A DNA stretch of 63,305 bases from positions 1-63,305 of the IMG/VR virus record IMGVR_UViG_3300048592_001022. One strand, 5' to 3'. Every line of letters starts with the position of its first letter. Positions within the stretch are counted from its first letter, which is position 1. The notes beneath the pieces are model-generated. The model was not told the DNA's origin. It saw nothing but the letters and a program-made list of their open reading frames with translations, and did not search any database. Both the position numbers and the translations under genes were made by a program. Below are positions 1-63,305 of the stretch, in pieces. Source of the stretch: a virus. Its lineage: Duplodnaviria > Caudoviricetes.

Positions 1-1234
1 CGTCCAGCCTCGCCACGTTTTTACTGCTCTCAGAGCCTGGAATGCGGGCTCCATAGGCTGCGATTATGCGCCGCGCGACCTGGGCATCGATGCCGGACCA
101 TTTGAGCTTGATGGCAACAAGACCAAGAACATTGTTGCGATCCCCATCGGAAACGTCCTCTGGGAGTGGCGTTGGTCGAAATACCATGATCGTGGACGAC
201 GCGCGTCCGGACTTTTTCTTCGCGGGCTTCCGCTGTGCGCGGATCGCAAGGACCTTCTCTGCCAGGTGCTTAACCCGCCAGAACTCAGCATCTGCCGATA
301 CTTTATAGGAACCGAAGACTTCGACATCTTTGGTGATGACTATTCCCCGCAGTTCGGCATTTTTCGGACCTACGACTGAGGAAAGCAGGCCGGGTAGCGT
401 TGTCTTGGAAACAGGCATGGCCGTCAGCAGCTGCGACCTGGTGAGCACAATCTCGCCACCAGACGAAAGAGTGTCCAGGTGATCTGCAACAAGGTCCGCG
501 ACCTTCTCTGAAACCCTGCTGTCTGGGTAGAATCGGGTTAGGGGCTTGACGAAATGCTCAACGGTGGCGGCATTGGCTTTTAGGGCGGCGCATAGCGTGG
601 ACAGCACGGGGACCTTCCCTTTGCTATTCTGCTTTCTGTGTTCGGCAATTTCGGGATCCAGCCAGATGCTATCGTTGCGCCAATTCGAGGCCCAGCGATC
701 AAGACCCGCGGCACCCTTGTCCGCTCCGAACGGCGCAAGCAATTCGATGAGGGCTGCCTGGATTTTGGAGGCGAGCTCGTGCGCACCTCGAGCTTTACCG
801 TTCATTGGAAAGGGCGGAAAAAAGACCCAGATATGGATGCCGCGTTTGTTGCGCGAGCGGACGAGCTTGCAATACTGAGCGGCTTCTTCGCCGAGCTGAT
901 CGACAAGAAACTTGCGCACATGATTGGGGCAGATCTTTTCAAATACCTTGAATTCCTTCCTGCATCGATGGACGTCGAGGTCGATGGCGAAGCCATAGCA
1001 GAGCAGGTGGTTTATTCGCGGGCAGAACATGGTCGTTCTGATAAAGTCGGCGCTAGCATGTTCCCGCTCTGCGACACATGGCCGCATTACGATACGGCCA
1101 TGCTTGTTCTTATAGAATCTCGCGAAGGCGAAGTGAGCTTTGCCATTGCCGGGTAGAGTCACGACGATTTTGTTTTTTTCTTTTCCATCCGATAGAAGAA
1201 TCGCGGGCTTTTCGACTTTCTCCGCTGCAGCCAT
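1..1234 (-). CDS. AEP (primase-polymerase)-type plasmid replication protein with PriCT-like region; 3' truncated by window edge (missing from ORF track)
   Basis: Hand-translated frame open from ATG at 1234 (GGAGG upstream) to base 1: MAAAEKVEKP...FAIDLDVH (DxD)...VRSRNKRGIHIW (SxxxxGxH)...GDRNNVLGLVAIKLKWSG (PriCT-like). Confidence 0.7.
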   Translation of the reverse strand, partial: MAAAEKVEKPAILLSDGKEKNKIVVTLPGNGKAHFAFARFYKNKHGRIVMRPCVAEREHASADFIRTTMFCPRINHLLCYGFAIDLDVHRCRKEFKVFEKICPNHVRKFLVDQLGEEAAQYCKLVRSRNKRGIHIWVFFPPFPMNGKARGAHELASKIQAALIELLAPFGADKGAAGLDRWASNWRNDSIWLDPEIAEHRKQNSKGKVPVLSTLCAALKANAATVEHFVKPLTRFYPDSRVSEKVADLVADHLDTLSSGGEIVLTRSQLLTAMPVSKTTLPGLLSSVVGPKNAELRGIVITKDVEVFGSYKVSADAEFWRVKHLAEKVLAIRAQRKPAKKKSGRASSTIMVFRPTPLPEDVSDGDRNNVLGLVAIKLKWSGIDAQVARRIIAAYGARIPGSESSKNVARLD

Positions 1235-1474
1235 CCATGGCCTCCCAAGACGCAATAAGGTCCTAGCCCGTTCGCAGTGGCCGAAAAATGGCGCAAAAAA
1301 GCTGCGAATGGGTAAATTTAGTCAAAGTTATTTCCAAGGGGTTGCGCGAGGACTCTGGGTGGGATATCTTCTGAGGTGCGACGTCAGAAGATTTTGTCTT
1401 TCCAGAGTGCCTTTTCAGGCGCTTCCCCTTCCTGGGGTCAATCGCTTCTTTTTGAGTCCGGTACCTTTTACTCC

Positions 1475-2485
1475 TTAACGAATAAAGTTAACTTGCAGTT
1501 TCATTTTGCTTCGTCGCAGACGCATTGAGTTGAAGGCTCGCGCAAAGCCAGCCAATATGTTGGGCAATGTTTGTAAAAATCCATGCAGACAAAGAATGTT
1601 CAAAGGCTCTAGCATTAGACGACGCAGCATCTCAATGGATGACAGATCCTTTGATAGCCCCTGCTTTGCCGATGCTTTAGCTGAGATCTGCGCACTTTCA
1701 AGATTCAATCTCGCCTCTTCTAGCTTTGCCTCAAGGGGTTTCGACTCTTCAATTAGCTGAGTAAATCTCGTTCGATAGAGTATGGGATCTGTAGACTTAA
1801 TTTTTTCTCTGAATGGCTGAACCCTACTTAACAGATCATCAACATTGTTCTGTAGTCTTATGACTTTTGGATCAGCTGTAACTCGGCCAACCAACTCCCT
1901 ATCCTCTTGAGTTTTTATCGCTGTGTGCATTGTCCAATAGCCGAGAAGCAGCACCAGAATTCCAATCACTTTTTTTAGCAATGAATTCGCTGATCCTTTT
2001 TTATAGGGCAAGCTCAGCAGAATTGTGCTCGAAATGACAATCGTTAATGCCCAAAAATAACCTGTAAAGCCACCACCTCCCGCCTCAGCTCCAATGACAA
2101 CCAGCGCCGCAGTGAAGCACAAAGCGCCAATCCCACAAGTTATCGCTTTGAGAAGGTGTAATTCTTGCGCAGGCTGAGTGGTATGCCATCGGTGGGTTTC
2201 GGTCATCGGTCTGAAGGTTACAAGAGCGCGTGGTTCTTCATTAAATAAGTTAGGGGGTAAAGTCATCGGCGTAACCGGACATAGAATGTTCGGTTGTCTA
2301 AAAATTACCCCACTATCATTTCTTGAGCTTAAGACCTTGGTCTTAGGGATTGGTTTTACCAGCCTTGGTCTTTGACGAGACACATGCTGATGTTCCGGCC
2401 CTTGTATCCAGTCATAATGCTCAATTTGTGCACTGTTATTTTCTCTGCTTTGACCAAAACAGTATTTTGTGGAAGAATCTTCCAT
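1475..2485 (-). CDS. Hypothetical membrane protein (3 TM + coiled coil); true start may be internal
   Basis: 336-aa ORF with three hydrophobic helices followed by a coiled-coil segment. Confidence 0.55.
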   Translation of the reverse strand: MEDSSTKYCFGQSRENNSAQIEHYDWIQGPEHQHVSRQRPRLVKPIPKTKVLSSRNDSGVIFRQPNILCPVTPMTLPPNLFNEEPRALVTFRPMTETHRWHTTQPAQELHLLKAITCGIGALCFTAALVVIGAEAGGGGFTGYFWALTIVISSTILLSLPYKKGSANSLLKKVIGILVLLLGYWTMHTAIKTQEDRELVGRVTADPKVIRLQNNVDDLLSRVQPFREKIKSTDPILYRTRFTQLIEESKPLEAKLEEARLNLESAQISAKASAKQGLSKDLSSIEMLRRLMLEPLNILCLHGFLQTLPNILAGFARAFNSMRLRRSKMKLQVNFIR

Positions 2486-2555
2486 GAGTCATTCTTTCGT
2501 TAAGGTGTAGAGTGGCTCAGTCGCTGTCAAGGTTCGAGCTTGGCAGCGACATTCT

Positions 2556-3407
2556 TCAGATCAGCTTCAAATACTCCAAAGCTTCTTCGAGAATTTTTCG
2601 CATATCATCGTTTATTTCCGGCCTTTGCTTATAAAACTCCGTGAGTTTTGTTCTCATGACATACTTTCGAGGGCTCGGTTTTGCAGAAGCGCCTTTTCGC
2701 TCTACCAATCTATTCTTGATAGCTGCAAAAATCTCTTCATCTGAATCGAATGACTTCTGAACAAACTCGTGAAGTACGATTCGTAATGATAGTTTGTCTG
2801 AATTTTCGCGAATGAGAGACTTAATTTCATCACCCCATTCAGCCATTTTCAGGTAACGCTTCACAGTCTTTTCATTTCGCTCAAAATGACTACTAATTGC
2901 GTCAACGCTCCAGCCTTGCTTGGCAAGTTCACCATAGCCATCGGCAACATCGAGAAAGTGAAGTTCATCGCGGTTTAAGTTTTCGGCAAGTGCTGCACTT
3001 GTACTTTGAGATGAATTTCTATTTTGAAGGAGAAGACATGGGATTTTTTCAATCCCGAGAAGCTTTAATGCTCTAATTCTGCGATGGCCTGCTAAGCAAA
3101 CAAGCTGGTAAGACTTTTCAGTCAGGCGAAGCTCTACAACGGCATTCTGTAGAAGTCCATTCTTTCTAATAGACTCAACCAAAGCCTTAAATTTCGCTGA
3201 ATCTTCATCAATTGGATCTTTTCTAATGTTCTGGCTAATGTCGATATCTGTAATATTTAGGACAACTATCTTGCCTATAAGTCCCAGAAGTTTTTCAAGC
3301 TTCGAGTCGTCATCATTAGTCTGCGCATCTGACATCTGTTGACCGATACTCTTGAAAGAATTCTCAATTCTCTGATCCACTTTTCTCTTTTGATTTGCTA
3401 CTGCCAT
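2556..3407 (-). CDS. parB: ParB/RepB/Spo0J partition protein
   Basis: LVESIRKNGLLQ and LAGHRRIRA ParBc motifs, ENLNRDEL, HTH; directly downstream of parA. Confidence 0.9.
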   Translation of the reverse strand: MAVANQKRKVDQRIENSFKSIGQQMSDAQTNDDDSKLEKLLGLIGKIVVLNITDIDISQNIRKDPIDEDSAKFKALVESIRKNGLLQNAVVELRLTEKSYQLVCLAGHRRIRALKLLGIEKIPCLLLQNRNSSQSTSAALAENLNRDELHFLDVADGYGELAKQGWSVDAISSHFERNEKTVKRYLKMAEWGDEIKSLIRENSDKLSLRIVLHEFVQKSFDSDEEIFAAIKNRLVERKGASAKPSPRKYVMRTKLTEFYKQRPEINDDMRKILEEALEYLKLI

Positions 3408-3471
3408 GCTTCTTCTTCTCCGATTGGGATACGCGTATCCCGGCTTAAGTATTCAAATCCAAAGGATATTT

Positions 3472-4359
3472 TCAAAGCTCGACTTGCACTTCAATGTCTG
3501 GCGCTGGCTTGGCACTTCTCAAGGCATCGATATCGACTGGCTTTGCCGTCCGGCCTTGTCTACGTCCCCGCAACGCAGGTAACATCTCGCCAGCTAATGC
3601 TGAATACGCAACAGCAACAGGCGAGTCCTTGCGATAGAGATGCAAGCTCATGCTCCTCGAAGAGGCACTCGACACTTGCCTGCTCCTCGGTATAGTTGTT
3701 TTAAAAACATGGAAGTTTGCTTCTTTGGCGATCTCTCTCAATTTCCTCTCGTATACTTCGTGGGTCGCCATCTGCTTATCGATATTCGTCACAAGACAGC
3801 CAAGGAAGGTAAGCGTCGGGTTATGCCTCTTCTTCATGGCCTGGACAGCCGCAAAAACATTCGCCAGACCATCTACTGGATCCTTTTCAGGAAATAATGG
3901 AACAATGTAGTAGTGCGCCCCCACAATTGCCGACTGAAAGAAGACATGTCTTTTTCCTGGCCCAAGATCCACTATGACGGCAAAGTATTCTTTGACCTCT
4001 GGACAGTCCATAAGGATCTTCAACAAGAAAAATTGGTTTGGATGTCCAACCATGGATTGGTTGTACTCATCCATTCTATCGTCAGCGCAAAGCAGATCGA
4101 CGCCAGGAACATTCGTTGACACCCTGATCTTAGTTAGAGGCCACTCGTTTGCAATCGCAGCAAAAAGTGTTCTGTCTTCTTTAGCAAGAGCTGGAATGTC
4201 AGCACCCAACAATCTGGATGCATTCGCTTGCGAATCAAAGTCAACAACCAGCACACGTCTTCCAAGTAAAGAAAGAGCCGATGCTAAATTAACGGCTGTC
4301 GTAGTTTTTCCAACCCCGCCCTTATCATTCGGAAGCGCGATTATGTTTGGTCCAGACAT
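3472..4359 (-). CDS. parA: ParA/Soj partition ATPase
   Basis: KGGVGKTT deviant Walker A, VDFDSQAN, IVDLGP. Confidence 0.95.
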   Translation of the reverse strand: MSGPNIIALPNDKGGVGKTTTAVNLASALSLLGRRVLVVDFDSQANASRLLGADIPALAKEDRTLFAAIANEWPLTKIRVSTNVPGVDLLCADDRMDEYNQSMVGHPNQFFLLKILMDCPEVKEYFAVIVDLGPGKRHVFFQSAIVGAHYYIVPLFPEKDPVDGLANVFAAVQAMKKRHNPTLTFLGCLVTNIDKQMATHEVYERKLREIAKEANFHVFKTTIPRSRQVSSASSRSMSLHLYRKDSPVAVAYSALAGEMLPALRGRRQGRTAKPVDIDALRSAKPAPDIEVQVEL

Positions 4360-4752
4360 AAGAATCTCTCAACTCGGAGTTATTGATAACTTACAAATAG
4401 TACAATCACTTTTCGACGGTGCCTAGCTCTTTCTTAACCACAACTCCCAAGCCTTGCTATACATACCTTTCAAAACTCATAAGTGCTGAATGTCTTATTT
4501 ATAAGGACATACGAACAATACTAACGCCAAAACCTTTTCCCCAAAGGTCCTGCACAATCATTTCAACTAAATTGAATCATCAAGTTTTTTCAGCAATCGA
4601 ATCTCTTTCATTGACAAGCGAAGGAAAATGTCGGCCAATTGTGGCACCCGTAACCTTGAAGAAACAGCGTGGTGATCACAATTTAAGCATATTAAATCTC
4701 CTCTCCAGAGGCTAACGCGAATGAAACATTCAAACAGAGGCCAATCAAAGCA

Positions 4753-5271
4753 ATGGCGAAGGCTAAGAAAAAAGACGCAAGATCCCCAAAATTCTTAGAG
4801 AGTTCCCCATCAAACCGCGGCGGCTACGGCAGGCCGCCAGCAGCATGGCTTGTCGATAAGAAGCTGCTCAAAGCAGAGAAGGACGGCAACCAGGCAATGA
4901 CCTATCGGGACATTGCTGCTGCTACAGGTAGGCCACAGACAGCAGTCAAGCGCCTCTGCAGAAAATATGCGCATTTCCTGATCGTCGGCCATCGACCGTC
5001 CGAGGAGACTTACGACCAAATCGCGTACGTACGTCCCAAGCGGCTGCGCCTACTTCATCAGGTCCTGGCCACGGAATTTTCGCTGAAGATGGAGATGCGT
5101 CGCGCTGAGGATGGGCGCGAGAACAGCCTCCCCAGCGCCTATGCCCATTTTCAGAGCGCCGCGCGATCGGCAGGGTTTAAAGGGGAGGGGACTGAAGGGA
5201 AATCACTGGAGCGGGATCCGCTTATGATCACCCATTACTGGGCCAGCATTTGCGGAGAACTTGGGCTTTAA
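4753..5271 (+). CDS. Hypothetical, possibly HTH DNA-binding protein
   Basis: 172 aa; MTYRDIAAATGRPQTAVKRL is HTH-like. Confidence 0.5.
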   Translation: MAKAKKKDARSPKFLESSPSNRGGYGRPPAAWLVDKKLLKAEKDGNQAMTYRDIAAATGRPQTAVKRLCRKYAHFLIVGHRPSEETYDQIAYVRPKRLRLLHQVLATEFSLKMEMRRAEDGRENSLPSAYAHFQSAARSAGFKGEGTEGKSLERDPLMITHYWASICGELGL

Positions 5272-5286
5272 TTCACGGCCCTGCCT

Positions 5287-6294
5287 TTAAGTTTCCTCTC
5301 TGTCAGTGCCATCATCAGCCGGATCCGGCTTTGTCTCCTTGTAGCCGTCCACCGTACATTCGACCGTACTTTGAAAAGTCGAGCCATCGATCACATGCTC
5401 GACTGACTTGATCACCCACTCGCCGTCGACCCCGTCCCGCACGCCTGAGAGCGAGCATTTCCTCTCGGCAGCAAGCGCACAGTCGCCTGGTACAGTGAAG
5501 GTCAAGGTCTTGCCCTTGCGCGATACCTCGCGGAATTTGGCCTCTGCCGCCCGCCGCGCCGAGTCCTCGGTGACTTTATTGAACTCAAGCTCGAGCACGA
5601 CGCCTTGCTTCCCGACCAGGACATAGTTCTTTTTCGCCGCGTCATTGTCATACCAATACGCACGCACCCCAGTGTATCGCTTGGTCTGTTCGCCCGAGTA
5701 TTCATATCTGATAGGGTTTGTGACGCTGATCTTCGGAAGCGTCCCGCCGCTCGCCTTCTGGCTCTTGTCCGCGGGCGATACCATGAGAAAGCGGTCACTG
5801 ATCTTCACGATCATATCGTAGCGGCGAGCCAGTCGGTTCAGAAATTGAATATCGCTCTCTGTCTGGGTTTCATATTCGATCGCGATGTTTTGCAGCTCAT
5901 CGATTACGGCCGGTTTTAGGCCATTCCGCCGCGCTATCTCACCCACAACGCTCCCGAGAGTCGTTGAGCTCCATGATTGCTCCCGCTGGGATTTTATTGA
6001 CGAACTTTGGTCGAGAGCCGATGCTTCGATCTTGAGGACCCGTGGGGCGCCCGAGATCGCGACGTGCTTCGTAGCATAGCTGCCGATGTCGACCAGGACA
6101 TCCTCATAGCCAAGGGCAACCTCAAAGACCTGGCCTTCCTCTGGCAACGCAATCGGTGGATCGTCGGCCAGCTCAATGCACAGCTTGTCAGACTTGAGGC
6201 AAGCTTCATCTTTCACGGTGAGCTTCACTAGCCTTGAGCGAATGGCTTCTGTAAGATCCTTATCCTTTGATTTGATCCTAAAATTAGGCTTCAT
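5287..6294 (-). CDS. Phage late control D / baseplate hub protein (P2 gpD-like)
   Basis: QTESDIQFLNRLARRY, RYTGVRAYWYD, WVIKSVEHVI motifs; position after gpX. Confidence 0.9.
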   Translation of the reverse strand: MKPNFRIKSKDKDLTEAIRSRLVKLTVKDEACLKSDKLCIELADDPPIALPEEGQVFEVALGYEDVLVDIGSYATKHVAISGAPRVLKIEASALDQSSSIKSQREQSWSSTTLGSVVGEIARRNGLKPAVIDELQNIAIEYETQTESDIQFLNRLARRYDMIVKISDRFLMVSPADKSQKASGGTLPKISVTNPIRYEYSGEQTKRYTGVRAYWYDNDAAKKNYVLVGKQGVVLELEFNKVTEDSARRAAEAKFREVSRKGKTLTFTVPGDCALAAERKCSLSGVRDGVDGEWVIKSVEHVIDGSTFQSTVECTVDGYKETKPDPADDGTDREET

Positions 6295-6522
6295 TTAGTC
6301 GAATATCCTCACTGTTTTTGTTGTTTCCGTCGGTCTTGCAAGATCAGGCAGCACAATGGTTTCCGGCTTATTAAGCGGAAGGACAATCCCAAGATTGTCA
6401 AAGAGATCGAGCTTATCCCAGTTGGCTCGCAGCACGGCCTCAAGGGCACCTGGCAGCTCTCCGTATTCATTCCAGCAGATCAGATCCAGCTCATCCCCCT
6501 CGGTCAGCTGATAATCACGCAT
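6295..6522 (-). CDS. Tail protein X (P2 gpX-like)
   Basis: GDELDLICWNEYG...VLRAN...IVLPDL motif; start reassigned to MRDYQ. Confidence 0.85.
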   Translation of the reverse strand: MRDYQLTEGDELDLICWNEYGELPGALEAVLRANWDKLDLFDNLGIVLPLNKPETIVLPDLARPTETTKTVRIFD

Positions 6523-6961
6523 AGTGAAACTCCAGCTCCAAGGTGAACTCGACCCGTCTTGGGACGCCGTCACCCCAAAATATGGATCGCGATTCCTTCA
6601 GAGACTTAATTGCCCAGAAGCCCATATTCTGCCCAAGCTGTGTATCTGCATAGATCAGGCGCTGAGGCTTCCCACTCGCTGCGATGTCCCGAAGCTTTTT
6701 CAAATGATCAAGCTGCCCGGAGTATTCCGGGTACAGGACGCCAGTGAGAGTCAGCTTGTCCTCATGTGGACCAATCGGGCTTTTTCCAGTTGCTCCAAGG
6801 TATTGGTGGACCGGGATTGCACCGATTGGCTCCAGCTTTGCCCACCTATAGGATGTCTCGCGGTCCATCTTATCAGGCACCAAAGTCTTCAGTTCAAACG
6901 TAAAATCGCCGAGCTGCGCAAAGGTTTCTTTCTTGATTATGCCGGTGGTATCGAGAAGCAT
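6515..6961 (-). CDS. Tail protein U (P2 gpU-like)
   Basis: LGDFTF, YRWAK, QYLG, LTGVLYPE, FTLELE motifs; follows tape measure. Confidence 0.88.
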   Translation of the reverse strand: MLLDTTGIIKKETFAQLGDFTFELKTLVPDKMDRETSYRWAKLEPIGAIPVHQYLGATGKSPIGPHEDKLTLTGVLYPEYSGQLDHLKKLRDIAASGKPQRLIYADTQLGQNMGFWAIKSLKESRSIFWGDGVPRRVEFTLELEFHYA

Positions 6962-9900
6962 TAGCTCACCTCAACCGGGTCGAAAAGGTTGAAGGACGGG
7001 ACTTTCTGGAATGCATAGCGCACTTCGTTTGCAATCTTATTGGCAACCTGCCGAGGCTCCTGCACGCCGGTCATCGTGAATGTGTTAGTCACGGTGATGA
7101 TATTCTTTTGGTTCAAGCTCCCGCCCGATGCGGCCTTTTCTGTGTTTGGCAGATCCGGCTGACTCATCATCCCGCTGATTTTTTTCAAAGGATTATCGAG
7201 CATCGACGGCCCGCCTTCATCTGCACCACCAAAGAGGCGAGTAAGAAATCCCGGCTCCTCAGGCTTTTCGCCGGACACCTTGATTTCCGTGTCATCGGTG
7301 GGGAAGATCTTGCTGATATAGGGCTTGATCTTCTCGTACACAGTTTTGAACATCCCAATGAGCTTTTCCCAGTTTTTCGCGATGTAAACCACGGGATGCC
7401 AGCTCATGTGTTCTTTGATCCATCCCCAGGCCGTGCTGACCACTCCGGCTACTCGCACCCAAAGATCGACGAAGTAGGCTTTGATACTTTCCCAGGTCTT
7501 GAGCAGCCACGGCTTGATCGTGGCCCAGTTTTTATAGATGAGATACCCGCCGACCCCGATCGCCGTGATTACAGCCGTGATCGCCCAGCCCGCAGGCCCC
7601 ATGGCGAGAAGTGCCCCACCAGCAGCCCGGGCCATCGACATGAGTGACCCAAGGCCGGAAGCAGCGGCGCCGGCACCAGCTTTGATGCCCTGAAGGCCCA
7701 TCTTTCCGAGATTCTTTGCGAGGCCCCATCCGCCTCTCAATCCTTTGCCAGCAAAGCCCAGACCTGACTTCAAAGCGCTGCCCATCCTTCTTTTCACCGA
7801 TTTCATTCCGAGCGACATATTTCTGCCGACGCCTTTCCAGTCGGTGTCCTTAAGCACATCCCAGGCTTTACCAGCGGCTTTGCGCCCGAGCCTATCCTTG
7901 CCAAATCCAAAGTCCCATGCTCTCTTAAGATTCATAAAACCAGCGCCAAGGGTAAAGAACCCGGACAGAGCCAGTTTCCCAATTGCCATGGCTGCGCTAA
8001 ATGCAAATAGGGCACCAACGGTCTGCATGATGACCTTTGCCACGCCCTGATTGGCTTTCAGCCATTCTCCGAAGCCGTTCAAAATGGGTTTCAGCCAAAC
8101 CATCATCTCTCTGAGTACGGGGATGAAAGCTTCACCGAAGGTGATCATGATGTCATTGAAGCCTCCAGAAATCTCTCCAAGCTCCTTCGCTGTCGAAGCA
8201 CTCAGCTCCTTTTTGATCTTTTCCATATTCTGGGTTTCGTTCAGCGCTTGAATGAGCTGATCGACATTCTTTCCGCTCTTGGAAAATTCCTTCATAAGAT
8301 CGGAAATGCCAAGACGAGTCTTTGAAAAGAACAGCTCCACGTACTTAAGCTTCTCTTCGAGAGGAAGTGTCTGGATCTGTGTTTTGATTTCGGATGTCAA
8401 TTCATCAGCTGATTTGGTTCCACCAAGAGCCTTGGTGCGACTGATATTTAGGCGCTTTAAAGCTGCATCAACTCCCTTGCCATTGCCGACAAATTCCTCA
8501 GCTTTCATATCTTCAAGTTTGGGGGCCAGCTTGAGGCTACCGAATATTTTCTGCATCTGCGCTTCTGCAGCTGATCCCTTTAGACCCTTGAGAGAGCCTG
8601 CGATTGCCGCAGCTATACCACCGCCACTCATCGCGCGATTGAATTTGACCCCTAGACTGTCAGCAGCTGCCCGCAGATCAGCGTCCGGCATTTTAAGCAG
8701 GGACTTCGCGGTTGCATTGTAGGCTGGAGCAAGCTCCAGCGTTCTCTGGCTGAGCTTGAGTGAACCATCAGCCTGTGATCGGAATAGAATGGAAGCGGAT
8801 GGCGCGTGCTCCTCACCGGCCAGGGCTTTCGATACAGCCGATCGTTTGGCCGATCCCACTCCCTTCATTGCCCGATTCATGTCGCCGATGATGTCCATCC
8901 AATCGCGCATGTTCCCAGCCGCATCTTTCGTGCTGATATGCATCTCTTCGAGGACCCGCCGTAGCTCCTTCGGCGGCTTTGCGAGACGCAGGAATATCGC
9001 ACGCATTGCAGTACCAGCCATCGAGCCTTTGACGCCGCTATTGTGAAGGACTGATGATGCCGCGAGCGTCTGCTCAAGACTGGAACCCACGTCCACTGCA
9101 GAAGCCGCGACGTATTTGAGCATTTCACCGAGAGACTCAAGGCTGGATGCCGATCCGGTATAAGCTGCAGTCAAGGCATCGCCGACTCTGGCCATTTGCG
9201 AGACGTCGATATTAAAACCCTGGAGCACTTCGCTCGTGATCTCAGCTGTGCGGGCGAGTGAGGTCATCGAGCTTTCCGCGAGAGCAAGCATGCTCGGCAT
9301 GACAGCGATGATATCGTTTGTCCTGTAACCAGCCGTGGCCAACTCATTCTGGGCGTCAGCCACCTCTCTGGCCGTATAAATTGTCGAGGCTCCAAGGTCT
9401 CGGGCCTGCTCTTTGAGTCGCTTGAATTCCTGAGCATTCGCACCAGACATGGCTTTGACGCGGACCATCGCTTTTTCAAATTCAATCGCTTCGCGAAGAG
9501 GGGCTGTAAAAATGTAGCCGTATCCCAGCGTAAAAGCGCTATGGCCAAGGGCTTCGGATCGAAGCTCGCTTGCACGATCGGACATCCTTCGGGCCGACTT
9601 TGCTGTGGATAGGGACGTCGATTGCCGCGCTATCGTGGAGTTGAGCTTTTCCTCAGCTGCTGTGACATTCTTGACATCGACGCCGGCTTTTTCGAGGGCA
9701 GTCTCGTACTGCTTCACACTCGCCGTAGCCTTGGTGATCTGGCTGTTCGTCGCTTCCACGGTGCTACTTAGATTTTTCTGCTCGCGGGCCAGGATCGAGG
9801 CTGTTCCCCCTGATTTCTCGGCGGCAGCCTGGTAGGTTTTCTGCGTTGCGACTGCTGCGGTCTGCTCCGCGCGAGCAGCAGCAATAGCCTTTTCCGCTGC

Positions 9901-10863
9901 CGCAACCCGCTGCTGCTGCGCCGCCAGCTCAGCTTTCTGGGAATCGCTCAGCTCGCCGGACATGGACCTGCGCATGCGTGAGAGCTCGCCCGTGAGTTTT
10001 CTATGCTCGGCTGTGGCGGTCTGGACCGCCGCAGTTGCTGATCGGGACCGGGCCTCATAGACGCTAAGGCCATTGGCGGCATCCAGGGCCCTCTGCTTTT
10101 CCAGATCGAGCGAGCGGGTTAGGCGTTCAACTTCGCGATGAGTCGTAGCTTTTGCTGCTGCCGCCAGTTTTGCCTCATCACGAAGCCTTGCCAGTGCTGC
10201 CCGCTGCTCGGCGGTCGGTGCCGCCAGCTTTTCCATGGCGATCCGCTCGCGGTCGTACTCAGCACGCAGCTGCGAATGTCTTTCCGTGGCTGACTTTGCC
10301 ACATCCTGGGCTCTGGTTAGGGAAGCCTCCTGCTCACGGATCCGCGCATTCAATTTTTCAACGGACTGCCGCTTTTTCTCCAGAGCCCGCGCTGCCATGG
10401 AGGCTTCCTGGCCTGCCGCACGTAGTGCATTCCTGGAGCCGTCCGCAGCTGCCTTGAGCTTCTGCAGCGCTTCCACCTGTGCTGCCGTAGGCTGGGCAGC
10501 CTGCTGCAGAGTAGCCTGAAGCCTGCGAAGATTTTCATTGAGAAGCTGATGCTCCTGCCGTGCGGCAGCAACCTTCTGCCTCGCTTGGTCGATGGCAGCT
10601 GTATGGGCCGCCTCAGCAGCAACAGCAGCCTTCAGCTTCGCATTGACCTCGTCCAGCTCCTTGCCTTTTTTGCCAAGCTCCGCGTTCAAAGCACTTACAT
10701 TGTCCCGTGCCTTCTTCAGACCCTCAAGGTTTGCAGCTGAATTTTTGAGGTTACGAAGCGATTTGTTCAGATCCTTGATCTTCTCGTCAGCCGATGCAAA
10801 CGTCGAATTGAACGCAGTATCGAAAGCTGCGCGGATCTTAACGCTGACCTGTCCCTTGCTCAC
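6961..10863 (-). CDS. Tail tape measure protein (TP901-family core)
   Basis: 1300 aa, alanine-rich coiled coil, FEKAMVRVKA...ARDLGAST...GVKGSMAGTAMR core. Confidence 0.95.
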   Translation of the reverse strand: MSKGQVSVKIRAAFDTAFNSTFASADEKIKDLNKSLRNLKNSAANLEGLKKARDNVSALNAELGKKGKELDEVNAKLKAAVAAEAAHTAAIDQARQKVAAARQEHQLLNENLRRLQATLQQAAQPTAAQVEALQKLKAAADGSRNALRAAGQEASMAARALEKKRQSVEKLNARIREQEASLTRAQDVAKSATERHSQLRAEYDRERIAMEKLAAPTAEQRAALARLRDEAKLAAAAKATTHREVERLTRSLDLEKQRALDAANGLSVYEARSRSATAAVQTATAEHRKLTGELSRMRRSMSGELSDSQKAELAAQQQRVAAAEKAIAAARAEQTAAVATQKTYQAAAEKSGGTASILAREQKNLSSTVEATNSQITKATASVKQYETALEKAGVDVKNVTAAEEKLNSTIARQSTSLSTAKSARRMSDRASELRSEALGHSAFTLGYGYIFTAPLREAIEFEKAMVRVKAMSGANAQEFKRLKEQARDLGASTIYTAREVADAQNELATAGYRTNDIIAVMPSMLALAESSMTSLARTAEITSEVLQGFNIDVSQMARVGDALTAAYTGSASSLESLGEMLKYVAASAVDVGSSLEQTLAASSVLHNSGVKGSMAGTAMRAIFLRLAKPPKELRRVLEEMHISTKDAAGNMRDWMDIIGDMNRAMKGVGSAKRSAVSKALAGEEHAPSASILFRSQADGSLKLSQRTLELAPAYNATAKSLLKMPDADLRAAADSLGVKFNRAMSGGGIAAAIAGSLKGLKGSAAEAQMQKIFGSLKLAPKLEDMKAEEFVGNGKGVDAALKRLNISRTKALGGTKSADELTSEIKTQIQTLPLEEKLKYVELFFSKTRLGISDLMKEFSKSGKNVDQLIQALNETQNMEKIKKELSASTAKELGEISGGFNDIMITFGEAFIPVLREMMVWLKPILNGFGEWLKANQGVAKVIMQTVGALFAFSAAMAIGKLALSGFFTLGAGFMNLKRAWDFGFGKDRLGRKAAGKAWDVLKDTDWKGVGRNMSLGMKSVKRRMGSALKSGLGFAGKGLRGGWGLAKNLGKMGLQGIKAGAGAAASGLGSLMSMARAAGGALLAMGPAGWAITAVITAIGVGGYLIYKNWATIKPWLLKTWESIKAYFVDLWVRVAGVVSTAWGWIKEHMSWHPVVYIAKNWEKLIGMFKTVYEKIKPYISKIFPTDDTEIKVSGEKPEEPGFLTRLFGGADEGGPSMLDNPLKKISGMMSQPDLPNTEKAASGGSLNQKNIITVTNTFTMTGVQEPRQVANKIANEVRYAFQKVPSFNLFDPVEVS

Positions 10864-11045
10864 ACTGCCTCCCAGGAATCATCCTGCACAAAAGTCTGAC
10901 CATCGCTCGTTCTTTGGACCGGAGCCTTGGAACCGGAACCGCTACCATTTTCATCTTCCGCCAGGGCTTCCAGCCACGTATCGAATTCCTCGTAAGCCAT
11001 GTCCAGTGACTCGTAAGCGGTAAATCCATACCGCTCACGCATCAC
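10860..11045 (-). CDS. Tail assembly chaperone C-terminal extension (lambda gpT-like, -1 frameshift product)
   Basis: In the -1 frame of the upstream chaperone after the G GGA AAA AAG slippery site, with no intervening stop. Confidence 0.75.
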   Translation of the reverse strand: MMRERYGFTAYESLDMAYEEFDTWLEALAEDENGSGSGSKAPVQRTSDGQTFVQDDSWEAV

Positions 11046-11059
11046 CGCAATGGCCCGCC

Positions 11060-11401
11060 TTAGAATCCGTGCACTTTCCTGACCGGACTGATGATCATCT
11101 TTTGCTGCCGCCTGGGCTTTTTTCCCTCGGTATCGATCCCCTTGCTTCGGGCATATGCGAGCATGATCTGCGCAACATGGTCTGCAATGAAGTCCATGTC
11201 ATCAGCAGGAATCTCGCCGAAAGCCTCCTTTGGAAAGTCCTCACAAAAAGACATGAGAAAGGCCAGCTGCTGCTCCTCCTCGGTCTTCTTCGAGTTTTCA
11301 GCCATTGCGAGCTTGTGCTTTGTCTTGAAGTAGTCCGACAGCAACACTGTCTCGTATTTTTTTCCTCTGAACTCTACTGGTCTTGAAAGCCTATATTCCA
11401 C
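11060..11401 (-). CDS. Tail assembly chaperone
   Basis: Between tube and tape measure; LSRPVEFRG...EIPADDM pattern. Confidence 0.75.
   Translation of the reverse strand: MEYRLSRPVEFRGKKYETVLLSDYFKTKHKLAMAENSKKTEEEQQLAFLMSFCEDFPKEAFGEIPADDMDFIADHVAQIMLAYARSKGIDTEGKKPRRQQKMIISPVRKVHGF
11117..11126 (-). other. Programmed -1 ribosomal frameshift site GGGAAAAAAG
   Basis: Contains both G-GGA-AAA and A-AAA-AAG heptamers; the -1 frame reads KAQAAAKDDHQSGQESARILRRAIAVMRERYG into the next ORF. Confidence 0.75.
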
Positions 11402-11433
11402 GGGAGACTCCGGTTAAATTCACTGGGGTTATC

Positions 11434-11949
11434 TTAAGCTATCTTCAGGTTTGCTCTTGCTGCGGCATGTTGATCAAAGCCACCGATCAGCGAGATGCCA
11501 GACATCACGTCGATCGTGACCAGGGGAACAACGCCGCGCGTGAGAACCCAGCTGAGGACCGACATTTCAACAGTTTGCGTGGCCGCTTTCGGGTCTCCAG
11601 CTTTCCAGGTGCCCGCGTCGACGCCTTTCACCCAGCCCCGTAGAACGCAGGTCATGGATTCGTTGCCGCCATCGGCTGCTGCCATGTGACCGAAGATCGT
11701 GGCTGTGACAAAACCGGACAGGTTGATGCCTGCAGACACAAAGCCCTCGATTGTCTGCTCGCCGAATTTGAAAGTTGCCTCGAGCTTTTCCATGCCCGTT
11801 TCGATCTCAATCGGAGCAGCCATACCGGCTCCACGCCACTCCTCGGTCTTGAATTTAATCTTTGGCAGCATGACTTCCTCGCAGATTGCTGAGAAGTCAG
11901 ACACGCCGAAAGTGATATTGAAGTTCTTTAGGTGCTTAGGAAGTTTCAT
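11434..11949 (-). CDS. Major tail tube protein (P2 FII-like)
   Basis: LPKHLKNFN, EEWRGAGM, GMEKLEATF, DAGTWKAGD motifs. Confidence 0.93.
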   Translation of the reverse strand: MKLPKHLKNFNITFGVSDFSAICEEVMLPKIKFKTEEWRGAGMAAPIEIETGMEKLEATFKFGEQTIEGFVSAGINLSGFVTATIFGHMAAADGGNESMTCVLRGWVKGVDAGTWKAGDPKAATQTVEMSVLSWVLTRGVVPLVTIDVMSGISLIGGFDQHAAARANLKIA

Positions 11950-11964
11950 TCTATGCGTCCCTCT

Positions 11965-13179
11965 TTATTTAACGCAGCACATCGCGACAGCGACGACTTT
12001 TGTTGTGGCATCCACATTCGGACCTGACCGCCAGGAGCAGAAGTGGGATTGAAAACCAACGGTGCCTTGCGGATAGGACTGCTTGAGCACAACGTCGTTC
12101 TTTCCTTCGACCTTGCAGCCACCCGACACGAAAAGAAAATTTGCTGGGCATGGCACGAAAAATCCAAAGGTCGAATTGGCTGAAATCGAAGCGCTGGACT
12201 GTGCAGTGCCGCAAACGCTGACAGGCGGCTTTCCGATCGGCCCGGCATCGCCCGTGGGGCCTTTCAGTCCGATCGCACCCGCATTGCCAGTTGCGCCTTT
12301 GGGACCAGTGGGACCGCTTACTCCACCGTCGCCGGTTGGACCCTTCAGACCTGTTGGTCCGGCAAGCCCGGTATCACCGACGATGCCCTTTCCACCAGCA
12401 TCGCCTGTGGCTCCCTTCGCACCAACTGGACCCTGTGCTCCGGCATCACCTGCGAGTCCCTTTGCACCAGCGTTTCCGCTTGGTCCCGTGAGTCCATTGG
12501 GGCCTTGCGGACCTGTATCACCTCGCGGCCCCTGTGCCCCAGCATCGCCGCTTGCTCCTTGCAGACCTGTTGGTCCCTGCGGCCCAGTGTCGCCTGCAAC
12601 ACCTTTGGCTCCCGAGTCACCGGATTGACCTTTCGCACCGACTGGACCTGCCGGGCCAGTGTCTCCTTTGGGACCCTGAAGACCAGTGTCTCCCGTGGGT
12701 CCTGTTAAGCCGATGGGTCCCGAAACTCCAGCATTTCCCTGTGGACCCTTCGGTCCAGGATCGCCAGTTGCTCCTTTGAGTCCCACCGGACCCTGTGGTC
12801 CGACATCACCTTGCGGTCCTTTCGCACCTACGGGGACGCCCATCCAGTTGCCACTTTTATCAATGAGTTGCTTTTTTCCAACGTGAAGAGAATTCACGTT
12901 TACATCGACCGGCATATTCACTGAGCCATTGGCATTGCTCACAATCACCGACGGAGGACAATCCACTTTTGACAAGCAGTTGAGTACTGTCGGCTTTTTA
13001 ATTCGCAGTGTCACGTCCTTGCCGCGATCACTGTTCATTATCTGCTCACTCGGCAAAGTGCTGGGGAGCAGTGGATTGGGGTTGTCCGAAAACACCTGGG
13101 CCACCGATGGCTCAGACGCTAAAAGCAGAAAAGCAGCTATGAAAATGATTCGACGCATAGTCAAAGACCTCTCAATCAA
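11965..13179 (-). CDS. Collagen-like protein with signal peptide and Cys-rich C-terminal domain (paralogue 2)
   Basis: Long Gly-X-Y run; [20 protein letters not shown] signal-like N-terminus; C-x-SGGC domain. Confidence 0.85.
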
Positions 13180-14381
13180 TTGCAGCAGATTACGTTTACG
13201 GTTCCGCGTGATACGGATGTTCCCGCTGATTTCCAGCTGCAGGTATAGAGCATCTGGTTATTCACGAGTTGCGGAAAGCCTTGAACCAGCTGAACTGCAG
13301 CAACGTTTGTACTATCCAAACTGCAGCCACCGCTGATCAGTTTTTGACCCGCTGGACAAAATCCGTTGACGATCTTCTCGCCGACCGCAGGAATGTTGTC
13401 TGAGATATTGCTCACGGAGCACGAGAACGCTCCATCAGCACCCTGCGGCCCGGTGTCGCCCTTCGGACCCGTCAAGCCTTGGGGACCTGTATCTCCTTTC
13501 GGACCTGCGAGGCCTTGTGGGCCAGCGGGACCTGTGTCGCCCTTCGGACCAGTGAGACCTTGAGGACCAGCAGGACCGGTGTCACCCTTGGGACCGGCAG
13601 GCCCTGTATCACCCTTGGGACCAGTCAAACCTTGAGAACCGGCGGGGCCGGTGTCACCTTTGGGGCCAGTTGGTCCAGTATCGCCTTTCGCACCAGTCAA
13701 GCCTTGGGGACCAGTTGCACCGATTTCTCCTTTAGGACCGGCAGGACCTGTGTCGCCCTTCGGACCAGTGAGACCTTGAGGACCAGCAGGACCCGTGTCG
13801 CCCTTCGGACCTGTCGGCCCGGTGTCGCCTTTCGCGCCTGTGAGACCCTGCGGGCCGGTTGCACCAACATCACCTTTCGGTCCAGTTGGTCCAGTGTCAC
13901 CCTTCGGTCCAGTAAAACCCTGTGGACCTGCAGGGCCTGTATCTCCCTTGAGGCCCTGAGGACCCGCATCGCCTTTCGCGCCCGTCAGACCTTGAGGACC
14001 TGTCGGTCCGATGTCTCCCTTGGGACCAACAAGATTTGCCTTGGGGCCGACCCATGCGCCTGTTGAATCAATCACGAGATTTTTTCCGACATATAAGGTC
14101 TTCACGTTTACGTCGACGGGCATGTTCACAGATCCCGTGGCGTTACTGACAATCACTGAGGCCGGACAGTTCTCCGGCTTTGTGCAATCGAGCGGCGCAA
14201 CCCTATTGATACGCAGCGTCACATCACCCGTTCGCGAGTTATTCGCGATGTTATCTATGAGATATGAATTCTCAAAGACTGGGCTTTCGTTGTCTGAAAA
14301 GATAGGCGTGGTCTGCTGCGCGAGCAGTACCGGCGTCAAAATCAATGCAATTAGGCTCATAGTCCAAAAGGTCTTTCTCAT
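13176..14381 (-). CDS. Collagen-like protein with signal peptide and Cys-rich C-terminal domain (paralogue 1)
   Basis: [15 protein letters not shown] repeats; [21 protein letters not shown] signal-like N-terminus; shares [26 protein letters not shown] with paralogue 2. Confidence 0.85.
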
Positions 14382-14383
14382 GC

Positions 14384-15127
14384 TTAAGCTCCAATTTTCG
14401 TCAAATATTTATCTGTGATCGTTTCAGTAAAAAAGAGGGTCTCTGCGACTGGCGTCGGCGTGATCTCGTAGGCCCAGGACGCCTTGCCCGAGTTGATGTT
14501 TGCTGGGGTATTGGCTTCCTTGTCCGGATAGCATTTTCCGCCAGCAATTGCGCCTTCCCTCTTGAGGTTCTCGAGGAATGTATTCACCGACTCCGCGACG
14601 GTCTCGAAGTATGCGCCAGTGATTCCCTTGGCCACGGCCCAGCGATGGTTCGCCAGAATCGCTTCACGCACAGCGTCTCGAATCCTGACCTTCTGGATTT
14701 GATTCGTCTTAAGGTCGCTCGAATCACCAGAACCCCTCGCGCCCCAGAGCCGGAAACCGTCCTGGCGGACGATAGTCGCAATCTGCTTTCCATTGAGCAC
14801 CTGACCTTTGGAAGTCCCGTCGCTCAGAGAAAACGAGATCGGCACCGAGGTCCCGAGGATATTGAACGCCTCCTGGTTTGAAGGGCTCTCCCAGAACCTG
14901 ATTCGTGCCAGGATGCCTGCCGCGACTGAACTCATGGGGACCAGAACGGACGTGCTATTCGCCGAAATCTTCACTTCGGGGTAGAGAATGAGAACATTGG
15001 GGCCGCCGTTCGCCTTGACGAAATCGTCCAGGGCATTCTCTGCGCTGGGTCCATCAATAACAACAGTGGCTCCAAGCTTCCTGGAAACTTCCTTCAACTT
15101 TGCTGCGACTGGATTTGCGTCAGCCAT
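14384..15127 (-). CDS. Tail sheath protein, C-terminal part
   Basis: [30 protein letters not shown] sheath motifs. Confidence 0.9.
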
Positions 15128-15135
15128 AAATCACC

Positions 15136-15627
15136 TCAAGCTGTTTTTCTGTTTGTTGAATTCGTCACCGTGCCGTTGACCACTGGAGGGTTCGGGGCAA
15201 CTGGCTGAGTAGATTCTTCGACCAACTTGGGAGCATCGGCCACCGTTTTGCCCAGCCCTGGCGCAAGAATGATCTTGGGCTTAAACCCGGTAATCGACTC
15301 GGCGTTCAAAAGAGCCTCGATAGCTGACTGGACATCAGCATCCGAGGAAGTTTTTGCTCGGGAAATGACAACAATGGCATCACCCTGGTCATAGATGACC
15401 TGCGTATTCAGATAGAGCGTCCCCTTCTCACCTGCCGCGCCGTCCGGTGCAATCGCTGCCAGCGCCTCCTTTTTCGTCAGAAAAACTGCAGGAGTTTCTG
15501 CCACCAGCGTCGACTGCGTGTGGGCAGTCCCAACGATTCCAATCGTCGATTGATTCGGCGAGCGAAACGCCCTTAGCTCGCCAGTACCTTCGACCACGAC
15601 AATGCCGTGAACATAAAGATCAGCCAT
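15136..15627 (-). CDS. Tail sheath protein, N-terminal part
   Basis: YVHGIVVVE, TIGIVGTA, KPKIILAPG (P2 FI N-terminal half). Confidence 0.85.
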   Translation of the reverse strand: MADLYVHGIVVVEGTGELRAFRSPNQSTIGIVGTAHTQSTLVAETPAVFLTKKEALAAIAPDGAAGEKGTLYLNTQVIYDQGDAIVVISRAKTSSDADVQSAIEALLNAESITGFKPKIILAPGLGKTVADAPKLVEESTQPVAPNPPVVNGTVTNSTNRKTA

Positions 15628-16024
15628 ATCTCACCTCGAAATTTCCGTTATAGATTCGCTTAAGGATTCCCCGCGCCTGCACTGAAACAGCCAGCGCCGC
15701 GTGAATTGCTTTGATTTCCAGTTCTGTTGGGACGCGTCCTGGATCCACTTCAAAGGTGTTTTTTGTAAGCCGCTTGAAGGTGATCGAAGGAAATCCGACC
15801 CAGGCCAAAGCCATACGAATTGACTTTAGGGTGCCGCGCAGCCTGATAAAATCATTGGCCTGCCTGTCGATAAGCAGCGGATCGGTAGCAAACGGCAAAA
15901 GCGGCAGTATCCCGTACTCCCACAGGATCGCGCCTCGGACCACAGGATCGGGCGACGTCCGAATGCTTGAAATTGGCGACGTATCGAACGTCGGATACTG
16001 CTTCCTGATGGTTTCTTCGATCAT
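15620..16024 (-). CDS. Short tail protein I (P2 gpI-like)
   Basis: WEYG...RLRGTLKSIRMALAWVGF motif; follows baseplate J. Confidence 0.7.
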   Translation of the reverse strand: MIEETIRKQYPTFDTSPISSIRTSPDPVVRGAILWEYGILPLLPFATDPLLIDRQANDFIRLRGTLKSIRMALAWVGFPSITFKRLTKNTFEVDPGRVPTELEIKAIHAALAVSVQARGILKRIYNGNFEVRYG

Positions 16025-16851
16025 ACGGCCTCCGTCACAGTCAGCTCGATTTTCTGAATGATCGCGTACCGTTCGGGCGCAGGCGGGTTGATCGTAACCG
16101 GCGAAATCAGCTCAACACTGAGCACCCCCGGTTGGTGCAGTTCCTTGATTATCCAGCTGATCGAAGGCAGCCACCCGAGACGCCTTTGCGCCTCAAATGA
16201 TTTGCGAAAGCTTTCCTCGATCGAAGCCTTATATGTGGCCTTGTAACCCGGCTGAAGCTTGATGGTCGCAGCAATCGAAAACGGCGTGTTCAGGGCCTGA
16301 ATAAAGGCCACTTCGTCCAGCGCCGGCTTTACGGTTTCCTTCTGAAAGGCCGTGGTCAAAGCCTTGATGACAGGATCGTTCTGGGTCCTGTCGTCTGAAT
16401 TGGTCATGACGTATATAAAAAGGCTGCCATCGACGTTTTTCACGTAGGCGTCCTTCACCTGGATGGTTTTTCCACCAACCAAGGCTTCGCCGTAAAGGAA
16501 TGTGAGCGCCTTATACATGGCCTCGGTCCCGGCTGGGGACGCAAGATCCTTGGTCCCTCGCATCCTGTCGCGATAGGCTTCGTAGCTCTCGCCTTCACGA
16601 ATTTTTCCCTTGAAAATGAAATCTATTTCATTGGAAAGCTTGACCAGCTGGGAATATGCGGCGAAGTTGATACGCTCGTTGCCCAGCACTTCGACCAAGG
16701 TCAGTTCGACAAATATGTGATAGAGCGGATCCGCTGCCGTTGGCGTCTCGAAATCTGAGTAAATTTTCTGGTAGGCTTCCGTGAAGCGGTCGAGCTTATT
16801 TTTGAGTTTTGCCTGAAAATCAGGCGTTTCAACTATTTTTGGCAGATCCAA
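16021..16851 (-). CDS. Baseplate J-like protein
   Basis: LPKIVETPDF, GESYEAYRDR, SPAGTEAMY, VKPALDEV motifs. Confidence 0.88.
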   Translation of the reverse strand: MDLPKIVETPDFQAKLKNKLDRFTEAYQKIYSDFETPTAADPLYHIFVELTLVEVLGNERINFAAYSQLVKLSNEIDFIFKGKIREGESYEAYRDRMRGTKDLASPAGTEAMYKALTFLYGEALVGGKTIQVKDAYVKNVDGSLFIYVMTNSDDRTQNDPVIKALTTAFQKETVKPALDEVAFIQALNTPFSIAATIKLQPGYKATYKASIEESFRKSFEAQRRLGWLPSISWIIKELHQPGVLSVELISPVTINPPAPERYAIIQKIELTVTEAV

Positions 16852-16853
16852 TT

Positions 16854-17165
16854 CTAAACTCCAACAGTCGTTCGCGTTGATCCAAGGGAAAGAGAAACCA
16901 GTAGCTCCTGGCCGTTGCGCTGATCAAACACAGCCTCCAGCCTGGAATCAGGGATCGTCTTTTCAATGCTGTCAGCCAGGTCACTCGTAAGCTCCAGGAC
17001 CGACGCCTGGGTGATGGACCGATCCAAATATTTCAGGTGATTGGTCCCGTACCAGCGAAGCATGCGCTTCGTCCGCTTCGATGTAACCACAGCCCGTCTC
17101 ACAGCCTGCTTCACGAAGGCATCGCCTTCGATAAACTTTCCGGTGCGCTCGTCCATGCCTCTCAT
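16854..17165 (-). CDS. Baseplate wedge protein W/gp25-like
   Basis: GMDERTGK...MLRWYGT pattern; start reassigned on ATGA overlap. Confidence 0.8.
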   Translation of the reverse strand: MRGMDERTGKFIEGDAFVKQAVRRAVVTSKRTKRMLRWYGTNHLKYLDRSITQASVLELTSDLADSIEKTIPDSRLEAVFDQRNGQELLVSLSLGSTRTTVGV

Positions 17166-17350
17166 GTGACTTTTCCACCTGTCACAGGACCACCGCTTGG
17201 CGTGCCTCCCGTGACGACAGCATTGGTCGTGATATGACTTATGATGACCTTTGCGACTTCCTCCCAAGCCTTCTTGGGGTCGCCGCTCGAGCCTGTGGCA
17301 GCTGCATATAAGGCATTTCCAAGCGCAGATTCAGTTCCAGCCAATGGCAT
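17162..17350 (-). CDS. Small baseplate-region protein
   Basis: 62 aa between gpV and gpW, translationally coupled. Confidence 0.6.
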   Translation of the reverse strand: MPLAGTESALGNALYAAATGSSGDPKKAWEEVAKVIISHITTNAVVTGGTPSGGPVTGGKVT

Positions 17351-17352
17351 GG

Positions 17353-17982
17353 TCAGCCTCCAAATGAATCGAGTTTTTGTGTTATTTGCGGCATATTCGT
17401 TGCTGCCGGCAGAAGCTTTTGAGGCCCCATCATGGTGACAGTTGTTGATGTTTCAACCTCTTTAAGGCCCTTTGAAACGAGGCCGATGACCTCATCGCCT
17501 GCAGCGTTCTTGATTGCAACCTTCTCAGCGTTGAATTCAATCCGCTTGCCTTTTGTCTGAATGATCAGCATGTCACCGCCGTCAATCGACAGCGTGTTCG
17601 TCTCCGAGTCGTAGGATACGGCCGTACCGTCTGGATACTTCCGAAGCCTTGTGGCTGGCTTATTTGATGGCGCTGGATTGTCGGTAGAATAGAGAGCAAA
17701 TCCCACATACCCGCCCGTCAGCTCACCGCCTGGCGCAAAGACCATGACCTGCTCCCCCACTGCGGGAAAATCCCATTCGATGCTCTTCGCTGCGCGCTGC
17801 TGAAATACTGGAAGCCAGCCGCTGTCGAATGGCGGAATCCCTGCATCAGGGTCGCCTTCGCTGAACCTCACCTGGACCAGGGCCTTATCGGCTTTGACCG
17901 CAATGATCCGTCCGGGCCTGATCATGTTATTGACCCTCCGAATGAGATCCTTGACAGCAATTTCCAGGTTCTCGATCGACAT
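17353..17982 (-). CDS. Baseplate assembly/spike protein V
   Basis: SGWLP, PAVGEQV, PGGEL, YPDGTAVSYD motifs. Confidence 0.9.
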   Translation of the reverse strand: MSIENLEIAVKDLIRRVNNMIRPGRIIAVKADKALVQVRFSEGDPDAGIPPFDSGWLPVFQQRAAKSIEWDFPAVGEQVMVFAPGGELTGGYVGFALYSTDNPAPSNKPATRLRKYPDGTAVSYDSETNTLSIDGGDMLIIQTKGKRIEFNAEKVAIKNAAGDEVIGLVSKGLKEVETSTTVTMMGPQKLLPAATNMPQITQKLDSFGG

Positions 17983-17986
17983 TCGC

Positions 17987-18433
17987 TTATTCCTTCACTT
18001 CCACTTCGTTTGGGGAAAACTCTGGCGGCATGACCATGGGCTTTTGGTAGAAAACGCAGTAGGTCATCGACAATGCTCCTATGCGCTGCTCGCCAATCAT
18101 TTCGTGCCCAAAGTCGATATATTCAAGCCGCCACTCATCGACGAGATTCTCCAGCGTTTCACTCGACTCGATGGATCGCTCGACGGCACTTCGTATCTTT
18201 TGAAGGTCTGCCTCTGCATCCTCTCCCACATACATGACTGCATCGACTTCAAAGCGAACCTCGCGATTTTCGTGATATCGAAGCTTTTCAACCAGGTGAT
18301 CCCTATGAAAATAGAGGTTCACAAATGGCAGCTCGTCCTTATTGACTTTCGTTACCCTGGCAAAGAACCGATTGAAGCCCGGCATGGCTTCGCTCAGGCA
18401 TTTCGCAAACGCTGCGCGGATTTCAAGGAGCAC
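17987..18433 (-). CDS. Putative tail terminator/neck protein
   Basis: ELPFVNLY motif; position in the structural operon. Confidence 0.55.
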   Translation of the reverse strand: MLLEIRAAFAKCLSEAMPGFNRFFARVTKVNKDELPFVNLYFHRDHLVEKLRYHENREVRFEVDAVMYVGEDAEADLQKIRSAVERSIESSETLENLVDEWRLEYIDFGHEMIGEQRIGALSMTYCVFYQKPMVMPPEFSPNEVEVKE

Positions 18434-18754
18434 CTAGAATCTCCTCTCGAAACCAGTGCCCTTGGCAAGATGCAGATCCAGCTCAGTGATACCGACCCCA
18501 GAAAGACGCGGGTTTTTCACTTCATAAGAGTCGCCCGTGGCGAGCCTAACGAGCTTTCTTTGTGTTAAATTCACGGCCATAAATTTAACATAGTCAACTG
18601 AGCCGCTATCGATCAGGAGGCGCGCTACCCTTGAGATCACGCCGGGCTCTCCGGCCTTCTCATCGAAATCGAACTCTGTAAAAATTCCTGATAGCGTGCC
18701 CCCCGGGTACGAAAAAACTTCTTCAAATTCCTCGATCATCGGGGGCTCCATGAT
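18434..18754 (-). CDS. Putative head-tail joining protein
   Basis: Directly after capsid; small beta-rich protein (GIF...GDSYEV...ELDL). Confidence 0.55.
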   Translation of the reverse strand: MMEPPMIEEFEEVFSYPGGTLSGIFTEFDFDEKAGEPGVISRVARLLIDSGSVDYVKFMAVNLTQRKLVRLATGDSYEVKNPRLSGVGITELDLHLAKGTGFERRF

Positions 18755-19782
18755 TAGGCAACGGTTACAAGACACGCCGTGTTTGGATCGAACGTCGCCA
18801 GGATCGGTGCCGATTGCAAGAGTACCAGGCGCTGTGATGGCTCCTCGACTTCCCAGGACTTCAGGAAAACCCGCTGTGCTCTAAGACCCGCACTCAGGTC
18901 TCTGATTGCTCCGTAGAACTGAACGCCTTGGATGTCGCGGCAGAAAAAGAGCGCCTGGTTGGTGTCGATATAGTATCTGCCATCGTCCGACTTACCTTCG
19001 TAGGTCCAAAGGCGCATGTTCCCGAACCGGCCTTTATAGACCAGATTGTCGAAGGAAATCGTACCAGGAGTGACGTTGAGTTCCATATCCACGCCGCGCA
19101 GCTGCGTGCTCAGGTACTTCTGCACCTGCTCATTGTCCTCATAGAGGTCATAGGCGCTTGGATGCATGATGACATCGGTTGGGCGTTGCTGCGTTAGGTT
19201 GAGATCAGCCATTTCCCGGGCAATGCCTTCAAAGAACTGGCGCATGTTGAGGGTCTTGTTCGTCCAGGCTTTGTCGCCTGTCAGGCGTTTGGTAAGTGAA
19301 GCAGCCCGCTCATAGTTTACAATGGCATCGATGCCCTCGCCCTTGATCGTGAGCTTGCCTGTTTTCACTACTTCGGCGGCCATCAATTCCAGCCGGTTCC
19401 GCCAGCGTTGCTGAAGCCTTGTCGTATCGCGGGCCAGCAGCAGCTGGGATCTTTGGATTGGGGTGAGCTCGCCACCGAAGTCTTCCCCGGCCATCCTGAC
19501 AAAGCCGCGATCGGGAGTGATCCCGGCCTTTTCCTTGATGTAGGCTGGTTTTAACGAATTGGTCCGATAGCCTTGCTCGCGGAACATCGGCGCTTCGACC
19601 AGGGGATGGACGAACGGCGCGATGCCGACCTTCTGCCCAGGAACTTCGTCAAAATAGATTTCCTCTTTTTCCGATTCGACCACTGTCGGGAAAAAGGTAT
19701 CGAGAAAGAACTGAGGCCGCGGCACGATTCTTCGGATCAGCCGGTTGAGGTAGTATATGCCATAGATCGGTAAATCAGCCAT
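18754..19782 (-). CDS. Major capsid protein (lambda gpE family)
   Basis: FFLDTFFP, IAPFVHPLV, KPAYIKEK, LLQSAP motifs. Confidence 0.93.
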   Translation of the reverse strand: MADLPIYGIYYLNRLIRRIVPRPQFFLDTFFPTVVESEKEEIYFDEVPGQKVGIAPFVHPLVEAPMFREQGYRTNSLKPAYIKEKAGITPDRGFVRMAGEDFGGELTPIQRSQLLLARDTTRLQQRWRNRLELMAAEVVKTGKLTIKGEGIDAIVNYERAASLTKRLTGDKAWTNKTLNMRQFFEGIAREMADLNLTQQRPTDVIMHPSAYDLYEDNEQVQKYLSTQLRGVDMELNVTPGTISFDNLVYKGRFGNMRLWTYEGKSDDGRYYIDTNQALFFCRDIQGVQFYGAIRDLSAGLRAQRVFLKSWEVEEPSQRLVLLQSAPILATFDPNTACLVTVA

Positions 19783-19784
19783 TT

Positions 19785-20177
19785 TCAGTCCTCGCCTTTC
19801 TCAACAAAAATCATGCGCTGGGCGAGGTCCTCATAAAGACCGTCGACCGTATATCCCTTGCCGACCTTCAGCGCGATGCCAAGGAAGGCACCTGTACGGA
19901 AAACCGGCGCAAATTTATCGCTGTCCGTTGCATCCACATCAATCTGCAGGACACAGACAGGCTTTTCGCTGCCATCAGCGACTGCCGTGGTACCGTCAGC
20001 TACAGTCTTCGAGCAAAGAACGAATTTTCCATTGGCAGTCTTACGACCCAGGATGGAGCCACGTTTCAGATTTTGACCGGATTCGAGCACCACGGATCCA
20101 CGATAAACGGGGAAACCGCCACGAGGCAGAAAATCCGGCTCATAGGTGGCGACATTGCGATAGGATGGATCAATCAT
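19785..20177 (-). CDS. Head decoration protein (lambda gpD-like)
   Basis: GQNLKRGSILG, DGSEKPVCVL..DVDAT motifs. Confidence 0.88.
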   Translation of the reverse strand: MIDPSYRNVATYEPDFLPRGGFPVYRGSVVLESGQNLKRGSILGRKTANGKFVLCSKTVADGTTAVADGSEKPVCVLQIDVDATDSDKFAPVFRTGAFLGIALKVGKGYTVDGLYEDLAQRMIFVEKGED

Positions 20178-21400
20178 GCTGTCCTCCGAACCTTGATGCC
20201 GTCGACTTTTTCCGCGATAGCGAGGATTGCATCCTGCTCGGCATCGAGACCCTTCGCATCCTCCTTTGGAGGAACATCGAGGCCAGCGAATGTCTTATCA
20301 AACGCCTTTCTCGGATCTTCCTTGGTCTTGGGTGGATTGGTCTTTTCCTCGATAAGGATTTGAAGAGCCGCTTCCTTGATATCTGCCCCAGACTCGATGA
20401 GCTGAGTGCAGAATTCCTCCGACACTTTGCCTTCTGCGAGCTTTCGGATCGATTCCACTCGCTTTTTTTCGACAAGTGCAGACTTTTGAGCCTGCTCTGC
20501 ACCCAGTTTCATGAAATGTGCGGCCACATCCGGGTATTTCCCGGCAATAAGCTCCGCTGTAATTGCTTCGTTCTCCACTTTCATGGCTCCATATTTTGAA
20601 ATTACGTTTTCAAGCGTCGATACTTCGTCGATTATGCCCCGCTCCTGGGCAGCCTTGCCCACAAACACCGCGCCCTGTCCAAATTTCGCAAGTACTTCAG
20701 CTGGGCTGATTCCCCGATTCCGTGCGACTTTCGAGACAAAGACCTCGGCCAGCCCGTCGATCACGGATTGAATCTCTTTTTTTCCTTCGTCGGAGTCTGG
20801 TGCCGGGTTCTTGTTCGGTGATTGGCTGGAACGGAAAGTGATCACACCCGGCTCTTTATCCGTGCGGACAGCGGACTGCACCCCAATGCTTCCAAGGATC
20901 GCTGAGTCGGAGGCATAGATGCGATCCGAGGCGCTTGCGATCCAATATGCTGCAGACGCACCCGTGCCGCCCACATAGGAAACGATTGGCTTTTGGCCGC
21001 GCGCTTCATGGATGGCGTCCGAAAGCTCCGAGCAGCCGTTGGCATCGCCACCCGGGCTGTCGACATCGAGCACGATCGCTTTTACGTCGGGCGATGAGAC
21101 CATCTCGTGGAGATCACGTCGGAGCATTTCATAGGAAGTAGCGCCACAAATCTCGGTCATGAGATTTGCGCGTTTGAATAGAGGACCACGGACCGGGATG
21201 ATTCCCACCCCGCCCCGGATTGTAGCTCGCTCGGCTGATTTCATCCTGGTTCCTCGGATCTTCTCCAAGGCTGAGATGTCGTCCATGGATTGCCGTTCGA
21301 CGATTTGAATCATCTCGCGCAGGGCCTCTTCAGTGATGGCCCATTGAGTATTCAGGATGGCATTTAAGGCGAATGACACGATTAACCCCGCAGTTAACAC
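20174..21400 (-). CDS. S49 capsid maturation protease/scaffold
   Basis: VLDVDSPGG, ASAAYWIAS, GSIGV motifs. Confidence 0.93.
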   Translation of the reverse strand: MLTAGLIVSFALNAILNTQWAITEEALREMIQIVERQSMDDISALEKIRGTRMKSAERATIRGGVGIIPVRGPLFKRANLMTEICGATSYEMLRRDLHEMVSSPDVKAIVLDVDSPGGDANGCSELSDAIHEARGQKPIVSYVGGTGASAAYWIASASDRIYASDSAILGSIGVQSAVRTDKEPGVITFRSSQSPNKNPAPDSDEGKKEIQSVIDGLAEVFVSKVARNRGISPAEVLAKFGQGAVFVGKAAQERGIIDEVSTLENVISKYGAMKVENEAITAELIAGKYPDVAAHFMKLGAEQAQKSALVEKKRVESIRKLAEGKVSEEFCTQLIESGADIKEAALQILIEEKTNPPKTKEDPRKAFDKTFAGLDVPPKEDAKGLDAEQDAILAIAEKVDGIKVRRTA

Positions 21401-21641
21401 GAGGCAATCGTAGCTACGAATTTTTCAATAGTGAAGCTTTCCGCTGTTTCTGGCCAGAAACAAGGTCAATGTCGGAATTTTCTTGCGGTTTAAAAATTGT
21501 TGTATATTATTCGCAAAATCAAACGAAAAAATGACGTGCGATCTAAAAAAACCAAAGCCTTCAAAGATACATCGAGAGCATGGGCTAGATTTTAATAGAC
21601 TCGCAGACAAGTCCAATCACTGCCCCACAGTTTAGTATGAC

Positions 21642-21998
21642 TCAGGCGGCTTTTACTTTGGTCCTGAGGGTTCTGATATGCGTGACTATCTGATTCGAAT
21701 ATTCAGCAAACTTACTTTTAGCTCCCAAAGAAATTTCATCAGTTACCTTTTCTCCTTTTTTTGCCCTACGAATGATGTCCGCAGCTTCTTTATGGAACGA
21801 GGCATGAGCAGCTTTAAGCATTCCATACTCGTTGTTTGCTGAGTATGATGCACCTTCTCCATGGATCCATTTTCCCAGTACACATTGATCGTCTTTGCAT
21901 ACCACATCGGGATCTAATGAGTTGTCTGGATTTCTGATGTAACTTGAGAGCTTCATTTTCCAGGCAGCGTGAGCATTGATCGCATCATCAAAATTCAT
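21642..21998 (-). CDS. CZB (chemoreceptor zinc-binding) domain protein
   Basis: H..WK, C.LGKW, H..FH motifs. Confidence 0.88.
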   Translation of the reverse strand: MNFDDAINAHAAWKMKLSSYIRNPDNSLDPDVVCKDDQCVLGKWIHGEGASYSANNEYGMLKAAHASFHKEAADIIRRAKKGEKVTDEISLGAKSKFAEYSNQIVTHIRTLRTKVKAA

Positions 21999-22353
21999 GT
22001 ATTTCCTCCAGATAGGCCTTTCTGTATCAGGCAGTCGGAAAAAAAAGCCTTCGCCTTGAATTGTTTTTGTAAACCTACAGTATCATTAATTTATTGTTCT
22101 GACAAAGGGTTGAGATTGTATCAGTGGCGATTCGAGCAGGGACTAACACTTGGCAATATTTCAGTTGGATGGACTGGCAAGTGAGATCGCCCGCGAAAGA
22201 AATCCGCACTGCTTCGTCATAAGCAGAAAAAACAAGCTATATATTCCTATTTTGCAAAAGTGAAATCTGGTATGTTCAATGAACAAATCTGCTGAAAATA
22301 GTTATTGCTGACTATTGATTGAAAAAAATTTCACATTTTTGGAGAAGATTTTT

Positions 22354-22773
22354 ATGACTAGTCACAAAATTCTATTCGTAGACGATGATATTCACATACT
22401 GGAAACCATTGGAGAACTACTGGCATCTTTTGGATTCGACACCATGAAAGTATGTAATGCTGAATCGGCCATTGAAATCTTGAAAGGTATAAAAGTCGAT
22501 GCTGTGCTGACAGACCTCATAATGCCAGGAATGAGCGGACTAAGTTTCGCAAATAGCGTCGCTGAAAGCCAACCCGGCATCCCGATTGTGATTTACACTG
22601 GGGCGGATATCGGCAATTTCCAAGTTTCCCTCTCAAACATACATTCTGTACTAAAAAAGCCGGTTTCTCCACCGATCCTCATCCAAACATTGCAAAGAGC
22701 GATCTCTGAATCGAGATCATCCAGCAATAAATACAAATTGGAGACATCAAAACCAATATCAGGCAAATCTTAA
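22354..22773 (+). CDS. Stand-alone response regulator receiver (CheY-like)
   Basis: ILFVDDD, TDLIMPGMSG, YTG, KPV motifs. Confidence 0.92.
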   Translation: MTSHKILFVDDDIHILETIGELLASFGFDTMKVCNAESAIEILKGIKVDAVLTDLIMPGMSGLSFANSVAESQPGIPIVIYTGADIGNFQVSLSNIHSVLKKPVSPPILIQTLQRAISESRSSSNKYKLETSKPISGKS

Positions 22774-22984
22774 CCGCGTTTTTGCCTCAGATATTATTTT
22801 TTTGACGTTCCTTAAAGACGTCATTCACCACACCTGTTTCAACCCGTAGAAATATTGATTTCAAGACATAGAGGACTCTCACTATGAAATCCAAGCTGAA
22901 CGATCGCTCTACAAATGGAACCGGCCCTTCGTTCACAACTGTCTGCGAGTACAAAAGAGCCAGCGAATGATTCGGTCTTCTTTC

Positions 22985-24490
22985 CTAATTTTCTCGACTT
23001 TTATCGCCAGGGTTTATATTGTTTGCGAAGAATGTTTCTTCCTCTTCATACTCCCTTTTGTGCTTGTCATAGTCCCGGCCCTGGCTCTCGATAATCGAGC
23101 GCCGGGTACGCAGGCCCGCTTCCACTTCCACCTGGTTCGCCTTGGCTTCTTTGAGCGGATCAATCGATTCCATTTCAGTTCCTGTCCATGATGTTTGAAG
23201 ATATGCCTGCCGCTTAAGGGGATCGTCGAAGAATCCCGGCGCTTCCAGCAGCCCGTCCCGAATCGCGTCGGTGATAACCCATTCCCACACCGGCTGGCAG
23301 AAACCACTGCTGAACCAAGCGCGCTTGATTTTGAAAGCCTTCCACGCTTCGAGCAAGGCACCACGAGCAGCCGAATAGGACGACTGAAATCTCTGCGCCA
23401 GTACTTCCGGTGGCAGCCCAACGCCTATGCCGATTTGATTGGCAATAGCTGTGAAGAAAGCCTCAAAATTGCTGTTTGGACGCCCGGGAGCAGGCGACGA
23501 TATCTTTTCCCCTGGCAGAAGTGGAACGAGCATTCCAGGCCCAAATTTGACCGTCTCACGCCTCTGTTCTGGGCGCATGCTTTCCGGCAGCGCCTGGTTC
23601 TGCCGTCCGATGATATCGCCGGTCTCAGATGTGATGAATGTGGCGTAGAATGCACTGATAACCGCGGCCATGATCTCGGCCTCAGTGTAGCGGCTGATCT
23701 GCTTGAATTTCGCCACCACGGGCGCAAGCAGCGGCTCACCTCTGGTCTGCCCGGGCAGCCTCTGAATGAACACATGCAGGACCGCCTGAACGCCTTCTTC
23801 ATCGAAACGGGGCGCCCGCACCGTATCTGTGCCCAGCAAAAAGCTGCTGTCAGCTTTCGCCAGATGATAAGCGACCGGCATCCCGGTACTGTCGAGTTCC
23901 ACCCCTTGGCGTATATCGGTGCTTAGATCTGTCATGATGGTTGGATCCATGAGCCGCGAGCCGTCCACCACCTGCAGGCTGGTCGGAAGGATTCCCAGCG
24001 GACGGTCACGATATCGCCGAACGACCACGCAGTCGCCATCCAGCAGCACCGAGCGGAAGACCTGCGCCTGTAGGGCCGCGAAAGAACATCTCCCATGAAA
24101 ATCCGCGTGATCGCGCTGCATGTGAAGCTCGAAAATTTTCTCAGCCCGTCGCTCGAAATCCCTGGCAGTCGCCTCCGGGATGCCGATCAGCTCGTGATCG
24201 ATCCGCGCCTGCGGACGTAATCCGTCCGCGACGACGTTTGTCACGAAGTTTTCGATGGCACCCCTGGCCAGACTCTCGTTGCGGTCGAGATCCCTCGATT
24301 GATCGCGCAGAGTTCCAAGCGATGATAGCAGCGCGTCATCGGCTGAAGTCGAAGACGGGAACCACTCCTGGGTCGCACGGTTCTCTGGAGAAGTCGATCG
24401 ATAGGGTGAGTCCACGCGCATCGTCCCTGTGAAAACAGCCTTAAACCTTGACCAGACCGACTGTTCCTTGAGATCAAGTTGGAATCGCAT
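22985..24490 (-). CDS. Portal protein (lambda family)
   Basis: LRDQSRDLDRN, QTRGEP, SYSAARG, IDPLKEAKA motifs. Confidence 0.95.
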   Translation of the reverse strand: MRFQLDLKEQSVWSRFKAVFTGTMRVDSPYRSTSPENRATQEWFPSSTSADDALLSSLGTLRDQSRDLDRNESLARGAIENFVTNVVADGLRPQARIDHELIGIPEATARDFERRAEKIFELHMQRDHADFHGRCSFAALQAQVFRSVLLDGDCVVVRRYRDRPLGILPTSLQVVDGSRLMDPTIMTDLSTDIRQGVELDSTGMPVAYHLAKADSSFLLGTDTVRAPRFDEEGVQAVLHVFIQRLPGQTRGEPLLAPVVAKFKQISRYTEAEIMAAVISAFYATFITSETGDIIGRQNQALPESMRPEQRRETVKFGPGMLVPLLPGEKISSPAPGRPNSNFEAFFTAIANQIGIGVGLPPEVLAQRFQSSYSAARGALLEAWKAFKIKRAWFSSGFCQPVWEWVITDAIRDGLLEAPGFFDDPLKRQAYLQTSWTGTEMESIDPLKEAKANQVEVEAGLRTRRSIIESQGRDYDKHKREYEEEETFFANNINPGDKSREN

Positions 24491-24683
24491 GAATTATCCC
24501 TCCCCCATTCTGGCGACGAATCGCAGTTTTCAGCTGATTTTCACGGCGATACAGCTCCCGCAGATCCGCCCGCGTCACGCGACGACGGTTCTGGTTCACC
24601 TCAATATCGACCTCCTGGCCGCCAGACTCGATTGCCATAATGGCCCGTTGTACTGATTCAAGCTGCTGCTCAAGCGTTGGCAC
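24474..24683 (-). CDS. Head completion protein (lambda gpW-like)
   Basis: GTG start after AGGAG; LESVQRAI..IESGGQEV...TRADLREL. Confidence 0.8.
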   Translation of the reverse strand: MPTLEQQLESVQRAIMAIESGGQEVDIEVNQNRRRVTRADLRELYRRENQLKTAIRRQNGGGIIHAIPT

Positions 24684-26556
24684 GTCTCGACTCCTTTTCC
24701 AAATAGTCTGCAAGTTGATCGATGTCTGTTCCGAGCCAGTAGAATGCGGCAAGCGCGTAGCGGTAGCAGTCGAACGCGTGATCGGGCGTACCCTGCGTGG
24801 TCTCGTAGACTGTCCTCCACTCCCCGTTGACGGCCTTGTGACGAGCCTTCGGCGCGATGAGCTGATAGAAGAAATGCCGGGTTTCCTTGTCATCCCAAAG
24901 CCATTTGGGAAAGTGACAGAACCCAGGCCCATACGGGGATTCCACCTTTCCATCCTCGAACTGTTTCACGAGAGCCACACTCTGAGCGAGCCCCGAGAAT
25001 GTCCGGGACTTGGTGGTGTTGGAGCCGACCGGGAACACCTTCACGCCAAATTCGTTATTGAGAGTCTGGCGCCCGATGACCGGCGTGGCATCGCCAGGCA
25101 TGCCCTTGATACAGATGAAATTCCGATGAAAGAGCGGGCCGACGTAGTCATGGACGGCCTGCGTGTTATGCCCGCCAGTGTCAAATGCAGCTGCTACGAC
25201 TTCAAGCTCAAAGCCCAGCGGATGATGCCAGCGTCGATTGAGACGTTGCATGACGCGGTCCCAGGTCGATCGCTGGTTCGCGTCACCACTGACAACTCCA
25301 TAGTCGAGTACCCAGTTTTCCTGGCCGCGGCCCCACCCACGAATGACAAAGTCGATGTGGGCAGGGTGGACATCGATGCCAGCAGTAATCAGGAAAATGC
25401 CAGGATTCAGAGCGTCTGCGGGGGAATCATCCAGAAGCTTTTCGACCCCCTTGATGTCGATCGTATCAGCAGGATCCTCCCAGGCTTCGGCCAGGACGTT
25501 GTTCATGAAAGCCTTTTTCTTCTGAATATCCTTCTGTGACTCTTCCCACTGGTTCCAGGCATCGTCCCAGGAAAAGAACTGCGGCGCCGCGTACAGCGCG
25601 CTCAGAATATAGCCTTTGACACGTCCGCCCGATTTATCCTCTGCGGTCGCAATCCACTTCCCGTTGCGAATCAGCCATACCTTGTCCACGTTTCGGTGCG
25701 AGTGCCCACAGCAAGGCGCGTGCCATTCACATTCACCGCTCTCAGTTTCTTTGGGGCCACGCATATGCTCCCACTCAATGAGTACGAATTCCCCGCAGCC
25801 TCTGCAGGGGACGTGATACTTCAGCTGCTGGGTATCTTCGACGTCCCGCGTAATGGGGCAGACACCCTTGATTGTGGGCGTGCTCAGGCGCAGAATTTTT
25901 CGGTTTTTCTGAAAGGTGCTGGTACATCCGAGAGCGATGGCCGAGGGATCGCCCTCGCCCTGGCAATCGGTGTCATATGCGGACTGCTCATCCAGCACCA
26001 GCCGGCGAACGGACTGCGAACGCAGCTCGGAGCTGGACTTCGCGGAGGCGATATTGATAAACCCTCCGGGAAAAGTCTTGATGTCCAGAGTGTCCTTTTC
26101 CTTCTGCCTGGCTTCTCCGATCTTGCCGAGCAAATCCTTGCAGCGCCGCAGGATTGGGGCTAGCTTCTGCTTACTGAACTTTTGCTTCGAGTCACGCGTT
26201 GGGAAAACGACCATGGCTGGCCCAGGCGATACCGCAGCACCCCATAGCATCCAGGCCGTTGAAAGCACAGTTAGACCCAGCTGTCGGCCTTTCCGAATGC
26301 GGACTTCCTCGACTCCGCTGTCGTCCTCGAGGTCGCGCAGGATATCGACCATGTACCACGTATCTTCAAAACTGATGGGACCCGGACGCGGTGTATCCTC
26401 GGGCAAAATGAGATTTTTTTCGCAGTATTCCTTGATTCCGACTCGCGGCGTTGGTTTGAGCCCTGCCTGCAGGAAAGGCATAATTCTACCAAGCGCCTTG
26501 TCGAGCGGGATTTTTTTATGCTTCAGCATCGTCCACTCCAGGCAAATCATCGGCAA
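24670..26556 (-). CDS. Terminase large subunit (lambda GpA family)
   Basis: LVLDE Walker B, STPT, CxxC...CCGH, GIDV, DHAFDC motifs. Confidence 0.95.
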   Translation of the reverse strand: MPMICLEWTMLKHKKIPLDKALGRIMPFLQAGLKPTPRVGIKEYCEKNLILPEDTPRPGPISFEDTWYMVDILRDLEDDSGVEEVRIRKGRQLGLTVLSTAWMLWGAAVSPGPAMVVFPTRDSKQKFSKQKLAPILRRCKDLLGKIGEARQKEKDTLDIKTFPGGFINIASAKSSSELRSQSVRRLVLDEQSAYDTDCQGEGDPSAIALGCTSTFQKNRKILRLSTPTIKGVCPITRDVEDTQQLKYHVPCRGCGEFVLIEWEHMRGPKETESGECEWHAPCCGHSHRNVDKVWLIRNGKWIATAEDKSGGRVKGYILSALYAAPQFFSWDDAWNQWEESQKDIQKKKAFMNNVLAEAWEDPADTIDIKGVEKLLDDSPADALNPGIFLITAGIDVHPAHIDFVIRGWGRGQENWVLDYGVVSGDANQRSTWDRVMQRLNRRWHHPLGFELEVVAAAFDTGGHNTQAVHDYVGPLFHRNFICIKGMPGDATPVIGRQTLNNEFGVKVFPVGSNTTKSRTFSGLAQSVALVKQFEDGKVESPYGPGFCHFPKWLWDDKETRHFFYQLIAPKARHKAVNGEWRTVYETTQGTPDHAFDCYRYALAAFYWLGTDIDQLADYLEKESRRANA

Positions 26557-27103
26557 TCAGCTGCACAGCGTCCGACAGATTCTCTTTGATCCCGCTTATG
26601 TCCATTTCCGAAAGCGTCAACAGCAGCTGGGTATGCTGCTCCTGGAGGAGCTTAATGATGGCAGTGACATCGGCCTCGTCGAGACCGAAAGAGAGGAAAG
26701 TGAAGCGCATTTTCTCGGGGAGTTCCATGAGCCGATCGCGGAAAATTCGGGCAGCCATGAAAACTTCACTCTGCGCGAGCCCAATATCGACAACCTTTCC
26801 CGCACCCCGCAGTGCAGCCAGCTGTTCGTTGATCGCCTGGTAGTATTCAAAGGTCTGGCGACTTTCCGCGACCGATGGAAACGCACTCACGCCGATGGGA
26901 TTGGCTGCTCCCGTGCGAACTTGTGAGTTGTCACGCCCGTTTTCCCATTCAAGGATTGCGCCATGAATTTCAAACAATCTGTGTTTCGGATTTTTTCGGA
27001 CAACGGACTTGGAAAGCCGTCCGGAAGTAACGGCCTGACTGATTGCAGACCGTGTAACGCCGAGTATTTCGGCGAGTTCGGAGACAGTCGCGGTTTTTTT
27101 CAC
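26516..27103 (-). CDS. Terminase small subunit
   Basis: N-terminal wHTH (ELAEILGVTRSAIS) plus coiled coil; precedes terL. Confidence 0.8.
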   Translation of the reverse strand: MKKTATVSELAEILGVTRSAISQAVTSGRLSKSVVRKNPKHRLFEIHGAILEWENGRDNSQVRTGAANPIGVSAFPSVAESRQTFEYYQAINEQLAALRGAGKVVDIGLAQSEVFMAARIFRDRLMELPEKMRFTFLSFGLDEADVTAIIKLLQEQHTQLLLTLSEMDISGIKENLSDAVQLIADDLPGVDDAEA

Positions 27104-27611
27104 AATCGACCCTACGGTTGAACGATGACTGATTGCGGGGTTAATCGTGTCATTCGCTCAGGCTGTAGAAGTCCAGGGGTGCCAGTTAAGGCCAAATTCG
27201 CGCTATTCGCGTCGTTGGTGGCAATTCGTCAAGTTAGGTTAGGCCATACGCCATTATTGCAAAAAAGAGGGCGGTTGATCGTCAACCATCGGCCCCATGC
27301 GGCTTTGAAGGACCCAAAACGCTACACATCTTGCTGTATAAGGCTTTTCAGTCTTACGGTCCCTAAAACGCTTAAGAGCCAAAGGATTCAACTAACACAC
27401 TCCACACAAAAACGAACAAGCAAGCTTTAAGCGGCAACATGCCTGCTAACGCTTACACTATCAACGACTGCACGCTTTCGCCTTACTTCGTTAAAACAAA
27501 CTAAAGCCGCCAAAACATCGCTTTATGCGACTCGCAGCGGTGCGATTAATATTAGAGCATCGAACTTTTGATCTGGCAAGAGCTTGCTTACAGCATCCCC
27601 TCAGCACCACC

Positions 27612-27637
27612 ATCACGCTGTATATATACAGCGTGAT
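27612..27637. repeat. Perfect 26-bp palindrome ATCACGCTGTATATATACAGCGTGAT
   Basis: Read directly from the sequence. Confidence 0.95.
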
Positions 27638-27658
27638 TTGCGGCTTATTAGCCCGTAG

Positions 27659-27684
27659 GCAAAGCAGTATATATACTGCTTTGC
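27659..27684. repeat. Perfect 26-bp palindrome GCAAAGCAGTATATATACTGCTTTGC
   Basis: Read directly; shares the GTATATATAC core with its neighbour. Confidence 0.95.
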
Positions 27685-27699
27685 AACCACCTACCGACC

Positions 27700-27924
27700 C
27701 TACCTTGGCTCATCCCAGTATTCGATGACGTTCGACATGCCGTAGGCTGGCGGCCATGACCTGACAAGACCCTTGTCTTTCGGAAGATAATCGCGTGCCT
27801 CATCAGCTGTCGCGAATGTCTTCGTGCCAGTCTCCATCCATCCTTGCTCGGGGTCTCTCTCGGTCACACGACTCAGCTGAAAGGTCCCATCCCTGTTCAT
27901 TTCAAGTCTGTATGAGTGCCTCAT
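27700..27924 (-). CDS. Hypothetical protein
   Basis: 74 aa, ATGA-coupled last gene of operon. Confidence 0.6.
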   Translation of the reverse strand: MRHSYRLEMNRDGTFQLSRVTERDPEQGWMETGTKTFATADEARDYLPKDKGLVRSWPPAYGMSNVIEYWDEPR

Positions 27925-28133
27925 TGATATCCCGAAAGCTCCAGCTGCATAAGCTTTTTGTGCTCAAGATCCGATATAACGCTTTTGAGTCTTGAACGCT
28001 CAAACTCGATTCTTTCCAGCTCAAGTTCACAGCGGACTATTTCTCCATCAATCGCTGAAATGCTTGATGCTTCCAAAGTCACATGCACAAGCTCAACCAT
28101 GACGTCCCTTCCTATTCGCTTTTGTCGTTCCAA
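27921..28133 (-). CDS. Hypothetical coiled-coil protein
   Basis: Coupled small ORF in the operon. Confidence 0.5.
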   Translation of the reverse strand: MERQKRIGRDVMVELVHVTLEASSISAIDGEIVRCELELERIEFERSRLKSVISDLEHKKLMQLELSGYQ

Positions 28134-28531
28134 TGCTCGGTCAGAAACTCGGCGATCTCCAGCGGAACTGGCTTGAATTGGACGCCTGTATTCATGTTTG
28201 GTCTGGCAAGCTGGGCATATCGAGGCATCGTCTCATTGCTGGATACCTGACCCAAGTACGATCGGCTATCGTACCGCTCTGTAACCAAAATGCGATCAGA
28301 TGCGGCGAATCTTGAGCAAACAGCATCGAGAACCTGCTCGGCTGCATTTGTTATCGACATCCCTGGGTTATCAGATCTCTCAGTTACCACGCACATTATT
28401 TCGCTGGCGTTCCTCGAAATTGGCTTGGTCCGATAGCAAAGATCTGCAAGCGAACGTGTACCGTTCGAGTTGATCCATGTAATCTGAGTTTTCTTAAGAT
28501 CGCTGTACTCAGCAATCACGCTTTGTTTCAC
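28112..28531 (-). CDS. Hypothetical protein
   Basis: 139 aa; TERSDNPGMSITNAAE segment; overlapping operon. Confidence 0.65.
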   Translation of the reverse strand: MKQSVIAEYSDLKKTQITWINSNGTRSLADLCYRTKPISRNASEIMCVVTERSDNPGMSITNAAEQVLDAVCSRFAASDRILVTERYDSRSYLGQVSSNETMPRYAQLARPNMNTGVQFKPVPLEIAEFLTEHWNDKSE

Positions 28532-29105
28532 GCTCTACCTCCTGGCGATAAAGCCTCTCAAAACACCGTAACGCGGCAAGCTGCCAATACGTCTGCATCG
28601 TGAAGTCGTCAAGACTTGGTGGATCATCCACCCAATAATCTCTGGTCGACTCCAGAAGACTGTCATACTCGGCTTCCGAGAGTCTGTCAGCGTCGGACAC
28701 CAGAAGCTCCTTCTTGGCATCTGTCAGAAGACGCACCATGCTGGGCCTGGATTTCAGACCATACTTGGGCCTTTCCTTCTCTGACTTGATCGATTCTTCC
28801 AGCCACTTGCAAGCTTCACGTCGGGATCGCTCCTTGACCTCAAACTGCTGAGGCACGGACTGCATGAGGTAGCCCAGCGAGTCGATACTCTCAAGAAGCC
28901 ATTTTAGATTTCTGTGATAGAACATCAGACAGCCAACATCACCTGATAGAGTCACAACACCTGGGGCGTAGGAAACCTGGAACCAATAAAACGATTCGTC
29001 CGGGTGCCGGACTTTGAAATATCCAGTGAGCGTGCCACGCTCGCTTTCCACGATTTTATGCTTCGATAGCCTCTCGTCCATGTGCGGATATGGGAACTCA
29101 GCCAC
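28509..29105 (-). CDS. Hypothetical phage protein
   Basis: 198 aa; PGVVTLSGDVG segment; RBS upstream. Confidence 0.7.
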   Translation of the reverse strand: MAEFPYPHMDERLSKHKIVESERGTLTGYFKVRHPDESFYWFQVSYAPGVVTLSGDVGCLMFYHRNLKWLLESIDSLGYLMQSVPQQFEVKERSRREACKWLEESIKSEKERPKYGLKSRPSMVRLLTDAKKELLVSDADRLSEAEYDSLLESTRDYWVDDPPSLDDFTMQTYWQLAALRCFERLYRQEVERETKRDC

Positions 29106-29117
29106 TTAAAAATCCTT

Positions 29118-29411
29118 TCATTCTTCAAAGTAAATCATCCCTGCATTCCACCAACGCCCCACTGTGTTCAGCTCTTTTGTGGGATAGAAACTCTCATAGT
29201 TGCGACCAACTTTTCGCCTTTCTGGCTCAATCAGGCGATTGAGAGCCTTGCTAACAGCCACTTTGCTCAGGCCCGTTTTCTCGGCAATTTCAGTCAGGGA
29301 CCAGCCACCTTGCTTGTATGCGTAGCTTTCCAGATCCCCAACCCATTCCCCGTAGGGACGACCACCGCTGCCCTCTCTGGGCCGATCTTTCGACAATCTT
29401 CCAATCAGCAT
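29118..29411 (-). CDS. HTH DNA-binding protein
   Basis: SLTEIAEKTGLSKVAVSKALNRL. Confidence 0.65.
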   Translation of the reverse strand: MLIGRLSKDRPREGSGGRPYGEWVGDLESYAYKQGGWSLTEIAEKTGLSKVAVSKALNRLIEPERRKVGRNYESFYPTKELNTVGRWWNAGMIYFEE

Positions 29412-29530
29412 CTTGACCTCAACAATCCCTTAAGATAGGCTTTCCCCACATTTTGTTATGTGGGGCCGCTTTATGAGCGGCCTTTTTTATTTCTCACGCC
29501 TCGAAAATATCGTCACTTCAATCTTAATCA

Positions 29531-29647
29531 CTTTACAAAGTTAACGCGTTAACTTAGAAATGTATTTGTGTTCAGGAAATACCTGGACGGGCATGTGAGT
29601 AGCAAGCCTCACGCGGACCCTGATGGGCGGGGGAATCCGTTCTTTTT
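29531..29647 (+). repeat. 117-bp inverted repeat, left copy (pairs with 31559-31675; 2 mismatches)
   Basis: Direct comparison with the reverse complement of 31559-31675. Confidence 0.95.
29532..29560 (+). promoter_or_regulatory. Sigma70-like promoter with palindromic operator in the spacer (site 1)
   Basis: TTTACA-17 nt-TAGAAA with AAGTTAACGCGTTAACTT at 29538-29555. Confidence 0.75.
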
Positions 29648-29648
29648 T
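29567..29648 (+). ncRNA. Putative small structured RNA A (copy 1)
   Basis: Upstream promoter; hairpins GUUCAGG/CCUGGAC and GUGAG/CUCAC; terminal stem plus U-run; duplicated near-identically. Confidence 0.55.
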
Positions 29649-29649
29649 A

Positions 29650-29783
29650 TGCCCTGCTCTTGGACTCCCACGGTTTGCCCTGAAATTTGAGACTTCAGCC
29701 CGTTTGGCCTTCACTCAGATTGTGACTTGCCGCTTCGATGCGACATATGTACTCAAAATTTCCGGCTTTTCCCTCCCTTCCTA
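29650..29783 (-). ncRNA. Putative structured RNA B (copy 1)
   Basis: Downstream of promoter 2; shares UCUGAGU.AAG.CC..GG.UGAA..CUCAAA..AGGG.AAACCGUGG with 31422-31553, with covarying stems. Confidence 0.5.
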
Positions 29784-29789
29784 AGAATA

Positions 29790-29818
29790 GTTCTAAATTA
29801 ACGCGTTAACTTTGTAAA
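29790..29818 (-). promoter_or_regulatory. Promoter/operator site 2
   Basis: TTTACA-17 nt-TAGAAC on minus strand; palindrome at 29795-29812 (1 mismatch). Confidence 0.7.
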
Positions 29819-29845
29819 GGGGAATTGCTTCCCCTTCCCTTTATT

Positions 29846-30103
29846 TTAGTTGATGGTTTTCCGTGCTTCTCTGACCACTACCTCGCGCAAGCGAGACCGG
29901 AGATGGTCCCGCAGGTCAACCACGTCCATGAATGGCTCTTCGCATTCATCCAGGGAATCGTCGGTTATGATGTCTTGCCGCTCCAAACATATCTGCAGAA
30001 CTTCACGCACGGACAGCCTGCTACAAATCGAATTGCAAACTTCCCACCGTTTGGACATAGGCACGCGCTTGCAATAGCTAAGCAGAGTTTCATAGGTCAG
30101 CAT
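29846..30103 (-). CDS. Hypothetical protein (start at MLTYETLL)
   Basis: GGAGG upstream; end of the ArdA operon. Confidence 0.55.
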   Translation of the reverse strand: MLTYETLLSYCKRVPMSKRWEVCNSICSRLSVREVLQICLERQDIITDDSLDECEEPFMDVVDLRDHLRSRLREVVVREARKTIN

Positions 30104-30515
30104 AGGCGTGCTCCTCCATTTTAACGAAACCCTGAGCAGCAATGTTCTGCAGCCAAGTTGTAAGGAAAGCATTCTGCTCTTTCTGCCTGCGTGGCCAGAA
30201 GCTTTTGCGGTCTTCTGTGTATACCGGAATCGCGTGCATGCCTGCGTGCTGAATGGAAAGCGCTTCAATCGTCCCGTCTTTTACTTCCAAAATCATTTCC
30301 GGGTCTACCATCAGATCCCCGTTGCAACTGTACCAATGAGCCATTGCAACAAGAATTCGACCGTTTCCTCGTTCGATGGCTTCGACGCTCAAAGGCATAT
30401 AGCCAGAAGATTCCAGACGCGTGTATGACTTGATCTGTTCATAATTCCGAATACCAAGAATATTGGCAAATCGTTTGAAATTTCTCTCGTATACTGTCGT
30501 CATGATTGACCTCAT
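30090..30515 (-). CDS. DUF6908/DUF1249-like protein
   Basis: GYMPLSVE...AHWY..NGDLM.DPEM...N.FL..WL.NI..QGF. Confidence 0.75.
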   Translation of the reverse strand: MRSIMTTVYERNFKRFANILGIRNYEQIKSYTRLESSGYMPLSVEAIERGNGRILVAMAHWYSCNGDLMVDPEMILEVKDGTIEALSIQHAGMHAIPVYTEDRKSFWPRRQKEQNAFLTTWLQNIAAQGFVKMEEHAYADL

Positions 30516-31003
30516 GGGTAGTAGAAAACACCATCATCTGTTTCAAGATATCCAAGACTTTTCAGGTAGAATCCATAGGCGTCGGCATCAATGTAATCAG
30601 CCAAGTACGCGTTAAACTCTCCCATAACCCCGCTCGCAAGGTAAAGAATCGCCACTTCCGTGAGACCCATTCCCTCGTAGTAGACCACGCTATCAAACAG
30701 TTCCAGAGCCGAGGATAGCGTGCATTTTTTGTGCTGTATCAGGTAGAAAAGTCTTGCTGTATCAAAGTCCGAGAAGCCCTTCAGAATGCGGACCTGTTCA
30801 TTCAAAGTGAAAATATCGCAATCTTCGTGGACCAGTCCCGTATCGTCATCGTCCCACATGCTTAGCACAACTTCGCCCGTGCTTTTGGCTCGAATCTCTT
30901 TCATTGCTCGGGCCAACTCTGTGCTGGTTGTGGGCAAAACAATCCATCTATCGAGCATAAAGCCAAGGTTTGCGGCTTCCCGGTTTGCTATACAGACCCG
31001 CAT
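30512..31003 (-). CDS. ardA: ArdA-like antirestriction protein
   Basis: MRV.IAN...W..LP N-terminus; acidic; LADYIDADAYG...ETDDG C-terminus. Confidence 0.75.
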   Translation of the reverse strand: MRVCIANREAANLGFMLDRWIVLPTTSTELARAMKEIRAKSTGEVVLSMWDDDDTGLVHEDCDIFTLNEQVRILKGFSDFDTARLFYLIQHKKCTLSSALELFDSVVYYEGMGLTEVAILYLASGVMGEFNAYLADYIDADAYGFYLKSLGYLETDDGVFYYP

Positions 31004-31014
31004 AATTCCTCCGT

Positions 31015-31260
31015 TTAGTGCAAAGCTACAGCGAAGAGATCGCCGTCCTGCTCAAGACGCCATCTGACACCATTCTTGTCAATATACACTGCGTGCTGCA
31101 TCACTTCGTCCCAGGCTTCCCAATAGTCGGGCGTATCTGCATCTCGAAGCGCCAAGTAATCATTCGTATCAAGGCCCCAGCTGGGCAGGTCGAAAATATC
31201 AAAGAATGTTGCTGGTAAGTTGGTACCCCAGAATCCATCAATCAAAAGTACGCGGTCCAT
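31015..31260 (-). CDS. Small acidic hypothetical phage protein
   Basis: YWEAWDEV...LEQDGDLF; first gene after promoter 3. Confidence 0.7.
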   Translation of the reverse strand: MDRVLLIDGFWGTNLPATFFDIFDLPSWGLDTNDYLALRDADTPDYWEAWDEVMQHAVYIDKNGVRWRLEQDGDLFAVALH

Positions 31261-31311
31261 AAAAAAACTCCATTTTGTTAGTGGGTAGGGCTTGCTTGCC
31301 CGACATCAACA

Positions 31312-31340
31312 TTTATAAGTTAACGCGTTAACTTTGTAAA
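31312..31340 (-). promoter_or_regulatory. Promoter/operator site 3 (ArdA operon)
   Basis: TTTACA-17 nt-TATAAA; perfect palindrome at 31317-31334. Confidence 0.75.
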
Positions 31341-31386
31341 TTGGTTTAAACCTGTTTTTGTTGAGATAATGTTAACTAATTTAATC

Positions 31387-31415
31387 TTTTCAAAGTTAAC
31401 GCGTTAGGTTAGAAT
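31387..31415 (+). promoter_or_regulatory. Promoter/operator site 4
   Basis: TTTTCA-17 nt-TAGAAT; AAGTTAACGCGTTAGGTT at 31393-31410. Confidence 0.65.
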
Positions 31416-31421
31416 TATATC

Positions 31422-31553
31422 AGTAATTGAGAGGAGGGACCTGACCATGAGCTACTAATCTATGCCGCTGAGACGGCATCAGCCATCTGAGTAAAGACCC
31501 GATGCGGTTGAATGCTCAAAAATAAGGGAAAACCGTGGCGGTCCGAGCGCCAC
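31422..31553 (+). ncRNA. Putative structured RNA B (copy 2)
   Basis: Hairpins UGCCG/CGGCA, GACC/GGUU within UGAG/CUCA, GUGGCG/CGCCAC; homologous to 29650-29783. Confidence 0.5.
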
Positions 31554-31558
31554 AAAAG

Positions 31559-31675
31559 AAAAAGAACGGATTCCCCCGCCCATTAGGGTCCGCGTGAGAC
31601 TTGCTACTCACATGCCCGTCCAGGTATTTCCTGAACACAAATACATTTCTAAGTTAACGCGTTAACTTTGTAAAG
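31559..31675 (-). repeat. 117-bp inverted repeat, right copy (promoter/operator site 5 plus RNA A copy 2)
   Basis: Reverse complement of 29531-29647; palindrome at 31651-31668. Confidence 0.95.
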
Positions 31676-31730
31676 GTGAATTTTATAGGAAAATAGCGAG
31701 GAATAGCGGCGAATAGCGCCGCTATATTGA

Positions 31731-32540
31731 TCAGACTTTTTCGCCCCACATCAGGCTGCGGAACGCCTCGCGGACCTGGGCCGGTACCACGCCGTTGCCC
31801 AAGGCTTTAAAGCGGTCCATCCGGTGGGCACACCCATGAGCCACTCGACGAATTCCACATTCAGAAGCCCACCCACCGAATCGCTCAAAGGCGGTGTGTT
31901 GCGATTCTGACCCGAGTGGCCAGGCTTCCGATAGTCCCGTGTAACCGGCGTCGGCCAGAGGTTGTGCCTCGCCATCTGGTGTAGCGATGGACGCCGCGTT
32001 GCCGACTGCCCGGACGATCGGTTGCTCCCTGAATGCGCGGCCATTGGCGTGGGCAGCAAGCAGGAACCATCGGTTTCGGATGTGCGGCGCACCGACTTCT
32101 TGAGCCGATAGCATACGCCACCTGCAATCATACCCTCGGCTGGCAAGTTCTGTGAGAACGCGGTCCAGGCCTCGGGTTCTGATAGCTGGCACATTCTCGA
32201 AGAAGAGGAAGCTCGGCTCGATTTCGTCGGCGAGACGCATGATCTCGAAAAAAAGACCGGAGCGCTTTCCCGCCAGGCCCGCGCCAGCTCCTGCGCAGCT
32301 GATGTCCTGACATGGAAAGCCGCCGTATATAATGTCGACAACTCCCCGCCAGGGCCGGCCATCGAGGGATCGGACATCGTCCCAGATGGGAGCATAGGGA
32401 ATATCGCTATCTGCCATTCGCGATAATAGGACGGACTGAGGATATCGCTCGATCTCACAATAGAGCACTGGTCTGACCCAGGGAGCGAGAGCGATTGAGA
32501 TGCCTCCGTAACCGCTAAAGAGATCCAGGCCATTGATCAT
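31731..32540 (-). CDS. C5-cytosine DNA methyltransferase (alpha chain)
   Basis: DLFSGYGG, GGFPCQD, ENV, PHIRNRWF, ALGNGVVP motifs. Confidence 0.93.
   Translation of the reverse strand: MINGLDLFSGYGGISIALAPWVRPVLYCEIERYPQSVLLSRMADSDIPYAPIWDDVRSLDGRPWRGVVDIIYGGFPCQDISCAGAGAGLAGKRSGLFFEIMRLADEIEPSFLFFENVPAIRTRGLDRVLTELASRGYDCRWRMLSAQEVGAPHIRNRWFLLAAHANGRAFREQPIVRAVGNAASIATPDGEAQPLADAGYTGLSEAWPLGSESQHTAFERFGGWASECGIRRVAHGCAHRMDRFKALGNGVVPAQVREAFRSLMWGEKV
31751..32533 (-). CDS. Overlapping alternative-frame polypeptide carrying a TRD/motif IX-like segment (beta chain); start uncertain
   Basis: LLPTPMA, LWPTP, LNVEFVEWLMGVPTGWT in a nested same-strand frame. Confidence 0.65.
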   Translation of the reverse strand: MAWISLAVTEASQSLSLPGSDQCSIVRSSDILSPSYYREWQIAIFPMLPSGTMSDPSMAGPGGELSTLYTAAFHVRTSAAQELARAWRESAPVFFSRSCVSPTKSSRASSSSRMCQLSEPEAWTAFSQNLPAEGMIAGGVCYRLKKSVRRTSETDGSCLLPTPMAAHSGSNRSSGQSATRRPSLHQMARHNLWPTPVTRDYRKPGHSGQNRNTPPLSDSVGGLLNVEFVEWLMGVPTGWTALKPWATAWYRPRSARRSAA

Positions 32541-33310
32541 TCCCCCACTCCGATAGCGAAAACATTCCCGAGAACCTTGGCTTTAAGCCGATATTTTTCA
32601 GCAATGCGCTCCACAATCTTCCCGCAGAAATGGGGCTCGATCTCGACACCAAGCGCCACCCGTCCGGTCTCCTGTGCGGCCGCGAAGATCACCCCAGACC
32701 CTGCAAAGGGGTCGTAAACGACGTCGCCGGCATCGGTATGATTGAGAATCGGACGCGTATAAAGGTCGATCGGCTTCTGCGTGGGATGGATCCTTTCGGA
32801 AGGCTTGGGGACCTCGGCCTGCCAGACAGTGGTCTGCCTCCGGTCTCCCTTCCAGTTTGCGGTTTCACCGAAGCGAACGCCGTAGATACAGCTTTCGTGC
32901 TGCCAGTGATAGGCAGAGCGGGAAAGCGCTGCGCGGTTCTTTGCCCAGATGATGAGCTGCCGCGGCTCGTAGTCGCCGTCGCGTGCCGCCTGGAGAGCCA
33001 CATCAGTGGCAGTCGCGGCGTGCCAGATATAGGCGATCTTGGCTTGTGAGAGATAGAATGCCCGGGACCATGATGCCCGGTGGTCATTTCGGATCCTAAG
33101 ATCCTCCAGGGTGTTCCCCTTGGCAATCGTGGTCGACGGTTCCTTGCGGTCCCTGACCTTGAAATTCACGCCGTAAGGCGGATCCGTAATCATGAGGGTG
33201 GGCAGCTGCTCGCCGAAGAGCGGCGCGAGCATCGCCCGTTCTGAGCTGTCGCCGCACAAGAGCCTATGCTGGCCAATTTGAATGAGATCCCCAAAAACAA
33301 TTTTCATCAA
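32537..33310 (-). CDS. N6A/N4C DNA methyltransferase (beta class)
   Basis: HRLLCGDS, TDPPYG, HPTQKP, DPFAGSG motifs. Confidence 0.93.
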   Translation of the reverse strand: MMKIVFGDLIQIGQHRLLCGDSSERAMLAPLFGEQLPTLMITDPPYGVNFKVRDRKEPSTTIAKGNTLEDLRIRNDHRASWSRAFYLSQAKIAYIWHAATATDVALQAARDGDYEPRQLIIWAKNRAALSRSAYHWQHESCIYGVRFGETANWKGDRRQTTVWQAEVPKPSERIHPTQKPIDLYTRPILNHTDAGDVVYDPFAGSGVIFAAAQETGRVALGVEIEPHFCGKIVERIAEKYRLKAKVLGNVFAIGVGE

Positions 33311-33420
33311 GCAGCCTCCTGAAAAAGCTCAGGACACTAACCGGAACCAACTAATGTCATTGACACTAGCTTGATCGCACTGGAGAATGTCCTAAGCAGC
33401 TTGGGAGAGGCTGCGAGTCA

Positions 33421-33449
33421 AGGGATCGCCGCGAGGCGGTCCCTTTTTG
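33421..33449 (+). terminator. Intrinsic terminator-like hairpin
   Basis: AAGGGATCGCC-GCGA-GGCGGTCCCTT followed by T-run. Confidence 0.6.
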
Positions 33450-33568
33450 ATTTTCATCTACGGTCGGAGCCTGACAATATACCTGACAGCTTCAACCAGG
33501 ATGATCAAAAGCCAGACTAAGATAAGGGTGCGCACAACTTCAAAATCAAGCAAAGTCCAATTCCCCAT

Positions 33569-34024
33569 TCAAAAATCAGACAGCACCTGACGCCAGTCAT
33601 CCTCCAAGTGCTCGCTGTGAAGCTTAACAGAAGCGCCGTACCAGCCGTTGCTCTGGTTGCGATAATCCATGATGAAGTCGCCAATATCAGTCACAAGCCT
33701 TAAGCCGTACTTTTTCTCGACCTTATAATCGCTCAAGGCATTGGGAGGAAAATCCAGCTCTTCCAGGGATAGGATCTTCCGCCCCAGGAGATTATTCACT
33801 CCTTCCATGTGCTCAACCCAGCTCGTGCTGCAGCATCCAGCTTCGATTTCAGCGAAAACTTCCCCGCTATCGAGAACGAACTTCAGGAGATTCTTTTCCG
33901 CATTGACATAGACCTCCTCACAGAGAGCACCCACAAATATATGCTCCAGCAACTCTGTGCCCCAGAAAAAGTCCTCAGTCCAGGCTTTGGCGAGAACGTC
34001 GACATATCTCTTCTTCTCTAGCAT
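33569..34024 (-). CDS. Conserved phage hypothetical protein
   Basis: CCS.SW.E and YRNQSNGWYG motifs. Confidence 0.7.
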   Translation of the reverse strand: MLEKKRYVDVLAKAWTEDFFWGTELLEHIFVGALCEEVYVNAEKNLLKFVLDSGEVFAEIEAGCCSTSWVEHMEGVNNLLGRKILSLEELDFPPNALSDYKVEKKYGLRLVTDIGDFIMDYRNQSNGWYGASVKLHSEHLEDDWRQVLSDF

Positions 34025-34030
34025 CTCGGC

Positions 34031-34660
34031 TCAACTCCTGAAATAGGATCCGGGCTTTTCCCGCACATAGTCGTCGGGATCGTCCTCGTTGAAGTAAATG
34101 TCGAAGTAATCGTCCACCGTATCGTCGATCTTCTCTGAAAAATGCCAGAGCGGTTTGGTGTTCTTGATGTCTCTCAGCAGATAGAGGACACGGAAGAACT
34201 TGCCATTATTGGTCCGCTGGAAGATACCCACCAACGGATAAGGCTTATAGGAAGCCTTCTTCGAGAAATCGAACTTGAACACATCGCTTCGACCGCGCAG
34301 GGCATTCGGCAGTAGGTTTCGCGGTATCCTGGCCTTCGGCGATGGCCTGGCCGCCGAAGGAATTGCAACATGGCCGTCCGGCTTATACGTCTCACCCTCT
34401 TCCTGCTTGACCATCCAACGGTCCAGCGAGTAAACGCGGGCTTCCATGGAATCCCGATCGGCACTGTCGAACCGAATCCCCTTGCCCACCCAGCCGCCGC
34501 GCAGGGTGAACTTTTCGGGAAGGTCGGCTTTCACCTGTTCAACAGCTTTCCGCGCAGTCTTGTTCAGGGCAAACACAGTTTTCGAGATCACCTCGCGCTG
34601 CAGCTGCAGGCCCCAGTGTCCCTTAAGATCCGGGCTTTCCTCGATCTCGATAGTCAGCAT
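34031..34660 (-). CDS. Putative tail completion/minor tail protein (gpZ-like)
   Basis: ALNKTAR...F...QEEG pattern. Confidence 0.55.
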   Translation of the reverse strand: MLTIEIEESPDLKGHWGLQLQREVISKTVFALNKTARKAVEQVKADLPEKFTLRGGWVGKGIRFDSADRDSMEARVYSLDRWMVKQEEGETYKPDGHVAIPSAARPSPKARIPRNLLPNALRGRSDVFKFDFSKKASYKPYPLVGIFQRTNNGKFFRVLYLLRDIKNTKPLWHFSEKIDDTVDDYFDIYFNEDDPDDYVREKPGSYFRS

Positions 34661-34911
34661 GCAACGAGCGTCCTGATCTGCTTCTCAGCTCTCTCCTGTA
34701 CAAACGATTCCAGAATTTCGTCCCAATTGGAGACGCCGAGGCTCTGGAGCAGGACCCGAAGCGCAAAGGGGACAGGCTCGCGCCGGCCTGCTTCGATGTT
34801 GGCAATATAGGTCCTCGAATACCCGGACCACTTAGCCAGATCTTCCCGCGAAGCTCCGTTCATTATCCGAAAGAGTTTCAAACGCTCGCCGACGTGCATG
34901 AAATACCTCAA
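34654..34911 (-). CDS. XRE-family HTH regulator
   Basis: RLKLFR...SREDLA...YIANIEAGRREP. Confidence 0.85.
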   Translation of the reverse strand: MRYFMHVGERLKLFRIMNGASREDLAKWSGYSRTYIANIEAGRREPVPFALRVLLQSLGVSNWDEILESFVQERAEKQIRTLVAC

Positions 34912-35090
34912 AAAATAGCTCTAATCTTCTCAAAGCTCAGAAGTACCAACCCGCAGAATGCTAAAACCGATACCAAGGCCCAAATGAATCGCCCAATTTG
35001 GTCCCTGGCAGCACCAGCCATGGAAATGGCTTCCGGCTTGGTACTGATAAGGACATTGGAAAGCAATTTTGTCTTGAGATCACTGTTCAA
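34908..35090 (-). CDS. Small membrane protein (lysis accessory candidate)
   Basis: One TM helix; follows lysin. Confidence 0.45.
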   Translation of the reverse strand: MNSDLKTKLLSNVLISTKPEAISMAGAARDQIGRFIWALVSVLAFCGLVLLSFEKIRAIF

Positions 35091-35102
35091 GCGACAAACC
35101 TT

Positions 35103-35594
35103 TCACGCACATATTGCAACATCGATCAGTCTGGTTTCCCAGCCAAGACCAAATATACCATATGTTTCCTGCTTTTTGTAAAGCTTTAATCTCTCTACAA
35201 GAAACGCTTTGAGAACGCGACGCGGCGAGTATTTCTTGGATGCTGCGATTGTATTCGGACCAACAATTCCGTCAACATCAAGTCCTGCACCGAGAGTATT
35301 CAACGCTCGCTGCAGCAGCTCCACCGCCTTCTTCGGGCCGTGATTGACCGATGCGTCGAACATCGGGAGAGCCAGCCTTGGAGTGAAGCGACTCAGCTTC
35401 ATGGGCTTCCAATACTTTACCCGGTAGATCTCGATCGCCTGCTCGCGAGTCAGATTGCGGATTCCAGCTTCTCCAAGCTCCGGGTGGGAGCGGAGGGAAA
35501 TCCCGTATTTTGTAAGACCGCCTGGATCAGCCGGGTGGCTGGAAAAGCCACCCTCCTGGTCAAGGACGAACTCCACAGCGTCCTTGAAGATCAT
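35103..35594 (-). CDS. Endolysin, glycoside hydrolase 108 family
   Basis: EGGF..HP.DPGG.TKYGIS, FDASVNHG, DGIVGPNT motifs. Confidence 0.93.
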   Translation of the reverse strand: MIFKDAVEFVLDQEGGFSSHPADPGGLTKYGISLRSHPELGEAGIRNLTREQAIEIYRVKYWKPMKLSRFTPRLALPMFDASVNHGPKKAVELLQRALNTLGAGLDVDGIVGPNTIAASKKYSPRRVLKAFLVERLKLYKKQETYGIFGLGWETRLIDVAICA

Positions 35595-35595
35595 G

Positions 35596-35892
35596 TCACG
35601 CTGCCTTTCTCATGACCTGGACAACTTCTTCGGCACCGCTCAGAAGCCTCTTCGCGACCGTGAATGCCTCGACCGTAGAAAGGTCCTGGAATTCGTCGGG
35701 CACCTGTGAAATGCCTGCAATCGCCGAGGCCAGCTTCACCTGGAACTCAGAATTGAGGACAATCTTCGCAGCATCGCTCAGCTGCAGGCCGTCTCCCTGA
35801 ATCTCCTTATAGATCAACTTCGCCACTTCCACTACTAAATCAATCACTTCCAATGTCTCCTTGATGTCTTTGCGAACCTGTACTTCAGTCAT
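35596..35892 (-). CDS. Hypothetical protein in lysis module
   Basis: 98 aa, amphipathic, directly upstream of lysin. Confidence 0.6.
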   Translation of the reverse strand: MTEVQVRKDIKETLEVIDLVVEVAKLIYKEIQGDGLQLSDAAKIVLNSEFQVKLASAIAGISQVPDEFQDLSTVEAFTVAKRLLSGAEEVVQVMRKAA

Positions 35893-35919
35893 TTCAAAAA
35901 ACCTTATTGAACAACCAGC

Positions 35920-36228
35920 CTATGCCGACAAACCACTGTCCAGCTTTGGTTGGCTTGTTTCCACTGTAATTCCTTCCCAGGCGCTCTCGCTTCCCGAGCG
36001 GTCCCGGATGGCCCGATTGATCGCTCGAATGTCAGCCTTGATTTTCTTAATCAAAGTCCCATATGCGCTCGCCATCAGGCGCTTGTTATCCTCATTCCGT
36101 TCCAATTGATTTAGGAGCCGCGAAAGCCGCTCGTGCAGCTCCTCAGTTTCTGCTTCGGAAAGCTCATCCATTGTCAAATTCGTGTAGGCTCTGGATTCAT
36201 CCTGAATTTCGTCCATCAAGCTTTTCAT
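35920..36228 (-). CDS. Hypothetical coiled-coil protein
   Basis: Coupled to upstream ORF. Confidence 0.6.
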   Translation of the reverse strand: MKSLMDEIQDESRAYTNLTMDELSEAETEELHERLSRLLNQLERNEDNKRLMASAYGTLIKKIKADIRAINRAIRDRSGSESAWEGITVETSQPKLDSGLSA

Positions 36229-36521
36229 AACGTCCTTTCAAATATTGCTTTTTCCAGGCGACCCAGGCGTTCCTGCATCCCCTTGATTTCCTTTTGGTGC
36301 GTGACTTCGAGCACAACCTCGACCTTTTGCAGCCGCTCGGACATCTTCTCCAGGCGGTCCTTGAAGGCATCGAATCCTTCGCGCAGCTTGTCATAGCTGC
36401 TCTGCAATTTGTCGAAGCTTTCCTTCATATTCTTTATCGTGTGGAGAAGGAGCATCGTAAGAGGAACACCCCCCGACGCTCCGATCGCCATGCTTTGGAT
36501 AGTGTCCATGTTCAAGTCCAT
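36225..36521 (-). CDS. Holin-like protein (TM + coiled coil)
   Basis: N-terminal hydrophobic segment plus coiled coil, near lysin. Confidence 0.5.
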   Translation of the reverse strand: MDLNMDTIQSMAIGASGGVPLTMLLLHTIKNMKESFDKLQSSYDKLREGFDAFKDRLEKMSERLQKVEVVLEVTHQKEIKGMQERLGRLEKAIFERTL

Positions 36522-36844
36522 TCCCTGCTTTCCTTTCGCTGCTGTATTGAAGATCCAGCCTCCATGGCCGGAATTTTGGGAGAATATAGTGCAATTCTTT
36601 CCTTGATCGTCGAACCTATGGCGCCGCTTATCAGCTTCATTTTCTCGACTAACCTAGCATCGTCGGACATGCCCAGAAGAAGTTCGATTGATTGGGCAAG
36701 TTCGAGAGCATCTCGGGAAAGAGAGTTGTTTTTGCATTCAAGTTCTTCAATACGCGCGTTCTTTTCCGCCAGAACCTGCATGTAGTCTCGTACAGTGTCA
36801 GCGCATATCGGGTTTGTGCAGGTTTGGTCGTGCATGGAGGACAT
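36512..36844 (-). CDS. Hypothetical protein
   Basis: RBS; operon context. Confidence 0.55.
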   Translation of the reverse strand: MSSMHDQTCTNPICADTVRDYMQVLAEKNARIEELECKNNSLSRDALELAQSIELLLGMSDDARLVEKMKLISGAIGSTIKERIALYSPKIPAMEAGSSIQQRKESREWT

Positions 36845-36848
36845 TCCT

Positions 36849-37691
36849 TTAATTCAATAGAGAGCGTGGCGTGATATCGCTGTTAAGAGCCTTGGCCATG
36901 GCGCAAAGCTGCTCAGCCCGCTCGGTGATTTCAAGGTTCGTTACACGGGATTCCGCCAGATCTTTCACCATCTTCGCGGACAGACCAACCATAGTTTTGC
37001 TGCAGTGATAGAGACGAAATTTGCCACGTTCGGCCTTGCTCATCTGAGAAATGGGCTTTTTGACCACTTCGATCGAATAGACCGGATTATGAAAGATATC
37101 GTTAGGCTCCCGACGATAGATCGGCACCGAAAACTCTGGCACCTTTTTGTTGCGTCCAAGGCTGATGTGATGTGTGGCGACATTCAGTTTGGCCTGGAGT
37201 TCACCAATTTCCGAGACTAGAGCCTCGTTCTGTTTTTGAACGGCTTCGGCCAATGCAAGTAACTCTGCGTTTTTCAGCTTTTCTGATTGCAATTCTGGAA
37301 TAATTTTTTGAAGCTGTTCCGAATCGTTCCATAGCTGATAGTAAGCTGCTTTCGCCGAGTCAGTACCAATTACCCACATCAGATCCTTTAGAGCCGACTT
37401 GGACAGGAATCGAACGTTGCGATTAGTCCGCAACGGAATAACTCCCAATGATTTCAGATCATTGGTGATGCTCTCAACCAGTGGTTGAGAGCATATGGCG
37501 TACTTTGCCATGTGCTTATAGATGTTCTGATAGCTAACACCGAATAGGTCTGCAGCTTGCTGAACCGTGACTCCTTCTGTGTCGCCGATCAGCAGGATTC
37601 CAATTTTGATGCGCTCTCCTGCGCGTTCAATCTCTACTGAGCGAAAATTCAAATGGTGTTGAATCTGCGAATTGCTCTTATCAGTTATCAT
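36849..37691 (-). CDS. DNA-binding protein (antirepressor/RhuM-like HTH + coiled coil)
   Basis: VTVQQAADLFGVSYQNIYKH. Confidence 0.55.
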   Translation of the reverse strand: MITDKSNSQIQHHLNFRSVEIERAGERIKIGILLIGDTEGVTVQQAADLFGVSYQNIYKHMAKYAICSQPLVESITNDLKSLGVIPLRTNRNVRFLSKSALKDLMWVIGTDSAKAAYYQLWNDSEQLQKIIPELQSEKLKNAELLALAEAVQKQNEALVSEIGELQAKLNVATHHISLGRNKKVPEFSVPIYRREPNDIFHNPVYSIEVVKKPISQMSKAERGKFRLYHCSKTMVGLSAKMVKDLAESRVTNLEITERAEQLCAMAKALNSDITPRSLLN

Positions 37692-37888
37692 TCAATTCAT
37701 CTCCAAGGCTTACGGCTTGTCAACCGTTTGCTGACCATATACAACGCAATTCTGATCGACTTTTCACTATTGCCAAGCTTCTTATTTTTATCTTTTAAGG
37801 TGCGCACTATGTGCAGGAACATTGCTCCCGCACATAAGACATATCTGCGAATGGGCTTCTGTACAGCGTTCCGTACCAAAAGCAACAC

Positions 37889-38329
37889 TCATCCAACCAT
37901 CTCCAAGGAATCGCTGACCTCGATCTCAATCCAGCCAGGTGTACCCTCGGGCGCAAACTTCTTCATACACCTCGTGTCCACGATCCGGCTGTCGTTCACC
38001 CAAAGAACCCCTTCCAGGGCATCGGTGATCAGCTTGTGAATGTTGTCAGCGTCGGGCTTGGTGTCGGCCCACTCGTCGCGCGGCCTGCTTTTGGGTCTCG
38101 TCCGGTAAGCTCGGATGAGAAGGCTCAGCGGGCAGTCCAGGGGAGGACCATCGTACTGCTCGCGCACCGATGCGGCGATCAGCAGCATGTCTGCACGAGT
38201 CTCGGGATGCTTGTGCACACCAAAACGCGTGCGCCTCGCTTCCTTCTTTCCTCTAGGTTCCATCGGTATGGTAAACTTAAGCAGCACGTTAACACCTGTC
38301 GCAACCTGTGAAGCTTGATCCGCCTGCAC
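37889..38329 (-). CDS. rusA: RusA-family Holliday junction resolvase
   Basis: KPDADNIHKLITDALEG...NDSRIV. Confidence 0.9.
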   Translation of the reverse strand: MQADQASQVATGVNVLLKFTIPMEPRGKKEARRTRFGVHKHPETRADMLLIAASVREQYDGPPLDCPLSLLIRAYRTRPKSRPRDEWADTKPDADNIHKLITDALEGVLWVNDSRIVDTRCMKKFAPEGTPGWIEIEVSDSLEMVG

Positions 38330-38350
38330 CTATACAGGCGGATTTTTCTT

Positions 38351-38788
38351 TCAAAACGGAATATCGCTCGGCATTTCCTGGTCACCCATTTGATCCGGGA
38401 CGCTCAGGGGTTTGCCAGTCTTCGGCCTGGATTCCGGTGGCGGGCTTTCATCCCGCGGCTGGCTCAGAAAGCGGACGGCGTCGGCCACAACCTCAGTACT
38501 GTAGCGTTTCTGCCCGGTCTGCTGATCATCCCAGGAGCGGGTCTGCAAGCGGCCTTCGACGTAAAGCATTGCCCCCTTTCCGCTATATTTCGCGGTGTTT
38601 TCGGCCTGCTTTTGCCAGATGACGACATTGTGCCATTCGGTCTTTTCCTGCTTCTGCCCCTGCTGATCAGTCCAGTGGTCGGACGTGGCCAAAGACAGAC
38701 GTGCATAGGCAGTCCCGCTCGGGGAATACTTCAGCTCAATCGCTTTGCCGACCCTGCCGACCAGGATCACCTTGTTCACGCTGCTCAT
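38351..38788 (-). CDS. ssb: Single-stranded DNA-binding protein
   Basis: VNKVILVG, TEWH, VEGRLQTRSW, C-terminal DIPF. Confidence 0.96.
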   Translation of the reverse strand: MSSVNKVILVGRVGKAIELKYSPSGTAYARLSLATSDHWTDQQGQKQEKTEWHNVVIWQKQAENTAKYSGKGAMLYVEGRLQTRSWDDQQTGQKRYSTEVVADAVRFLSQPRDESPPPESRPKTGKPLSVPDQMGDQEMPSDIPF

Positions 38789-38798
38789 GGCTTGCCTC

Positions 38799-39314
38799 TT
38801 ATTTCAGGATTTCCCAGTCATCGTTGTCAATCAATGTAAAAAGCTCTGTGCCCATGACGCTGACGTTTCTGTTATGATCGACGAAAACAATCACAGGATA
38901 ATTTGTATCAGTGCATAAACGGCGAACTACTGAATCAGATACATTCAGTTTATGCGACGAATAGAGCGATGTTGGATTGCTTGTACTGATCGCAAAACAT
39001 CCCGTAGGCCACCAGTCACGGCGAACCTTTTCACCTTTTTTCAGTTTGGCAATCGCCCACTCCAGTGTCCCTGGATGCAGCTCACTCTTCGCATCGACCG
39101 GAACCGAGATTGGCGGATTCAGCGTCGTCACCCCTGTGACCTTGTCCGGGCAGCTGCTCTCAAAGGTTGGCTCACACGGCACGTGGCCGAGGAACAGCCG
39201 GGAAAGTCTTAGACGGACCTCCGCACTCAGCTCCTCGTGAGTCCAGCTGCCAGCGGGAGCTACAGTAAATTCAAGCTTGTTAATATGGAGGTCCAACTTT
39301 TTCGCGGCTGTCAT
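38799..39314 (-). CDS. Protein with C-terminal DUF2829/Tad2-like domain
   Basis: WAIAKLKKGEKVRRDWW...DDWEI signature. Confidence 0.6.
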   Translation of the reverse strand: MTAAKKLDLHINKLEFTVAPAGSWTHEELSAEVRLRLSRLFLGHVPCEPTFESSCPDKVTGVTTLNPPISVPVDAKSELHPGTLEWAIAKLKKGEKVRRDWWPTGCFAISTSNPTSLYSSHKLNVSDSVVRRLCTDTNYPVIVFVDHNRNVSVMGTELFTLIDNDDWEILK

Positions 39315-39317
39315 GAT

Positions 39318-39479
39318 TCAGGTCCTTGTAACTTGAAGTTCTTCGTTTACTGGTGGCTGCGCTTCAGCCAGAGACTTTTTTAGAGCAGCGATCGTCTTCT
39401 CGTACTCCTTCTGCTCATCAGCCAACAGCCTGCATTCAGCCACCAGCTGCTTGCGTGTCATCTTTGCAAAGTCTTTCAT
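39318..39479 (-). CDS. Small coiled-coil hypothetical protein (53 aa, not in ORF track)
   Basis: MKDFAKMTRKQLVAECR... with GAGG upstream. Confidence 0.55.
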   Translation of the reverse strand: MKDFAKMTRKQLVAECRLLADEQKEYEKTIAALKKSLAEAQPPVNEELQVTRT

Positions 39480-39587
39480 AACCCTCTCACTTTCCGAAAT
39501 TTTTCCTGGTGTGCGTGCTGCCGATATAGAAACCGGCTGTAAAAAACAGGAGCGGAATACTGAGAAAGATCGCCATGGCTATAAGCA

Positions 39588-40313
39588 TTAAGCAGCTCCG
39601 CTTTCAGCGATTCGCTTCACTGCAGCCAGAAGCTCAGGCTTAGTGAGACCTTTGAGCGAATGAATAATCCGGTCCCAGTCCGATTCGGGAACACCAGCCT
39701 CCGCGAGCTTGCCCTTAATCCACTCGGCAACCTTCGGGCGATCAGTCTGGACGATCGGGCTAGTCTCCACGACTTTGACATCATCAGAACCCTCCATTTC
39801 GTCGCGGGTGTAGTAGCCAGCCAATTCCTCGGGAAAGGCTTTGCGCAGGGCTTTTGCCTCCGCACACTTCTCCAGCATCGTCGCCGGCATCGTGTCCCAG
39901 AGGGTCTTCTTGTTTGGATCCTTCGATGGTCGATTATGCTCCGAATAGAGCGCGGTCCCGCTGAATTCGCAGATATGCCCGTGGACGATCTTCTTGACCG
40001 TGATCGTTGCGCTAATAGGCTTGCCGCTCGCTTCATCCATCAGATACTGGACCGGGCTGATCCCGGCATAGAGGCCCGTGCGCTGTGCAATCAGGCGATA
40101 GGCGTCGATCGAGAGGACAACCGATGCTTTGCCGCCAAGCTTAATAAAATAGATCTGCTTGGCATCGGGACGCAGGCCGCGCGACTTCGCCACTTCGACG
40201 AAATGCTCGAATTCCTGCGGGGTCGCTTCGGGAGCGTAGTGCTTGCGTAAAAAATCAATCTTCTCGGGCGTCCAATACGCCAGATCATTCTTAACCAGCT
40301 GCAATTGCGTCAT
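39588..40313 (-). CDS. bet: Bet/RecT single-strand annealing protein
   Basis: GLRP..KQIYF, SIDAYR.IA.RTG.YAG, MP..ML.KCAEA.ALRKAFP. Confidence 0.92.
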   Translation of the reverse strand: MTQLQLVKNDLAYWTPEKIDFLRKHYAPEATPQEFEHFVEVAKSRGLRPDAKQIYFIKLGGKASVVLSIDAYRLIAQRTGLYAGISPVQYLMDEASGKPISATITVKKIVHGHICEFSGTALYSEHNRPSKDPNKKTLWDTMPATMLEKCAEAKALRKAFPEELAGYYTRDEMEGSDDVKVVETSPIVQTDRPKVAEWIKGKLAEAGVPESDWDRIIHSLKGLTKPELLAAVKRIAESGAA

Positions 40314-41223
40314 TGAAGTCGTTCTCCAGTTCTTCGATCAGGTCATCATCATCGGATCCCACATGCGAGAGCTCGCCCCGCTTCACAAACCGGGGAAGGC
40401 CCAGTGGCCGGATCTCTTCAGGCAGTCCGGGCCACTGGTCTGTTTCCAGGCAGGTCTTCAGAAGGCTCAGGTTTGAGCGCACGAAATCGCGGCCTAGCTC
40501 GATTTCTTCGGCAGTCGCGACGTAGGCGGCGACAAGGTGAGGAGCTTTGGTGTGGACACAGATAAAGATGTACCGATCGGGTTTAATTCCGGTCGTTTGA
40601 TAGATGCCATCGAGCGTAAGCGCAGCCGATACGAAATAGTGCAGATCGTAAGCCGACTTTTGAAACTTCTCATGCGAAACGGCCTTCGCTGTCTTGAAAT
40701 CCACCACGGTTTTAAGGTCGGCGGATATCCAGTCGGGCCTGCACTTCAGGAGAAGGCCCGTGACCAGGTCTTCCCAGTAGAAAGACACTTCATAGCGGCC
40801 CGGTTGATCTAGGATCTCCTGGGCAGGCGCGTAGGCGCGGATCGCATCCCGCATGGCGAGCACCGGCTCAGCTTCATCGGGCTTCAGGCAGATCCTGCTC
40901 CTGTTCTGCGCTTCAAATTCCTTCCAGGGCTTGGTGTTTCGGGCCGCGGCAGGACCGACCGCGTAGATCTGCTCGAAAGTACCTTCCATGGCCGCGTGTA
41001 GAGCATTGCCAAGGCGCAGTGATCGGTTCGGATTCGTCGGCGCAGCATCAGCCTCTTCCTTGCCTGCGGTTAAATTCACCGCAGCCACTTTATACTTACG
41101 CTCTGCCATCGCGTGACGATAGGTTCGCGGTGATTCCGCGAGCAAAGTGAGGCTCGTCTTGGAATCGCCTGGCGAGCCGTGGTACGCGGCAATGCTCAGA
41201 TCCGGGTAAATGCCTGGACGCAT
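40291..41223 (-). CDS. RecE/DUF3799-like PD-(D/E)XK exonuclease
   Basis: G.ALH, EVSFYW, KCRPD, VDFKT motifs. Confidence 0.88.
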   Translation of the reverse strand: MRPGIYPDLSIAAYHGSPGDSKTSLTLLAESPRTYRHAMAERKYKVAAVNLTAGKEEADAAPTNPNRSLRLGNALHAAMEGTFEQIYAVGPAAARNTKPWKEFEAQNRSRICLKPDEAEPVLAMRDAIRAYAPAQEILDQPGRYEVSFYWEDLVTGLLLKCRPDWISADLKTVVDFKTAKAVSHEKFQKSAYDLHYFVSAALTLDGIYQTTGIKPDRYIFICVHTKAPHLVAAYVATAEEIELGRDFVRSNLSLLKTCLETDQWPGLPEEIRPLGLPRFVKRGELSHVGSDDDDLIEELENDFNDAIAAG

Positions 41224-41224
41224 G

Positions 41225-41449
41225 TCAGCCCACCTTGCTCAAACGGAATTTGAACAACGGCTCAAGCGATACCTCGAATACGGACTTCATTCCGCAATCG
41301 TCATGCACCACTATTTCGAGCGTTTCATGCCCGACGAGTTCTTTTGGATCCAGTTCCTGGAGCCGGGTTTTAACGGCAGCTTTGTGGCTTGAAGATGCGA
41401 CACTGGTGATGTCGTCGATCTCAGAGATGGTGACTTCAAATTCGCGCAT
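41225..41449 (-). CDS. Hypothetical protein
   Basis: GAGG RBS; upstream of recE. Confidence 0.55.
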   Translation of the reverse strand: MREFEVTISEIDDITSVASSSHKAAVKTRLQELDPKELVGHETLEIVVHDDCGMKSVFEVSLEPLFKFRLSKVG

Positions 41450-41775
41450 GATGCTGTCCTCACTCTGAGGAAAGCGATGCGGCTACTGGCGGATACCGTG
41501 GTAGGCAGCATAAATCCTCAGATGAAATTGCATCCCCGACCGGAATCGGGGATGCGTATCACTACATATTTTATTCGAGAGGTCTCGTTTCCTGCTTTCA
41601 ATCGTTTCATGTTCATTACCCTTATGTAGTGATTTGAGGACCTCCAGGAAACAATCCAAAAACCCTGGAGGTCCTTCTGCAGCGGGACACGGTTTGGGGA
41701 CCAGCTGCTACGAAGGAGAATATACTATCATTTATTCTTATGAATCAAAAGAATTCGACGAACACTTTCATTTTT

Positions 41776-41817
41776 AGTGCACAGACGGAACTCCTGAAAA
41801 AGTGCACAGACGGAACT
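41776..41817. repeat. 17-bp direct repeat AGTGCACAGACGGAACT x2 (25-bp period)
   Basis: Copies at 41776-41792 and 41801-41817. Confidence 0.9.
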
Positions 41818-41838
41818 GGATTTACCGGCATTTAATAG

Positions 41839-41872
41839 AAAAAGAGAGAAAGCGGTTAAGCCTTCTCTCTTC
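41839..41872 (-). terminator. Terminator of outer-membrane protein gene
   Basis: AAGAGAGAAGGC/GCTTTCTCTCTT followed by T-run on minus strand. Confidence 0.65.
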
Positions 41873-41911
41873 ACTAGGAGTTGATATCAGTTACTTCCCT
41901 TAAGGAGAATC

Positions 41912-42499
41912 TTAGAACTTATAGGCAACAAAGAGCGAGTAGTCGCTGCGTTCCTGCGTCACGTCACGAACCTTGTAAGCACTGTCTTCCTTGGCTGCCA
42001 TGTCTCCGGATACCAGTGTTTTACTGAAAAGATACTCAGCACCCAGATCAACATTGCTTGCCACTGCAAACGATGCACCAGCACCCAGGTCAGCATTTAC
42101 GAGCAATGCTGGCTTGAAGGTTTCCTGGCCGTATTGGTGAAGACTTACGCCGCCTTTCCCGTAAAGCGAGAAGTTGTCCTGCTTCATAAGATCGAATGCC
42201 GCATACGCGCCAAGCGCCGTGTCGAAAGCCTTGGTATTGTAGCGCTCGAACTCAGCATAGGAGAGGCCCACACCAAGGCGCGAGCGGTCGCTCAACGCGA
42301 ACTCGAGGTCCACACCTGCACCCTTGCCAGGAACAGTCAGCTTGTTGCCGTCGACGTCATCAGCATCCTCTTCATATCCAACATTCTTGGCATCCAGCTT
42401 CAGCTGGCTTTGAGTAAGCTTGGGCTTGATCACCAGCCCCTCAGCCATGGCGGAAGTTGCGGCGAATGCAAGAGTGAGGGCGAGAGTGTTGCGAACCAT
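41912..42499 (-). CDS. Outer-membrane beta-barrel protein (OmpA/Ail/Lom-like)
   Basis: Signal peptide, alternating beta strands, terminal VAYKF. Confidence 0.88.
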   Translation of the reverse strand: MVRNTLALTLAFAATSAMAEGLVIKPKLTQSQLKLDAKNVGYEEDADDVDGNKLTVPGKGAGVDLEFALSDRSRLGVGLSYAEFERYNTKAFDTALGAYAAFDLMKQDNFSLYGKGGVSLHQYGQETFKPALLVNADLGAGASFAVASNVDLGAEYLFSKTLVSGDMAAKEDSAYKVRDVTQERSDYSLFVAYKF

Positions 42500-42665
42500 G
42501 AAAATCTCCTAAAACTTAGTGTGCGCGGCTGTTGCCGCTGATATCGGTTAAGCAAATAACGAGCCACATGTCTTGTGGCGCAATTTGCCAAAAGCCTTCT
42601 TTTCCAAACCGTTTTTGATTATTTTGTCCGTGCTCGGCTGAGCACAGGAGCGCCTTGGAGGACGC

Positions 42666-42908
42666 TCAAGAGGCCGGTGTGTATCCTATCAGGATTTCCA
42701 TCTCGGGCTGCTCGCGCAGAATCAATGGAACCACTTGATCGCGTGGAAGCACCTTACCTAGTCTGGCGGCTACTTCCACGCCTGGCCTTCGCCCCAGCAG
42801 TATCGCGGAGATGGTGTTCTTTGGAACTCCCGTCAGCCGCGAAAGCTCTGCTGCAGAGCGATTCGTGGACCCATTTAACCATTGCTGGATCAGATCTGCA
42901 AGAGACAT
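42666..42908 (-). CDS. HTH-only paralogue of the XRE/DUF4423-like regulators
   Basis: LIQQWL...ELSRLTGV...LLG.R aligns by eye with N-termini of 51507 and 53440 proteins. Confidence 0.7.
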   Translation of the reverse strand: MSLADLIQQWLNGSTNRSAAELSRLTGVPKNTISAILLGRRPGVEVAARLGKVLPRDQVVPLILREQPEMEILIGYTPAS

Positions 42909-42922
42909 CGTCAAGCCTCCAA

Positions 42923-43522
42923 TCAAGATTTTTTCCGCAGAATAACCGTCCTCTTTGTCTTCGCCCGATTCACTGATCTATCATTGTCGGTCTTCAGTTT
43001 CGACGAGATCGAAATGCATCGCTGCGCTTTCATCTTGCACTTTTTCTCGGCTTTTGCTTCCAGTAATGCCCGTGCCAGCTCATAGTCCGCGCGAACGGCC
43101 CGCTTCTCAAAGTCGGTCGAAAATTTTGCCGAAGGGTCCTTGGCCTTCTGCCAGATTCTCCCAAAATAGACTCGCTGAAACTCCCGCAGTGCCGACCGGC
43201 GATCGCGGAACGCTGGATGCCGGGTGACCTGGCGGTAAAGGGTCTCAGGGTTTCGCAGCTGCTCACGGGGAATCTTCGCAGCAGCGTGACAGAACGCTAT
43301 GGCCCATTCCCGGTGGATCCGCTTGGGGTCTCTCAGGAGAATCAGAAGCTCGTCGAACACCCAGCGTCCGTGAATCTCGCGGAGCGTGAGAACGTCCATG
43401 GGCGAAAGCCGGACAAAGGGGAGATAACCCATGGCTTTCGCTTCCTGCGTGTATTCGTCACGCTCACGAGCGGGTGCCTTGTAGCTGCGTATTGCACGAG
43501 CGGATTGCATTGCCAATTTCAT
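42923..43522 (-). CDS. Basic hypothetical protein
   Basis: 199 aa; GGAGGG RBS. Confidence 0.65.
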   Translation of the reverse strand: MKLAMQSARAIRSYKAPARERDEYTQEAKAMGYLPFVRLSPMDVLTLREIHGRWVFDELLILLRDPKRIHREWAIAFCHAAAKIPREQLRNPETLYRQVTRHPAFRDRRSALREFQRVYFGRIWQKAKDPSAKFSTDFEKRAVRADYELARALLEAKAEKKCKMKAQRCISISSKLKTDNDRSVNRAKTKRTVILRKKS

Positions 43523-43740
43523 CCCTCCCAGATCATTCAGTTGCTTTTTTCATCCAGCTGCGGATATTTCGATGTGCCAGGGGATCTAACCCGAGCGACT
43601 GATAACCGGCTTTCCGAGCCGCTCTTAGCATAAGTCTTGGATTCGTTTTGCTTATCAGAAGCGCCTGAAGGTTATGGCTGCGAATGCGCGGTCGGTGAAA
43701 CTGGCTCCAACCCTTCCCCTTCAGGACAACTTCCAGTCAA

Positions 43741-43977
43741 TCAGTAAAGCTCAGTTTTGGAAGATGGTCCGCCACCACCCACAGTACCGAGAGAAAATGG
43801 GGCTCCACCACCGCCACTACCCCCCATTGGTCCACCGCCAACAACAGTACCAAGCGCTTGTTGGCCACTACCGCTCCGACTTACCGGCCCGCCGCCGCCT
43901 ATAATTCCAAGGGAGGGAGGCGACCCACTTGAGCCAATACCACCATCTTTAGCCGCCGTCATACACTCACGAACCAT
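43741..43977 (-). CDS. Gly/Pro motif-array micro-protein 1
   Basis: AGAGGAG RBS; GGIGSSGSPP, GIIGGGGP, GTVVGGGP, GGSGGGGAP, GTVGGGGP. Confidence 0.7.
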   Translation of the reverse strand: MVRECMTAAKDGGIGSSGSPPSLGIIGGGGPVSRSGSGQQALGTVVGGGPMGGSGGGGAPFSLGTVGGGGPSSKTELY

Positions 43978-44006
43978 CTGTTTCTCCTCTTATTGTGATC
44001 GCCTGG

Positions 44007-44303
44007 TCATGCCAGACGTTCGATCATATAGGTCACCTGAAAGTCGAGCGCGATCGAGTATAGCGTGATTTCCTCCGAATCCGAGCGCCGCACCTCGATC
44101 ACGCGATCCATGAACCGCGAGCGGGGAGTAGCATCGAGGATGCCTGCATATGCAATCGCAGCGTCTTCGGCTGTCGAAGCCTGCGACGGACTGATCCGAT
44201 ACCAATCCACCCGGCCTTCCTCGCGACAAAGGTAGTGAGGCGGGCAGGTGTGCTGTGCCGCCAGCAGCCAGCTTCCGCATTTTTTGCAAACATCCCGATG
44301 CAT
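44007..44303 (-). CDS. Hypothetical protein with N-terminal CxxC
   Basis: CKKCG...HTCPP; AGAGG RBS. Confidence 0.6.
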   Translation of the reverse strand: MHRDVCKKCGSWLLAAQHTCPPHYLCREEGRVDWYRISPSQASTAEDAAIAYAGILDATPRSRFMDRVIEVRRSDSEEITLYSIALDFQVTYMIERLA

Positions 44304-44318
44304 ACTTAGTTCCTCTCG

Positions 44319-44489
44319 TTATTCTTCGTCTTCTTCAGCTTCGTCATCGTCGCCCGTTGGGGGTCCACCACCGGAGCCACCGATTCCAGTAGGAACCGTC
44401 TTGGACGGTGGGCTTCCGCCAGATCCTCCCATTCCGCCGAAGTCATCGTCGCAAGGAGGCCCACCACCTGTTCCGCTGATTCCACTCAT
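44319..44489 (-). CDS. Gly/Pro motif-array micro-protein 2 (56 aa, not in ORF track)
   Basis: MSGISGTGGGPPCDDDFGGMGGSGGSPPSKTVPTGIGGSGGGPPTGDDDEAEEDEE; ATGA-coupled to upstream gene. Confidence 0.75.
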   Translation of the reverse strand: MSGISGTGGGPPCDDDFGGMGGSGGSPPSKTVPTGIGGSGGGPPTGDDDEAEEDEE

Positions 44490-45079
44490 TTCAGGTATTC
44501 CTCCCAGATGCTGATGATTTGGTGAACCTTGGCATACAGAGGTTTCACATCCGCACCAGCCATTTCAAGTTCGGCGATGTAGCAGCATTGTTCTGCCAGT
44601 TCTACCCAGTGAAATCTTCTGATCTGAAATAACTTCTCCACACGAAAAAGAGAGTGCCAAATTGCGCTTTGCGACTGTTCAATGCTTATGGTTCTGCCTT
44701 TCAATCGCTCTGCTCTCGGTTGGGTCCAGCACCTGAAAGCGTCCGACAGACTCAAGCAACCGCTGAATTCTTTCCGAATCCGCTCGCGGGCCGCTTCATC
44801 AAAATCGTAAGTGACCTCTACTTCGGGTAGGTCGATCGTTGTCATGGATGTCTGACCATCAGCGTCGAAAACGTATTCCATCGTTTTCGCTGACCATTGC
44901 TCCACATCAAGCAACTTGGCAACTTCAAGAACCGATGACATCCCTTCGCCGTTGGCGCTGATATTAAACAGCACTTTTCCGTCACTTGAACTGATCGTGG
45001 TAGGATAACGGAAAGGCTTCTCTAATTTTTTGACCACAGTATCCGAAGGAGGCCCTGTGTCAACGCCAAAATAACCCAT
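44486..45079 (-). CDS. Hypothetical protein (N-terminal GYFGVDTGPP)
   Basis: AGGAG RBS; operon context. Confidence 0.65.
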   Translation of the reverse strand: MGYFGVDTGPPSDTVVKKLEKPFRYPTTISSSDGKVLFNISANGEGMSSVLEVAKLLDVEQWSAKTMEYVFDADGQTSMTTIDLPEVEVTYDFDEAARERIRKEFSGCLSLSDAFRCWTQPRAERLKGRTISIEQSQSAIWHSLFRVEKLFQIRRFHWVELAEQCCYIAELEMAGADVKPLYAKVHQIISIWEEYLK

Positions 45080-45100
45080 ACATCAACTCCTGATTAAAGA

Positions 45101-45301
45101 TTAAGAATTGCCGCCAACCAGGTCGTTCACCTGGCTTGTGAAATCTGCCGCCATCTCCTTCGCTCTTTCCACGACTCCTTCGTCCACTGAATACAGCGGC
45201 GTTGGGTCATGCTTCTCAACGGATTCAGCGACATGGCTAGCCAACGCCTGAACGTCTTCCGTAGAAAATCCTCCTCCAATGTGGCCAGAACTTCCCATCA
45301 A
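45101..45301 (-). CDS. Small hypothetical protein (N-terminal GSSGHIGGG)
   Basis: GAGGAG RBS. Confidence 0.6.
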   Translation of the reverse strand: MMGSSGHIGGGFSTEDVQALASHVAESVEKHDPTPLYSVDEGVVERAKEMAADFTSQVNDLVGGNS

Positions 45302-45314
45302 CCAATCTCCTCAG

Positions 45315-47375
45315 TTAAAATTTTTCCAGAATATCGGCCAAAGCCGGAGGCAACGACACGGTGTTCATTGCCCGGGTAACTGCAACATATAGCAGGTTGA
45401 TCTCCTGCTCGGGGACTTCCTTACGAAGGCGCCCGTCCTTCTCCACAAGGCGCGATGCGAAGTCATCGCTCAGCTTCACGCTCGCCCACTCCAGGCCCTT
45501 TGCCTTATGGGCTGTCAGAATATGGATGGCTGCCGTCTTCCGCGCTTCCTTCGCGATCTCCATGAGGGCTTCCACAGCATCGCGGAATTTCTCGGCACCC
45601 ATCTTCTCAAGAAGCGAAATGGCCCGCATCGTATCCACGTCGCCGCGCAGGTCAGCCTCGTGCTTGAGGTCCCCGATCGAATCGAACCCGAAATACTGGG
45701 ATTCGCGATTGGTTATGGGCTGTTCCATCTTAAGGCGGTAAATGTCGAGCATCGATGCAAGGTATGTGTACGGCAGGCAGTCCGCGAAATAGATGTCCGC
45801 ACGTATATTGGCCAGGGCTTCCTGAAGAACACCGACATTCGAGCGGCAGAGAATGGCACGAGGACCCTCGGCCTTGCCGCCACCGATGCCAGTAAGCAGC
45901 GGGATGGAGCCGGACTTGAATTTCCATTTCTGGTAGCGGTATTTCAGAGCCAGTACGCGGTTCGCGAGGTCGGCCACATTCTGGCCAAAACGGAAACTTT
46001 GGGTCAAAGGCAGGAGCGGGATGCCCTGCTCGATCAGGGTCTCGATCGTATTGACCGCGCCCGTGAACTCATAGATGGATTGATGCTGGTCGCCGACGTA
46101 CACCTTCCGCATCTTCTGGCGCTGCACGATATCGAGAATCACGGGATTCGCATCTTGCGCTTCATCGAAGAGTATGGCGTCGAAGCCGCGAATCTCAGGG
46201 TGCGACAGCTGATACATCTTCAGATAGGTCGAATGCTCGAACGGCACCGTGCTGTCAAGATCAGCCTGCAGGCCAAAGAAGGCATCGGCATGCTCCTGCA
46301 GCTGGAGCAGGAATCGTCCAAGTTTTTCAGAAAGAAGCTCCGACTGATAGTAGGCGACCAGGACCTTGAGCGCAGTGGGATCAACCGAGCGGATCGTGGA
46401 AAGGACATTCCGACGGCGATCGCGTTCGATGGTCTCCAGGGTTGCCAGCATCTCGGGGTATCGGTCCTTGATCGACGGGTGCTTTTCCTCATAGAGAGCG
46501 ACCACCTTTTCAGCGTCCGCCTTGAGTCCATCCACGCCCTTCTGCGAAAGGATGAACGCCGCGGCCACGAGTTTTGCGATCCGGCCATCAGGCTTCACCG
46601 CGACCTTTTCATCCATCGATGACTCGAAATACTTCACAGCCTCCCGGAGAAGATCGACGTATTGCTTGTCGCTCACACCAGGGACCATCAAAGGGTCACC
46701 CGTAGTGTCGAAGATCTGCTTGAATAGTCGGCTGAAATCGTACTTGCCCATGTTCAGCTTGTGCTGATGGCGGCTGAGTCCGAGGTAGCGGAATGCCATC
46801 GAATGCGCCGTCATCACCTGGACGTTCGGCGGGAATTTCCCCTTCGCTTCGTCGGCGTTCTTCCGGTTGAAGCAGAGGTATAGAAAACGCTCCGAGGGAT
46901 AGGCCAGCGCCACAAGTATCAGCTCGGTGGTCTTTCCCGATCCAGCCGCGGCGCCCGAGATCAAATCACCCTGAGTTTCGCCGTAAGCTTTGATCAGCGC
47001 CATTTGCTCGTCGGTCGGTTTGAATGGCAGACGATCGAACTGCGGGATCAGCTTTTTCAGCTTCGCTTCCGCGCCGGCACGGGCCGAAGCAGCTGGCGGC
47101 ATCGATGCCATCAGCGAAAACCCCTCATCCTCATCTCTGTCGTCGATAGGGATGAACAGTGGCTCAGGCTCTGCAAGGATGGCAGCTGGCGCTCTCGAGG
47201 CTGGCTTCGGGCCAATGCTGCGATCGTTGATGATCCGCATCGCCTCGGGAACATTCTCCTCGGGCAGGATCCATTGTCCAAGAGCTGCATCGTATTGTCC
47301 GCCAAGATCTCTCAGCCAGTCCCGCACTTGATAGTGGCGCGTCCCGCCACCGACCTGAACCATTCCCATCAGCAC
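45315..47375 (-). CDS. UvrD-like SF1 helicase
   Basis: AAAGSGKT, DEAQD, VGDQHQSIY.F, SFRFG, HKAKGLEW, YVAVTRA motifs. Confidence 0.93.
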   Translation of the reverse strand: MLMGMVQVGGGTRHYQVRDWLRDLGGQYDAALGQWILPEENVPEAMRIINDRSIGPKPASRAPAAILAEPEPLFIPIDDRDEDEGFSLMASMPPAASARAGAEAKLKKLIPQFDRLPFKPTDEQMALIKAYGETQGDLISGAAAGSGKTTELILVALAYPSERFLYLCFNRKNADEAKGKFPPNVQVMTAHSMAFRYLGLSRHQHKLNMGKYDFSRLFKQIFDTTGDPLMVPGVSDKQYVDLLREAVKYFESSMDEKVAVKPDGRIAKLVAAAFILSQKGVDGLKADAEKVVALYEEKHPSIKDRYPEMLATLETIERDRRRNVLSTIRSVDPTALKVLVAYYQSELLSEKLGRFLLQLQEHADAFFGLQADLDSTVPFEHSTYLKMYQLSHPEIRGFDAILFDEAQDANPVILDIVQRQKMRKVYVGDQHQSIYEFTGAVNTIETLIEQGIPLLPLTQSFRFGQNVADLANRVLALKYRYQKWKFKSGSIPLLTGIGGGKAEGPRAILCRSNVGVLQEALANIRADIYFADCLPYTYLASMLDIYRLKMEQPITNRESQYFGFDSIGDLKHEADLRGDVDTMRAISLLEKMGAEKFRDAVEALMEIAKEARKTAAIHILTAHKAKGLEWASVKLSDDFASRLVEKDGRLRKEVPEQEINLLYVAVTRAMNTVSLPPALADILEKF

Positions 47376-47395
47376 TACGCTCCCATTATTTGGGG

Positions 47396-47671
47396 TTAAA
47401 CAACTTCTGCCTGTGCATTATCGTTGAATGCTCGCACGAACTCGCCGCCGTGGAGTCCATACAGCATGTAAGCACGCTGTATTTTCGATCTGCTGTATCC
47501 GGTGGCCTTGTGATCGCCGTCATGCAGGACCCAGGCTCGCTGAACAGTCATGTGACAGACGACTCCGCGCCGACCGTTAATCTCAATTATGTCGCCTTTT
47601 TTGATGGTGCTATTCAGCAACTTCGGCCTCCCCAATTGGATCAGCAGATACGATGCGAAACTTTGAGGCAC
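47396..47671 (-). CDS. Hypothetical protein (start uncertain)
   Basis: Fills the operon gap. Confidence 0.45.
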   Translation of the reverse strand: MPQSFASYLLIQLGRPKLLNSTIKKGDIIEINGRRGVVCHMTVQRAWVLHDGDHKATGYSRSKIQRAYMLYGLHGGEFVRAFNDNAQAEVV

Positions 47672-47927
47672 GCCTCTTGGGTTTGATGCCGAGACGGTCG
47701 AGATGCTTATAAATACAGGCTCGATTCATGTTCATTCTCCGGCTTGCCTCGGAAATATTCCCGTTTACCTGTGCAAGAACCTGCTCAAGGTAAGCAGCCA
47801 GCAGCTTTTCTCGCTGCTCCTTCCACGGCAGGAGTGGTCCTTCAAAGCGAAAGGGTTTCATTTCCAAAGTGGCTTCCTGCATTACGTCCGAATTCTCATA
47901 TACTGACAAGGTTTGCTGGTCTTTCAT
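47610..47927 (-). CDS. Fis-family HTH protein
   Basis: YLEQVLAQVNGNISEASRRMNMNR...LDRLGI. Confidence 0.8.
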   Translation of the reverse strand: MKDQQTLSVYENSDVMQEATLEMKPFRFEGPLLPWKEQREKLLAAYLEQVLAQVNGNISEASRRMNMNRACIYKHLDRLGIKPKRRASKFRIVSADPIGEAEVAE

Positions 47928-48283
47928 TTCGTGTTTTTCTCCGCAAGGGATAATGGATCAAATGTTTGATGCTGGATCACATACAGCAACTCGCGCGAAA
48001 CAAGGTATGCCTGGGCCTTGCCGCGATTCGCTATCGACACCACTTCGCCTTTGCCACGCTCGAATGTAGTGGCCGCCCGTGGGTCGCGATACCGGGAAAA
48101 TTGCTCAGTTTCCACGAAAAGCGTTCCACGGTATTCCGTGTGGTCGATCAGATCCCGCTCCGTTGCCGTCAGGAACTCTGGGTCCGCCTTGCCGGTCGTT
48201 CCGATCAGGAGCACCAGTAGCAGCACAAAAAGCACGCAGCTTCGGAACATGATAGCGCTGAAACTTTCCTCTTCAAATTGCAC
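47924..48283 (-). CDS. Hypothetical exported/membrane protein
   Basis: N-terminal hydrophobic helix. Confidence 0.55.
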   Translation of the reverse strand: MQFEEESFSAIMFRSCVLFVLLLVLLIGTTGKADPEFLTATERDLIDHTEYRGTLFVETEQFSRYRDPRAATTFERGKGEVVSIANRGKAQAYLVSRELLYVIQHQTFDPLSLAEKNTK

Positions 48284-48530
48284 CTTTGACTCCTCTCCGC
48301 GATGCGCGGCGCATAAACATCCGCTCGTAATTCATGATCGCCCTGCGGCAATGCTTCTGGGCGTCTTCCACAGTTTCGTGCTTCATGGCTTCGATGTGCT
48401 CCAAGGCAGCCCAAAGACTCGGGCTTTCTTTCTGCATGAGAGGCCATTCTTCGTCGGCGATCTGGTAGTACTGGATCAGGCGTTTGACGTGCTTTATGGT
48501 CGCTTCGATCGTGGTTTCAATGGTTGCCAT
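48273..48530 (-). CDS. Hypothetical protein
   Basis: Overlapping operon context. Confidence 0.55.
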   Translation of the reverse strand: MATIETTIEATIKHVKRLIQYYQIADEEWPLMQKESPSLWAALEHIEAMKHETVEDAQKHCRRAIMNYERMFMRRASRRGVKGAI

Positions 48531-50916
48531 TGATCACTCCTTCGACAGCTTCGCGGCCAAATTTATTGCACATTTCTGCATGAAACAGGCTGTCATCGGC
48601 GATCGCCATGAACCTTGCGTCGATTTCAAAACGAAGGTGGAAGTTAGGCTCGTGCTTCGCCAAAAGTCGCCGCAGCGCACGTTTGAGCAGATCACGGTTG
48701 AGTGGCAGCGTGCCGTCGCCGGCAGCAGGCTCTTTCGGACTAGGTGCAGGTGCGACTACCACCGGGGCGAGCTCACCGGAGTCGAGCCAGGGAAGAGCGG
48801 GAATGTCCGCTTTTCTAAGAATTCCGAGGGCGTCCAGCTCCGCTTGTGCGGAATCGACCAGGGACTGGTTGCAGTATTCCTTTTTCGAGAAGTAGCGCAG
48901 CATCGGCAGCATTCGGCCTGGCGCTTTCTTCCACAGGGCATCCAGAGTTTCGCGCTGCGACTTCCGCGCTTTGGCGTAGACCCGGGCCACCAGCCATTGC
49001 TGACGGTCAGGATCGGTGGGCAGGTGATCCTCCGGCTTTTTCTCTTCGGTCGGGACACGCGCCTCAGGCAGCGACTCGAAGCCCAAAATCGCGGCCTGGC
49101 TCACGGGTTCGGCTTCGACTGGTACCGAAGGGAGGATTTCAAGAACCGGCGGTTGTGAGGCCGTTTCCGTTGAATAGGAGTGGCGCGCCGTTTTTTCGCA
49201 CTCAAGAGCCGGATTTTGGCTTTCGGATTCCTTGGTGGAAGCAATAGCGACTTCGTCGTGAGACCGTTCCGAGGTAACGGATAGTTTTTCCTTCTCCCAG
49301 GCTGCTTCGAGTGCATTGAACGATTCTTGCCTAACCGAGATTCGATAGCCTGAGAATCTCTGGTCTATGAATTTGCAGAATGCGTCAGTTTCATCAAACG
49401 CTTTCTCAACACAGCCAAAGGCTGCCGCCTTTCTTTCCGTAAAATCGGAAATCCACACCACCAGCCGATATACGTACACATTGCCTTTTCGATCCCTGAA
49501 AGCCTCTTGGACGTAGTCATTGACGAGATGGGTGATGTCCGTCGAGTACCCCCCGTTCGGCTTGTAGATCCGCCTCGCCTTCGACAACCGAGGCACCATC
49601 ATCAGCTCGGCTTTTTGATTCAAATCAGGAATGTTGTTGTTAGGGATGTTCTCGTTATGAATGTTCTCAGAGTCGGGAACCTCTTGAAAGCCGCACACGG
49701 TTTGAGATCCGGGAAAAGTTCCCGCTACCAAACTTGACCCTGTGCAGTTCCAAACTTTACCCTGTGTGCTACCATTTTTGACCGTCTGTGGCTTCCGATT
49801 TTTACCCTCTGTCGTTACCAATTTTAACCCTGTGTCGTTACCATTTTTTACCCTCTGTCGCTTCCAAACTTGACCCTCTGTAGCACTGCCGGTCTTTTTG
49901 CTGCGGCGAATATAGTTAATATTTTCAGGGTTGTGCAGAATTGATGCCGGCGGCGCTGGAAGGTCTGAGCAGTTATCGAAAGCCCATAATGCCGGATCAA
50001 CGATGTGGTAAGACCGTTCAAGTCGTGGACTGAACTTTGTATGACGGTAGTCTTTGAAAACCACCATCGAGCATTCCTCCAAAAGACGAAGGCTACTCAG
50101 AACTGTCGGCTTCGACAGATCCAACGCCTTCCCGATATGCTCTGCGGTTGGGTGCCATGTCTGACGCAATGACGCGAGGTACATCCAAACGCGGCGCGCG
50201 CTGCAACACAGTTCGATCTTGCTGACGTAGCGTGGCACTTTGAAGTAGCTGCCAGAGAATGACTTCGCGTACTCGTCGATACGCCCATCCTCGGGAGGAG
50301 TGGCGAGCCGGCGGGGCACCCAGGTACTCGGATCAGTAGCCCCGGGCTTATATGATTGGTTTCGGAATCCCTCGATCTTCCAGAAGCTCGGGCTGGCGAT
50401 ATGCCAAATCTCCTTTGATCGGCCACCTGAGATCTCCAGGAGGTCGAAGAAAAGAATATGGCGGCGAACAAGTGATTCCAGGGCGGCTTTCATATCCTTG
50501 AAGGACACTCGTGCGCGTGCGCGAAGCTGTTTCCGGTTTAAATGTTCGTCCGGACAAAGCATCAGCATCGTGAGCAGCACGTTCATTTCCCGGGCAGGAA
50601 GCTTCGCGGTAATGATCTCATTGATAATCGGCGCCCAGTTCTTGCGAAGCCGTGTGTGCTCGCGAACCCTTAATATGGAGAGAACCCGGTTATTTGCTTT
50701 TGGTAAAATACGGCTTTTCGGTGACCATCTCTGAAGATCGGTATTCGACACCTGGCTGAACAACATTTCAAATGGCTGGCCAGACAATAACTTCGTTGCA
50801 GCACTCACGCACACACTCCTGCGAAGCCTTGGGTACCAAGACTCACGCGATTTTATTTTTTTTAGATTCAGAAAAGTGTGAGGGCCAGGCGACACCAGGA
50901 GCACTTTGTTAACCAA
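48517..50916 (-). CDS. Putative phage replication initiator (two wHTH repeats, lambda-O-like internal iterons); start uncertain
   Basis: Two HTH-like repeats (..KAALESLVRRHIL / ..SSLRLLEECSMV..P..W), followed by an iteron-encoded linker. Confidence 0.6.
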   Translation of the reverse strand: MVNKVLLVSPGPHTFLNLKKIKSRESWYPRLRRSVCVSAATKLLSGQPFEMLFSQVSNTDLQRWSPKSRILPKANNRVLSILRVREHTRLRKNWAPIINEIITAKLPAREMNVLLTMLMLCPDEHLNRKQLRARARVSFKDMKAALESLVRRHILFFDLLEISGGRSKEIWHIASPSFWKIEGFRNQSYKPGATDPSTWVPRRLATPPEDGRIDEYAKSFSGSYFKVPRYVSKIELCCSARRVWMYLASLRQTWHPTAEHIGKALDLSKPTVLSSLRLLEECSMVVFKDYRHTKFSPRLERSYHIVDPALWAFDNCSDLPAPPASILHNPENINYIRRSKKTGSATEGQVWKRQRVKNGNDTGLKLVTTEGKNRKPQTVKNGSTQGKVWNCTGSSLVAGTFPGSQTVCGFQEVPDSENIHNENIPNNNIPDLNQKAELMMVPRLSKARRIYKPNGGYSTDITHLVNDYVQEAFRDRKGNVYVYRLVVWISDFTERKAAAFGCVEKAFDETDAFCKFIDQRFSGYRISVRQESFNALEAAWEKEKLSVTSERSHDEVAIASTKESESQNPALECEKTARHSYSTETASQPPVLEILPSVPVEAEPVSQAAILGFESLPEARVPTEEKKPEDHLPTDPDRQQWLVARVYAKARKSQRETLDALWKKAPGRMLPMLRYFSKKEYCNQSLVDSAQAELDALGILRKADIPALPWLDSGELAPVVVAPAPSPKEPAAGDGTLPLNRDLLKRALRRLLAKHEPNFHLRFEIDARFMAIADDSLFHAEMCNKFGREAVEGVINGNH
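49733..49885. repeat. About seven degenerate ~23-bp tandem repeats (iteron-like), consensus ~TTACCCT(C/G)TGTCGTTACCAnTTT
   Basis: Periodic ACCCT(C/G)TGT cores separated by T-runs inside the rep gene. Confidence 0.8.
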
Positions 50917-51506
50917 GATGGATAACAGTAATCTCTTGGCGCACCCAATCGGAGTATCACTGTGAAGGTGAGGTCAAGAGGCTGAAAACGATAAATTTCG
51001 GGGTAATGGGAAAAGAATGTTGGGGGATGTGTATCATGAAGTACTCCGATCCTGTTCGTCGCGAAGAAACCAGCACGAATAATCAAGTTCTTTCGCGAAG
51101 TTCGCAGTTGACCGGCGTGGGTGTGGTGCTATAAATTCAAAACAAAGCACAAAACCATGCCGGTTTGGGACTAAGTCCCTTATTGGTAGCCAGCCCCTCA
51201 GAACCGTAGTCGACCAAAACAAGGGTTCTGTTGGGTGTGCTTCTTTTTTATAGCCGCAACCTCACCAAAAATGCAAGCGCAACCTCCGCTTTTTTCCTCA
51301 ATTTTTCAGCCAATTTAAGGCGCTCCTGAAGACCGAGAGAACGTCGAGGCATCTCTGTTTATGCACGTAAAATGCATGTAAAATGCTCATACCGTTCATA
51401 ACGACCGATCTTCGGAAGCGGTTTGGTATTGCGGTTGCTAAATCCATTGACTAGTCTGAGCTTGGAAAGCCGAAAACCTATTTCACATCTACTCAAGGCC
51501 GGTGGA

Positions 51507-52217
51507 ATGATAAATAAAGACATCGATTACGGTCAGTTATGCGCAAAATTTATTCAGATGTGGCTGGACGAGGCTCCAGAAAACACCATAGTGGAACTAA
51601 GCAGACGCACAAAAATCGTAGAATCTTGGTTGAGGAAACTCCAAAAAGGCAATCGCCAGTCCACTCTCGACACTCTGTACCGAATCATATCAGTTTGGCC
51701 TGTTAATCGCGTCAAAGAAATCCTCTTAATGAATACTCCTAACGGAGCATCGGTGATCACCGAGCTAGAAAAAGTGGGGGTCGTTTTTACTGATCTGGAG
51801 ATCACCGACTTCAGAGAAGCTGCTTTGGTGGCTAGAATTGTTGCCAAAGAACGACTGACTAGATCAGAGATTGATCTAATTCTAGGGACTGAACATAGCG
51901 CGAGGGCGATAGAAAAATTCCAAGAGTTCGACCTCCTCACAAAAGACGGGGATGAACATTACTGTTTGAGCCATAAATTTCAGGAAATTCGGTCGCACCA
52001 AGCTCTGAAAATGCTAGCTAGATTGATTGTTGAATGCCATAGTGCAGTAGTCGGAAATCTTTGGGAGACTCGAATCCAAGGTTTGAACGATGAAGGAGTT
52101 GATGCGGTTTACCAACTGATCGGCCACTTTCAACTCGAACTCTCGAAAATCCTTACCAACCCTAAGTTTCACGGCCAACGAGTTTTTGGTGTCACACTGA
52201 ACTCGGCTTTTATCTGA
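51507..52217 (+). CDS. XRE-HTH + DUF4423/TIGR02147-like regulator 1
   Basis: N-terminal HTH, central wHTH, C-terminal RIQGLNDEG...F..EL..IL..PK..G..VFG; paralogous to 52715-53440. Confidence 0.65.
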   Translation: MINKDIDYGQLCAKFIQMWLDEAPENTIVELSRRTKIVESWLRKLQKGNRQSTLDTLYRIISVWPVNRVKEILLMNTPNGASVITELEKVGVVFTDLEITDFREAALVARIVAKERLTRSEIDLILGTEHSARAIEKFQEFDLLTKDGDEHYCLSHKFQEIRSHQALKMLARLIVECHSAVVGNLWETRIQGLNDEGVDAVYQLIGHFQLELSKILTNPKFHGQRVFGVTLNSAFI

Positions 52218-52229
52218 ACAGGAGCTTCT

Positions 52230-52682
52230 ATGAAGATTTGGACTATATTATCAGCAATTCTATTATCGTCTATAGCTGTCGCAGGTGGAATCGGCGGTGG
52301 AAGTCCTCCCCCAATGCTCGACTTGTCTCAAGCTGAACTCATGACACTGAAGACCGGAGCGTTAAACGGTGATGTTTTCCGCGTCACTCCAGAGCTGGGC
52401 GCAGACCCACTGTATATGATCCCCCAGCAAGCGACCATCAAATCAAACTCGCTGAGAGCGGCATCGTTGAATTCAGAAAGTTCTACTTTGTTCTATACGC
52501 CTTCGACGGTTGAAACAATGCAGAGCAAACTTAGTCTTTCAATCGCTCGCTCAATGGCTTTGCCTGGCATTCTTCCGGTCACAAGCGATGACTTAACTCC
52601 GAAATTCAGACCGAAGGTCGAGGTGGTTCCAGCTTCTACAATGGAAGAGGAACTTCAAGCACTGAAGACCACCGAAGAGTGA
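52230..52682 (+). CDS. Secreted protein with predicted mature N-terminus GGIGGGSPP
   Basis: MKIWTILSAILLSSIAVA signal peptide; AGGAG RBS; 12 nt after regulator 1. Confidence 0.75.
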   Translation: MKIWTILSAILLSSIAVAGGIGGGSPPPMLDLSQAELMTLKTGALNGDVFRVTPELGADPLYMIPQQATIKSNSLRAASLNSESSTLFYTPSTVETMQSKLSLSIARSMALPGILPVTSDDLTPKFRPKVEVVPASTMEEELQALKTTEE

Positions 52683-52692
52683 AGTAAAAACT

Positions 52693-52716
52693 AACCCGCT
52701 GAAAGGCGGGTTTTTT
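52693..52716 (+). terminator. Bidirectional intrinsic terminator
   Basis: AACCCGC-TGAAAG-GCGGGTT flanked by A- and T-runs between convergent genes. Confidence 0.8.
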
Positions 52717-53440
52717 ATTTTCTATTGAGGGAAGTCATCATTGCCATTGTAATGCTCTGCTCACCCTTATTTTTTGGATCAGATATCAACTCATTCATCG
52801 CTCTTTCTGTATCGCCAAACAATTTTTCAAGCTTTGCTATAGCCTGCTTATTCAATCCTTCAATCCTCAAGCAAGTAAAATTCCCCTGCTGATCCGCATT
52901 TTTGTGATCAAATAACTCCGATGCCCAGCCAATCCACCGAGTCACCCGATAAGGATCTGGAGAAAAATAATAGTCAGCTGCAAGCTTCACTATTCCTTCA
53001 GGATTCATCCAAAGTATGTTTGCATCAAAGAGATCATCCAGGGCATCAGAATCTCGGTTTCCAAGAGCATTTTTAAGCTCATCAATGTGTATTCCTGGAT
53101 CTGGACATGCCAAGGCCACTGCTAAAAACGCTTTTTTTGATCGTATAGGATCATGCTGAATAGCATCTGGCAGAAACTGAAAGGACCTCTCTATACTACG
53201 TCTTGTCTCTGGAAAAAATTCGTACAATCGCTTTTTAGCTTCATCCGGGTGCAAAAGTATCGCTGCCAACTGCAGAAAAGTCTGCATGTTTGCACCTTCT
53301 CCAGTTGCGATTCTTCGGACGGTGCTGTAACCGATTTTCGTGCGATTTGAGAGAACTAAAAGAGTATTCTTATGGCCTTTAGATTGCCACTCGGAAATTT
53401 TTTCTTTGAGGTAGACCCCGAGTTCCACTTTTTCGCCCAT
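52715..53440 (-). CDS. XRE-HTH + DUF4423/TIGR02147-like regulator 2
   Basis: LSNRTKIGYSTVRRIATG HTH; RIEGLNKQA...ELISDPKNKGE C-terminus. Confidence 0.65.
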   Translation of the reverse strand: MGEKVELGVYLKEKISEWQSKGHKNTLLVLSNRTKIGYSTVRRIATGEGANMQTFLQLAAILLHPDEAKKRLYEFFPETRRSIERSFQFLPDAIQHDPIRSKKAFLAVALACPDPGIHIDELKNALGNRDSDALDDLFDANILWMNPEGIVKLAADYYFSPDPYRVTRWIGWASELFDHKNADQQGNFTCLRIEGLNKQAIAKLEKLFGDTERAMNELISDPKNKGEQSITMAMMTSLNRK

Positions 53441-53644
53441 CTATGTAGCCTTACAAATATCATTCTTTCTGCCAAAAGTGACACTACTCTCAACAATTGG
53501 CTAACTCATAGCTACATTACCTGGAATCTTTTCGTTTAGTTTCATCGCTCTTGCAATCCGCCTCTAGCTTTCGCACTCAATACCGGACCTGCTTTAATTC
53601 AGTGTCTGCAATTGCTGCCCCAACATTCGTCAAGGCAGCTGCAG

Positions 53645-54064
53645 TCAAATATTTTTCTGAGAAAGGGGATTTAAAACCCTACCCCAACACTCAAAATCCT
53701 TGACGTTATCAGTAACTATAGTCAAATCGTTGCAAGCCGCTGAAGCACCAATCAAAAGGTCCTGAGCATGAAATGTCTTTCCAATTCGCAGCATTTCAGC
53801 ACGCTTTAAGGCTGCTTTGGATGATATTTCTCGCGTAACATCCAGCACTTTTATTGGCGCAACGGTGATGAACTTTTCCAGAGATGCCAGTGCTTTAGAC
53901 ATTCCAGCATGAATAAGACCACTTTCTATCTCGTAAAGCACAATAACGGAAGTACAAACATCCGGATTGTCTTTGAGCCACTGCTGACAAATTCGACCCT
54001 TTTCACCACGATTGAAGAGTCCAGAAAGAATGCATGAATCAACTAGATACATTTTCCACCTCAC
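53645..54064 (-). CDS. vapC: VapC/PIN-domain toxin
   Basis: YLVDSC, E, DLLIGASA, VTDNVKDF motifs. Confidence 0.9.
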   Translation of the reverse strand: MRWKMYLVDSCILSGLFNRGEKGRICQQWLKDNPDVCTSVIVLYEIESGLIHAGMSKALASLEKFITVAPIKVLDVTREISSKAALKRAEMLRIGKTFHAQDLLIGASAACNDLTIVTDNVKDFECWGRVLNPLSQKNI

Positions 54065-54375
54065 TCAACGTCATCGAATTCCATAATTGGCTTCGGTTGT
54101 CCGCGAGGTAGTAAAATCTCCCTCTCGCCGTCATGGCCATCCTCTTTTGCTGCTTCCTGCATTTCCAGAAAGAGTTCATCAAGTCGCGAATTGCGGGATT
54201 GGAATGCCATAGCTTGAAGTTGTTCGAGCATCGCAACCGGAATAACTGCGACTTCCCTTGGCTCTCGCGTTTTTCGATCGACAATTATTTGTGGTTCGTC
54301 AAACGCATCACTGATCAAATCGGAAATCCGATTTCGCGCCTCACTCACTGACCACTCTTTACGACCGGGCTTCAT
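54061..54375 (-). CDS. Phd/YefM-family antitoxin
   Basis: WSVSEARNRISDLI..A..EPQII. Confidence 0.85.
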   Translation of the reverse strand: MKPGRKEWSVSEARNRISDLISDAFDEPQIIVDRKTREPREVAVIPVAMLEQLQAMAFQSRNSRLDELFLEMQEAAKEDGHDGEREILLPRGQPKPIMEFDDVE

Positions 54376-54391
54376 GCCTGTCCCCCACAAA

Positions 54392-54438
54392 AGTACATAA
54401 GTACATCGGAACAAATGTACCAAAACATAAGTACATAA
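54392..54438. promoter_or_regulatory. Repeated AAGTACAT boxes (putative TA operator)
   Basis: Three AAGTACAT copies plus inverted ATGTAC upstream of the antitoxin start. Confidence 0.55.
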
Positions 54439-54671
54439 TCTACTAAAAACAGGTGATGCGCCGCCCAAAACTCAGCGAACCCTGAGCTTTTTCGATCAAA
54501 AAAATAGATATCAATGATTTCATTTGGTTATATCAGCGTACAGTAGCAGGAAAAATTCGTCCAAAAAACTAGTGATTTAAGATCGCTATTTGTAAGGCAA
54601 ATTTGGCTATTCCACAAATTCTTCAGATTTATCGCTCAAGTTTTATTAAATACAGCCGAAGAGGCTGATAT

Positions 54672-54701
54672 GTGTTGAACACATCAACATGGTGTTGACA
54701 C
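54672..54701. promoter_or_regulatory. TGTTGA/TCAACA inverted boxes (putative operator of second TA pair)
   Basis: GTGTTGAACACATCAACATGGTGTTGACAC overlapping a TTGACA. Confidence 0.5.
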
Positions 54702-54752
54702 ACGGACTAGGGTAACATATAGGAGAGTCAGGTTTTGGGGGACGTTTTGATA

Positions 54753-55187
54753 ATGGCAGACTTTACCACCATGCGTTATCGCAGATTCCACCAGACCATA
54801 GCTGGCCTATGTGTTGACCGCAAAACGTTTGAAGCTGCCATAAAAGTCGATTGGCTGCATATCGACGAGAAAGCTGACAAAGAACAGATCCGGGCCAACC
54901 TCGGAAGCGAACAACTGGCATCAGTTCTAAAGAATGGCAGCTTAAATGTCGCTCAATGCCGTAATATCAGTGGATCGAGAGTTGAAATTGCAGTCGAGGG
55001 GTGCTTCAAAGCATTCCCATGGCTGGATTGGACAACAATGGAAGTCAACAGCTCCAATGATGTTTATGTGCGAGTTGTTATCAGGGAAAAGCGGGGAGCA
55101 GGTCTACATATTATCGTTACTGCATACGATCTTTGGACCCATAAAATCAACGCTGCAGTGAATGAGGTGCCCTATGAAATATGGTGA
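54753..55187 (+). CDS. Putative toxin upstream of MqsA-like antitoxin
   Basis: Toxin-first arrangement; C-terminal IIVTAY. Confidence 0.5.
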   Translation: MADFTTMRYRRFHQTIAGLCVDRKTFEAAIKVDWLHIDEKADKEQIRANLGSEQLASVLKNGSLNVAQCRNISGSRVEIAVEGCFKAFPWLDWTTMEVNSSNDVYVRVVIREKRGAGLHIIVTAYDLWTHKINAAVNEVPYEIW

Positions 55188-55725
55188 ATTTGATCAAATG
55201 CGATTGAATCGAAGCCTAAGCGATTTCCACAGCGATGATAACTGCCAAGGCAATTGGGAAATTAGCTTGCAGGAAAATGTTCCCTATCGTCTGGACTCAC
55301 ACATTGTACTTACAATTAAAAACGCACCATTCGTAAAATGCGACAGCTGTGGATCCACTTTTTTTGTTCCTGGCTTTGAGAATTGGCTAAAGCACCAAGT
55401 GGCTCTGGATATTTTAAAGCAGCAAGGTATGATGCCAAAGCCTGCAATTCGCTTTCTTCGAGTCTTGACAGGGAAGACTCAAAAGGAAATTGCTGATATT
55501 TTGGAGGTTCCGACTGATGAGTATAACAAGTTTGAATCAGTATCCAATACGACTCGACAGTTGAACCCTGATCGTCAGTCACGTTTGAAGGGAATTTTTG
55601 CTGATCTTCTCAACATTCAGGATGCTGAAGTTTACAGACGGGCGGTCTATATCCATGATGATGAAGTCGTAGCATTGCCCAAGACAATCCAAGCTGAATC
55701 GTTTCAACACATAATGGAAGCCTGA
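55174..55725 (+). CDS. MqsA-like Zn-ribbon + XRE HTH antitoxin
   Basis: H....C...IKNAP..KCDSCG; IRFLR...GKTQKEIA..L...YNKFES. Confidence 0.75.
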   Translation: MKYGEFDQMRLNRSLSDFHSDDNCQGNWEISLQENVPYRLDSHIVLTIKNAPFVKCDSCGSTFFVPGFENWLKHQVALDILKQQGMMPKPAIRFLRVLTGKTQKEIADILEVPTDEYNKFESVSNTTRQLNPDRQSRLKGIFADLLNIQDAEVYRRAVYIHDDEVVALPKTIQAESFQHIMEA

Positions 55726-55862
55726 AGATAGAAGCCGAGAGGTAGTAGTCTCTCGGCTCCGCCGTCCACTGCACAATTTATAGACAATTCAGCAAAATGG
55801 CGCAACTTCGCCTTTTCAACCAATCACACATCCACTTATCCACCAGCAACCTGTTGATAACT

Positions 55863-56777
55863 TCAGCACCGAAGATCATAGTCATCAAGAATCTCCTGCA
55901 TGCATCGAAACTGTTCCTGCTCGACGCGTTCATTCCAAAATCGCCCGAAAGCCTCTTCCGGTGTCACGATCTCAGCTTGCTTCATTTCCATGAGCCTATT
56001 CCAGGCTGCTCTGCAATCAGATAGCGCAGAGTGCCCGCCGTTCAGCTTTTGCCAGCGGTAGCCTCGCCTCCGGCCTTGCCAGTCACCGACAAAAACCGAG
56101 TACAAGTCCATGAGACAGCTGCGCTTCTGCTCATCCAGCGGATTTATGTTCGGCATTTCGATTCCTGCTAAACGATAGGCGTACCAAAGGATGCGATAGT
56201 CGAACTGGTAGTTGTAGACCAGAACTCTTGACGACGTGAGTATTTCAGAAAGTTCTGGTGCCACTGTTAAGAAGGATGGGGCGTACTTGACATCGATGTC
56301 CTGAATTCCATGTATGTCCGTGGCGTCACGAGGGATTGGGATGCTGGGTTTGATTCTGGTATTCATGAGGGTCTGGAAATTATGGTCGATGACTGCTATC
56401 TCAACCGGCTCAGCATGGTCGTCGAGGCCGGTGGTTTCAGTGTCCAGAATCACGAAGGGCTTGACGCATATGCGCTGCACTTCCATCAATGCATCATAGC
56501 GGTCCTGTGCAAATCGGCCATCGTTGCGACTCTGCCATCGGTGATGCTCCTTCTCTCGTTCGTAGGTCTCCCAGGCTCTCCACTCATCCGGTGTCTGCGG
56601 AATGAACTCGCCCGCCGACTCGGGATTGTCGAGATCATAGAGAAGGATTTTTCCATGAGTCCCGCGAATGAATGCAACGGGCCGCAGGGGGCGCAGAAAT
56701 TTCTCGCGCAAGAGCTTCGTTGTCACATACCGTGATGGTGGTGGGTTTGTTGTGCCCCACCAGGTGTACTCTTCCAT
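55863..56777 (-). CDS. DEDDh 3'-5' exonuclease
   Basis: LDTETTG, IHGI, YN..FD, HSALSD motifs. Confidence 0.9.
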   Translation of the reverse strand: MEEYTWWGTTNPPPSRYVTTKLLREKFLRPLRPVAFIRGTHGKILLYDLDNPESAGEFIPQTPDEWRAWETYEREKEHHRWQSRNDGRFAQDRYDALMEVQRICVKPFVILDTETTGLDDHAEPVEIAVIDHNFQTLMNTRIKPSIPIPRDATDIHGIQDIDVKYAPSFLTVAPELSEILTSSRVLVYNYQFDYRILWYAYRLAGIEMPNINPLDEQKRSCLMDLYSVFVGDWQGRRRGYRWQKLNGGHSALSDCRAAWNRLMEMKQAEIVTPEEAFGRFWNERVEQEQFRCMQEILDDYDLRC

Positions 56778-56798
56778 GAGTGCCCCCCAGAAACTTCG

Positions 56799-57902
56799 CT
56801 ATTTTTTGGTGTTTTCAAGCTGCTTTTCAAGCTGTTCGCGATGAGCCCGTTCCCGCTCCGCTTGCCCTGATTTTTCCCCAACCTGCTTTTGGAGATCGCC
56901 AATCTGCTCGCGAAGACGGTCGACTTCGACCTTCAACTCGGTACGCAGCCGCGAAACTTCGGACGCTCGCTCCTCGGCTTGAGCCTGTGCCCGGGCAGCA
57001 TTCGAGCTTTCCAATGCCAGCCGTTCGGACGATTCCTTGAGTTGTCCGGTAAGCTGCAGAAGTTGATCGCCTGTTGACCTGGCTCGCGCATCAGATTCTG
57101 CTCTGGCATCACGCAACTCCTCGATGCGTTTTTCTGCCTGAGCTTTGTGGTCTTTAAGCTGGGTACGAAGATCCTCGATGGCTGCATACCTTTCGCCCGC
57201 CAGAGTGTTCGCGGCCTGCAGATCCCTTTCAAGGGTCGTATTCCGGTCAGTCAGGGCCTGTGCATGCTGTTCAGAGGATTCGAGACGCCGTGCGAGCCCG
57301 GTCGCGCTTTCTTCCCACTTGGCGGCTTCGCCCGATAGGTGCTGCACTTCTCCATTCAAAAGATCGATGCGGCTTGTCAGTGTCTCGATTTGCTTTTGCT
57401 GCGCATCCACGGTTCCTCGCGCATTTGCCAGATCCCTGCCCTGGCGTTCGATCTGCTCATCCTGGGCGCTGCGCTCTTCCTGGAGCTTGGCTATTTCGAT
57501 ATCCTTCGCCTTAACCACTGCTTCAAGGCGCTGAATTTCTCTACGCTGCTCAATCTCATCGCCCTCAGCCTCAGTCAATCTCTCTTGAGCCATTTCTTCC
57601 ACTCTGCGGATCCGGTCATTTGCCATTTGCGTGGCGCGTCCCCACAGGATGCCAGCCGCTTGGTTCAGAGCATTGCGCATTTCCTCCGGCAGATCGGTCG
57701 GCATTGAACTGACTGCAGGCTTCTTCTGGCGGCGCCACCGATTAAGAGAGGGACCAATGTATGAGTAGCTTCCGCCTTTCGCCTGGCGGATCAGTTCCTG
57801 GGTCGGTTTCTTCCCTTCAGCATCAAGAGAATCGGCCACAGGCCAGTAGATGGCATCGTATTTCCGCTCGTCTTCGCTCCGGTCATCCACCAAATCAATC
57901 AT
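56799..57902 (-). CDS. KfrA-like plasmid DNA-binding coiled-coil protein
   Basis: AD.L.AEG.KPT...IR...GGSYS.I...L..WR plus long coiled coil. Confidence 0.88.
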   Translation of the reverse strand: MIDLVDDRSEDERKYDAIYWPVADSLDAEGKKPTQELIRQAKGGSYSYIGPSLNRWRRQKKPAVSSMPTDLPEEMRNALNQAAGILWGRATQMANDRIRRVEEMAQERLTEAEGDEIEQRREIQRLEAVVKAKDIEIAKLQEERSAQDEQIERQGRDLANARGTVDAQQKQIETLTSRIDLLNGEVQHLSGEAAKWEESATGLARRLESSEQHAQALTDRNTTLERDLQAANTLAGERYAAIEDLRTQLKDHKAQAEKRIEELRDARAESDARARSTGDQLLQLTGQLKESSERLALESSNAARAQAQAEERASEVSRLRTELKVEVDRLREQIGDLQKQVGEKSGQAERERAHREQLEKQLENTKK

Positions 57903-57919
57903 ATTGGCACCTTAGAAGA

Positions 57920-57978
57920 TTGTATTTTGTAGTATTTGTATTTTGTATCATACAATCCTACTACAAAATACAAATACA
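57920..57978. promoter_or_regulatory. Inverted TTGTATTTTGTAG / CTACAAAATACAA array (KfrA operator-like)
   Basis: Tandem TTGTA(T) units mirrored by (A)TACAA units just upstream of kfrA. Confidence 0.65.
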
Positions 57979-58096
57979 ACTTAAACGCGGCGCAGTCAAG
58001 TTTTGCCCTCGAACCGGGCCGGCTCTCAGTTGGTGCAACATTTCCCCTGGATCCTCTGTCTCTTTCCATGTGCGAGACGAATACCACCGATAGCGA

Positions 58097-58324
58097 ATGG
58101 GGGTTATTATGGCTTATAAAGAAATCACTGCTGATGAGTTTGAAGGCGATGACAGGTATGGTGGCGATGGTTCGCTCTATCTTGATAAAGATGCCGTGAA
58201 CCATCTCACGCACGAATTCAGTCTCGTTTTGGAGGATCACTATAAAAGCTATGTCGGCCCGAGACGTGAAAAAAAGATAATCGCGGAAGTACGTGCATTG
58301 CTGCGAAAGCATTTTAGACACTGA
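58097..58324 (+). CDS. Small hypothetical protein
   Basis: 75 aa, divergent from kfrA. Confidence 0.5.
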   Translation: MGVIMAYKEITADEFEGDDRYGGDGSLYLDKDAVNHLTHEFSLVLEDHYKSYVGPRREKKIIAEVRALLRKHFRH

Positions 58325-58402
58325 GATAGCTTGGGCTGGCAGATCGTTGGCAGGGGAAGCGCGAGCACCTTCCTACCAGGAGCATGCGATGAGAGAAACA
58401 AC

Positions 58403-58930
58403 ATGAAGCACTTTGATATTGTTCTACCTAAAAGAGTACCCGACACACCGAGCGAACGATTGCAGGATCACTACAAAGAAGGTCTAATACTCGTCAACGG
58501 GAACTCGCGCAAGCCCCGCAAGACCCAGGTTCTCACCTTCGCCCGCTACTTTAAACGCGAGTTTGACTATGATTTTGTGCAGTTCAGCGAAACTGAAAAA
58601 GGCTTGGACTTCGAGGCTTGGCTCTTCTTCCAGCACCATATCCATGTGATGGAGTGGGAAAAGCCGGTTGGCGCTTGCTGTTTTCGCAAACGGCAACATG
58701 AAGACGGGCTCAAGGAACATTGGGCGCTATCATGGATCTGGATACACCCCTACTATCGCGGCAAAGGCATACTAAAGGAGTATTTCCCTTTCTTCCGCAA
58801 GAGATACGGGGAGTTTCATCCAGAACCCCCGCTGTCGCGCACGATGATCTCTTTCATAGAGAAGCATTATCCCGATGCCAAGGGGCAGTATTCTCCCGAT
58901 TATCGGAGAAGCGTTCAAAAGCCTTCTTGA
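58403..58930 (+). CDS. GNAT-like acetyltransferase
   Basis: VGACCF...WIWIHPYYRGKGI. Confidence 0.7.
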   Translation: MKHFDIVLPKRVPDTPSERLQDHYKEGLILVNGNSRKPRKTQVLTFARYFKREFDYDFVQFSETEKGLDFEAWLFFQHHIHVMEWEKPVGACCFRKRQHEDGLKEHWALSWIWIHPYYRGKGILKEYFPFFRKRYGEFHPEPPLSRTMISFIEKHYPDAKGQYSPDYRRSVQKPS

Positions 58931-58970
58931 ATCGTGATCGCCCTCAAACCAGCATATCCATCCCCGATAT

Positions 58971-61163
58971 TCAAGCGATTGGTGTTACGGCCTGTCGGAT
59001 GGCTTTCATTTGATCCTGAACACTGAACCGCTTGCTGCGTTCGATGAGCTGTTGAAAGAGATCTGCAGCCGCAGCAGCCTGGGCTCCTTTTTTCGTATGA
59101 GATGAGCAGCGGCGACCCGAGATCCACCCGTGACCGCTCAAGACCTTTGCTGTGCAAAAGAAAACACGCTGATTATCCGGCCCTCTTTGGTCCTCCACAT
59201 ACTCAAAGCCTGAAAAAATTCCTTTCTGCACCATTTCATGAATCTTTTGGCGCGCATCCTGTTCCACTACGGACGTCCCGCGAACTTGAGCGGCAGGGAT
59301 TGGAGATATTTCCGCTTCGATACTGGGTGGTGAAGTTCGAGGATTCAGGACAAAGGCCCGGTGGGCTGTGGATTTAGACCGGGAGACAGCGAAGTTGAAA
59401 AGCTCTGCTGCCAGCGACTGCTCGGCATGTTTTTTCTTGGTTCTTGAGTGGTGGACCGCCGACCTTAGATAGGCATCAGCAAGTAAAACCTCCCCGCTTG
59501 CCTGAAAGCCAATGGATGCCTCCGCAACATTCATGTCCATACGTTTGACCAGCTTGATTTGCTCCAGCTCCAAGAGTCTGCCCTTTGGATTTTTCTCCTT
59601 GAGCCGCTCACCCTCTATCTCATCAATGTCCTGGCGGACCCGCTCCGTCTCCAAGGAAAGATCGAGAGGCCACCCCGTAGCGTTTTTGATGTGAAAGTCG
59701 AGAAACTCTGGTGGAGCCTTCCTTTTCCCGTGAAGCCTGGCACGGATCTGATGCTCATCGGCAATCAGACTCACAAGGTCATCTTTGAGACCGAACTTTT
59801 CGATGACATCCATCGCAGCGTGAAATGCCTCTGCTTTTGGCAGTCCTTCCGTCGCCGGCTTGTAGCGAACCAGTGGCTGCCCACCGATGCCGCCAAGCAC
59901 CTCGGCATCTGGAAGACTCATGAGAATCGACTGGGTTTCCGCCAGCGACAAAGCCTTTTTGATTCGGAGAAACGCTGCAGGATTTCGGACCCGTATGGCC
60001 GCAACTGCCATGGCCTCTCTGAGCGGATCCTTGCCGGTGGGCTTCCAGCCTGCTGGGAATCCTGCCGCCTCATACGCCGTATACTGAAGTCGATGGGCGC
60101 TTCTATCAATAATGTCGATGACTGAGCACAGCTTCTTTCCAGGATGACTCCGAAGGCCGCGGCCCAGGCACTGGTTATAAACGAGAGGAGACGTCGTTGG
60201 CCTGGCAAGGAGAACACACTCAATCGACGGATCATCGAAACCTTCCGTCAGGACGCCGAAATTTGTGATGACCTGGATCCCGCCACGACGGAACGATGCG
60301 AGAAGGTGATCCCGGTTTTTTGTAGTTCCGGTGATCAGCGCCGCCCGGACACCCTCTGCCTCAAAGTCCCGTCTCATCTGATCGGCGTGGGCAACGCTTG
60401 CACAGAACATGATGGTTTTAAGCCTGCTGGCCTTTTCCTTCCAGGCACGCATGGCAAGTCCTCTGGCCTCCGGAGTGTTCATGACCGCTGAAAGGCCACT
60501 TGCCTGAAAATCGCCGTTCCCTGCAATCCCAACAAGGTCAAGTCCAAGGGACGTTTCTATGGTGTGGTATTCCATCGGGACAAGATAGCCAAGATCCTGA
60601 AGGTGGCCGAGCGTGATCTCGAAGGCGACCTCTTCAAAGAATCGGTCAGCACTTCTGCCATCGGTTCTCTGCGGCGTTGCCGTAAGGCCGACCAGCAGTG
60701 TATCGGATCCTTTTTGAAAGTGAGCGACAGTCTCCAGCCAGCTTTTGGCAAAAATGTGGTGGCATTCGTCCACAATCACAGCTGAAAATTCAGAAGGCTT
60801 AAAGTCGTCAAGCCTCTGATGAATCGACTGTACGGAGGCCACTACCACCTGGCTTTTTCCGGCACTACGATCCGCCTGCTCAACCCCCACATGCTCAGCG
60901 CCGATCTGGGTGGCGATTTTCTCTGCAGTTTGATCGATGATTTCCTTGCGGTGGGCGAGAAAAAGGACACGCCCTGCGCCCGGAAGTCTCAGAAGCCGGT
61001 CTATCAGAAGAGCGGCAATCACGGTCTTTCCGGCTCCGGTAGGAAGATGAAGCAACAGCTTTCGTTTGCCGACCTGCCTGCGACTCAAGACTTCATCGAC
61101 TGCCTGCTGCTGGTATGGCCTGGGTACGAACACATGCACCTCCTGGAACCCCAATTTTGCCAT
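58971..61163 (-). CDS. SF2 DEAD/DEAH helicase (ResIII/Irc3-like) fused to C-terminal dsRNA-binding motif
   Basis: LPTGAGKT, DECHH, LTATP, LTEGFD, Q..GRGLR; C-terminal QKIHEMVQK..YVE..GPDNQRVF.C..V...KKGAQAAAA. Confidence 0.88.
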   Translation of the reverse strand: MAKLGFQEVHVFVPRPYQQQAVDEVLSRRQVGKRKLLLHLPTGAGKTVIAALLIDRLLRLPGAGRVLFLAHRKEIIDQTAEKIATQIGAEHVGVEQADRSAGKSQVVVASVQSIHQRLDDFKPSEFSAVIVDECHHIFAKSWLETVAHFQKGSDTLLVGLTATPQRTDGRSADRFFEEVAFEITLGHLQDLGYLVPMEYHTIETSLGLDLVGIAGNGDFQASGLSAVMNTPEARGLAMRAWKEKASRLKTIMFCASVAHADQMRRDFEAEGVRAALITGTTKNRDHLLASFRRGGIQVITNFGVLTEGFDDPSIECVLLARPTTSPLVYNQCLGRGLRSHPGKKLCSVIDIIDRSAHRLQYTAYEAAGFPAGWKPTGKDPLREAMAVAAIRVRNPAAFLRIKKALSLAETQSILMSLPDAEVLGGIGGQPLVRYKPATEGLPKAEAFHAAMDVIEKFGLKDDLVSLIADEHQIRARLHGKRKAPPEFLDFHIKNATGWPLDLSLETERVRQDIDEIEGERLKEKNPKGRLLELEQIKLVKRMDMNVAEASIGFQASGEVLLADAYLRSAVHHSRTKKKHAEQSLAAELFNFAVSRSKSTAHRAFVLNPRTSPPSIEAEISPIPAAQVRGTSVVEQDARQKIHEMVQKGIFSGFEYVEDQRGPDNQRVFFCTAKVLSGHGWISGRRCSSHTKKGAQAAAAADLFQQLIERSKRFSVQDQMKAIRQAVTPIA

Positions 61164-61216
61164 ACTTGCATGCGGGTATCAAAGCAGCCAAATTGTGAAA
61201 GTCGGCCAATCTTTCC

Positions 61217-61561
61217 CTAATGCCGGGGCTTCCGTTTCGATACGGCAAAGGAGCTTTCTCCTACCTCTGGCTCGACTTTAACCCACACAACATTCTCCGC
61301 ATCACGAATGGCCCGGACCTGCTCATGAAAATCAGCGATCATTTGCTGCTTCTCTGCCTCATGTGACTTTTTCAGCTTATCAATGACCGATAGCCATTGA
61401 TCGTTCACCTGCTCAAGATCATTGGCCGCCTTCACTATGAATTTTCTAAATGCGCGCTCACGCAAATGCAGAACCACGATAGTGACGGCGAATAACTGAA
61501 AATAGCTATTCAAGATCATTTGGCGCAGATGCTCACCTAAACCATGCAGAAAAGATTCCAC
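61217..61561 (-). CDS. Hypothetical membrane-anchored protein
   Basis: TM plus coiled coil; GAGG upstream. Confidence 0.55.
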   Translation of the reverse strand: MESFLHGLGEHLRQMILNSYFQLFAVTIVVLHLRERAFRKFIVKAANDLEQVNDQWLSVIDKLKKSHEAEKQQMIADFHEQVRAIRDAENVVWVKVEPEVGESSFAVSKRKPRH

Positions 61562-61663
61562 TTTGCCATATCCTCTATTGGTATCGACACCGCCTTATTA
61601 TACACCGGCAACCCGAACTATTTAGTTCGTGTTTTATATTTTCTGTATCGGGATAATCAGGGG

Positions 61664-61900
61664 ATGGACGTAGAAAATGCATACAACTCATTTCTGACCA
61701 GCCTTGCACAGAACGTGAAAGCGAGACGTGAAGCCCTGGGCATGACCCAGAAAGAACTCTCTCTCAAGTTTGGCTTCAACGAGCGTTACCTTCAGAAAAT
61801 AGAAAGCGGAACATACAGCCCCAACCTTTTCACTATATTCAAGCTCGCCAGGGCTCTGAAAACCACCCCATCTGCTCTTCTTGATAGCGAGACTAAGTAA
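61664..61900 (+). CDS. XRE-family regulator (controller-like)
   Basis: NVKARREALGMTQKEL...IESG..SPNL..IFKLARAL; palindrome CGAACTA-TT-TAGTTCG at 61614-61629 upstream. Confidence 0.85.
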   Translation: MDVENAYNSFLTSLAQNVKARREALGMTQKELSLKFGFNERYLQKIESGTYSPNLFTIFKLARALKTTPSALLDSETK

Positions 61901-61957
61901 AATCACTAGGCTTGCGAAACTTCATGAAGCGCGGTACCTGGTCGCAAGACATCTTGT

Positions 61958-62731
61958 ATGGAGTTTAAGATGATGTGGTTACTGTCCTGGGGTCTTTACG
62001 TGCTAGCTTGGCTGCTTTTTATTGTTGGGATAGTCTCGCTTTTCAAACCAAGCTTCTTATTGGATGACAAAGATAAGGCTGAAAGCAAAGCCCCTCCCAA
62101 ACGGTCACAAATAGTAGTTGGTTTTGGGATCATCTCGACGGTGCTCTGGGGATTATCACACTGGGCCGAACCGACAAAAACAAGCGCAGTGGCAAAAAAG
62201 AAAGAAGCCGGTGCAGAGATTTCTGCAAACAAAGCGGAGACTGGAAGCCATTTACTTCAAGAATCAATCGATTCATTGAGTTCAATGAGAGGATTCGTTT
62301 CTGCCAAAGAAGAGAATGAAGGCGGCAAGAAAACCCTGAAAATCAACCTTAAACCATCAGCAGGAAATGATGTATCCAATTTCTTTTTCATGGCCAGTAG
62401 ACAAGCAACCGACATGGTCAACGAACTACTGAAAGAACACCGAGACATACCTGTCGATAGAATTTCATTTTTCCTGATCGGAACACTTCAAGACAAGTAT
62501 AGAAACGAAACAGACGAACCAATAGTTAAGCTTTCGTTCCTGAAGTCGGAGCTACTCAAGATAAACACAAAAGACAGAGAAATTGCTTGGTTTAGTCTTC
62601 TGGAATTGGCTGAACCCATCAAATATCTAAGTCCGGTTGGTAGACAGGTAGTGGGCGCATACTGCGAGTCGGGAGAAAGCTACCTGAAATGGTCTGAAAC
62701 GTTCTGCTCACAATCTACGAATGCAGGATAA
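61958..62731 (+). CDS. Hypothetical membrane protein with periplasmic domain
   Basis: Two TM helices, then a soluble domain with two Cys. Confidence 0.7.
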   Translation: MEFKMMWLLSWGLYVLAWLLFIVGIVSLFKPSFLLDDKDKAESKAPPKRSQIVVGFGIISTVLWGLSHWAEPTKTSAVAKKKEAGAEISANKAETGSHLLQESIDSLSSMRGFVSAKEENEGGKKTLKINLKPSAGNDVSNFFFMASRQATDMVNELLKEHRDIPVDRISFFLIGTLQDKYRNETDEPIVKLSFLKSELLKINTKDREIAWFSLLELAEPIKYLSPVGRQVVGAYCESGESYLKWSETFCSQSTNAG

Positions 62732-62788
62732 ACAACACTGATCGAATCCAGACGCCTGCGGAGTAGTTCGGCCAAGCGTGCAATCTGA

Positions 62789-63305
62789 TCAAAGCTTGAT
62801 GCCTGGCCAGAGCTGCTTCGCCATGCGGTGCAGCCCCACATCGTCTCCTGCCTCACGCAGCTGCAGAAGTTTTTCGAGGAGCAGCGCCTTTCGGTCGCTT
62901 GTAAAGCGGGGATCCGCGACCAGCCGGTCTGAGATCCGCTTCGACAACGGGATCTCGCGTTGGGGTTCTGCAGTAACCGACAGCTTTCTGGCCAAACCTT
63001 CGATTGCTCCTTTAGGCTTCTCTGGCTTGTCCAGTGAGAGGAGCGATGCCAGACTTTTCGTCAATACCTTGCCCGTTGCCTTTTGCAACCACCTTTCTTT
63101 CTCAGACTCTATACTGGAAGCGGTGTCTGCGGCCTGCGGCTGCTGTAGATCAGGTTTCGCGAAATCCTGTGTTAATTCTTCGGGGCGGGCAAGGGCGGGG
63201 CACTGAAGTTCTCCTTTAGGGGATTTGGTACAGTTACTTTTTGTCGCAGAAGACCTGGGTTTTTTTGCCAGATCCCGCAGCCAGGCTTCGGCGATTTCGG
63301 GACGG
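62789..63305 (-). CDS. C-terminal part of a gene entering from the right edge, probably the AEP replicase
   Basis: Frame open from the edge (RPEIAEAWLRDL...) to the stop at 62789; same strand as the 1-1234 ORF. Confidence 0.55.
   Translation of the reverse strand, partial: RPEIAEAWLRDLAKKPRSSATKSNCTKSPKGELQCPALARPEELTQDFAKPDLQQPQAADTASSIESEKERWLQKATGKVLTKSLASLLSLDKPEKPKGAIEGLARKLSVTAEPQREIPLSKRISDRLVADPRFTSDRKALLLEKLLQLREAGDDVGLHRMAKQLWPGIKL

Follow-up and report, generated by a model that had tools for sequence, protein, structure and literature searches.

A possible operator-controlled countertranscript module around the ArdA operon of a cos-type phage

The ArdA locus, its carrier and its relatives

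The window, by which we mean the whole stretch of 63,305 nucleotides that was analysed, belongs to a cos-type phage with plasmid-partition genes, whose gene set includes a lambda-type terminase, portal and tail genes, together with RecT and an exonuclease. The host group of this phage is probably Oligoflexia, since the relatives of its terminase are named Oligoflexus or Pseudobdellovibrionaceae. Two DNA methylases adjoin an anti-restriction island that contains a four-gene operon (ORF81, ArdA, DUF6908 and ORF85), and this operon is located between two cassettes, 29531-29818 and 31387-31675, which are inverted copies of each other. The features of the region are compiled in Table 1. The ArdA protein matches PF07275 with 32.0 bits, compared to a Pfam gathering cut-off of 27, and the match is full-length (residues 3-160 of 163, profile positions 1-154 of 155). 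Its sequence has diverged strongly, and in a word search its sole match was one cluster at 96%.

Table 1. Features of the ArdA region, with positions counted from the first letter of the window.
Feature	Positions	Strand	Remarks
HTH97, 97-aa helix-turn-helix protein	29118..29411	-	weak generic HTH family matches
Terminator-like hairpin and T-run	29462..29490	+	about 45 nt upstream of P_A1
P_A1, promoter-like site with operator	29532..29560	+	palindrome fills spacer
RNA A1 (predicted), about 81 nt	29568..29648	+	three hairpins, the last a terminator with U6
RNA A1 hairpins	29570-29588 (1), 29594-29613 (2), 29625-29642 (terminator)	+	fold prediction
B1 transcript start region (predicted)	29649..29782	-	variable 5' part 29720-29782; conserved core ~29660-29719
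P_B1, promoter-like site with operator, facing HTH97	29790..29818	-	pattern and palindrome scans
ArdA operon	29846..31260	-	ORF81 31015-31260, ArdA 30512-31003, DUF6908 30090-30515, ORF85 29846-30103
P_ard, promoter-like site of the ArdA operon	31312..31340	-	palindrome 31317-31334 fills spacer
P_B2, promoter-like site, divergent from P_ard	31387..31415	+	pattern and palindrome scans
B2 transcript start region (predicted)	31422..31555	+	strong Shine-Dalgarno and 3-codon ORF
RNA A2 (predicted), inverted copy of A1	31558..31638	-	terminator 31581-31564, second hairpin 31555-31533
P_A2, promoter-like site with operator	31646..31674	-	pattern and palindrome scans

The original prediction was built on two inverted cassettes of about 290 bp bracketing the ArdA operon, and our analysis recovers them as arms of 170 nt at 88% identity, one on each side of the operon. 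The 117-bp inverted repeats with two mismatches described for the A halves were recovered as well, and the two differences map to 29607 and 29622. Outside cassette 1, the T-run of the terminator-like hairpin (29462-29484) is found on the + strand alone, and no + strand gene precedes this hairpin. Further out lies the gene of HTH97, which matches no Aca or other named family and is nearly an orphan, with one cluster at 94% and three distant full-length relatives; ORFs of no recognised family come after it.

Among the matches listed, the carriers of the cassettes are one other phage contig (G001) and a few read assemblies. DNA searches with 29400-31800 or 29450-31750 against phage, E. coli and plasmid collections gave no match, and in IMG/VR, scans for exact copies of the operator core, of two motifs from RNA A and of a 14-mer gave G001 alone among the matches listed. 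A metagenome scan for operator pairs returned mostly unrelated TAACGCGTTA repeats, and the sole relevant sequence among the matches listed was L176, which is 98% identical to cassette 1. The one 18-mer match found in a scan of genome contigs, in a Bacteroidales MAG, was taken as chance. Protein-guided retrieval of loci gave one locus with DUF6908, 80 with the terminase alignment and one with the HTH97 alignment. Our literature searches on antisense RNA, repressors and operators in connection with ardA, and on Oligoflexus prophages, found nothing relevant.

The block 28546-31681, HTH97 included, is 87% identical in G001, whose terminase is only 35% identical. The terminator-like hairpin is also present there, with its stem kept and its loop changed.

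Five operator-bearing sites and a predicted small RNA

A palindrome of 18 bp, AAGTTAACGCGTTAACTT, is found with at most two mismatches at five places (29538, 29795, 31317, 31393 and 31651), compared to 0.01 copies expected by chance, and five copies were reached in none of 100 shuffles. The flanks of all five palindromes are asymmetric and follow the same design, in which TTTACA or TTTTCA is separated by 17 nt from TAGAAA, TAGAAC, TATAAA or TAGAAT. The corresponding promoter pattern (TTTACA-17-TAnAAa) has five matches in the window against 0.95 expected, a number that 0 of 100 shuffles reached, and the spacer of each of these five promoter-like sites is occupied by the palindrome. The operator proposed to be shared by the four cassette promoters and the ArdA operon is thus present in all five spacers, far above chance, and the asymmetric -35/-10 flanks set the orientations of the sites just as they had been stated beforehand. 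We infer that the five sites are active promoters. The last base of the -10 hexamer is A in three of the five sites, C in P_B1 (TAGAAC) and T in P_B2 alone, which is why P_B2 was the sole site called by a strict sigma-70 scan. The operator of P_B2 carries a GG deviation that is also present in G001.

The most probable candidate for a repressor of the five operators is HTH97, which would bind to all of them. It is the only DNA-binding gene within the block common to G001, where its protein identity is 94%. HTH97 is favoured over a ParB-like protein as the binder because the ParB-like protein of G001 is only 29% identical to that of the window. A CI-like repressor had no match in G001, a 56%-complete contig.

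Behind each P_A site, a terminator hairpin with a U-run follows the predicted RNA A in both cassettes, the start of RNA A1 being placed from the position of the -10 hexamer. Among the pairs in the hairpins of RNA A are G·U pairs, which the opposite strand would turn into A·C, and the strand of RNA A is predicted to fold more stably than its complement in four of four copies (-29.6/-21.7, -29.7/-20.3, -27.1/-22.1 and -27.9/-27.1 kcal/mol), in agreement with the proposed unit of promoter, hairpins and terminator. The fold z-scores are modest, between -1.4 and -2.4, and one opposite strand is at -2.56. The pairing of hairpin 1 is retained through one double and two single changes in the four stored copies, and by our reading of a 30-letter read consensus, a third copy in run X11 has two further double changes that keep the pairs. 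Covariation in the four stored copies does not go beyond that of shuffles, of which 143 of 500 reach the same level, and the covariation support for RNA A is thin.

In a scan of the whole window against Rfam 15, no family reached its gathering score, which fits the earlier description of these RNAs as belonging to an unrecognised family. With E values of up to 10 in 29400-31800, three chance-level matches were obtained, at E 2.6-8.3 and with 13-19 bits where the cut-offs are 44-100. Two are inside the ArdA operon and outside the cassettes. The third, to SprD (29463-29557), takes in the terminator hairpin upstream of P_A1 and the palindrome of P_A1, not the bodies of RNA A or B. A covariance model of RNA A found only the four known copies in 1.02 Mb, comprising the 80 terminase loci and the window, and its next best matches have an E of 0.26 or more. 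No RNA sequencing runs carrying the cassette stretch were found. Judged from its sequence, RNA A is most likely a real small RNA.

The same does not hold for B, which had been described as a second stand-alone RNA. From P_B1 to HTH97, and from P_B2 up to 31900, the B strand shows no terminator, so that what had been named RNA B is a transcript start and not a bounded RNA gene; likewise, the - strand has no terminator-like site in 29412-29566. B is also the least conserved part of the cassettes, as the identity between the window and G001 is 0.91-0.97 in the promoters, 0.88-0.91 in RNA A, and 0.66 and 0.77 in B, and run X11 has 72 unlike letters in place of 29720-29790, in the variable part of B1. 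In cassette 1, the path of the B1 transcript leads into the HTH97 gene. The B2 direction has no gene downstream in the present phage; in G001, a receiver-domain gene is located outward of cassette 2 in this direction.

The cassettes as coding sequence, as DNA and as RNA acting in trans

Of all the readings considered, we find it least probable that the cassettes encode small proteins, either through a 40-codon frame that starts from a GUG at the 5' end of RNA A or as a convergent type I toxin-antitoxin pair. Typical loci of the latter type have convergent RNAs with overlapping 3' ends, B2 has its strong Shine-Dalgarno, and the 40-codon frame is open with the same TGA end in all four stored copies. 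However, by our count the differences between copies fall evenly over the codon positions of this frame (7/4/4 and 2/1/2 where the copies diverge, 5/3/3 in the part that they share), the terminator lies inside it, and by our reading two extra letters in the third copy of run X11 bring in a stop at codon 11. Behind the ribosome sites of B, the ORFs have 3, 11 and 16 codons and are polar, not hydrophobic, and frames of 54-57 codons on the B strand are present in only two of the four copies; the convergent RNAs carry no small hydrophobic toxin ORF, and their other frames are unconserved. On these grounds, no coding role was assigned to the 40-codon frame, a frame reading MGGGIRSF or the frames of the B strand. 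The cassettes had been described earlier as having no sizeable ORF; ORFs of 30-57 codons overlap them, but none is maintained in all four copies with a coding pattern.

It is also very improbable, in our judgement, that the inverted promoter pairs are single-strand promoters of the Frpo/ssi kind, whose arms rebuild a duplex promoter on single-stranded DNA, as in the leading regions of ardA-carrying plasmids. According to the available text of their description, Frpo elements are found in intergenic pieces of 50-350 bp by ardA, methylases and SSB (PMC11541004), and the cassettes resemble them, as far as this text goes, in being ORF-free pieces of ~300 bp beside ardA and methylase genes with arms that could rebuild a promoter. 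Folded as single strands, the cassettes are predicted to form a panhandle, and its 29-bp stem contains the whole promoter (z -5.0 and -5.5). The arms of P_ard and P_B2, which are 46 nt apart, would be laid out as in Frpo, since the loop would lie behind the -35 and transcription would be directed into ardA. Against this, the carrier is a tailed phage that packages double-stranded DNA with a lambda-type terminase, and a relaxase is absent among the 57 ORFs scanned. Unlike Frpo, the cassette fold has a branched interior and is not a long hairpin, and its stems would fire into their own loop. The stem of P_ard and P_B2 has an extra mismatch in G001 with no compensation, and opposite-oriented copies of any palindrome-bearing promoter pair by necessity.

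Another reading of the cassettes as DNA, which we consider improbable, is that they are boundary elements of a mobile module, in which the repeated operator-promoters would serve as crossover points for exchange or inversion and the RNAs would be by-products. Homology with both G001 and run X11 ends at 31681, just outside P_A2, the block is found in phages with unrelated terminases, assemblies of short reads from runs X5 and X8 break exactly at an 83-nt identical repeat, and RecT and the exonuclease are encoded by the phage itself. Nevertheless, the left limit of the homology to G001, at 28546, does not coincide with a cassette, no target-site duplication was seen, and no inversion was seen either, since the three whole-cassette assemblies (the window W, G001 and L176) all have the same orientation. 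Pure crossover sites, moreover, need no strand-specific hairpins or terminators.

If the cassettes act through their RNA, one reading, which we consider unlikely, has RNA A, by itself or jointly with B, working in trans against host defences. It would be produced on entry along with ArdA and would serve as a decoy or sponge for a host immune protein, for example as a Racr-type mimic of a CRISPR repeat. Its surroundings are those of an anti-restriction island with two adjoining DNA methylases and an operator common to ArdA, and the two nearly identical copies, to which run X11 adds a third, would provide a double dosage. In the available text on Racr RNA anti-CRISPRs, these are solitary repeat units in which a small non-coding RNA stands behind a promoter (PMC10651486). 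RNA A is like them in its viral anti-defence context, in being predicted directly 3' of a promoter and in having a 7-bp hairpin right behind its predicted start, as solitary repeat units do in that text; it differs from them in its two further hairpins and its terminator. Between the four stored copies, the loops AAAUA and UAGCAAGY do not vary, except for one C/U in the second loop, and the third copy, in run X11, has the same AAAUA. On the other hand, the stem of hairpin 1 varies in sequence with its pairs kept, which a strict repeat mimic would tolerate poorly, and Rfam gave no match. Within the phage, no clear target was apparent, as the duplex energies of RNA A with 15 start regions are within the background (mean -33.4, sd 6.6) and its three 11-mer matches, against 1.07 expected, are all within coding sequence. 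A bolder version is more doubtful still: RNA A would be the first of a new class of phage anti-defence RNAs, produced from two or three copies by the earliest promoters to act once the DNA has entered, under the switch of ArdA, that soak up in trans a host immune protein or a guide-RNA-binding factor. Shutting RNA A off again would in that case be the task of its antisense partner B and of the shared repressor.

A tentative model of convergent control

In the reading that we favour, tentatively and as something possible more than probable, each outward promoter under operator control is faced by an antisense RNA transcribed inward, in a self-contained early module. The region would be a transcriptionally self-contained unit of a temperate, plasmid-like cos phage, and one dimeric repressor, most probably HTH97, could shut all five host-type promoters because the same 18-bp operator lies in each spacer. 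P_ard would drive the anti-restriction operon, and the P_B site at each end of this operon would start an unterminated outward transcript, of which B1 would run about 370 nt into the HTH97 operon and B2 would head for cargo that is present in relatives and absent in the present phage. The inward P_A that faces each P_B would make the discrete RNA A of ~81 nt, with its three hairpins and intrinsic terminator, and its full complementarity to the B transcript would give it the role of a countertranscript. Convergent transcription and RNA-RNA pairing would then damp the output leaving the module, repressor synthesis included. Both the making of RNA A and its limiting effect on B are what we infer from the sequence.

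Some observations speak against this model. The stretch of the B1 leader with which RNA A would pair lies ~150-230 nt ahead of the HTH97 start codon and not at the ribosome site, and no attenuator terminator follows the pairing region on the B1 strand. Cassette 2 is intact although B2 has no gene to control in the present phage, and the conserved core in the B region has no explanation in the model.

The anatomy of a countertranscript of the pIP501/pT181 type is found in the sequence, in which P_A, three hairpins and a U-tailed terminator stand opposite the unterminated B1. In pIP501, one of the Inc18 plasmids, the CopR repressor is combined with the convergent antisense RNAIII, and convergent transcription is itself part of copy control, according to the available text (PMC4981023). 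The cassettes are similar in having a small HTH repressor (here the candidate HTH97) at the sense promoter, and an antisense RNA, short and structured, that has a promoter and a terminator of its own and is convergent to the leader, which measures 329 bp in pIP501 by the same text and ~370 nt here. They differ in that the target in pIP501 is a replication initiator, whereas the downstream gene here is the putative repressor HTH97; in that RNAIII induces an attenuator terminator, which the cassettes lack downstream of the pairing region; in that the operator here is present in both the sense and the antisense promoters; and in that the unit here occurs twice, in mirror image around an anti-restriction operon.

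A second comparison is offered by Aca autorepression, in which, as described in the available parts of two reports, the strong early promoter of an anti-CRISPR operon has an inverted-repeat operator to which a small HTH protein, encoded nearby, binds (PMC9410906, PMC6765145). Likewise, an inverted-repeat operator overlaps P_ard of the anti-defence operon here, but HTH97 lies behind a separate promoter and not in the operon, the regulated cargo is ArdA, and four further operator-promoters serve predicted non-coding transcripts. Short terminated antisense RNAs directed against phage regulatory operons are also known from immI of phage P22 (the sar antisense RNA, with Arc and Mnt) and from lambda (OOP), where they overlap a ribosome-binding site or a gene end; in contrast, RNA A overlaps an untranslated leader only and is duplicated.

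Anti-restriction genes need to be expressed at once on entry and silenced afterwards. To our knowledge, the timing of this expression in phages and phage-plasmids is known for few models only, and the phages of Oligoflexia are almost unstudied. In the module described here, one operator would govern an ArdA operon along with its probable repressor and a small RNA that is uncatalogued and present in two copies. Together they form a defined unit of about 2.6 kb in Oligoflexia, within a block that appears to move between unrelated phages. If RNA A acts in trans, an RNA weapon would be added to the anti-restriction island; if it damps repressor synthesis, as in the countertranscript model, the module would be a compact timing device that sets a burst of anti-defence gene expression.

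Two inverted cassettes and a shared operator

The cassettes that flank the ArdA operon (ORF81-ArdA-DUF6908-ORF85) are inverted copies of each other, as the original prediction had described them, with arms of 170 nt at 88% identity. Direct comparison also confirmed the A halves as 117-bp inverted repeats with two mismatches, 2 positions differing over the first 117 nt of the two cassettes. In each cassette two promoter-like sites converge, one inward (P_A1, P_A2) and one outward (P_B1, P_B2), and a fifth, P_ard, faces the operon. The operator said to be common to all five is indeed present: the 18-bp palindrome AAGTTAACGCGTTAACTT occurs in five copies at up to 2 mismatches, and nowhere else in the 63 kb, where 0.01 copies are expected by chance. 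In every copy the palindrome takes up the 17-nt spacer that separates TTTACA (TTTTCA once) from TAGAAA, TAGAAC, TATAAA or TAGAAT, and the full promoter-operator pattern has 5 matches in the window vs 0.95 expected. Because the flanks share one asymmetry, which runs the same way round at 5/5 sites, the orientations of the sites are fixed.

In two IMG/VR contigs (L009-L013, L034-L036, L065-L067) another extended palindrome, with the same GTTAACGCGTTAAC core and TGT...ACA flanks, occurs 6-9 times at a spacing of 0.3-3 kb, which may represent an unrelated operator regulon. Within one metagenome set, several contigs (L099, L100, L114, L115, L149, L171 and L195) contain dense TAACGCGTTA-containing arrays, with one unit per about 32-45 nt, which are unrelated to the cassettes.

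Features of the module and of the phage that carries it
Feature	Position	Strand	Remarks
ParA/ParB	2556-4359		
Large terminase	24670-26556		lambda-type
Block common to the window and G001	28546-31681		87% identity
HTH97	29118-29411	-	97-aa helix-turn-helix protein
Orphan terminator upstream of P_A1	29462-29490	+	terminator scan; good intrinsic terminator with no + strand gene upstream; G001 keeps the stem with a changed loop; indels in X11
Cassette 1	29531-29818		
ArdA operon	29846-31260	-	
ORF85	29861-30108		last gene of the operon
Cassette 2	31387-31675		
Perfect repeat of the A halves	29531-29613 / 31593-31675		83 nt
Tandem units directly outside P_A2	31691-31720		three 10-nt units starting AATAGCG; overlap with the hairpin that follows the C5-methylase gene
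Hairpin behind the methylase gene, upstream of P_A2	31704-31724		by eye; uncalled by the scan
Two DNA methylases	31731-33310		
PIN/Phd pair	53645-54468		
KfrA_N protein	56799-57902		
CI-like HTH_3 repressor	61544-61900		
Hairpin 1 of RNA A			7-bp stem, loop AAAUA
Hairpin 2 of RNA A			6-bp stem, 8-nt loop
Hairpin 3 of RNA A			7-bp GC-rich stem, then five or six U; called by the terminator scan in both cassettes

Predicted RNA A and predicted outward B transcripts

Comparative depth is the main limit of what follows: the cassettes are known from the window, from G001 (another phage contig, 56% complete), from the metagenome contig L176 and from a few read assemblies, and no RNA run is among the sequencing runs listed for the region. 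In line with the claim that the RNAs belong to no recognised family, the Rfam search of the window returned no matches at gathering scores and chance-level matches only at E up to 10.

Three hairpins downstream of P_A are common to all four stored copies (two in the window, two in G001). At five of the 20 paired positions most copies have G·U, where the opposite strand would have A·C, and the A strand is more stable than its complement in 4/4 copies, with modest z-scores (-1.4 to -2.4); one opposite strand has a fold z-score of -2.56. That the cassettes are Frpo-like single-strand promoters seems to us highly improbable. Pair changes among the stored copies comprise one on both sides, four on one side and one broken cell, a covariation not beyond shuffles (143/500 reach it). 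A contig from sequencing run X11 provides a third copy; aligned with 29591-29648, it has 3 differing letters and 1 gap. Read by eye from the 30-letter 5' loose end of the consensus, its hairpin 1 keeps the AAAUA loop and loses the outermost pair, while two of its stem pairs show a double change and two a single change; this copy supports the predicted hairpin 1. RNA A could be a trans-acting anti-defence RNA, which we regard as unlikely.

A 40-codon frame that begins with GUG at the predicted A start is open in 4/4 stored copies. It was rejected as coding: copy differences are spread evenly across codon positions, the RNA A terminator sits within it, and the X11 copy, with two extra letters, is stopped at codon 11. 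The least probable reading of the cassettes is that they encode small proteins or a type I toxin-antitoxin system.

The proposal that B is an RNA gene was not supported, since the scan found no terminator-like site on the B strand and no other part of the block is as poorly conserved as B. Identities between the window and G001 are 0.66 and 0.77 in the B regions vs 0.88-0.91 for the A RNAs, 0.91-0.97 for the promoters and 0.95 for ArdA, and X11 has other sequence altogether in place of the first ~70 nt of B1. All four copies nevertheless retain a core of about 35 nt, in which one pair switches between G-C and A-U and a G·U pair that never varies favours the B strand. B2 of the window and B2 of G001 each have a strong Shine-Dalgarno sequence plus a 3-codon ORF, features to which B1 has no match. 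From a predicted start near 29782, the path of B1 crosses the antisense of A1 and P_A1 to the HTH97 start codon at 29411; no consensus-like promoter for HTH97 alone was found in the 119-nt gap. The predicted B2 path enters the antisense of the methylase genes, where this phage has no + strand gene; in G001 a receiver-domain gene is found in the B2 direction. The G001 insert between cassette 2 and the C5-methylase (1.7 kb, L259 701-2380) contains a 280-aa ORF with no family assignment, along with a response-regulator receiver gene (PF00072) that stands alone.

A mobile block in a candidate phage-plasmid

The window is an entire IMG/VR virus record, linear and with an estimated completeness of 91%, which also encodes a small terminase, portal, RecT with an exonuclease, endolysin, SSB and RusA, besides its partition, toxin-antitoxin, KfrA-like and repressor genes. 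No integrase family was found among the 57 ORFs scanned in the window, and for this reason the element looks like a phage-plasmid (plasmid-prophage). Against deposited phages its terminase reaches an identity of only about 31%; the nearest terminase proteins (79-84% identical) are labelled Oligoflexus or Pseudobdellovibrionaceae by their sources, and from these names we infer a host of that group.

The terminase of G001 is only 35% identical to that of the window, yet the two share cassette 2, the ArdA operon, cassette 1, HTH97 and most of ORF198, which thus form a mobile block. The homology stops just beyond P_A2, and X11 differs again past this point; that the cassettes are a DNA-level boundary or recombination element is nevertheless improbable in our view. 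Contigs from the short-read runs X5 and X8 break at the perfect repeat of the A halves, and their pieces (14996 + 2039 + 45746 nt) together come close to this phage in size. ORF85 is hypervariable, with dozens of substitutions in L176, whose adjoining cassette is 98% identical, 76% identity to G001 and same-length, diverged segments in X5 and X8, a variability perhaps due to diversifying selection or cassette swapping.

A proposed repressor-closed regulon

HTH97 is the sole DNA-binding gene of the shared block. It is 94% identical between the window and G001, with an identical helix-turn-helix stretch, whereas identity is only 29% for the ParB-like protein of G001. It matched no named family and is nearly an orphan, with 3 distant full-length relatives among 1.8 billion representatives. 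We infer that HTH97 binds the palindrome.

Tentatively, we propose that outward, operator-controlled P_B transcripts are opposed by inward P_A units and antisense A RNA within a repressor-closed regulon. The nearest described logic is that of pIP501 CopR/RNAIII (PMC4981023), of which two defining features, the attenuator and the replication gene, are missing from the module. On entry of the DNA into a repressor-free cell all five promoters would open, ArdA and its companions would then be made, and P_B1 would drive HTH97, which would close the regulon. Terminators upstream of each P_A would bar the entry of outside transcription. The inward P_A units would counter the P_B transcripts in two ways, through collision and because the ~81-nt A RNA would pair with the complementary stretch of B. 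As a result the repressor would be made later or in smaller amounts, and transcription would be kept within the module.

Follow-up and report, generated by a model that had tools for sequence, protein, structure and literature searches.

A phage of likely Oligoflexus-like hosts carries a module of a regulator and a small exported protein, together with leaderless motif proteins

According to PMC10075063, RRNPP systems are recognised by a TPR receptor of 250-500 aa, a Sec-secreted propeptide of 10-100 aa and the adjacency of the two genes. A second relevant group, DUF4423/TIGR02147, has members known from Bdellovibrionota, Fibrobacter and Myxococcota; one of them, Bd3700, is more abundant during growth in prey (PMC12546842). 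Here we describe a phage of Oligoflexus-like bacteria, its likely hosts, as the carrier of a module consisting of a regulator and a small exported protein. In the literature that we searched, the module is not described.

The window is the whole 63,305-nt stretch of viral DNA that we analysed. Every ORF reported in a preliminary description of this DNA was found again in its place. The contig encodes ParA, ParB and KfrA, and a scan of 46 ORFs gave no integrase, so a plasmid-like prophage is possible; where the preliminary description speaks of prophage induction, such a plasmid-like prophage may be meant. The features around the module are the following:

48517-50916, minus strand: DnaD-like gene (799 aa), start of the early operon divergent from reg1
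50917..51506, no strand: intergenic stretch that separates reg1 from the early operon, candidate control region
51507..52217, plus strand: reg1, the cassette's first gene, with XRE HTH and winged-helix C-terminal domain (family HMM)
52230..52682, plus strand: partner of reg1, a small exported protein of 150 aa whose gene begins 12 nt behind the reg1 stop
52693..52712, no strand: GC hairpin resembling a terminator, located between reg2 and the convergent partner gene
52715..53440, minus strand: reg2, second family regulator, convergent, without a partner gene of its own (family HMM)
42666..42926, minus strand: HTH-only paralogue (86 aa), starting at TTG 42926, with an ATG at 42908

The early operon runs on the minus strand from the DnaD-like gene to genes for UvrD helicase, exonuclease VIII, RecT and SSB. 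As had been noted earlier, the regulator is divergent from this replication operon: reg1, on the plus strand, faces away from it. Short repeats, among them an 11-nt one in tandem at 51361-51382, and promoter-like hexamers are present in the intergenic region, none of them above chance expectation, and the region gave no tRNA or Rfam matches. The hairpin behind the partner gene was seen on both strands; it comprises 8 pairs and, on the plus strand, a T-run behind them, which is a consensus match only.

The two regulators (236 aa for reg1 and 241 aa for reg2, i.e. about 240 aa; reg1 has an alternative TTG start at 51423) and the HTH-only protein had been proposed to be paralogues, and they do belong to one family. 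Scored with a family HMM made without phage sequences, reg2 reached E 4.5e-64, reg1 E 3.4e-30 (HMM positions 10-238) and the HTH-only protein E 4.5e-14, the last with the N-terminal part of the model. The HTH-only protein is 27% identical to reg1 (66 aa) and matches Pfam HTH_3 (PF01381) with 27.5 bits against a cut-off of 23; reg1 and reg2 themselves gave no HTH_3 match in Pfam. Over 240 aa, reg1 is 24% identical to the Oligoflexus tunisiensis regulator of the cassette L012. For reg2 there are 72 representative homologues of about 240 aa, the closest named ones being O. tunisiensis proteins, and it is sister to a clade of O. tunisiensis regulators (L005-type) with UFBoot 100 and SH-aLRT 99.

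The AF2 model of reg2 has a pLDDT of 92. Its first ~90 residues (1-90) superpose on lambda and XRE repressors, while residues 93-239 form a winged-helix domain with 4g6q_B as the best match (Z 9.5). The C-terminal domain had been expected to bind a peptide; instead of a known peptide-binding fold, the model points to an ArsR/MarR-type winged helix. Since the regulators have neither a leader nor a membrane segment, they are predicted to be cytoplasmic.

We found the family in 57 of the 131 Bdellovibrionota genomes; O. tunisiensis has about 20 copies, 19 of them full-length. For pairing we sampled 48 regulators, the 19 from O. tunisiensis and one each from 29 other genomes, and called partners by a fixed heuristic of our own making for leader-bearing ORFs. 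Next to 46 of the 48, such an ORF of 87-223 aa (median 111) starts between -28 and +33 nt from the regulator stop, and a 47th partner was recovered by profile search. Only 3 of 62 control ORFs of the same loci pass the leader heuristic. The partner overlaps the regulator gene in 24 of the 46 pairs, by 4 nt in 21.

Directly behind the leader, half of these partners (23/46) have an 8-residue window with 4 or more Gly; elsewhere in the protein, no such window occurs in any of the 46. An AxA-type site, again by our own heuristic, directly precedes the Gly run in 22 of 24 Gly-rich partners, and the motifs at the mature start include GGxGGG[ST]PP. In the O. tunisiensis genome the DNA pattern for GGGxPP has 30 matches, only 5 of which stand in a leader context, and all 5 lie directly downstream of a family regulator. 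All seven matches of a partner-subfamily profile adjoin a regulator, six of the seven having already been in the query alignment. Two orthologous clades, whose regulators are 69% and 64% identical, have partners that are 30% and 32% identical; in the first of them the motif is fixed (e.g. GIIGVGG). The partners of a 16-row regulator clade are without a Gly-rich N-terminus by the criterion used and have an internal ENGG instead. Downstream regions of the partners align within subfamilies. The preliminary description had proposed co-occurrence of the motif with the regulators across genomes as the test of its reading, and the outcome was strongly positive (47/48 paired, about half Gly-rich). We conclude that the two-gene module, a regulator followed by a small protein with predicted Sec-type export and often translationally coupled to it, forms a large paralogous family in Oligoflexia, and that the phage has one complete copy (reg1 with its exported protein) plus the orphan reg2, the HTH-only paralogue and two leaderless motif proteins.

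The regulators had been called DUF4423-like, and this holds as remote, full-length homology: hhalign of 66 family rows against ten O. tunisiensis DUF4423 proteins gave 94.7% (E 5.7e-8) over 228 columns in both domains. It does not hold at Pfam or NCBIfam thresholds. With E values of up to 1 allowed, neither reg1 nor reg2 matched PF14394 (gathering score 30 bits) or any NCBIfam family, TIGR02147 included, and PF14394 was also absent from the entire record at E up to 10. None of the 66 family members matched PF14394 at E 0.01 or better; 16 of them match HTH_3. DUF4423/TIGR02147 clusters appear among the Atlas structure rows at TM about 0.5. Like our family, DUF4423 combines an N-terminal HTH with a C-terminal domain of about 160 aa and forms large paralogous expansions in the same genomes (96 of the 131 have DUF4423 genes). 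These genes, too, precede exported proteins with a Gly-containing N-terminal motif, either N-terminal NGG[DE] or a lipobox C-G-x-x-x-G-N-P, which we saw by eye at 6 of 12 O. tunisiensis loci and after about 21 of 31 regulator ORFs elsewhere. The O. tunisiensis DUF4423 loci are distinct from those of our family, and the DUF4423 partners are larger (roughly 170-490 aa versus 87-223 aa).

The phage partner has the build that had been read from it earlier, that of a secreted protein: its hydrophobic leader (52230-52283) ends in A-V-A directly before the Gly run, and the predicted mature N-terminus is GGIGGGSPPP (52284-52313). It shares 39% identity (E 5e-29) with its O. tunisiensis counterpart behind the L012 regulator and has no match in Pfam, NCBIfam or PHROG. 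Its AF2 model was unusable (pLDDT 45).

Variants of the motif recur in two small ORFs of the phage:

44319..44489, minus strand: micro-ORF A (56 aa, no leader), three 16-residue motif units and an acidic tail
44007..44303, minus strand: Cys-rich (zinc-ribbon-like) ORF (98 aa) between the micro-ORFs, fixing the coding strand
43741..43977, minus strand: micro-ORF B (78 aa, no leader), GGIGSSGSPP and three looser Gly-rich units

Both products consist largely of motif variants (GISGTGGGPP, GGMGGSGGSPP and GIGGSGGGPP in A) and are without a hydrophobic leader, in agreement with the preliminary description. In the six-frame translation of the 63,305 nt, regular expressions ending in PP match only the partner and micro-ORFs A and B, and the short pattern GG[IVLM]GG has one further match, within a helicase gene at 59880-59894. 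We then scored the six frames with a PSSM made from the N-termini of six host partners and free of phage sequences. Eight of the 9 matches at 12 bits or more fall within the partner and the two micro-ORFs. The top four (20.1-24.7) are all in the micro-ORFs and the secreted protein; micro-ORF A scores 24.7, 22.5 and 13.9, and micro-ORF B 21.2. At 18 bits or more, 4 matches were observed versus a mean of 0.02 in 100 first-order Markov simulations, and the phage collagen-like fibre genes gave no PSSM score. At the sequence level, the motif thus links the host partners, the phage partner and the micro-ORFs.

The micro-ORFs look like translated genes, and both starts have Shine-Dalgarno contexts. 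The ATG of micro-ORF A overlaps the stop of an upstream 197-aa ORF (ATGA) with GGAGG upstream, and micro-ORF B has AGGAG 7 nt 5' of its ATG. In a ~95% identical relative both frames are still open. Micro-ORF A contains three 48-nt repeats with a DNA identity of 67-77%, and relatives have exactly one such unit fewer, in frame. Among the 40 of 62 differences to the ~95% relative that were listed, 20 base changes in micro-ORF B lead to 7 residue changes, none in the Gly-rich units, where the changes are silent, and 9 in the Cys-rich ORF lead to none, while 25 in the overlapping plus-strand shadow ORF give 15 residue changes. Because silent changes in the Gly/Pro stretches are silent on both strands, the strand assignment is based on the linker and the start contexts together with the neighbouring gene.

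A regulator with its exported protein, found together with leaderless repeats of that protein's motif, suggests an undescribed signalling or decoy circuit. We tentatively prefer a reading in which the regulators recognise the Gly-rich N-terminus of the partner and the micro-proteins are decoys or antirepressors. The C-terminal domain of the regulator would recognise this segment when it is cytoplasmic, either in a precursor awaiting export or in a fragment taken up again, and the operon would thereby report on export of the partner or on its level outside the cell. Placed at the divergent early promoter, reg1 and its partner could form an immunity or decision module. The micro-proteins, as products of the early operon, would swamp the cytoplasm with about seven copies of the motif and might occupy the phage regulators, the roughly 20 host paralogues, or both.

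Several points count against this reading. The regulators are predicted to be cytoplasmic and the motif to be exported, and neither an importer nor a processing enzyme turned up. The motif is common to many paralogues of one genome, which is the opposite of private signal-receptor pairs and fits a generic tag better, and the partners of the 16-row clade have no Gly-rich N-terminus by the criterion used. The modelled C-terminal domain resembles ArsR/MarR winged helices, for which our structural comparison gave no precedent of peptide binding. Since the partners have 87-223 aa and align downstream of the motif within subfamilies, they may have functions of their own. Moreover, reg2 has no partner gene, and searches of five host genomes and of the Atlas gave no homologue of the micro-ORFs.

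A possible, if doubtful, alternative is that the Gly-rich segment is an envelope tether or tag that is read after export by a peptidase or by a sorting or modifying system. The regulator would then autoregulate the two-gene operon and sense something else, and the micro-proteins would be unrelated low-complexity early proteins. This would suit a motif that is common to many paralogues, lies right at the predicted cleavage site of signal peptidase in 22 of the 24 Gly-rich partners and is followed by conserved regions. DUF4423 partners also include lipoproteins with the motif directly after the lipobox Cys, where a sorting or maturation tag is expected. However, it leaves unexplained the leaderless arrays of the same structure in the one phage that also carries the cassette. 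They share its fine structure (a hydrophobic residue at position 2-3, the Gly run, a small residue, PP) and outrank the rest of the 63 kb, with the collagen-like genes unscored. Their cytoplasmic copies would be unable to meet an envelope-side reader, and the translational coupling of 21 of 46 pairs suggests a fixed regulator:partner stoichiometry.

We consider it unlikely that the micro-proteins are agonists, i.e. leaderless multi-copy precursors freed on lysis and cut into peptides that neighbouring lysogens or host circuits sense in an arbitrium-like manner. The 3-4 units per protein and their varying number between relatives recall the intragenic duplications reported for RRNPP propeptides in PMC10075063, and the arrays are encoded in the early lytic operon; however, they have no known uptake route and no evident flanking cleavage sites, and the acidic tail of micro-ORF A would have no role. 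It is very improbable that the micro-ORFs are chance frames over G-rich repeat DNA or that the overlapping Pro-rich plus-strand ORFs (103 and 88 aa) are the real ones, because, although the micro-ORFs are short, of low complexity and without detectable homologues in five host genomes or in the Atlas, and although third-codon positions coincide on the two strands, they belong to a minus-strand operon with tight gene packing, their starts show AGGAG/GGAGG and the ATGA overlap, the relative keeps both frames with the 48-nt change in frame, the listed changes are 15/25 in the plus-strand shadow versus 0/9 and 7/20 in the minus-strand genes beneath, and the repeats diverge in DNA with the peptide motif kept.

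By the criteria of PMC10075063, RRNPP systems (Rap-Phr, PlcR-PapR, AimR-AimP) resemble the module in several respects. A gene for an intracellular HTH regulator precedes one for a small exported protein (with Sec export predicted, by our own leader heuristic, for the partners here), many paralogous cassettes occur per genome, phage-borne ones lie at the lysis-lysogeny region, and the repeat number varies in the peptide-coding part. The adjacency is similar: the genes are 12 nt apart in the phage, and in the 46 host pairs the distance is -28 to +33 nt. The RRNPP receptor has a peptide-binding TPR domain, whereas our regulators have no Pfam TPR match and consist, behind the HTH, of a winged helix and helices (residues 93-239, pLDDT 92). 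At 236-241 aa they are below the RRNPP range of 250-500, and the partner, with 150 aa in the phage and a host median of 111, is above that of 10-100. The conserved part here is the N-terminus of the mature chain and not, as in RRNPP, a variable C-terminal peptide. Unlike in RRNPP, the likely host phylum is Gram-negative.

Phage repressors of the CI/Cro type are the other comparison. The N-terminal domain superposes on the lambda, 186 and XRE repressors, and systems with small antirepressors (Rep-Ant of a Salmonella phage, PDB 5d50) are likewise divergent from the early operon and have small early proteins that could inactivate the repressor, although the micro-proteins have no sequence relation to any known antirepressor in Pfam, PHROG-type and Atlas searches. 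The module differs from CI/Cro systems in its extra winged-helix domain, its coupled exported partner and its chromosomal family of ~20 copies.

All features named in the preliminary description were found where it had placed them. The cassette and the HTH-only gene lie as follows:

51507-52217, plus strand: reg1, one of the two XRE HTH and winged-helix regulators of the phage
52230-52682, plus strand: partner, a 150-aa ORF 12 nt 3' of reg1
52693-52712: terminator-like hairpin
52715-53440, minus strand: reg2, the second regulator, convergent
42666-42926: 86-aa HTH protein, inside the early operon and beyond the micro-ORFs

The partner, the small exported protein encoded behind reg1, has a hydrophobic leader which ends in A-V-A, and GGIGGGSPPP stands directly after it. 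With the partner from the L012 cassette of Oligoflexus tunisiensis it shares 39% identity (E 5e-29), and reg1 is 24% identical to the regulator of that cassette. By protein similarity only, the probable hosts of the phage are Oligoflexus-like bacteria. When the regulators, the partner and the micro-ORFs were scanned against Pfam, NCBIfam and PHROG, the only useful match was HTH_3 in the 86-aa protein. The AF2 model of the phage partner (pLDDT 45) was too low in confidence for use, and the TAAAATGC repeat 5' of reg1 was not significant (5 matches vs 2.2 expected).

Reg1, reg2 and the HTH-only protein had been described as paralogues. An HMM built from 64 reg2 homologues, with the phage proteins left out, scored all three (E 4.5e-64 for reg2, 3.4e-30 for reg1 and 4.5e-14 for the HTH-only protein), therefore this claim stands. 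An exhaustive phmmer search gave 72 representative reg2 homologues, nearly all of about 240 aa, and the closest named ones are hypothetical proteins of O. tunisiensis and Oligoflexus MAGs. The family is present in 57 of 131 genomes of the phylum, with at least 20 copies in the largest genomes; O. tunisiensis has 19 full-length copies dispersed over its 7.6-Mb chromosome. In the family tree, reg2 is the sister of the L005-type clade (UFBoot 100 / SH-aLRT 99), and the long branch of reg1 makes its placement uncertain. O. tunisiensis also has an HTH-only relative which resembles the phage 86-aa protein (L023, G001:C1:2037846-2038082; an 84-aa open frame, E 7.7e-7).

The regulators had also been called DUF4423-like, and this was only partly borne out. 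A profile-profile comparison between the family and ten genuine O. tunisiensis DUF4423 proteins aligned the two end to end (94.7%, E 5.7e-8, 228 columns), which supports remote homology, and an Atlas structure search returned DUF4423/TIGR02147 clusters at TM ~0.5. Direct scans of the regulators gave no DUF4423 or TIGR02147 match: none of the 66 aligned family members matches PF14394, and 16 of the 66 match HTH_3. By descent the family is a distant offshoot of the TIGR02147/DUF4423 superfamily, and under curated models it is a non-member. In the AlphaFold2 model of reg2 (pLDDT 92) residues 1-90 resemble lambda/XRE repressors, while residues 93-239 form an ArsR/MarR-type winged-helix domain with extra helices. 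The best match of this C-terminal domain was 4g6q_B (Z 9.5, 138 residues aligned, rmsd 5.2). The reg2 model contains no TPRs. The C-terminal part of the regulators includes a conserved EGLN...DPxxxG region.

The pairing of the regulator with an exported partner is near-obligate. We sampled 48 loci, namely all 19 O. tunisiensis copies and a single locus each from 29 further genomes, and applied a fixed heuristic for an N-terminal hydrophobic leader to the ORFs 3' of the regulators. For 46 of the 48, the next ORF on the same strand had a leader and was 87-223 aa long (median 111). These partner ORFs start -28 to +33 nt from the regulator stop; an overlap with the regulator gene is seen in 24 of the 46 and measures exactly 4 nt in 21 cases. 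Of the two remaining loci, L017 does have a partner, which starts at an internal ATG and carries GGSSGGSGPP, and this brings the pairing to 47/48. As a control, the heuristic was positive for 3 of the 62 other ORFs of at least 200 aa in those loci. A profile of the PP-type partner subfamily found seven genes in O. tunisiensis, all seven abutting a family regulator, and six of them were in the query alignment. The GGGxPP pattern at DNA level has 30 matches in the genome of O. tunisiensis, but only five lie 22-27 residues past a start codon and behind a leader, and all five are partner genes of family regulators. The predicted co-occurrence of motif and regulator across genomes is thus confirmed, with a partner in 47 of the 48 copies and at least four glycines just past the leader in 23 of 46. 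NCBIfam has no family for the partners, those beside DUF4423 genes included, and the sole Pfam match was DUF4360 in 2 of 15 partners, both beside DUF4423 genes. We found no description of the regulator-partner pairing in the literature searched.

The position of the motif in the partner is also conserved. The eight-residue window just past the leader contains at least four glycines in 23 and at least three in 34 of the 46 partners, and none of the 46 has a Gly-rich window farther along. Since the Gly run starts directly after an AxA-type (-3, -1) site in 22 of the 24 Gly-rich partners, the phage one counted, the motif is the predicted N-terminus of the mature partner. Its sub-types, for example GG(x)GGG[ST]PP, GIIGVGG..NP and GQHTGVGGNP, track the regulator clades; we do not claim co-evolution, because kin share labels. 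The motif is kept while the remainder of the partner diverges: in two orthologous clades the regulators have a mean identity of 69% and 64%, against 30% and 32% for their partners, and in the first of these the N-terminal motif is unchanged.

Few paralogous families of predatory and related bacteria are larger than the TIGR02147/DUF4423 proteins, which, to our knowledge, have no assigned function. Canonical DUF4423 genes are present in 96 of the 131 genomes, where copy numbers reach 25 or more. The exported proteins often encoded behind them make up a second such association, which appears undescribed too. In O. tunisiensis, 6 of 12 DUF4423 loci continue with lipoproteins which start with C-G-x-x-x-G-N-[PS]. 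In 30 loci of other genomes, about 21 of 31 DUF4423 regulator ORFs, counted by eye without a formal criterion, are followed by an exported protein with an N-terminal-proximal NGG[DE]-type or lipoprotein motif. Such partners often follow the DUF4423 genes at L026, L028-L030, L032 and L034 (O. tunisiensis) and L098-L127. Some are exported proteins of ~300-370 aa with a GNGGD/NGGE motif and sometimes DUF4360. In PMC12546842, a DUF4423/TIGR02147 protein is listed as more abundant during Bdellovibrio growth in prey; we found no further mention of DUF4423/TIGR02147 in the literature searched.

The window is the whole virus record (63,305 nt). Outside the cassette, the following features concern its maintenance and early region:

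2556-4359 and 56799-57902: genes for ParB-N, a ParA/MinD-type ATPase and a KfrA-like DNA-binding protein
~50.9 kb down to 38 kb, minus strand: early replication/recombination operon
44319-44489, minus strand: micro-ORF A (56 aa), in the early operon ~8 kb from the cassette
43741-43977, minus strand: micro-ORF B (78 aa), in the early operon

A scan of 46 ORFs turned up no integrase, and the phage may persist as a plasmid-like prophage. Among the phage products are lambda-type terminase, portal and major capsid proteins, a contractile tail, collagen-like fibres and a GH108 lysin, together with two DNA methylases and ArdA. The ArdA antirestriction gene adjoins the C5-cytosine and N6/N4 methylase genes at 30512-33310, and this trio is an anti-defence cluster. 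Two neighbouring genes of ~400 aa with collagen triple-helix repeats (11965-14381) are probably tail fibres; they are Gly-rich and gave no score with our motif matrix. The early operon encodes a DnaD-like 799-aa protein, a Fis-type HTH protein, UvrD helicase, exonuclease VIII, RecT, SSB and RusA. Within the early region, a 195-aa outer-membrane beta-barrel protein with a leader (41912-42499; Pfam OMP_b-brl) is a Lom/Ail-like accessory gene, in agreement with a Gram-negative host. The 51-56 kb stretch has a GC content of 0.44-0.49, against ~0.53 elsewhere. It includes a VapBC-like pair adjoining reg2 (53645-54468), made up of a 139-aa PIN-domain protein and a Phd/YefM-like ORF that overlaps it from the upstream side, with a score short of the Pfam cut-off. 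Two overlapping plus-strand ORFs of 150 and 187 aa lie at 54735-55725. By eye, the 187-aa one has a CxxC pair and then an HTH-like stretch, which recalls MqsA-type antitoxins, but Pfam and PHROG give no support for this likeness. No tRNA or Rfam family was found in the window.

The phage uses the partner's motif again in the leaderless micro-ORFs. A scoring matrix made from the N-termini of six host partners was run on the six-frame record, and its top four matches were micro-ORF A unit 1 (24.7), unit 3 (22.5), a micro-ORF B unit (21.2) and the N-terminus of the phage partner (20.1); simulated sequences gave a mean of 0.02 matches of at least 18 bits. PP-ending motif patterns are confined in the six-frame record to the secreted protein and both micro-ORFs, and the short GG[IVLM]GG pattern has one extra match, in the helicase gene (59880-59894). 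The ATG of micro-ORF A shares bases with the stop codon of the 197-aa ORF before it (ATGA) and has GGAGG upstream, and micro-ORF B has AGGAG seven nt 5' of its ATG. Micro-ORF A consists of three 48-nt repeats whose DNA is only 67-77% identical, with the peptide motif kept. Relatives were found on contigs of 12.6 and 45.7 kb (sequencing runs X1 and X4), ~95% identical over 43600-44382. In both, micro-ORF A is shorter by precisely one in-frame 48-nt unit (44383-44430), so that two units stand in place of three.

Among the 40 listed of the 62 differences, 20 base changes in micro-ORF B lead to 7 residue changes, none in the Gly-rich units, 9 in the Cys-rich gene between the micro-ORFs lead to none, and 5 in micro-ORF A lead to 3. 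A Pro-rich shadow ORF on the plus strand has 15 residue changes from 25 base changes. This means that the minus strand codes and the micro-ORFs are maintained, and we rejected the Pro-rich plus-strand ORFs as real genes; silent changes within the Gly/Pro runs do not discriminate, because third codon positions coincide on both strands. The idea that micro-ORF A mimics the C-terminal tail of SSB was dropped as well, since the phage SSB tip is hydrophobic as usual and the end of micro-ORF A is purely acidic. Micro-ORF A had no usable Atlas match, and a search of five host genomes with this micro-ORF B query gave no match. We found no related phages among viral contigs with reg2, the 197-aa ORF, the partner or the helicase as queries, and no INPHARED match by tblastn with reg2. 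A metagenome scan with the helicase gave two near-identical contigs of ~1.2 kb which end just short of micro-ORF A, and word-index protein searches gave just 1-2 close relatives per query. The sequencing runs cover small fractions of the window, and X8 and X9 cover short, uninformative pieces.

Tentatively, we prefer a mechanism in which the regulators read the motif. Their C-terminal domain would read a cytoplasmic Gly-rich segment, either from the unexported precursor or from a re-imported fragment. Reg1 and the partner would then be a phage decision or immunity module at the divergent promoter, and the early micro-proteins multivalent mimics acting on phage or host paralogues. Several points speak against it: regulator and motif belong to different compartments, many paralogues have the motif in common, and in one clade the partners have no N-terminal motif. 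The strongest rival, to which we give nearly the same weight, is that the motif serves on the envelope side as a tag or tether, with the micro-proteins unrelated to it; this leaves unexplained that the other carriers of this fine-structured motif in the phage are all cytoplasmic. It is improbable that the micro-proteins are agonists after lysis, and very improbable that the micro-ORFs are not genes.

The module is a regulator-plus-exported-partner cassette type within an uncharacterised superfamily. A sister family of DUF4423 nearly always comes with a small exported partner, and the phage has captured this cassette and encodes cytoplasmic motif arrays, so that the whole superfamily gains its first concrete hypothesis open to testing. 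The superfamily (the regulator family and DUF4423) has hundreds of copies across Bdellovibrionota. It is doubtful, although conceivable, that it is a non-TPR counterpart of RRNPP in a Gram-negative phylum, with receptors for the Gly-rich segment of the co-translated partner, a phage cassette deciding between lysis and maintenance, and arrays which jam or trigger ~20 host circuits.

RRNPP cassettes, including arbitrium, are the closest in working: they also combine a receptor gene with an adjacent gene for a small exported protein, have many paralogues and are carried by phages. Their propeptides leave through Sec, a route which the leaders and AxA-type sites of the partners suggest for these as well. 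However, they differ in their TPR repeats and in the sizes of receptor and propeptide, and by the criteria in PMC10075063 the phage module falls outside them. Should the regulators prove to read the motif, the cassette would represent a receptor-signal architecture with a fold unrelated to RRNPP, in a Gram-negative phylum and with a phage-encoded mimic.
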